Shown: positions 1 to 26,491, numbered from the stretch's first letter. The stretch is 26,491 bases of DNA from a virus (IMGVR_UViG_3300023105_000150:1-26491), one strand, 5' to 3'. The notes: generated from the letters alone by a model not told the origin. Translations and numbers: made by a program.

Positions 1-8
1 AATGCCAT
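1..8 (-). CDS. Start of next gene (partial, runs off window), begins M-A-F/L; possibly a third Gly-rich paralogue
   Basis: Minus strand reads AAGGATATAAATACGTT-ATG GCA TT. The two upstream paralogues also begin ATG GCA TTT (MAF). Only 8 nt are visible. Confidence 0.45.
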
Positions 9-12
9 AACG

Positions 13-20
13 TATTTATA
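13..20 (-). promoter_or_regulatory. T4-type late promoter TATAAATA
   Basis: Exact match to the T4 gp55 late promoter consensus, intergenic, 4 nt upstream of an ATG. Confidence 0.6.
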
Positions 21-24
21 TCCT

Positions 25-879
25 TTAGTAGTACATAACGACAACTACCATGCCGCTTTTTCCGTTTGCGCCTCTGTGTCCATTAAAGTAACCACCCGAT
101 CCACCTGCACCTGGAGATGCATGACTTTCGTGTCTGTGACTAAAATGACCACCTTGTGGATGTCCAGCTGCTACTGCACCTCCCCAATAATTTTGTCCGC
201 CTACTGACGAACGTGTGTGATGGGGTTGTCCACCACCACCGTAAATGTTTAAATTACCACCTGATCCAACACCTCCTAGTCCACCTGAGTGTTGGTTATT
301 TCTGTTTGCTCCGCGGCCGCCACTTGCTGAACAATAGTTTCCAAATGAGCTTCCTCCGCTGTTGCCTCCAGCACCTGAGTAGTATGTACCACTGCCGCCA
401 CCGCCAATACTTACACTTACACTATTAACTCCTGTTACGTCAATAATGCGCTCTGAATATCCGCCAGCTGCTCCTGACTCTCCATGTCCCGAGCCGCCAC
501 CTCCGGCACCTTGTACTTGTACTTTTACATAGCGAACGCCACTTGGTTTATTCCAAGTTCCGTTACCTGTATAAACACTCATACCATATATGCCGTGGTT
601 ACTAAATGTAGTTCCGTTTCCTGAACTATTAACTGTAAATAGTTGATATGCACTTCCAACACTTGTTCTACCAGTTCCACCTTTTGATGTAGGTGTAGTA
701 CCTGTAACAACATTAGAACTCATGTCTACAGCGTTAGTATCTATTTTTGCTGATGTAACATTGCCGCCAACAATTTTACCATTAGTTACAAGACCATCTG
801 CTAGGTCTGCCGCTGTAAGTGTATCATCAACGATTGCTGTGCCTGTTATACGTTTTAATGTTTGATAACTAAATGCCAT
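25..879 (-). CDS. Glycine-rich tail fibre/adhesin-like virion protein, 284 aa (paralogue 2)
   Basis: N-terminal 'VTxxKI' short repeats and a 'PxSKGGTG' fibre motif. C-terminal 'GTWNKPSGVRYVKVQVQGAGGGG...GMVVV' Gly-rich domain typical of phage tail proteins. AAGGA RBS upstream. Confidence 0.8.
   Translation of the reverse strand: MAFSYQTLKRITGTAIVDDTLTAADLADGLVTNGKIVGGNVTSAKIDTNAVDMSSNVVTGTTPTSKGGTGRTSVGSAYQLFTVNSSGNGTTFSNHGIYGMSVYTGNGTWNKPSGVRYVKVQVQGAGGGGSGHGESGAAGGYSERIIDVTGVNSVSVSIGGGGSGTYYSGAGGNSGGSSFGNYCSASGGRGANRNNQHSGGLGGVGSGGNLNIYGGGGQPHHTRSSVGGQNYWGGAVAAGHPQGGHFSHRHESHASPGAGGSGGYFNGHRGANGKSGMVVVVMYY
245..297. repeat. 53-nt exact direct repeat, copy 1 (copy 2 at 1112..1164)
   Basis: atgtttaaattaccacctgatccaacacctcctagtccacctgagtgttggtt is identical in both Gly-rich genes. 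Confidence 0.9.
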
Positions 880-891
880 TTCAAATCCTTA

Positions 892-1740
892 TTAATAATA
901 CATGGTTACAACAACCATTCCTCTTAATCCATTTGAACCTCTATGTCCATGGAAATATCCACCTGCGCCGCCTGATCCAGGAGCGCCATGTCCTTCGTGT
1001 CTGTGACTGAAGTGTCCACCCTGCGGGTGTCCTCCTGCAATAGAACCGCCCCAAAATGTACTTCCGCCGATTCCTGTACGCTGGTGATGGCTTCCGCCTC
1101 CGCCTCCATACATGTTTAAATTACCACCTGATCCAACACCTCCTAGTCCACCTGAGTGTTGGTTGTTTCTATTTGCTCCTCGGCCGCCTGAAGCACTTAG
1201 GTAGTTGCCAAATGATGTGCCGCCTGCGTTACCGCCTGCGCCTGCGTAGTATGTTCCGCCGCCTTCGCCGCTGATACTAATACTAACTGAACTAATGCCA
1301 GTAACATTTAAAATTCTTTCTGAATAGCCACCCGAACCTCCTGATTCTCCGTGACCGCTTGCACCACCGCCCGATGCTTGTACTTGTACTTTAATATATC
1401 TTACATTTGATGGTCTAGTCCAAGTTCCGCTACTAGTCCAAATTTGCATACCATAAATACCATGCGGAGTAGTTGTTAATCCTGATCCGTTACTTGTAAT
1501 AGCTCGGTTTGCTCCGCTAAAACTGCTTGTTCCTAAACCGCCTTTTGATATAGGTAATGTTCCTGTAACAACATTGGATGTAGTATTAACTGCATTTGTA
1601 GCAAACTTGCTAGAAGTAACAGCATTATTAGCTATTGTACCGGTATCAACAGTTGTATCAGCTAAGTTAGCATTACTAATTGTTTCTGATACAAATGAAT
1701 CTCCTGTTAATCTTTTTAGTGACTGATAACTAAATGCCAT
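892..1740 (-). CDS. Glycine-rich tail fibre/adhesin-like virion protein, 282 aa (paralogue 1)
   Basis: Collinear with 25..879 over its full length (MAFSYQ...MYY). AAGGA RBS upstream. Confidence 0.8.
   Translation of the reverse strand: MAFSYQSLKRLTGDSFVSETISNANLADTTVDTGTIANNAVTSSKFATNAVNTTSNVVTGTLPISKGGLGTSSFSGANRAITSNGSGLTTTPHGIYGMQIWTSSGTWTRPSNVRYIKVQVQASGGGASGHGESGGSGGYSERILNVTGISSVSISISGEGGGTYYAGAGGNAGGTSFGNYLSASGGRGANRNNQHSGGLGGVGSGGNLNMYGGGGGSHHQRTGIGGSTFWGGSIAGGHPQGGHFSHRHEGHGAPGSGGAGGYFHGHRGSNGLRGMVVVTMYY
1112..1164. repeat. 53-nt exact direct repeat, copy 2
   Basis: Identical to 245..297. Confidence 0.9.
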
Positions 1741-1750
1741 ATTACTATCC

Positions 1751-2203
1751 TTAAATTGCCTCTACTGTCCAGCCTCTGCTGCTGTTATAATAAACAAGTG
1801 TAACTGATGCACCATTTGTGTCTAGCAACATATCATCTGCTGTTCCCATAATGTTTGACCCATTACGTGCGATTGTTATGTTTGAACTTTGTATATTACC
1901 TGTTGTATCTGTAATTTTAATTGTATCGTATGCTTTAGGCGATGAAGGAAGTGTAAGTGTAATACCGTTTCCTGTTACCCAATAGTTTCTATTTGCTACC
2001 ATTGTTGTATTGCTGTTAACGCCTGCAATTGGTAGTGTATCTCTTACAGGATGCCAGCCAGAACCGTTATAGATTTCTAACTGGTCTGTATCAGTGTTAT
2101 AAAACTGCACACCAGCATTTGTAGAAGCTGGTCTGTCAGACTCTCTACCAATTAGTGTTTTTAAATTACTAGGATAAATTCCTAAACTAACGTTTCTGCC
2201 CAT
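1751..2203 (-). CDS. Small tail-fibre/baseplate-associated protein, 150 aa
   Basis: Contains an 'RP...G.QFYNTDT..LEIYNGSGW' fibre motif and an 'ITLTLPSSP...D.I.I.D...NITIARNG..I.G...D...LVY....GW' beta-sandwich resembling T4 gp9/gp10/gp34-proximal domains. GAGGA RBS upstream. Confidence 0.7.
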   Translation of the reverse strand: MGRNVSLGIYPSNLKTLIGRESDRPASTNAGVQFYNTDTDQLEIYNGSGWHPVRDTLPIAGVNSNTTMVANRNYWVTGNGITLTLPSSPKAYDTIKITDTTGNIQSSNITIARNGSNIMGTADDMLLDTNGASVTLVYYNSSRGWTVEAI

Positions 2204-2215
2204 TATACTTTCCTC

Positions 2216-2536
2216 TTACGCTGTTGATGTCTCTAAACCGTAAATCATTACACCTGTGCTTGCAGCACTTGCTCTAACAATTACATTACGATCTGCTTCA
2301 ACTACAACACCAGTTCTTTCAAGAACACCGCCGGGTAACACTTGTGCTTCATATTCAATATATTCAGCGTTACTAGGTGTGTTATTTTCAGCTAGTGCAA
2401 CTCTTACTGTAGCTGTACTTGCGCCTCTGTTAACTACGTTAATAGTTATTACCGCAAAATGATCAGCTGGCACAGTGTACACGATTGTGTCAGTTGCTGC
2501 TGCTAAATCATTTGCTCCTAATACTCCATTTGCCAT
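2216..2536 (-). CDS. Small conserved virion protein, 106 aa, all-beta; distant paralogue of 16635..16964
   Basis: Pattern 'IVYTVP...I.VVN......VRV......YI.....V.PG..L...G.V......V.VR'. GGAG RBS upstream. Confidence 0.7.
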   Translation of the reverse strand: MANGVLGANDLAAATDTIVYTVPADHFAVITINVVNRGASTATVRVALAENNTPSNAEYIEYEAQVLPGGVLERTGVVVEADRNVIVRASAASTGVMIYGLETSTA

Positions 2537-2554
2537 TTTAATAATTCTCCAATC

Positions 2555-5500
2555 TTATCTCAAGAAATAGTTGTATGCTATCGGTAAACCAAGTACAGTT
2601 TTAGTAAAGTTTACGTTTGCATTGATATTTATCTTCTCTCCAGACACCGTTGTAATTTGGTTGGTATTAACAAAGATGTCACCCGCTGTAACACTGTTAA
2701 CGTTTAGCTGAGCACCACCGCCACCAATTTGGGCTTCAATGTATGCTTTAACTGCACGTTGCGTAGGTACAACATTATCACTGTTTGCAGTGAAGAACGG
2801 GTCTGTACTAAACTCGTTAACTGCTGCTGAGTTACCACCTAATGTAACTTCACCAAGTGTAAGTTCTTGTAGACCTGCAATGTTAAACGCTTCAGCATTC
2901 AATGTTGCAACACCAGTGGCCTGTTCAATTTGGAACAAGTCACCAACTCTAAAGTTACCATCTTGGTCAGTTGATGTAAAGAACACTCGTCCGCCGTCGG
3001 CGTCTTGTGTTTCATACTGCGGATCTGGTTGTATTGTAGGTTGCCCCGGATAGTTAGTAGTTACAAAACCACCGGTACCTATGTCTAGGAAGTCGTGTCC
3101 TGTTAGACGTACCTGACTAAATCTAATACGCATTGTTACAGGATCATCGTTTGGTGGAGCATCTGCAATACTCATTTCTGGTGATAACTGCAAGAATGCA
3201 GTATATGAACCATCATTTTGACCAACAAATGACACTGTATTAACAAGTTTAAATACTTTGCCTGGTATACTATCAAACACAACGTTCGAACCTGAAACTG
3301 GTCTTTCTGTTAAACGTCTAATAGCAACATACTGTCCATCTTGGAAGAAGTCAGCACCACCGTTACTTGCATCAGCTTGTATTTCTGCACTTGCTGTAAT
3401 AAAGTTAGAACCTCTGTTTACAAAACTTGGATTACCTAGTACACCGTCTGCTGTTCTTACAATTAGTTCAACATCATCGATTGCACCAGGGTCTGTAAGT
3501 GTAAGTGTTGGTGCGCCTGCTGTATAGTTTGAACCTGGTTCAATTATTCTGATAGCAAACACTTTTTCACTTGCAACACTTGCTCTACCACGTGCTCTTG
3601 CACCTAAATAACTAGCATATGCTGTTGTGCCTGTTGATCCGGTAGTTACAAATTTACCTAATCTATCTGGATTACCAAATGCAATGTTTTCTCCGCCTAG
3701 TGTACTAGTTGTTGCTGTCCATGTAATACCATCTTCAGAGAAGTAGCCATTTCCGTTTGTGAGCTGCATGACAAACACACCTTGTCCATAAGCTATAGAA
3801 CTTGATGTTACAGCACCTAATGATGTTTGTCCAACATACCAAGTATCTCCGTCTAAACTATATCCTATTTGGCCACTGTCTGCCATTGCAACAAATCTAC
3901 CATTACCCCAAACAATGTCTTGCCAGTTCCACGCTGTTAATGCACTTACATCACTTGCTGTATTCCATGTTAAACCTTTGTCATTTGACCATGCAATGTT
4001 AGTTGTTCCTGGATCAACTGTTACAAATAATCCCATACCGTATGCAATTTTTTGATATCCAGGTCCTGGTAATGCTGCTGTAACTACTGTCCAACTAGCG
4101 CCACCGTTTAAACTGTATGCTACGTCTGATGTATTTGGATTAACTACAACAAATGCTCCTTCACCAAAGGCAATGCCATTTTCATTGGTGCCAAAGTTTG
4201 TTCCGATTGTACTAGTTGCCCAGTTATCTCCGTCTGCTGTGTATTGTGCAGTGTTAGTATTATTACCAACAATAACCATTGCACTTGGCTTATATGTCGA
4301 AGATCCATCGTCTAATAGTCCAGAAGCTGCATCTCTAGTTGCAAAACTTGCTGCTAGTGTATCTGTTGTCCAAGTGCTTCCATCAGTACTAACATTTACT
4401 GTTGAACCACTTGAGCCAAACACAAAGAACTTACCTTTTGCTGCTATTCCGCTAAAGTCAAAGTCTACAACAGAACCATCAGTTGCATCAATAGTTGTAA
4501 CTGTAATTGTAATATCGTGTGTTCCTGTTGTACCGCCTACGTCAGAACCGTCAATAGTAATAGTATCTAATCTTACATACTCTTCGCCGGCGTTGTTTAG
4601 TGTTACATAGTATTTTTCACCATTTTTAGTAACATCAAATGTTGCACCACTACCGTCGCTACTTGTTGTAGTACTTACATTAAAATACTGTGCAGCGTGT
4701 TCCATAAAATGTGCTTTAGAGTGTGTTTGACTCGAAGCAAGAGTTATACTATCTCTTGACTGCGGAGGAGCAGTAAATTCTACACACGGTTCAACAATAT
4801 ATGTTGAAGATCCGTTTGGTGAAACAATCGGTGTTCCAGAAAGTGCATGTTCCCAACCTGCTGTTCCGTCGTTCTTTAATACTGTAGCAATTTTTGAACC
4901 TGAGTTATAAGTATCAATTTTTGCATATTGTCCAACGCCTGCGCCGCCTGTAACATAAACTCTCATGCCTACATAAGCACTTGAAATTGAGCCGTCTGTC
5001 GCTGCGAGAGTAATACTTGTTAAACTACCTGCCTGTGCAGTGTTAGATACAACTGTATATCCGCTACCGCCTGCTGTATCTGGTGTTGTTTCATATACTC
5101 TAACTCTGTTAACAGCGTTATCGCGGAATTCGTCTGCAATTAGTTCTTCACCAGTACCTGCACCAAAAATATTAATTGTTGCTTCGGTATAATCATTACC
5201 AGCATGTGAATATTCTAGTGTAAGTATTCTATCAGTATCAGTAAGTACATTTCCGATTGTAGCATTATACTGTCCTGTGTTATCAACAACACCAGTTACT
5301 GGTGTTTCGTCTGGGTCTACGCCTTCTGCTACACTACCAAATGAACCGTAGGAGTTGTTACCATTTGTTGCACGAATACGTCCTCCGCTTTCAGCTAAGT
5401 AACCAATGTGTGAGTAGTATGTAAACACCGACACAAGTTCTGCTCTACCGTTGTTAGTGATCCAAGCACCAATACCGTCACTAATAACCTGTGTAAAGTC

Positions 5501-8500
5501 GTTTGACACCATTGAGTCGTTGCCACCGTTGTGTAATGCGCCGTCAATCTTTTGACCAACTGCTGCATTACCAAAACATGTACAGTTTTGCATATAAGGC
5601 GAACGTGCGCTAATCCACACACGCTCATCATCTGGACCCCAACCTGGATCTAGCGATGCATAAGCACCTGCTGTCGGACGTTTAGTTCCAAATTCGTTGT
5701 TTGGACTTAGGTCTCCGTTTAGACCATCTAGTGATTGTAATCTCAATCCAGTACCGTTACGCATGTAATAGAAATCTTCTTCTTGTGAACCTAATACACT
5801 GTTTACATAATAGCGTACTGCAAGTCTAGTTTTATATGCTCCCGGTAAGTATAGTTCAACACCGTCAGTATAAGATCTGTGCCATTCTTGTGGCCATTCT
5901 AGATCCCACTTAATTGCGTTAACATATTCTCTTACATCACGCTTACATTTTTCTTGACTATAATCGTAATCTTTGGCTACTGTATAAGTTGTAGTTACTC
6001 CTGTAAAGGATGAAAGGTTTCCTTGATCATCTTCAACTCTAAAATCAGTATTGCTTATAATTTCTCTGACATAATATGCTTGATTTTGAATTGAAACATT
6101 TTGTGATAGATCTGTTTCAGTGTCACCTGATTCTATACTAAACACAACTGGCATGCCTAATTCTAACCAACTAGTATCATCAATTGTTAGATAGTTTGAA
6201 GCGCCGCCAGGGTTTGCACCTACAGTGTTTGTAACTTGTGCTTTAAATCTATCTTGTACATACGCAACAACTTCTTCAGCAATAAAGTCTTTGTTTAGCT
6301 CTAGCATACGTATAGCATTCCAAACTTCTTGATCTGCTACAGCATCATTCCCGCCTTCTGCACTACCAGTCCAGATTGCGTCTTGGATCCATTCCCAAGA
6401 TTTTTCTAAACCTTCATCTGCTACATTTCCTGTTGGATTTGCATCTAATACTTCTTGAAGTTTCATTCTTGCAAATTCATTTGCAGCTATTGTAGCATCT
6501 TTTTGATCGCCTGTAACTTTTGCACTAGGACGTCTTAGATAACTGTATGCTGCAATAACACTAGCATATTCTGTTCCTAACATCCAATCATAACGTGCAG
6601 CGTCAAGTAATAGACCAAGGTCTCTTTGACACTTAGCATGATCGTAATTGAAATCATTATATGTGTCACTAATAAACTGAATAGTGTCAACAATTACTTG
6701 TGGTCTAGCAGTATCAATTGCTGCTTTTTCAGTTTGTAGTGTAGCACTTGCCCAAGTAATGCTTGGATATACTGCTGCTGGTAAACCGTTTAAAGTTCCG
6801 GCTGTAATAGCGGCAGTGATAATTGTAATTTTAGCATCTAATTCTGCTGCTTCGGTTGCAGTTGCAGGACTACCTAGTGTAGTTTGCAATTCTGAATGAC
6901 CACTTTGTGCTGTAACAGTTTGTTCTTGTACAATCTGTTGGATAATTGAACTTGCATGTGCATATGCTGCAACAGTTTGAAGTTCCTGACCGTATACTTG
7001 TGTAGTACCGTTGACAAAATAACTTTCTGCAACACGAGTTGTTGCTGCTGTTCCGCCATAAAGAATGTCATATGTCATTGCATCTACGATATAACCTACA
7101 TCTCTTTCACACTTGTCTGCATTGTAAATAAATGTTCCTGGCGGATTGTTAAATGTATTTTCAACATATTGTCTTACGTCTGCTTTAATAAAATCTCTGT
7201 TTGCAATTAGCAATTCCTTAGCATCAATTCTATTCTGATCTGCACCTGCTGGATTAGGGAATGTAAGTGCATCTGCTACACCATCACCTGGTTCAGTTGT
7301 ACTAATTGTTCCGTTTCTAATAATGTCGACAACTTCATTAATTGCATTTTCAAAACTAGTAGTTGCTGCTGCATCTGTAATTTCAGCTGCCATAAGATTT
7401 CTTGCATGTCTAATTGCACCAATAGTTTCTTTCTTTTGATTGTTTAACAAGTAAGCACTGTTGCCTCTTTGATATGCAATACCATTATAAACTTGGTTAT
7501 AGTTGGTACCAAATGCAACGTCATATGCAACATCGCCCAAAATATTTGTTAAATCTCTGCGACACTTAGCAGCATCATATTTAAAGCTACCAAAGTTTTT
7601 AGCAATAAAGTCAATTGTTTCTTCTTGAATAGTAGGTAGTTCATTAACACATGCAGTGCTTGCTGTAATTAAATTTGTGTTAACACCAACTAGTGAAGGA
7701 TAAGAAATACTTGCGTTTCCTGGGCCATTGTCAACAATATCAATCATATCGTCAATTAATGTTCCAATTGTAGTTGATTGTGTTGCTGTTCCGCCTACAC
7801 CTGTAACTTGTGCTACATCTGTTTGATAAACCGGCGTAACTGTAATGTTACGTTGCACTGTTTGCATTAGTGCTTTTAAATAGTTATAAGCAGCTAGTGT
7901 TGCTGTTTTTTCTTCACTATCAATTTGTAATGTTCCTGAAGCACCATTGAAGTACGCAAGTCCTGCATTTTGTGTCTGCCAGTTACCACCGTAAGTTAAA
8001 TCGTATGCAAGTGCATCGACAATAAATCCTACGTCTTGTTTACACTTAGTTCTGCTATAATCTAAATCCGGATATTGATCTGATAGATAAGCAACTACCT
8101 CAGCTTTTAAAAATTCTGCGTTTCTCCAAATAAGATCTCTTGCATGTCCGTTTTCTGGTACTGCCATATCGTTAGCAAGTGTAAGTGTTTTACGAGCTTC
8201 TTGTTTTAGTCCAAGACCAATATCAGCTCTACGTTTAATATTACGTGCTAGATCAGTAACTGCTTGTACAGATTGCGGATTTTCTGCATAAGGCCAGCTT
8301 ACATTTTGGTCTAAAGTATTACCTGTTGTAGGTGTTACTGCAACACCACTTACAATGTCTCCAATAATACTTTCCATATGATCCATTCCTGAATAAGAAT
8401 ACCAAAAATCTGTTTTTGGTGTTAGATCCGGAGTATTATAAATCGTTCTAGGTTGTACGTTAGTTGCACGAAGTTCGTCGCCCATAACACAACATTCTGC

Positions 8501-8659
8501 TGGAACCATAATAGGTAATGTTTCTTTATAAGATCCTGTTGCAACTCTAACAAGTGTTGTTCTTACTGCCTTTTCAGGAAGCGTACTAGTATCACCTGCA
8601 GTGATCGCATCTGTAACTATCTTTCCTAGTTGTGCGATATTCTCAAAAATTGTTGCCAT
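2555..8659 (-). CDS. Large virion structural protein, 2034 aa: five KCx(R/Q)D helical repeats, pectin-lyase-like beta-helix, BNR/Asp-box propeller, conserved C-terminal domain; C-terminal part of a split paralogue of 10679..16180
   Basis: Long ORF with GGAGG RBS. Blocks shared with the 1833-aa protein: VMGDELRAT, SLDPGWGPDDER, NDFTQV.SDGIGAWITNN, IRATNGNNSYG, GHDFLDIGTG, STDQDGNFR, EFSTD....NVVPTQ.A. S.DG..W repeats at about 3640-4430. Confidence 0.85.
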   Translation of the reverse strand: MATIFENIAQLGKIVTDAITAGDTSTLPEKAVRTTLVRVATGSYKETLPIMVPAECCVMGDELRATNVQPRTIYNTPDLTPKTDFWYSYSGMDHMESIIGDIVSGVAVTPTTGNTLDQNVSWPYAENPQSVQAVTDLARNIKRRADIGLGLKQEARKTLTLANDMAVPENGHARDLIWRNAEFLKAEVVAYLSDQYPDLDYSRTKCKQDVGFIVDALAYDLTYGGNWQTQNAGLAYFNGASGTLQIDSEEKTATLAAYNYLKALMQTVQRNITVTPVYQTDVAQVTGVGGTATQSTTIGTLIDDMIDIVDNGPGNASISYPSLVGVNTNLITASTACVNELPTIQEETIDFIAKNFGSFKYDAAKCRRDLTNILGDVAYDVAFGTNYNQVYNGIAYQRGNSAYLLNNQKKETIGAIRHARNLMAAEITDAAATTSFENAINEVVDIIRNGTISTTEPGDGVADALTFPNPAGADQNRIDAKELLIANRDFIKADVRQYVENTFNNPPGTFIYNADKCERDVGYIVDAMTYDILYGGTAATTRVAESYFVNGTTQVYGQELQTVAAYAHASSIIQQIVQEQTVTAQSGHSELQTTLGSPATATEAAELDAKITIITAAITAGTLNGLPAAVYPSITWASATLQTEKAAIDTARPQVIVDTIQFISDTYNDFNYDHAKCQRDLGLLLDAARYDWMLGTEYASVIAAYSYLRRPSAKVTGDQKDATIAANEFARMKLQEVLDANPTGNVADEGLEKSWEWIQDAIWTGSAEGGNDAVADQEVWNAIRMLELNKDFIAEEVVAYVQDRFKAQVTNTVGANPGGASNYLTIDDTSWLELGMPVVFSIESGDTETDLSQNVSIQNQAYYVREIISNTDFRVEDDQGNLSSFTGVTTTYTVAKDYDYSQEKCKRDVREYVNAIKWDLEWPQEWHRSYTDGVELYLPGAYKTRLAVRYYVNSVLGSQEEDFYYMRNGTGLRLQSLDGLNGDLSPNNEFGTKRPTAGAYASLDPGWGPDDERVWISARSPYMQNCTCFGNAAVGQKIDGALHNGGNDSMVSNDFTQVISDGIGAWITNNGRAELVSVFTYYSHIGYLAESGGRIRATNGNNSYGSFGSVAEGVDPDETPVTGVVDNTGQYNATIGNVLTDTDRILTLEYSHAGNDYTEATINIFGAGTGEELIADEFRDNAVNRVRVYETTPDTAGGSGYTVVSNTAQAGSLTSITLAATDGSISSAYVGMRVYVTGGAGVGQYAKIDTYNSGSKIATVLKNDGTAGWEHALSGTPIVSPNGSSTYIVEPCVEFTAPPQSRDSITLASSQTHSKAHFMEHAAQYFNVSTTTSSDGSGATFDVTKNGEKYYVTLNNAGEEYVRLDTITIDGSDVGGTTGTHDITITVTTIDATDGSVVDFDFSGIAAKGKFFVFGSSGSTVNVSTDGSTWTTDTLAASFATRDAASGLLDDGSSTYKPSAMVIVGNNTNTAQYTADGDNWATSTIGTNFGTNENGIAFGEGAFVVVNPNTSDVAYSLNGGASWTVVTAALPGPGYQKIAYGMGLFVTVDPGTTNIAWSNDKGLTWNTASDVSALTAWNWQDIVWGNGRFVAMADSGQIGYSLDGDTWYVGQTSLGAVTSSSIAYGQGVFVMQLTNGNGYFSEDGITWTATTSTLGGENIAFGNPDRLGKFVTTGSTGTTAYASYLGARARGRASVASEKVFAIRIIEPGSNYTAGAPTLTLTDPGAIDDVELIVRTADGVLGNPSFVNRGSNFITASAEIQADASNGGADFFQDGQYVAIRRLTERPVSGSNVVFDSIPGKVFKLVNTVSFVGQNDGSYTAFLQLSPEMSIADAPPNDDPVTMRIRFSQVRLTGHDFLDIGTGGFVTTNYPGQPTIQPDPQYETQDADGGRVFFTSTDQDGNFRVGDLFQIEQATGVATLNAEAFNIAGLQELTLGEVTLGGNSAAVNEFSTDPFFTANSDNVVPTQRAVKAYIEAQIGGGGAQLNVNSVTAGDIFVNTNQITTVSGEKININANVNFTKTVLGLPIAYNYFLR

Positions 8660-9175
8660 TTTTAGTAGCCTCCTCCGTATGCATTATTACCTCCGCTCGA
8701 TCCTGCTGGGGATGAATCTGCTGCTCCAGTTGATGTACCTGAAATTGTACCCTCGTACTCAGCTGTTGCTTGATTTCCGTATGCCGATATAAAATATTGT
8801 TCGACTATTGCTGTTGAATTGTCACCATTTTCAACTTGATAGATAGTATCTGGTGCTTCTTGAGCTAATACTTTTTCAATTAGTGTCAAGCCATAATTAA
8901 TACTTGCTACAGTTTCTGCTTTTTGATTTTGATAATCTGATGTAGCTGGAGCATTAATATAAGCCAGTGCCGCTTCTCTTGAACGTTCATTACCACCGTG
9001 TGTCATGTCCCAAACAAATGCGTCAATTAAAAAGCCCATATCTCTTTCACACTTTCCGGTGTCAAAATCAAAGTTAACTGTAAATGGTGCATTACCATTT
9101 GTACATTGAAACTTAGTCCATTCAACGATTTCTCTTTGAATAAATCTTCTATTTAATTCTAGTAAAGCTCTTGCC
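5820..9175 (-). repeat. Array of six ~150-160-aa helical protein repeats with KCx(R/Q)D...(Y/W)D motif, spanning two ORFs
   Basis: Cys codons at 9049-51, 8042-44, 7562-64, 7109-11, 6629-31 and 5945-47. Spacings within the 2034-aa ORF are 480, 453, 480 and 684 nt. Confidence 0.85.
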
Positions 9176-10632
9176 TGCGGTACTTTTGCACCTCTGTCAA
9201 TTTGTTCTGTTGCATAACGTATAGACTTAAATGGTCTATCCCAGTTTTTACCATAAATTGGTGATGGTAAATCTTGTCCGTGTTCTGCAACATAATACAC
9301 ATCATTTGCATTACCTAAGAATTCCCATTTTGGAATTCCGTCTTTGCTTACTGTAAGAATTTGTCCGTCTTGACCAATTGGTAATCTTGTAGGGGCTGTT
9401 CCACTGTAGTAGACCATGTCGCCTTTAGTATTGAGAACACTAGTCTCAGTACCAATTGCCATAACTGACCAATACTGTCCACTATCTGCTAAATCTGGTC
9501 TAGATCCTTCCGCACCTGAACTTAGTGACGAATAGTCATCACCTTCTGATATGTGTCCTTGAATACATACATATGAGTTGTCACCATAACGTACAACATC
9601 ACCTTCGTAATATTCTCTGTCATCTAACCATTCGCCTTTCCATTCAAAGCCACTGTTCATTCTTTCCCAGTAGTCTGTGTTTGGCGGTTGCTGGTTAGAG
9701 TGTTCAACTGTACATCTATAAGTATATCCACCTAAACGTACAACATCACCCGGCTCATAAACTTCGTTTGTAGAGTCGTCATTCCAGTCGCCTAAGAATC
9801 TAAATCCTGAGCTAAACAAATCCCAGTCAGCAGTGCTGCTTGGCGGCTTAACTGCATTGTTATCTGTTTTAGCAATATATTGATTTCCGCCATAACGTAC
9901 AATGTCGCCTGGCTGATAAAATGCTGTTGGTATCCATCTATCTTCAAACTGAATACCTTCTACAAACTTTTCCCAGTTTGCACTGTCTAGTCCAAATGTT
10001 CCACTTGCTGTATGATATTGTGTTGCAATCCATAGTGTACCACCAAACTTTACAACGTCATTTACTTTATAGCGTGTTCCTGCAACCCATTCTTGCTTCC
10101 AGTCAAAGCCTTGGTTCATTAATGTCCAACTAGATGAATTTGCTTCTAGTCCGTCTGCTGTTGTTGCTGCTGAAGTGTGGTCATCTGTACAAACATAAGT
10201 TGCACCACCATATTTAACAGTATCATTAACACGATAATCGGTACTTACAGTCCAGTCACCTTTAAATTCTAAGCCGTCGGCAAATACTTGCCACTTATCT
10301 AAATCAGCTTCTAGGCCTGTTGTGCTGTCTTCTGCACTAGTATGAACTTCTTGACAAATATAAAGTCTAGGACCATAACGAACAATATCGTTAGGATTGT
10401 ATCTTTCTTGTGGAGCCCAATCACCTTTCCAAGTTTGACCATCACTTATTAGGTTCCATTTTGAAGGTGTAATATCTAAGTCAGTAAAAAAGTCAGCCGC
10501 AGCAGTGTGTCCTATAACACAGATGTATATTCTACCACCATATGCTATTACGTCATCTTTATAATAAACTGTAGAGGTAGCCCAATCGTTTTTCCAAACA
10601 AATCTAATTCTACCTAACTTAAATTCTGCCAT
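8662..10632 (-). CDS. Virion protein, 656 aa: seven CBM5/12-like (chitin-binding type 3) repeats plus the start of the beta-helix cap and one KCERD repeat; N-terminal part of the split paralogue
   Basis: MAEFKL N-terminus shared with the 1833-aa ORF. Seven 'W.....Y...D.V.YGG..Y.C...H.S.....W' units. 'VYYVAEHG.D...PFKSIRYA' matches 'VVYVAENG.D...PFRTVRYA'. Confidence 0.85.
   Translation of the reverse strand: MAEFKLGRIRFVWKNDWATSTVYYKDDVIAYGGRIYICVIGHTAAADFFTDLDITPSKWNLISDGQTWKGDWAPQERYNPNDIVRYGPRLYICQEVHTSAEDSTTGLEADLDKWQVFADGLEFKGDWTVSTDYRVNDTVKYGGATYVCTDDHTSAATTADGLEANSSSWTLMNQGFDWKQEWVAGTRYKVNDVVKFGGTLWIATQYHTASGTFGLDSANWEKFVEGIQFEDRWIPTAFYQPGDIVRYGGNQYIAKTDNNAVKPPSSTADWDLFSSGFRFLGDWNDDSTNEVYEPGDVVRLGGYTYRCTVEHSNQQPPNTDYWERMNSGFEWKGEWLDDREYYEGDVVRYGDNSYVCIQGHISEGDDYSSLSSGAEGSRPDLADSGQYWSVMAIGTETSVLNTKGDMVYYSGTAPTRLPIGQDGQILTVSKDGIPKWEFLGNANDVYYVAEHGQDLPSPIYGKNWDRPFKSIRYATEQIDRGAKVPQARALLELNRRFIQREIVEWTKFQCTNGNAPFTVNFDFDTGKCERDMGFLIDAFVWDMTHGGNERSREAALAYINAPATSDYQNQKAETVASINYGLTLIEKVLAQEAPDTIYQVENGDNSTAIVEQYFISAYGNQATAEYEGTISGTSTGAADSSPAGSSGGNNAYGGGY
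9456..10620 (-). repeat. Seven tandem ~50-aa CBM5/12-like repeats
   Basis: Visible in the translation; conserved Trp, Tyr, GG, Cys and His pattern. Confidence 0.75.
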
Positions 10633-10652
10633 CTTATCGCTCCGTTATAATA

Positions 10653-10660
10653 TATTTATC
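10653..10660 (-). promoter_or_regulatory. Late-promoter-like GATAAATA
   Basis: 7/8 match to TATAAATA, in the 46-nt gap upstream of the 656-aa gene, followed by a GGAG RBS. Same octamer at 21827..21834. Confidence 0.55.
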
Positions 10661-10678
10661 AATATCTCAAATACTGTC

Positions 10679-13600
10679 TTATAATTCATTATTAATGTTT
10701 CTCAAGAACAACATTTGACTTATTATTGTTCCGTCTATACTTACAGGATTACCACCTGCTGATCCTTCAAATGTTACTGGAACATTAATGTTCAAATAAC
10801 TATCGTCTGTCATTTCAATTACGTTTGCGTCAGTACCAACTCTAACTCGACCAGCAACAAATGCGTTTGTCTCTAGGTTTTCACCGCCAACGGACAATCT
10901 ATCTGCTAAGAATGTTGCAATCGCTTTCTGTGTTGGAACAACATTGTTTGAGTCTTCTGACATAGTTGCGTCTGTTGAAAATTCTCTAACGACAGCACCC
11001 GAACCACCAAGTCTAACACCACCAAGTGCAAGTTCACTTAGACCATCTAAGTCAAAGAATTCTGCACTAATAGTAACAATACCAGTTGCCTGTTCAACAG
11101 CAAAAAGCTCACCTGCCCTAAAGTTACCATCTTGGTCAGTACTTACATAGAATACTCGTCCACCGTTTAATTCTTGTACTTCATTTTCCGGAGCACTTGT
11201 AAAATATGCGCCGCCTGCATAAAGTTCAGGATAGTTTGTTTCTAAGAAGTTACCAGTACCAATGTCTAGGAAGTCGTGTCCTGAAATACGACACTGTGAA
11301 TATCTTCTTCTTAGTGTTGCTTGTGTTCCGTGTGCTAAGTTGTTTTCGTTTCTTAGTCTAGGTGTAATACTAAATCTTACAGTTCTAGTATTATTTCCTG
11401 ATCCATCGTCGCCTAAATCAGTTGCAGTAACACCTACATAAAGTTTTAGATCGTCTGGGTCGTCTGTTGTGTCGTCAAGTATTCCGTTGATTCTAATTTG
11501 TACACCAGGACCTGGTATGATTCCAATACCGTCTAATGTTAGCGTATTTGATTCTTCAATAATATCAGCGTAACCATTACCTGTAATAGAAATAGTCGAT
11601 GTAGATGTTCTATAGCCTGCACCTCTATTTACAAAGTCAGGCTGTGCTAATACGTTATTACCAAATCTTTGCTCAAACTCTGCCTCAGTAGTATACTGAG
11701 TGTCAGTAACAGTTATAGTCATGTCATCTTCGTATCCGCTACCTGGATCCCAAATTTTCATTGACTGGAATTTGCCTTGGAAAATATCAGCCCTTAGTAG
11801 TGCCTGTTTTCCTAAGTAAAGTTTATTTCTTCCACTGCTTGACGTATTAGCAAGAACTTGCCATGTAGGTCTTGATTCTAATTCGCCAGTTCCGCCAAGT
11901 GCTCTCCATTTTTTTGCACTAGCAAGTAAACGTCTTTCCCATAGCACTCCGTATTCAGTAGTGTAAATAAAATCAATATCGTCTTCGTTTAGTTGAATTG
12001 CAATTTCATCCATTGTAAATTTTTGTCCAATAGCAGCAAACACACCTTGACTAAATCTTAATTTAGTAAAATTAAATATTTGATATGTAATATCTACATC
12101 GTCTGGGAATATTCTATCAGCTAGATACCAATTTACTGCATCTATACTATATGTAACAAAGCCGTTGCTTGATAGTGCTAAGAATCTGTTATTACCGTAT
12201 TCTAAGCCAACAATATCCCAGTTAGTATTTTGATCAAGTGCTTCTTCAACCCTTGTCCAAGATATACCATCTGAGGAATAAGCAACATCAGTAAAGTTAC
12301 TTGATATTGCAACAAATTTACCGTTACCATATGTTACATGATCCCATTTAACTGTTGACGAATCTCCTGATGCTTGATCTGGAATATCTGTTAGACTCCA
12401 GGTTAATCCATCATCACTATAAGAAACGTTATTTGAACTTTGAGAAATAATTACAAATCTGCCGTTACCATATGCGCCGTCAATCCAATCCTCTGTTGTA
12501 GGAAGTGCTCTAGTAGTCCAGCTTTCACCTGTAAATGTAAATGAACATCTATTGTCGTTTCTAGCAATCGCTACAAATCTGTCATGTCCTGGAACAATGC
12601 GTACCCAATCTCCTGAAAATCCTAAAAGCTCGTTTGTATAGTTAACACCGTCATCACTGTATGATGCTATGTTAGGATTTGCAACAGTCATCCAACGACC
12701 GCGTCTACCTTTTCCTTCAAAGGTATAGTTTACAATACTAGATGAGCTATCATCTGATACTTCAGATACAGTAATTGTAATATCGTTATCAGGAGTTACG
12801 CCGTCAAGTCTATCACCTGTAATTACAAATTGATCACCGACTGCATAACCTCTGCCTGGCAAACTTAGTACTAGTTCATACTCTCTGTTAGCTCGAGTAA
12901 TGTTAAATGTTGCTTCTGCAGGATCGTCATCGTATGTATCGCCTGTTCCTGTTCCAACTGAAACGTTGTTAAAAATATTTCGTGTACCGCCAAATACAAT
13001 ATCGTTATATTCAGTATCTGATTGTAAGTTAGCAACAAATGTTCTATATGTAGGTGGAGTTGTCTCTATTCTAGGTTCAATTCTATATCTAGCAGTTGAG
13101 TCTAGTGATGCTCTAATAGGAGTTCCAGGAACAATATGATCCCATCCAAGTTCTCCGTCGCTTTCTCTTCTAACTGTAACATCTCTAGTTACTGCATCAA
13201 AGTCTACAATATATGCATACTGTCCAGCACCTTGACCTGATGTTATAAGAATTCTCATTCCTTCAATTTCTGATAAAAACTGTGTAGGATCTGTTGCTGA
13301 CAATCTAATTGTTGAGGTAGAATCTGGTGTAATCTGAGCACTACCTTGTCTAGAAAGATATCCTGCTCCGCCTTCTTGACCAGATCCTTGGGTGTTAATT
13401 AGTCTAGCTTCAAACAATGAAGATGATCTGAAGTCTCTAAATTCAACTTCGGCATCGTCACCAGCACCAGTAATTGTTGCATCTGCTTGTGTATATTCTT
13501 CGCCGCAGTTTGTATATTCAAACAAGTAGATATGATCGTTTGCGCCTCCAGCAAATGCTTCGCCTACTTGTGCTTCGTTTTCTCTGTTGTTAACTGTAAC

Positions 13601-16180
13601 AGCTTCAGGTATTTCGTTAGGATCGTTACCGTCTGCAACTGAGCCAAAATCACCATAAGAGTTGTTACCATTAGTAGCACGAATAACTCCTCCATTTTCA
13701 GCCAAATAACCAACTTGGTTGTAGTATGTAAACACAGACACAAGTTCTACTCTAGCGTTATTAGTAATCCATGCTCCGATACCATCACTTAGTACTTGAG
13801 TAAAGTCGTTAGCTGTCATTGACTTGTTGCCGCCATTGTGTAGTGCGCCATCAACTTTCATACCTACACAACGATCGCCGATATTTGTAACACCTTGTAT
13901 GTAAGGAGATCTATTTTTAATCCACGTGCGCTCGTCGTCTGGACCCCAACCTGGATCTAAACTAACACATGCGCCGCCTGTTGGTCTTTGATACAGATCA
14001 AAAACACCTGGAGGGTTTAGGTTTCCTTCTAAACCGTAAATAGTCATTTGGCGTAAACCTGTTGTATCACGCATATAGAATAAGTCTTCTAGTCTACTAC
14101 CATTTACATAAGATACATAACGTCTTGCTGATTGTATAGTTGCATAGTTTCCGTCATAGTTTAAATCTCTAATAAGACCTCTAAGTAAACTTCTTGCATC
14201 ATTTTTTAGTCTGTTTAATTCAAATGTTTCATTAGGATATCTATCAATGATATAGTATGCAATTTGACATGCTAAAAATTCTTTGTTTGCATCAATAATT
14301 CTTGCAGCACTTGAGCGTTGAGTAACTGTGGTTAGGTCATTAGTTCCTGTAACATCAACTACAATGGCGCCATCGTCGACACGGTATTCTACGTAGTTCT
14401 GCCAATCGTCAATTAATTGATTTACTACGTTAATTGCTGTTTGTCCTGAAGGTGGTAAATTAGTAATCTGTGTCAGTGTATTACCGGGTGCTATTTCGTC
14501 CATTATAGACTGATTTAGCAGCATCATTTCTAACCACTGCTTAGTTCTTAGTAAGTAATCTCTAACAAATTCAATATCGCCTTCGTATCGTGGATCAGGA
14601 TCAGATGCTGAAACTACAGTTGCACGTAATTCGTCTCCCATTACAACCGTCTTAGCTGGAACAATAATAGGACCAGCTTCTTGATATGTACCTGTTGCAA
14701 TTTGTACTTTTGCTAATTTTCCATCAAGGTTATCTTCTACATATTCACATGCATATCTAACAGTTCTAAACGGATGAGTAGCGTCTAATCCTCGACCCGG
14801 TTCGTCAATTCCGTTTTCTGCAACATAAACAACATCAGTATCAGTTGATAAATTCCTCCAGAATACTTCATTGTCGGAGTTTATACTTAAAAACTGTGCT
14901 TCCTCACCAATTGGAACTGCTACGTCACCTAGCGTACTACCGTCGCCTTTAGTTAAAAAGTCTTTTAGACCATAAGATAATAGATCGCCCTTTGCTCTTA
15001 GTCCACCTTCAAGACCTGCTTGAATTAATAAATCCCAATAATCGTATCCTGAACCGTTATCTCCAGGATAATTATTTGGTTCTGATTGATGCTCTTCTGT
15101 ACATATCCAAGAAGTACCAAGATAGTTTACAACATCGTTTCGACTGTATAACTGTCCAGGAACCCAACTACTTCTATTGTTTTTACCTGATACTACTAAT
15201 TCCCATAGGTCGCCATCTAGATAATCTTTTGCACTGTCGTCACCTTGAGATATGCCAATATCTTGTTTGGCCATAAGCAAGTTACCGCCACGATGTACTA
15301 TGTCGCCTGGCTTATATTGTGCATTTGGATCCCATTGTCCTGCAAACGCTTGTGTTTTAGCAATAATACTCCAATAAACGGTACTATCATCGTTTGAAGG
15401 ATTTTGGTCTACGCTGTTCTTTTCTGCATACCATAAAAAACCGCCATAGGTTACAATGTCGCCTTGGTTATAAGCTGCTGTGCTATTCCAGTCACCACTA
15501 AATTGATTACCTGGAAATTCTAATACAAATTTTGTATCATCTAATGTAGAAAGACTTATATGAGTTTCTGTACAACGGAATATTGAACCACCATAACGTA
15601 CTAAATCGTTTTGTCTATACTCTGTTGTATCAACAAAATCTCCTCTATATTGTATACCGTCAACAAATATTTCCCAAGCATCTGCATCATCTTCAAGATA
15701 GGTTTGGCTAGTATGAGCTTTAATACATTTATATACAATACCGTTATACTTTAATAATGCACCATAGCCGTAGTTTTGATTTGACTGCCATTCTTCTTGA
15801 TAAGAAATATGTCTAGCAAAAATTTTCCACTTTTCTTCGTTATCTTCAAAAGCAGCTGAGATATGACTTTTTGTACATTCCCAAAGTGTACCACCAAACA
15901 AAACAACATCACCAATATTGTATGCAATATTAGTTGCCCACATTCCATAGAAATATTTGGATGCGGTCATTACAACCCATTTTGGTTCTGGTTGTGGCGG
16001 ATCTGAGTCAGGTAGTATTGCTTCTAAATCTTCTGCAAATACAGCTTTAGAAATATGTGAAATCAAACATACATAACTTCGTCCGTTAATACGAATAATG
16101 TCATCGCGTGTATATTCCTCGCCTGGCTGCCATTCGCCTCGCCAGTTATACTTAAATCTATCTAACTTAAACTCTGCCAT
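10679..16180 (-). CDS. Large virion structural protein, 1833 aa: 7 CBM5/12-like repeats, one degenerate Cys-less helical repeat, pectin-lyase-like beta-helix, BNR propeller, C-terminal domain
   Basis: Long ORF with AAGGA RBS. 'YGNGRFV...YS.DG..W' propeller blades at about 11850-12700. Collinear with the 656+2034-aa pair. Confidence 0.85.
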   Translation of the reverse strand: MAEFKLDRFKYNWRGEWQPGEEYTRDDIIRINGRSYVCLISHISKAVFAEDLEAILPDSDPPQPEPKWVVMTASKYFYGMWATNIAYNIGDVVLFGGTLWECTKSHISAAFEDNEEKWKIFARHISYQEEWQSNQNYGYGALLKYNGIVYKCIKAHTSQTYLEDDADAWEIFVDGIQYRGDFVDTTEYRQNDLVRYGGSIFRCTETHISLSTLDDTKFVLEFPGNQFSGDWNSTAAYNQGDIVTYGGFLWYAEKNSVDQNPSNDDSTVYWSIIAKTQAFAGQWDPNAQYKPGDIVHRGGNLLMAKQDIGISQGDDSAKDYLDGDLWELVVSGKNNRSSWVPGQLYSRNDVVNYLGTSWICTEEHQSEPNNYPGDNGSGYDYWDLLIQAGLEGGLRAKGDLLSYGLKDFLTKGDGSTLGDVAVPIGEEAQFLSINSDNEVFWRNLSTDTDVVYVAENGIDEPGRGLDATHPFRTVRYACEYVEDNLDGKLAKVQIATGTYQEAGPIIVPAKTVVMGDELRATVVSASDPDPRYEGDIEFVRDYLLRTKQWLEMMLLNQSIMDEIAPGNTLTQITNLPPSGQTAINVVNQLIDDWQNYVEYRVDDGAIVVDVTGTNDLTTVTQRSSAARIIDANKEFLACQIAYYIIDRYPNETFELNRLKNDARSLLRGLIRDLNYDGNYATIQSARRYVSYVNGSRLEDLFYMRDTTGLRQMTIYGLEGNLNPPGVFDLYQRPTGGACVSLDPGWGPDDERTWIKNRSPYIQGVTNIGDRCVGMKVDGALHNGGNKSMTANDFTQVLSDGIGAWITNNARVELVSVFTYYNQVGYLAENGGVIRATNGNNSYGDFGSVADGNDPNEIPEAVTVNNRENEAQVGEAFAGGANDHIYLFEYTNCGEEYTQADATITGAGDDAEVEFRDFRSSSLFEARLINTQGSGQEGGAGYLSRQGSAQITPDSTSTIRLSATDPTQFLSEIEGMRILITSGQGAGQYAYIVDFDAVTRDVTVRRESDGELGWDHIVPGTPIRASLDSTARYRIEPRIETTPPTYRTFVANLQSDTEYNDIVFGGTRNIFNNVSVGTGTGDTYDDDPAEATFNITRANREYELVLSLPGRGYAVGDQFVITGDRLDGVTPDNDITITVSEVSDDSSSSIVNYTFEGKGRRGRWMTVANPNIASYSDDGVNYTNELLGFSGDWVRIVPGHDRFVAIARNDNRCSFTFTGESWTTRALPTTEDWIDGAYGNGRFVIISQSSNNVSYSDDGLTWSLTDIPDQASGDSSTVKWDHVTYGNGKFVAISSNFTDVAYSSDGISWTRVEEALDQNTNWDIVGLEYGNNRFLALSSNGFVTYSIDAVNWYLADRIFPDDVDITYQIFNFTKLRFSQGVFAAIGQKFTMDEIAIQLNEDDIDFIYTTEYGVLWERRLLASAKKWRALGGTGELESRPTWQVLANTSSSGRNKLYLGKQALLRADIFQGKFQSMKIWDPGSGYEDDMTITVTDTQYTTEAEFEQRFGNNVLAQPDFVNRGAGYRTSTSTISITGNGYADIIEESNTLTLDGIGIIPGPGVQIRINGILDDTTDDPDDLKLYVGVTATDLGDDGSGNNTRTVRFSITPRLRNENNLAHGTQATLRRRYSQCRISGHDFLDIGTGNFLETNYPELYAGGAYFTSAPENEVQELNGGRVFYVSTDQDGNFRAGELFAVEQATGIVTISAEFFDLDGLSELALGGVRLGGSGAVVREFSTDATMSEDSNNVVPTQKAIATFLADRLSVGGENLETNAFVAGRVRVGTDANVIEMTDDSYLNINVPVTFEGSAGGNPVSIDGTIISQMLFLRNINNEL
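15020..16170 (-). repeat. Seven tandem CBM5/12-like repeats
   Basis: Same motif and copy number as in the 656-aa ORF. Confidence 0.75.
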
Positions 16181-16191
16181 TTACTTTTCCT

Positions 16192-16635
16192 TTAGTATCC
16201 TACACCTTGACTACTACTTTCGCCTGTGACTATTACATCTCCATCATTTCCGTCGCCATATGCTGGACTCGAAATTTTGTCAGGATATTCATACGCTTCT
16301 GAAATTCTTTGTATAAAGAATCCTGTTTCTGGATCAATGTAATATAACAATGATCTATTATCAAACTTGAACTGCGGATAGCGCAAGTTAGGATACAAAA
16401 CATTTTTATTAATGTCAATGCCATCTAAAACATCAATACCTTCTTCAAAGTCTGGATAGTTATCTTCAGCAACACCTAAGTCGTTAATAATAACTACGTT
16501 TTCGTCGCCGCCTCTAAGTTGGTCAACTACTACTAAAAATAGTTCACCGTCATCATTTCTTCTTAGTCCGTAGAAATAGCGTTTAATAAACCCTGATTGT
16601 ACTTCGCTTGGACTTGTACCAATATAGTAACTCAT
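16192..16635 (-). CDS. Hypothetical phage protein, 147 aa, acidic
   Basis: Fills the gap in the operon. Its ATG overlaps the upstream stop (TAATG). No recognisable family. Confidence 0.75.
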   Translation of the reverse strand: MSYYIGTSPSEVQSGFIKRYFYGLRRNDDGELFLVVVDQLRGGDENVVIINDLGVAEDNYPDFEEGIDVLDGIDINKNVLYPNLRYPQFKFDNRSLLYYIDPETGFFIQRISEAYEYPDKISSPAYGDGNDGDVIVTGESSSQGVGY

Positions 16636-16964
16636 TATGTAATCTCCACGTAACTAACAATAACATCAACGGAATCATCCAAACTTGATCTTACAAGCAA
16701 TCTATTGCTTGGTGCAAGAACAAGTTTTTCACCAGTTGATACTGCACGTAGTGATGTACCTGCTGGTAAAATTGAATCTTTTAAATAATAACCTGCTACA
16801 CTTGTATCATCTTCAATGATAACATCAACATAAACGAACTTATCAGTTAGGTTAGTAAAACTAAGACCTAGTACTGTTACACGAGTAGTTGGCAGTGTTT
16901 CGTAAATTAACACTGGCTTTGTTCCGCAGTTTTTAATAACTGTATTTTTTAGTAGTGTAGCCAT
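16635..16964 (-). CDS. Small conserved virion protein, 109 aa, all-beta; possible fibre adaptor/cap
   Basis: Pattern 'IYET......VLGL..TN......VDV........Y.LKD..LP.GTSL....GEKLVL....L.V.S....SVDV.VSYVEIT'. Starts 6 nt after the 1576-aa gene. Confidence 0.75.
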   Translation of the reverse strand: MATLLKNTVIKNCGTKPVLIYETLPTTRVTVLGLSFTNLTDKFVYVDVIIEDDTSVAGYYLKDSILPAGTSLRAVSTGEKLVLAPSNRLLVRSSLDDSVDVIVSYVEIT

Positions 16965-16970
16965 TCTCTC

Positions 16971-19900
16971 TTATCCAAATATTAATACTTTCTCAATCGC
17001 AATGTTTTCTGCATCTGCAAAACTAATACCACCTGACGAACCTGCAACAGACACCCAACTTGTTCCGTCATATAGTTCAACTCTAGCATCAGACGTATTA
17101 TAACGTATCATGCCTTGTACACCTGCTGGTCTAGTAAAATTATCACCAACTGGTAAAACAATACCATACGGATCAACAAACTCATAGTAGCCGTTACCTG
17201 ATGTTGTAAACACCATATTGCTATTGTTAACAACATTTGTTAATCTATTTCCACTAAAACCAAAGTTTTCAAAATTAACAGATCCTGTTCCATTTGCTGA
17301 CAGTTGTAAGTCTGTATTTGCTGTTACAGTACTTATCAAATTACCATTGACCTCGACGTCATCAACGGTTAGTTTTTCTACATTAAATCTATCTTTGTCA
17401 AGATCTGCAACAACATTTCCTTGGACAGTAAATCTAATAATATCATCATTAGCACCTTCTGTAAGTTCTGCTGTAACTTTAGTGTTGCCGTCTAAATCTT
17501 CTACACCTTTTAAATTAATCCAATTAGATCCGTTGTAACCTTCAAATCTGTTTCTTTCAGTATTCCATCTAATTGCACCCGTAACATCTGTACGTTGTGC
17601 ATTTGTACCTTGTGGTATTACAACTTCGCCAGTGCCTGCAAATACAACACTGTTATCGCCTGCACTGATTTCTAAATCACTATTTGAAATAGTAATTTGA
17701 TTTGCATTAATTGCAATATCATCAATAATAATACTACCTGTACCGTTTGCACGTAATTCTAAATTACTGTTGCTTGTTGTTGTAGTAATATAGTTGTCGT
17801 CTACAAGTATATCGCCTGTAGTAAAGTTGTTTGATGTGATAGTACCAACACTAACAATATCTCCAACTGTTAATGTTCCGTCCACTGTAAGATTATTTGT
17901 TATTACAACATTATTGTTTGGAACATATATAGAACCTGTTCCATTTCCTCTTAATTCTAAATCTGAATTAGAATCTGTTGTAGTAATAACGTTGTCATCA
18001 ATTAGTATGTTTTCAAACTGGAACGCTCCTGTTACATTAAAGTCTCCGGTTATGTCAAGATCGCCTGTAAGTGCATAGTTACCAGTTTGTGTAGTATTTC
18101 CAACATGTGTAACTGTGCCGTTAATTGTTGTATTAGAAAGTGTTGTCTGACCGTTAACTGTTAGATCTTGTTCTATAACAACATCGTTGCTTGGTACACT
18201 AATTGTTCCAGTACCATTTGCACGTAGCTCTAAGTTTGCATTTGATACTATTGTTTCAACTACATTGTCAAAAACCTTTATAGACTCAGTACTAAAACTA
18301 CTTGCTGTTATAGTCTGAGAACTATTTAAATCTGTAACTGTTAGCGTGCCTTGTATTTCTGCGCTTCCGGTAATTACAACATCGTTACTAGGAATAATAA
18401 CTTTACCTGTTCCGCTTGCACGTAATTCTAAATCACTATTTGAAGCAGTAGTAGTAATAAAATTATCGTTAATTTTAATATTTTCAAATTGTGCAGTACC
18501 AGATACTGTAACATTGCCGGTTATATCAATGTTACCTGTTTGTACAAAATTACCTGTTTGTGTTGTGTTACCTACGTGTGTTATTGTACCTGTAATATTT
18601 GTATCTTGTAAATCTGTTGTTCCGTTAACTGTAAGATTTTGTGCAATCTCAACGTCTGTGCTTGGAATATTTACTTTGCCAGTTCCGTTTGCATTTAATA
18701 CAAGATCTTCGTTTGTAATTGTGTTTTCGATTACATTATTATCAATTAAAATTGTACCGTTAGTAAAACTATCTGCTGTAATTGTGCCTGTGCTTGTAAT
18801 GTCAACAGTTGTAGTAGTACCGTTAACTGTAAAATCGTTTTCAAATACTACATCATTTAAAGGAACGTAAACAATACCTGTACCTGCTGCACGTAATTCT
18901 AAGTCAGCATTTGATGTAGTTGTAGTAATATAATTGTCATCTATTAGTATTTCTTCAAACTGTGCTGCTGCACCAACAGTTAACGATTGTCCTATGTTAG
19001 CATCGCCTGTGAGTGCATAGTTACCAGTTTGTGCTAAGTCACCAACTAGTGTAAACGTACCAGTAATGTTTGTGTCTTGTAAATTTGTAGTTCCATTAAC
19101 TGTTAGATCTTGTTCTATAACAACATCGTTACTTGGTATAAGTATTTCGCCGCTACCGTTTGCTCTAAGTTCTAAATCTGCATTAGAAACAACAGTTTGA
19201 ATAAAGTTATCTCTAATTTGTATATCGCCTACATTTGATTCAACAACGTATAAATTGCTCCAACGTTTAGTGTCGGTACCTAAGCTATAGGTGTCATCAG
19301 TAGCTGGTACTAAGTTACTTTCAATACCTGCAATAATACTAATAGTATCGCCTGCGTCATCACCAATAGTAATATTACCACCAATTGTTACATTGCCTGT
19401 TACATCTAAGTCGCCAGTGATATTAACATCGCTGTTTAAATTTAATTGTCCACTTGCTGGTGTAAAATTAGCATCTCCACTAACTGTTTCAATTGTGTTT
19501 CCACTAAATCTCCAATTACCTGTTTCAATTTTAGTACCGTCGATGAATGTAGTTTGACCGTCTGTATTAAATGTTACACCATCAGTAGTATTAATTGTAA
19601 AATCAGAAACACTAAAGTCTACACTACCAGTTGCTTGATCAACTCTAAATAAATCACCAACTCTAAAGTCGCCTTCGTGATCAACTGAGTTATATCGTAT
19701 TTTTGCACTGTTAGATTCTACAACTTCGTTTGCTTGTATTACTGTTCCAGGGTCGTTAGTAACTTCTTTTCCGTTGCCAATATACGCAAGGTTATGTCCA
19801 ATAGCATACATAAGCACACCTGGACCATCGCCTACTAATCCGTAGTTACCGTACACACTTGCAGAACCTATTGATCTTACTTCAGCACCAAACTCTCTAA

Positions 19901-21701
19901 AATCAACATCTATTATTTCAGTAGCAGTTGCACCGCCGCTTGATGATATGCTAAGTGGAGTATAATCAAAATCTAAAAAGTCTTCTTTTTTACCTTGGAT
20001 CCAAACAACATCGCCATCTACTTCATCAATTGTTCCTGTAATAACTGTTGAGTTATCTGTAGAAGTAAATGTAATTGTTTCTGTTGCTGCAAATGTTCCG
20101 GTAATTCCATCAAGTCTAACTCGTGTTCTACCTGCACCATACTTACCATCGTTGCTATCAAATAAGAAGAAACCTCTATTAGCAAAATATGAGAATGAAT
20201 TCAACCATTCAACTCTAACACCGTTAGTACAAGTAATAGCATCAACACCCGGCGTAATAAACGTTGCCGAATGGAACAACATGCTTGCTTCTCTACTGTT
20301 AGTAGTAGCATACGCACCGTCAATATAAGCACCTTTACCTGCATCGCCTGCATTAAATCCTCTAGGATCTTCTAGTGTAGTTGTGCTACCTTTTGTGATT
20401 ACAGTTATATTTTTAATGTATGGTGAACGACTAGTTACTTCAAAGTCTGTTGCAAAGCGGAAAGCATAACCGTTGTCTGGAAATATTCTATTGCCGCCAT
20501 TACAGCTAAATGTTAAATCGCTAATAAAAACATTTGTTCCTATACCTGCGTCTGGACCTGCGTGTGTAATAACAACAACGCCTGTAGTATGATCATATGT
20601 TGCATTAGTTATAGCATAATCAGTGCTACTAATATTGATAGTTCCGCCACTGACATAAGTATGAGCAAAAGGAGCAGTGCCAACATTGATGGTCGCACTT
20701 CCTGCACTTGCTGCTGTTGTTTCATAAAAGTTTCCGCCGCTATAAAAGTCTGCAATAGTGATATCTTCTATTGTAGCTTCACCGTTTAGTAAGAATGCAT
20801 CGTTGTATCTTGTTTCTGTAGTAGGAACAATTTTAACTGATCTAAGACCTTCGCCTTTTAAAGCTACTCCTACCGGAACACTAATAGGAAATATTTCAGT
20901 ATAGATACCAGGTGCAATATGAACAGTATCGCCGTCTGTTGCAACACTTAATGCATGTTTAATACTCCCAAATGGATCTTGTGGATGGTCGCCTGAATGA
21001 TTGTCTTCGCCGTTTTCTGCAACGTAATAAATGTTACCTTGTCTTAGTGTTAGATCAACTCCGTCTACAATAGTTAAATCAGCTTCAATTGCAGTTGCTC
21101 GTAGTTGATTAACATAAACGTCTTTCCAGGCTTTAGTAGCTGTACCTAGTTGATAAGTGTTATGCTGATCTGGAATAATATCTGAAGAAACTTCAGCGTT
21201 AAAAACAACATAATCTGTATCAGCATCACCTAGTCTAATACTTCCGTCTGCACTAATATCTCCAGTAGCATGTATGCTACCATTTACATCCATGTTACCA
21301 TATACATCTACAAGACCTGTGCCGTTTGGACGAAGTTCTAAATCTGCGTTAGAATCATTTGTACTAATAACATTGCCTTCAATATCAATGCTGTCAATAC
21401 GAAGTTTGTTTTGATAAACAATATTATCAAAACTACCTAAATTTAAATATGGTTGATTAGACGAAATTGTAGAGCCTTGAACAGTTATATCAGCTATATC
21501 TGCTCTGTTGTCTACTATAAGATTAGTTGTTTGAAGTGTTCCGTTAACTTGTAATTCGTGCGTAGGAGCTGTGGTCTTGACGCCAACACGCTGATTATTA
21601 ACATCTAAATATAGAAGGTCAGTCTCAAATGCCAAATCAATCCCATTACGGATCAAGTTTGACTTCAAGAGCGGACCGCTAATACGACCTAGTGCGCTCA
21701 T
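16971..21701 (-). CDS. Long tail-fibre-like structural protein, 1576 aa: beta-helix-like N-half, periodic 'DN.ITT..SN.DLELRA.GTG' shaft, C-terminal 'G....RP...G.IRYNT....E.Y.G..W' motifs
   Basis: Long ORF with AAGGAG RBS. Thr/Asn/Gly/Ile-rich beta-fibre repeats. Paralogous to the upstream gene. Confidence 0.85.
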   Translation of the reverse strand: MSALGRISGPLLKSNLIRNGIDLAFETDLLYLDVNNQRVGVKTTAPTHELQVNGTLQTTNLIVDNRADIADITVQGSTISSNQPYLNLGSFDNIVYQNKLRIDSIDIEGNVISTNDSNADLELRPNGTGLVDVYGNMDVNGSIHATGDISADGSIRLGDADTDYVVFNAEVSSDIIPDQHNTYQLGTATKAWKDVYVNQLRATAIEADLTIVDGVDLTLRQGNIYYVAENGEDNHSGDHPQDPFGSIKHALSVATDGDTVHIAPGIYTEIFPISVPVGVALKGEGLRSVKIVPTTETRYNDAFLLNGEATIEDITIADFYSGGNFYETTAASAGSATINVGTAPFAHTYVSGGTINISSTDYAITNATYDHTTGVVVITHAGPDAGIGTNVFISDLTFSCNGGNRIFPDNGYAFRFATDFEVTSRSPYIKNITVITKGSTTTLEDPRGFNAGDAGKGAYIDGAYATTNSREASMLFHSATFITPGVDAITCTNGVRVEWLNSFSYFANRGFFLFDSNDGKYGAGRTRVRLDGITGTFAATETITFTSTDNSTVITGTIDEVDGDVVWIQGKKEDFLDFDYTPLSISSSGGATATEIIDVDFREFGAEVRSIGSASVYGNYGLVGDGPGVLMYAIGHNLAYIGNGKEVTNDPGTVIQANEVVESNSAKIRYNSVDHEGDFRVGDLFRVDQATGSVDFSVSDFTINTTDGVTFNTDGQTTFIDGTKIETGNWRFSGNTIETVSGDANFTPASGQLNLNSDVNITGDLDVTGNVTIGGNITIGDDAGDTISIIAGIESNLVPATDDTYSLGTDTKRWSNLYVVESNVGDIQIRDNFIQTVVSNADLELRANGSGEILIPSNDVVIEQDLTVNGTTNLQDTNITGTFTLVGDLAQTGNYALTGDANIGQSLTVGAAAQFEEILIDDNYITTTTSNADLELRAAGTGIVYVPLNDVVFENDFTVNGTTTTVDITSTGTITADSFTNGTILIDNNVIENTITNEDLVLNANGTGKVNIPSTDVEIAQNLTVNGTTDLQDTNITGTITHVGNTTQTGNFVQTGNIDITGNVTVSGTAQFENIKINDNFITTTASNSDLELRASGTGKVIIPSNDVVITGSAEIQGTLTVTDLNSSQTITASSFSTESIKVFDNVVETIVSNANLELRANGTGTISVPSNDVVIEQDLTVNGQTTLSNTTINGTVTHVGNTTQTGNYALTGDLDITGDFNVTGAFQFENILIDDNVITTTDSNSDLELRGNGTGSIYVPNNNVVITNNLTVDGTLTVGDIVSVGTITSNNFTTGDILVDDNYITTTTSNSNLELRANGTGSIIIDDIAINANQITISNSDLEISAGDNSVVFAGTGEVVIPQGTNAQRTDVTGAIRWNTERNRFEGYNGSNWINLKGVEDLDGNTKVTAELTEGANDDIIRFTVQGNVVADLDKDRFNVEKLTVDDVEVNGNLISTVTANTDLQLSANGTGSVNFENFGFSGNRLTNVVNNSNMVFTTSGNGYYEFVDPYGIVLPVGDNFTRPAGVQGMIRYNTSDARVELYDGTSWVSVAGSSGGISFADAENIAIEKVLIFG
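17757..19172 (-). repeat. Three 471-nt (157-aa = 91+66) tandem shaft units
   Basis: Equivalent codon of L(E)LRA at 19170, 18897, 18699, 18426, 18228, 17955 and 17757, alternating 273 and 198 nt. 35-nt identity between 18154..18188 and 19096..19130. Confidence 0.9.
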
Positions 21702-21706
21702 TCTAT

Positions 21707-21820
21707 CTCCTTACACGGGGATCCTGTCCCTCTACCCAAATTTTCAGCTTTCGCTCTTTGCCGGATAACCACAGTTCGTCCTGCTCAGCATCAGTCTGAC
21801 TGATTGGTCTTGCTTTGCAT
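21707..21820 (-). ncRNA. Candidate structured cis-regulatory RNA leader (family not recognised)
   Basis: GC-richer intergenic segment downstream of GATAAATA, with several stems, a GAAA tetraloop and a possible pseudoknot, ending at the RBS. Folded by eye only. Confidence 0.55.
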
Positions 21821-21826
21821 TAATAG

Positions 21827-21834
21827 TATTTATC
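21827..21834 (-). promoter_or_regulatory. Late-promoter-like GATAAATA
   Basis: 7/8 match to TATAAATA, intergenic, directly ahead of the structured leader. Confidence 0.55.
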
Positions 21835-21856
21835 GATTATTTAGAAAAGTGCTTTG

Positions 21857-24800
21857 TTAGCCATAGATTAGAGTCTGTATGAACGCTTCTTCTTCCATGT
21901 CATCTTCGGAGATACTAGCAAATTCACCTGCAGAAGTTCTCCACTGATCACCTACCCAAGTTTCAAGTTCGCCTGTATCTGTATTAACTCTTGTCATTCC
22001 TAAAGGAGGATTAACCGGACGCTGCGATTCAGGACCGGCTGGCCATTTGATAGCTTTATCGCCTTCAAATGTTACCCATCTAAAACTATCACCTGATGTT
22101 TTAAATTCAAAGTTAGTATTAACCGGAAGAGATATTTCATTGCCTTTAATTGTAAAGTTATCTATTGTAATACTACCTGTACCATTAGTAACAATATCTA
22201 AATTACTATTACTAACATTGGTTCTAATTTCATTGCCGTCAAACAAAATATCATCTACTTGTAAACCATGTAGCTGTACATTGTTAGTTGTTATTTCAGC
22301 AACTTTATTAGTCGAATCTTGTGTGTATCCGTTAACAAATATTTGTATATCATCACTGTTAGTTACACTAATTCCAGTAAGCCCGTCTGCACTGTAAACG
22401 CCGCCGACATTTATATAATCAACAGATCCTTTTATTTCAAATAAATTTGTGTCTGTGTTAAATCTTAAACCTGCTAGTGTGCTAGGACGTTCTGCTGTTG
22501 TACCATTTGGTAATACCATTGCATTAGTAGATGTTAGCGTAGTAGACTCTGTTTCTAAATCAAATGTTAGTATTCCTTGGTGTGTACCTATTTTATTATC
22601 AACAAAGAATAAGTTATTTTGGAATAATTTTTCTCCGGTGCCGTTAGCACGTAACTCTAAATTTGAATTGCTGTTTGTAGTTGCAATAACATTATCAAAT
22701 AGTTGTACATCAGTTGACAATTCAATTGTATCTAGCAATACTGTATTTTGTACTGTAATAGATTGCACATCATTTAGAGATCCCACATCAATATTATTGT
22801 TAACTTGTACATCTTCTAGTCTTACAACACCTGTACCTGCTGCTCTAAGTTCAAGATTTGCATTTGAACTAGTAGTTGTAATAACATTATTGTCTATTTG
22901 TATTTCTTCAAGATCGATTCCTCTATCAAGAGTAATTTGTCCGTCTAGTGTAAAGTTGCCGTTAACTGCTACATTACCAGTTTGAATTATATTACCTGTG
23001 TGCAGCAAAACACCTGTAACAGAAATATTATCGATATCAGTATTACCGTTTACAGTAAGTGCATTATTAAATACAACATCGTTACTAGGTATACTAACTA
23101 TTCCTGTTCCACTTGCTCTAAGTTCTAAATCTGCATTAGAATCTGTAGTTTGAATAAAGTTATCATCAAACTCTACAGTACCGTCAATAATAATTTCGTT
23201 TAGGTCAACATCGCCTGAGATATTAATTGTGTTTGCAGTTAGTGTTCCGATGTCTACATTTTGTGTTACGTGAATGTCTTCTTCAACAACTACTCTGCCA
23301 GTGCCGCTTGCACGAAAATCTAAATCACTGTTGCTTATTGTTGTATGTAACAAGTTTCCTGTGATTTCAATATTTTCTAATTGAACATTTCTATCAAGCG
23401 TAAATTGACTAGTTGTAAAATCACCAGTATGCGTTATATTACCTGTGTTTTGTGTATTTCCTACGTGTGTATGTGTTCCAGTGATGTTTGTATTGAGTAT
23501 TGTAGTTAATCCGTTAACTGCAAAGTCTTGTCCTGCTTCAACATCGCTGTTAGGAATATCAATAATTCTGTCTGCTGCAAGATCTAAATCTGCATTACTA
23601 ATAACTGTTTTAATTTCGTTTGTAGTTATGTCAATAGTGTTATTAGTAAAAGTAACAGCTTCAACTTCTGTAGTAACGTTCATGTCGCTGGAATACATTG
23701 TTCCGTTAACTGTAAAGTTATTTTCTATAACAGTATCTGCATCAGTAACTCTAACATTACCAACACCGTTAGCTCTAAGTTCTAAATTTTCGTTTGTAGG
23801 ATCTGTAGTAATGACGTTACCTTTAATAGATATAGTTTCAAATATACCGTCAAGTGCAACGTCTAAGTTTTGTCCTACAATAAAGTCGCCTTCGAGATTG
23901 AGATCGTCAGTAAATTGATTTATTTCAGAGATATAAATGTTATAATAAATTCGGTCAACTAAAGAATTAAAGTTACCTTCAATAATATCAACATTCCATA
24001 TAACATTTGAAGCTCTTGAGTTTACTATATTAACACTGTCTAAAGAAGTTATTTGCAATATTGCTAAGTATGTTTCCGGAGTTGCTTGATCTTCAATAGC
24101 AATGTAGTCACCTATTGCATATGTAGGAGTTGGATTAGGATTAGTATATCCTAGTGCAAATTGCCAAGCCCCTGGTGTAACTTCATTTATTCTAAATTGT
24201 CTACGTCTAGTGTTATTAATTGGAGAACTATCTCTCCAAAATCTTTCATAAGAATCAATTCTAAATTGCTGTGCTTCGTTGTCACCTATTAAAGATAATG
24301 TTCCGTATACAGTTAAATTTTGTAAATTAATATTATTGCCAACAGTAAAATCTTGCTGGGCAGTAACATCATTGCTAGGTATACTGACTGTACCAGTTCC
24401 GCTTGCTCTAAGTTCTAAGTTTGCATTGCTTACATCTGTGGTAATATAGTTGTCGTTTATTTCTATATCGCCAAAGTTTGCACCGCCTAAGTGTGCTGTA
24501 GTCCACACTTTATCTACTAAACCTAAGCTGTATACTTCTGTTTGATTAGGATTTAAATCTTGTGTAAATTCGACATTGAAATCAATTGTATCAACTGGTG
24601 TGTCACCTATTTCTAAATCGCCGCCATAACTAAATGATCCGTTGATTGCTAAGTTACCGTCAGCAAGTGTGTTTGCTGTAATATTAGTTGTATTAGTTGC
24701 AGCATCTATGTCTATATCACCGATAACACTTTCTATTGTGTTGTCTCGAATATTAAAGTTGCCTACTTCAATACCTAATCCGTTAACTATAGTTCTATTA

Positions 24801-26491
24801 GCACCTTGATTAACAATTAATCCTGCAAAACTGTCCGTTTCAGTAGTGCTAACATTTAGTGTTGTACTACCTGTTGTAAAGTCTACTAAGAAATTATCAC
24901 CAACTCTAAAGTCTCCAAGGTGGTTTGTTGATTGATATCTTATTATTCCGTTATTAGTTTCTACAACTTCGTTTGCTTGTATGTAATTAAAGTTATCATT
25001 GTCATAAAGTTTACCTGAACCAATGTAACCAAAATTATGCATAATTAGATACATTAAACAATCGTTGCCGTCTGCTACTGCACCATAATTTCCATATACG
25101 TTTGCTGAACCAATTGAACGGACTTCTGCTCCAAATAATACTGTTGACCCGTCTGTACTTAGATGCCCTGTTGCTCCATTTTTTGCATACAAACCTCTGT
25201 TAGCAAAATATGTAAAACTGTTTAACCATTCTACTTTTACACCGTTAGTCATTGTAAGTGCATCTACACCTGGTGTAATAAATGTTACACTGTGAAACAA
25301 CATACTAGCATCATTACTGTTACTTAAAACATCAGCACCGTCTACTAGTGCGCCTTTACCTGCATCTCCACTTGCAAAGCCTCTTGGATCGTCTGCTGTA
25401 GTTGTGCTACCTTGTGTGATAACTGACACGTTTTGTACGTATGGGGAGCGTGTTGTTACTATAGTATTAGGAGCAAAACGAAAAGCGTAACCTTTATCAT
25501 TTACACTATCGTAAAAAAATTCTTTAATAGTTAAATCACTAACTGTACTTTCGCCATTTAATAAAAATACATCTTCACTTTGTGAGCTAGTATCAGGACG
25601 TATAATTACGTTTCTTAGATCCATTCCCATAACACTAACATTGCTAGGAACTTCTAACGGCAACTGTTCTTGATAATCTCCTGGATATACTCTTATTTGT
25701 ACAGGTCCACCGGTACTTGGATCACACTGTGCTAAAGCATGTCTAATTGTCTTAAACGGATCTTGTGGATGATCACCTGTGTTAGTGTCGTCACCGTTAA
25801 CACTTACATAAAATATGTTTCCAGCTCTGTGTTCAAGATTTGTTCCCGCAACAGATATTGCGTCAGTAAAAACTCGTTCACCGTTTACTAATTCTGTTGA
25901 AAGGTATTGCCATCTTTTGTTTAGTTTACCTAAGTCGTATCGCCAATGTTGATCAGGAACAATGTTGCTTTCAATGTCTGCATTAAAAGTTACAGTGTCA
26001 ACGCTACTATCATCACCAAATGTTATCATGCCTTCAAACGTAATGTCGCCTGTAGCATGTAAGTTTCCTCTTACATTTAATGACCTATCACCTGTTGAAT
26101 CTGCTGCACCAATAATTACTCTACCAGTACCATTTGTATTTAATTCTACATTTGCGTTAGAATTTTTAGTGCTAATATAGTTGTCACTGATATAAAATTG
26201 TTCAGTTTCTAGTGTAGGAACATTAATAAGTTCTTGTGCGTCTAAATTTATATCGCCAAAAGAAACATTAATGTTATTATTGTTTATAGAAAGGTTGCCA
26301 GGGTTAGCTTCGTTAGATAAGAGATCTGTTACACGAGTAGTTCCAACTGTTTGAATATCAACTTCAGTAACAGTATCTGTGTTAATACCAATTCTATTAT
26401 TAGCTGCATCAAAATAAAGAAGTGATGATTTATCTAAAGTATCTCTAAACTTTAGATCAATACCATTTCTTTCTAAATTTGCGGTTAATAA
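21857..26491 (-). CDS. Long tail-fibre-like structural protein, 5'-truncated (>1544 aa); paralogue of 16971..21701. The ORF-track start at 26029 is internal
   Basis: The frame stays open 154 codons upstream of 26029 to the window edge, reading LLTANLERNGIDLKF...LLYFDAANNRIGINT. This aligns with LLKSNLIRNGIDLAF..LLYLDVNNQRVGVKT near the start of the 1576-aa protein. Confidence 0.85.
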   Translation of the reverse strand, partial: LLTANLERNGIDLKFRDTLDKSSLLYFDAANNRIGINTDTVTEVDIQTVGTTRVTDLLSNEANPGNLSINNNNINVSFGDINLDAQELINVPTLETEQFYISDNYISTKNSNANVELNTNGTGRVIIGAADSTGDRSLNVRGNLHATGDITFEGMITFGDDSSVDTVTFNADIESNIVPDQHWRYDLGKLNKRWQYLSTELVNGERVFTDAISVAGTNLEHRAGNIFYVSVNGDDTNTGDHPQDPFKTIRHALAQCDPSTGGPVQIRVYPGDYQEQLPLEVPSNVSVMGMDLRNVIIRPDTSSQSEDVFLLNGESTVSDLTIKEFFYDSVNDKGYAFRFAPNTIVTTRSPYVQNVSVITQGSTTTADDPRGFASGDAGKGALVDGADVLSNSNDASMLFHSVTFITPGVDALTMTNGVKVEWLNSFTYFANRGLYAKNGATGHLSTDGSTVLFGAEVRSIGSANVYGNYGAVADGNDCLMYLIMHNFGYIGSGKLYDNDNFNYIQANEVVETNNGIIRYQSTNHLGDFRVGDNFLVDFTTGSTTLNVSTTETDSFAGLIVNQGANRTIVNGLGIEVGNFNIRDNTIESVIGDIDIDAATNTTNITANTLADGNLAINGSFSYGGDLEIGDTPVDTIDFNVEFTQDLNPNQTEVYSLGLVDKVWTTAHLGGANFGDIEINDNYITTDVSNANLELRASGTGTVSIPSNDVTAQQDFTVGNNINLQNLTVYGTLSLIGDNEAQQFRIDSYERFWRDSSPINNTRRRQFRINEVTPGAWQFALGYTNPNPTPTYAIGDYIAIEDQATPETYLAILQITSLDSVNIVNSRASNVIWNVDIIEGNFNSLVDRIYYNIYISEINQFTDDLNLEGDFIVGQNLDVALDGIFETISIKGNVITTDPTNENLELRANGVGNVRVTDADTVIENNFTVNGTMYSSDMNVTTEVEAVTFTNNTIDITTNEIKTVISNADLDLAADRIIDIPNSDVEAGQDFAVNGLTTILNTNITGTHTHVGNTQNTGNITHTGDFTTSQFTLDRNVQLENIEITGNLLHTTISNSDLDFRASGTGRVVVEEDIHVTQNVDIGTLTANTINISGDVDLNEIIIDGTVEFDDNFIQTTDSNADLELRASGTGIVSIPSNDVVFNNALTVNGNTDIDNISVTGVLLHTGNIIQTGNVAVNGNFTLDGQITLDRGIDLEEIQIDNNVITTTSSNANLELRAAGTGVVRLEDVQVNNNIDVGSLNDVQSITVQNTVLLDTIELSTDVQLFDNVIATTNSNSNLELRANGTGEKLFQNNLFFVDNKIGTHQGILTFDLETESTTLTSTNAMVLPNGTTAERPSTLAGLRFNTDTNLFEIKGSVDYINVGGVYSADGLTGISVTNSDDIQIFVNGYTQDSTNKVAEITTNNVQLHGLQVDDILFDGNEIRTNVSNSNLDIVTNGTGSITIDNFTIKGNEISLPVNTNFEFKTSGDSFRWVTFEGDKAIKWPAGPESQRPVNPPLGMTRVNTDTGELETWVGDQWRTSAGEFASISEDDMEEEAFIQTLIYG

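Follow-up and report, generated by a model that had tools for sequence, protein, structure and literature searches.

A phage fibre gene divided between two adjacent frames within a predicted phycobiliprotein-fold domain

We analysed a 26,491-nucleotide stretch of viral DNA (IMGVR_UViG_3300023105_000150:1-26491; hereafter the window) and conclude that two of its neighbouring open reading frames, ORF A (656 aa, 8662..10632) and ORF B (2034 aa, 2555..8659), are very probably the upstream (N-terminal) and downstream chains of a single fibre-type protein. The gene appears to have been cut in the loop before the last helix of a predicted phycobiliprotein-fold domain, and the two halves are likely translated in a coupled manner and likely re-assemble non-covalently into a fibre of the fused type. 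From sequence we read where the gene is cut, how stop, start and Shine-Dalgarno (SD) sequence are arranged at the junction, the new tail on the upstream chain, the purifying selection and the co-located fused orthologues. Since relatives keep this gene whole and the cut falls in mid-domain, the two chains likely rebuild the fibre together. The preliminary description of this DNA had already proposed a gene split in the middle of a domain, and this was confirmed: a profile of the inserted domain runs from A into B. All features placed below lie on the minus strand and carry the coordinates of the window.

In the 26.5-kb record that forms the window, all large genes are encoded on the minus strand, with PHROGs annotations as tail fibre and baseplate wedge proteins. 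All 24 listed runs that contain its DNA are salt-marsh metagenomes. No capsid gene was found within the window's own 26-kb record; the Gp23 major capsid gene is present in all five records of relatives, and the CheckV completeness of these records (e.g. 155 kb, estimated at 44%) points to genome sizes of about 350 kb or more. The phage with the split fibre is an uncultured, T4-like marine jumbo phage, T4-like by the Gp23 of its relatives and jumbo by the size estimated from their completeness. Among cultured phages, relatives are found in the Kyanoviridae cyanophages and in the pelagiphage Mosig (21-49% identity), and none of them covers 80% of ORF A or ORF B. ORF A matched the PHROG 9851 tail fibre at an E-value of 4e-116, and the putative identity of A and B as ‘tail fibre’ comes from PHROG and GenBank labels. 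The tail-fibre-like proteins of PHROG 9851, from Kyanoviridae (P-SSM2, S-CAM1, S-SSM7) and from Pelagibacter phage Mosig, share with the split fibre N-terminal Trp-rich repeats, a beta-helix-type core and a C-terminal domain; the Mosig fibre gene, however, is a single 1245-aa ORF, whereas here it is split in two. A literature search, with subscription journals mostly outside it, found no description of this split or of this fibre family.

ORF A begins with six Trp-rich stretches similar to CBM_5_12 (9340..10632, with an approximate lower bound; Pfam PF02839, E 2e-40). Next come the opening strand and the cap helix of what is predicted to be a right-handed beta-helix (A about 445-481; 9190..9300), and then a phycobiliprotein-fold domain, assigned by profile and VIA-align, that is without its last helix (A 482-617; 8782..9189). 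The chain then closes with a tail motif of split forms, QYF-xxx-LG-x-Q-xx-V-E-Y-E (A 612-632; 8737..8799), and a Gly/Ser-rich tail of variable length that is predicted to be disordered and ends in Gly-Gly-Gly-Tyr (8665..8754). ORF B opens with the helix that is absent from the ORF A domain (B 3-23; 8591..8653; by profile and fused model) and goes on with the next strands of the predicted beta-helix (B 36-66; 8462..8554; by fused model and alignment to the paralogue described below). The rest of ORF B contains further phycobiliprotein-fold repeats, the predicted beta-helix body and a conserved C-terminal domain.

The window also holds an unsplit paralogue, C (1833 aa, 10679..16180), which is without the inserted domain that contains the cut. 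Residues 1-479 of A align to C 1-482 (E 8e-74) and residues 37-243 of B to C 492-695 (E 4e-18), so a motif that is contiguous in C is divided between A and B. These alignments bear out the earlier statement that the first half of this motif lies in the 656-aa ORF and the rest in the next one. The earlier equation of the 656-aa and 2034-aa frames with one 1833-aa-type protein held only in part: the contiguous motif of C is indeed divided, but the true equivalents are fused orthologues of 2.3-3.1 kaa, which occupy the same genomic place in related genomes. Gene order is identical in the window, three split genomes and one fused genome, and no additional gene was found at the junction in any of these.

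To locate the cut within the domain, we used a profile built from 24 fused homologues. Profile positions 1-136 correspond to A 482-617 and positions 141-161 to B 3-23, in agreement with the earlier proposal that the last helix of the inserted repeat is the N-terminus of the downstream ORF; an intact internal repeat of the downstream chain, B 479-621, matches profile positions 5-160. In a predicted model of a fused homologue (L034, 971 residues, 49-row alignment; mean pLDDT 83.7, pTM 0.85), a strand (8-11) and a helix (34-43) precede a helical domain (48-203), after which strands follow (217-252). The cut site falls in the loop at 165-186, before the last helix at 187-203. The cut removes the last helix of the phycobiliprotein fold and at the same time separates the predicted beta-helix cap from the strands that follow it.

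Sister repeats in the fused model match phycoerythrin and phycocyanin beta subunits through their C-termini, and the intact sister repeat aligned to phycoerythrin beta with a VIA-align Z of 15.4 (rmsd 3.4, 143 aligned). A 438-656 taken alone gave Z 10.3-11.3 against the same phycobiliproteins (rmsd about 2.6; 120 aligned at Z 11.3), and a Z of 10-11 is within the range that, according to the tool, helical bundles can reach by common arrangement. These alignments end at 161/177 of phycoerythrin beta and 156/172 of phycocyanin beta, which is 16 residues short, and the same stretch folded alone had a mean pLDDT of 67 and lost its first strand. The short alignment and the lost strand suggest that A lacks one helix and strand partners, with which B begins, and chain A is predicted to be incomplete alone. 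We based the phycobiliprotein assignment of the cut domain on the Z of 15 of the sister repeat and on the fact that all 50 listed rows were phycobiliproteins. Foldseek E-values for this fold were only 0.03-0.6, and Foldseek against the PDB returned no match at E 0.001 for either the fused or the A-alone model; likewise, the cut-domain profile, searched against the sequences of solved structures, gave no matches at E 1. With the Pfam model PF00502, ORF B scored 19.9 bits, below the gathering cut-off of 22.2, while ORF A and the 24 fused copies of the cut domain gave no match.

The cut domain carries a C-x-R-D motif (Cys528, codon at 9051) whose cysteine is the bilin attachment site in phycobiliproteins and a candidate for such a site here. 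Fe_bilin_red was found in none of five relative genomes, all of them partial (21-44% complete), and in Mosig, genes annotated as heme oxygenase and PcyA lie close to the fibre gene. The motif and the predicted fold are common to phycobiliprotein subunits (PF00502; PDB 7ap5, 2vjh, 6hrn), but the phage domains are only ~10-18% identical to them, are embedded as repeats in a fibre and, in the cut copy, are divided between two genes. As for the beta-helix part, it matched DUF1565 and pectinesterase-labelled phage proteins in BFVD with rmsd 2.8-4.4. The label of a predicted beta-helix comes from these matches and from the motif at A about 445-481, which we read as a beta-helix cap.

The split is real and conserved. 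Eight of eight assemblies contain the whole junction stretch in one contig with no gaps and no indel, four of them (two RNA-library and two DNA) over 8200-9300 and four, all RNA-library, over 8300-9100; no continuous frame, the mark of the assembly artefact that the preliminary description had also considered, was seen. These assemblies are all from one habitat, possibly with the source among them, and conservation therefore argues more strongly against error. Homologues, in which the preliminary description had suggested looking for fusion or splitting at this site, show both. Seventy-nine of 89 homologues of similar length (one being the window's own) terminate at this site and carry the same new tail, ending 39-68 residues past a common anchor; the remaining 10 end elsewhere and look truncated or frameshifted. 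Among 355 longer proteins, 111 of the best 120 are fused, with one frame through the site, and the other nine are without the anchor pattern that we used. The best 80 of 391 IMG/VR loci comprised 38 split and 42 fused forms, and 62 split and 16 fused forms, one contig end and one stop inside the tail made up the best 80 of 308 metagenome loci, a set that includes the window's own sequence twice; because the query included the tail, these rankings are biased to split forms and the counts are not frequencies. For annotation, the message is that ‘tail fibres’ of 650 aa and of 2,050 aa in these phages are likely one protein.

The split site and its tail are common to relatives down to about 57% identity. 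Against an 80%-identical relative, dN/dS was 0.12 for A (0.25 over its last 45 codons) and 0.21 for B (0.10 over its first 80 codons); by these ratios, both halves and the tail are under purifying selection. An assembly error or a recent pseudogenising lesion as the cause of the break has a negligible chance of being right. The 2-nt gap between the frames does adjoin a run of A, and loss of one base could produce it, but the assemblies are unanimous, the site recurs with a 40-aa new tail in these distant relatives, and dN/dS is far below 1 for A and B. The earlier view that the break is no simple lesion is upheld by the shared site and tail and by the low ratios on both sides, and the evolved fission that it offered as one reading is upheld by the conserved site, the fused orthologues, the purifying selection and an A chain that is without exactly the helix that begins B.

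At the junction itself (8657..8664), the DNA reads GGA GGA GGC TAC TAA, then AA, then ATG GCA ACA. The SD sequence GGAGGAGG lies within the last Gly codons of ORF A (8669..8676), with GGAGG at 8676-8672 and 8673-8669, that is, 12 and 9 nt upstream of the ATG of ORF B. The ribosome-binding GGAGG within the tail codons, the 2-nt gap and the ATG had all been correctly reported before. We compared 59 distinct split junctions from metagenome loci. The stop is TAA in every one, the start context is ATG-GCN-ACN, and stop and start are always within 5 nt of each other; the gap is -1 (a TAATG overlap) in 49 junctions, +3 in five, +2 in four and +5 in one. GGAGG or AGGAG is found upstream of the ATG in 57 of the 59. 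GGA encodes the Gly two positions ahead of the last residue in 55 of 59 junctions, compared to 129 of 432 other tail Gly codons, and this bias at the SD position suggests that the Gly-Gly of the tail is held by the SD sequence. According to the excerpt of PMC3711429, translational coupling shows in a stop and a start that are conserved within 10 nt of each other, with the premise that a conserved domain is not divided between the two genes. As in the coupled gene pairs of that excerpt, stop and start are co-located here and the SD sequence lies inside the upstream gene, but here the pair represents two halves of one domain. Overall, the junction looks like translational coupling and not like recoding.

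The preliminary description had raised, as an alternative to fission, an occasional bypass of the T4 gene 60 type, in which ribosomes would leave the tail at GCA-ACA, land on the GCA-ACA that follows the ATG and produce a fused chain. We consider this highly improbable. In the window, such a hop would restore the loop length of the fused homologues, and the double codon match is present (GCAACA at 8769 and 8656), as is the repeated GCATACGGA (at 8784 and 8682). Both repeats were thus correctly noted, but neither exceeds chance: some 9-mer repeat occurs in 17-20% of shuffles of the 271-nt region and in 13 of 50 real 271-nt segments of these genes, and GCAACA is present 32 times on this strand. 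We therefore rejected the GCATACGGA repeat as a signal, being at chance level and with its first copy absent from the 80%-identical relative. The double match is found in one of 59 junctions, that of the window genome alone (single GCA matches number 18 and single ACA matches seven), and the landing side is already GCT in the nearest relatives. The excerpt of PMC7026636 lists matched codons, a stop right after the take-off codon, a stem-loop and a non-coding gap as needs of the gene 60 bypass. T4 gene 60 resembles the present case in that two frames make up one protein of a T4-like phage. It differs in that the proposed take-off codon here is followed by sense codons and not by a stop, that the 113 nt between the matches, which would be skipped, are an open and conserved coding tail and not a non-coding gap, that the matched codons are not conserved, and that ORF B has its own conserved start and SD sequence. 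RNA folding of whole junctions gave no signal: the mean z was -0.19 with none of 26 below -2, so no junction folded better than its shuffles, although a very short local hairpin would escape this analysis. A conserved RNA structure at the junction was looked for and not found. Ribosomal hopping is thus unlikely here, and the junction does not add a new case of ribosomal bypassing. Stop-hopping to an in-frame Tyr codon in B was rejected as well, being possible in only 11 of 59 junctions.

Two other routes to a joined chain were considered. A programmed -1 frameshift or stop read-through, with the tail kept as a loop, would fit the frame relation, which is the same (-1, +2, +5) in 54 of 59 junctions, and the B frame, which in many loci extends without a stop as far as 20 codons upstream of the ATG. 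We nonetheless regard it as very unlikely, as in the other five junctions the two frames are in phase (frame 0) and a single open codon precedes the ATG, the window has only eight such codons, no slippery heptamer was noticed by eye in the junctions inspected, and the TAA stop (59/59), the ATG, the SD sequence and their spacing are all conserved. A small intron that removes the tail, stop and SD sequence, or post-translational joining of the split intein type, is barely conceivable. Introns and split inteins do occur in T4-like phages (excerpt of PMC2988022; see also PMC2677866), but the junction is intact in six RNA-library assemblies (contigs that show presence, not absence, and may derive from DNA), no joint was seen in the four assemblies matched at 95%, and no conserved RNA structure was detected at the junction; Pfam finds no intein domain in A or B, and the tail that would be lost is coding and under purifying selection.

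We therefore favour a conserved fission with two chains that meet again. Ribosomes that end A would re-initiate on B, and this re-initiation would yield roughly matched amounts of the two chains. The N-terminal helix of B would then pack into the groove of the A helical domain, and the next strands of B would stack beneath the A beta-helix cap. The split cassette, with a single origin, would have been swapped with fused alleles by recombination, and such swapping would mean that both forms build a working particle.

Split genes are known in T4-like phages. The excerpt of PMC2988022 describes Aeh1 nrdA, T4 topoisomerase gene 39/60 and the DNA polymerase gene 43A/43B of Aeromonas phages 25 and 44RR. 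In these, as here, a contiguous coding region has become two polypeptides that must reassemble, and relatives have the gene unsplit. The genes in that excerpt, however, encode enzymes and were cut by a homing-endonuclease gene or, in 44RR, by an untranslated insert, whereas we find a fibre-type protein with neither a gene nor an untranslated insert between the halves (gap of -1 to +5 nt in 59/59 junctions), an upstream half with a newly added, conserved coding tail, and two allele types, split and fused, that are both common. Reassembly was demonstrated for the enzymes of the excerpt; for the fibre it is suggested by sequence and predicted folds. The contrast is thus between enzymes broken by mobile inserts and a structural protein in which two nested folds are cut, and whose split form has been kept in dozens of lineages beside the fused form with only a short coding tail added. 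The split phycobiliprotein-fold domain, as a part of about 180 residues and a helix of 20, could be tried as a protein tag.

Next, we turned to the new tail. A Ser/Gly tail of ~30 residues had been described before; it does end in GGGY and a stop, but the new tail is ~40 aa long and consists of the conserved motif and ~30 Gly/Ser-rich residues. Among the 79 split proteins, the G of the motif is conserved in 75, the Q in 71 and the Y in 78, and the tails are 56% Gly plus Ser. When A is folded alone, the motif is ordered to about residue 626 (pLDDT 70-86), while the last 30 residues have pLDDT under 50 and are modelled as disordered. In this model the motif traces the loop up to the expected start of the missing helix, and it may pin that helix. 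The idea that the motif copies the beginning of the missing helix was not supported, as the mean best profile score was -6.1 compared to -5.8 for shuffles (69 tails).

The last residue of the split proteins is Tyr in 71, Phe in seven and Asn in one of 79, and it is Tyr in all 59 junction DNAs, with TAC as the last codon in 51 of them; the window genes prefer TAT 3:1. Among the loci examined, the Gly/Ser-Tyr tail is essentially confined to ORF A. In nine of 12 distinct listed loci, and in the window, a 147-aa gene of this cluster likewise has a variable tail with Tyr as its last residue, and the SD sequence of the next gene often lies after its stop. Other TAATG junctions have an aromatic last residue in only four of 24. 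The terminal Tyr and the TAC preference are not accounted for by coupling alone, and the Tyr may be a docking motif or a termination context. The idea that Ser/Gly-rich Tyr tails are common in cyanophage baseplate proteins found no support in the first 34 listed P-SSM2 genes, one of which ends in GGVGY.

These features raise the possibility, which we hold tentatively, that the same fission was selected for a new function, with the tail as a flexible arm that docks through its C-terminal Gly-Tyr onto another virion protein or a chaperone, or with the break as a hinge or a plug for exchanging the 2,000-aa distal module on its own. This idea would add to the fission and is compatible with it. It gains from the Tyr in all junction DNAs and the aromatic end of 78 of 79 proteins despite varying linker length, from the nearly invariant motif and from the 147-aa gene with its Tyr tail, set beside the rarity of aromatic ends at other TAATG junctions. 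However, the use of TAC against the TAT preference of these genes argues for a constraint that acts on the RNA. Endings in G-Y, G-F or G-N are also seen in several unrelated coupled genes, as a result of SD codons that encode Gly, and tail-less fused forms thrive. More speculatively still, and in our view rather improbable, the cassette could be a natural helix-in-groove connector traded between phages that converts a single-chain fibre into a proximal anchor and a separately made distal chain, with a candidate bilin-binding domain completed only when the two meet, and a new flexible arm on the anchor whose Gly-Tyr end is an assembly or docking signal shared with another protein of the cluster.

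Finally, we asked how split and fused alleles are related. On the tree of the 300 residues downstream of the cut, the two forms interleave, which suggests exchange by recombination; a single split clade was rejected there, with six changes (p-AU 0.002). For the 176 columns just upstream of the cut (59 rows), a single split clade was not rejected (p-AU 0.72), so the number of exchanges is uncertain. A FastTree analysis of 300 upstream residues from 157 proteins gave seven changes, six of them forced by starred branches; the trees are unrooted and do not give a direction of exchange. The clearest single recombinant, P0065, matches the fused P0147 at 96-100% identity in its first 500 residues and the split P0034 at 86-98% from there on; it comes from a single 2.8-kb contig, though, and could be a chimera of the assembly. 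The tail motif, an aromatic last residue and the M-A-T start are found in all split forms and speak for a single origin. We infer that the split cassette arose once, and the simplest reading is that this single cassette moved between backgrounds by recombination. The coexistence of the two forms offers a natural test of how a long fibre tolerates a chain break. The fused form is probably the ancestral one, because paralogue C and the Mosig gene are single chains.

The two chains of the split fibre-type protein, ORF A (656 aa, upstream) and ORF B (2034 aa, downstream), together carry six C-x-[RQ]-D motifs within their predicted phycobiliprotein-fold repeats (window 2555-10632, minus strand): one in A, at Cys528, and five in B, at Cys206, 366, 517, 677 and 905. 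These six cysteines are candidate bilin attachment sites within the virion fibre. Pelagibacter phage Mosig (L085) has annotated genes for heme oxygenase and phycocyanobilin:ferredoxin oxidoreductase at 29604-30840, downstream of its fibre homologue at a distance of about 6 kb.

Relatives differ in how many helical repeats they have (L008, L009, L021, L028, L032, L037; L053, L054, L081): downstream chains are about 2,035-2,115 aa or more than 2,300 aa long, and fused forms, in which A and B make up one chain, have 4 to 13 C-x-x-D motifs ahead of the end of the beta-helix. At L152 the junction is of the split type, with a TGA within the tail of the upstream chain that apparently arose by a short indel; this variant may be an error or a pseudogene.

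Judged by secondary structure and profile matches, one repeat appears to be circularly permuted or nested in B 70-930 (window about 5870-8450) and in residues 530-700 of paralogue C, the unsplit 1833-aa protein. On this reading, the helices that stand first in B, at about 85-160, look like the final two of the domain; the remainder of the domain, carrying a beta-rich insert, falls near 780-925, with several intact repeats in between.

The remaining window genes described here are on the minus strand. A conserved 147-aa gene of unknown function (PHROG 8997; 16192-16635) has a variable tail with a terminal Gly-Tyr, resembling the end of ORF A. Two paralogous glycine-rich proteins of 284 and 282 aa (25-1740; PHROG 863, Pfam Gly_rich_2-like) have His-rich C-terminal segments and both end in Tyr-Tyr. 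Two further giant paralogues, labelled baseplate wedge by PHROGs (16971-26491), share the same beta-helix cap motif; one is 1576 aa long, and the other, whose ORF is open at the window end, has at least 1544 aa.
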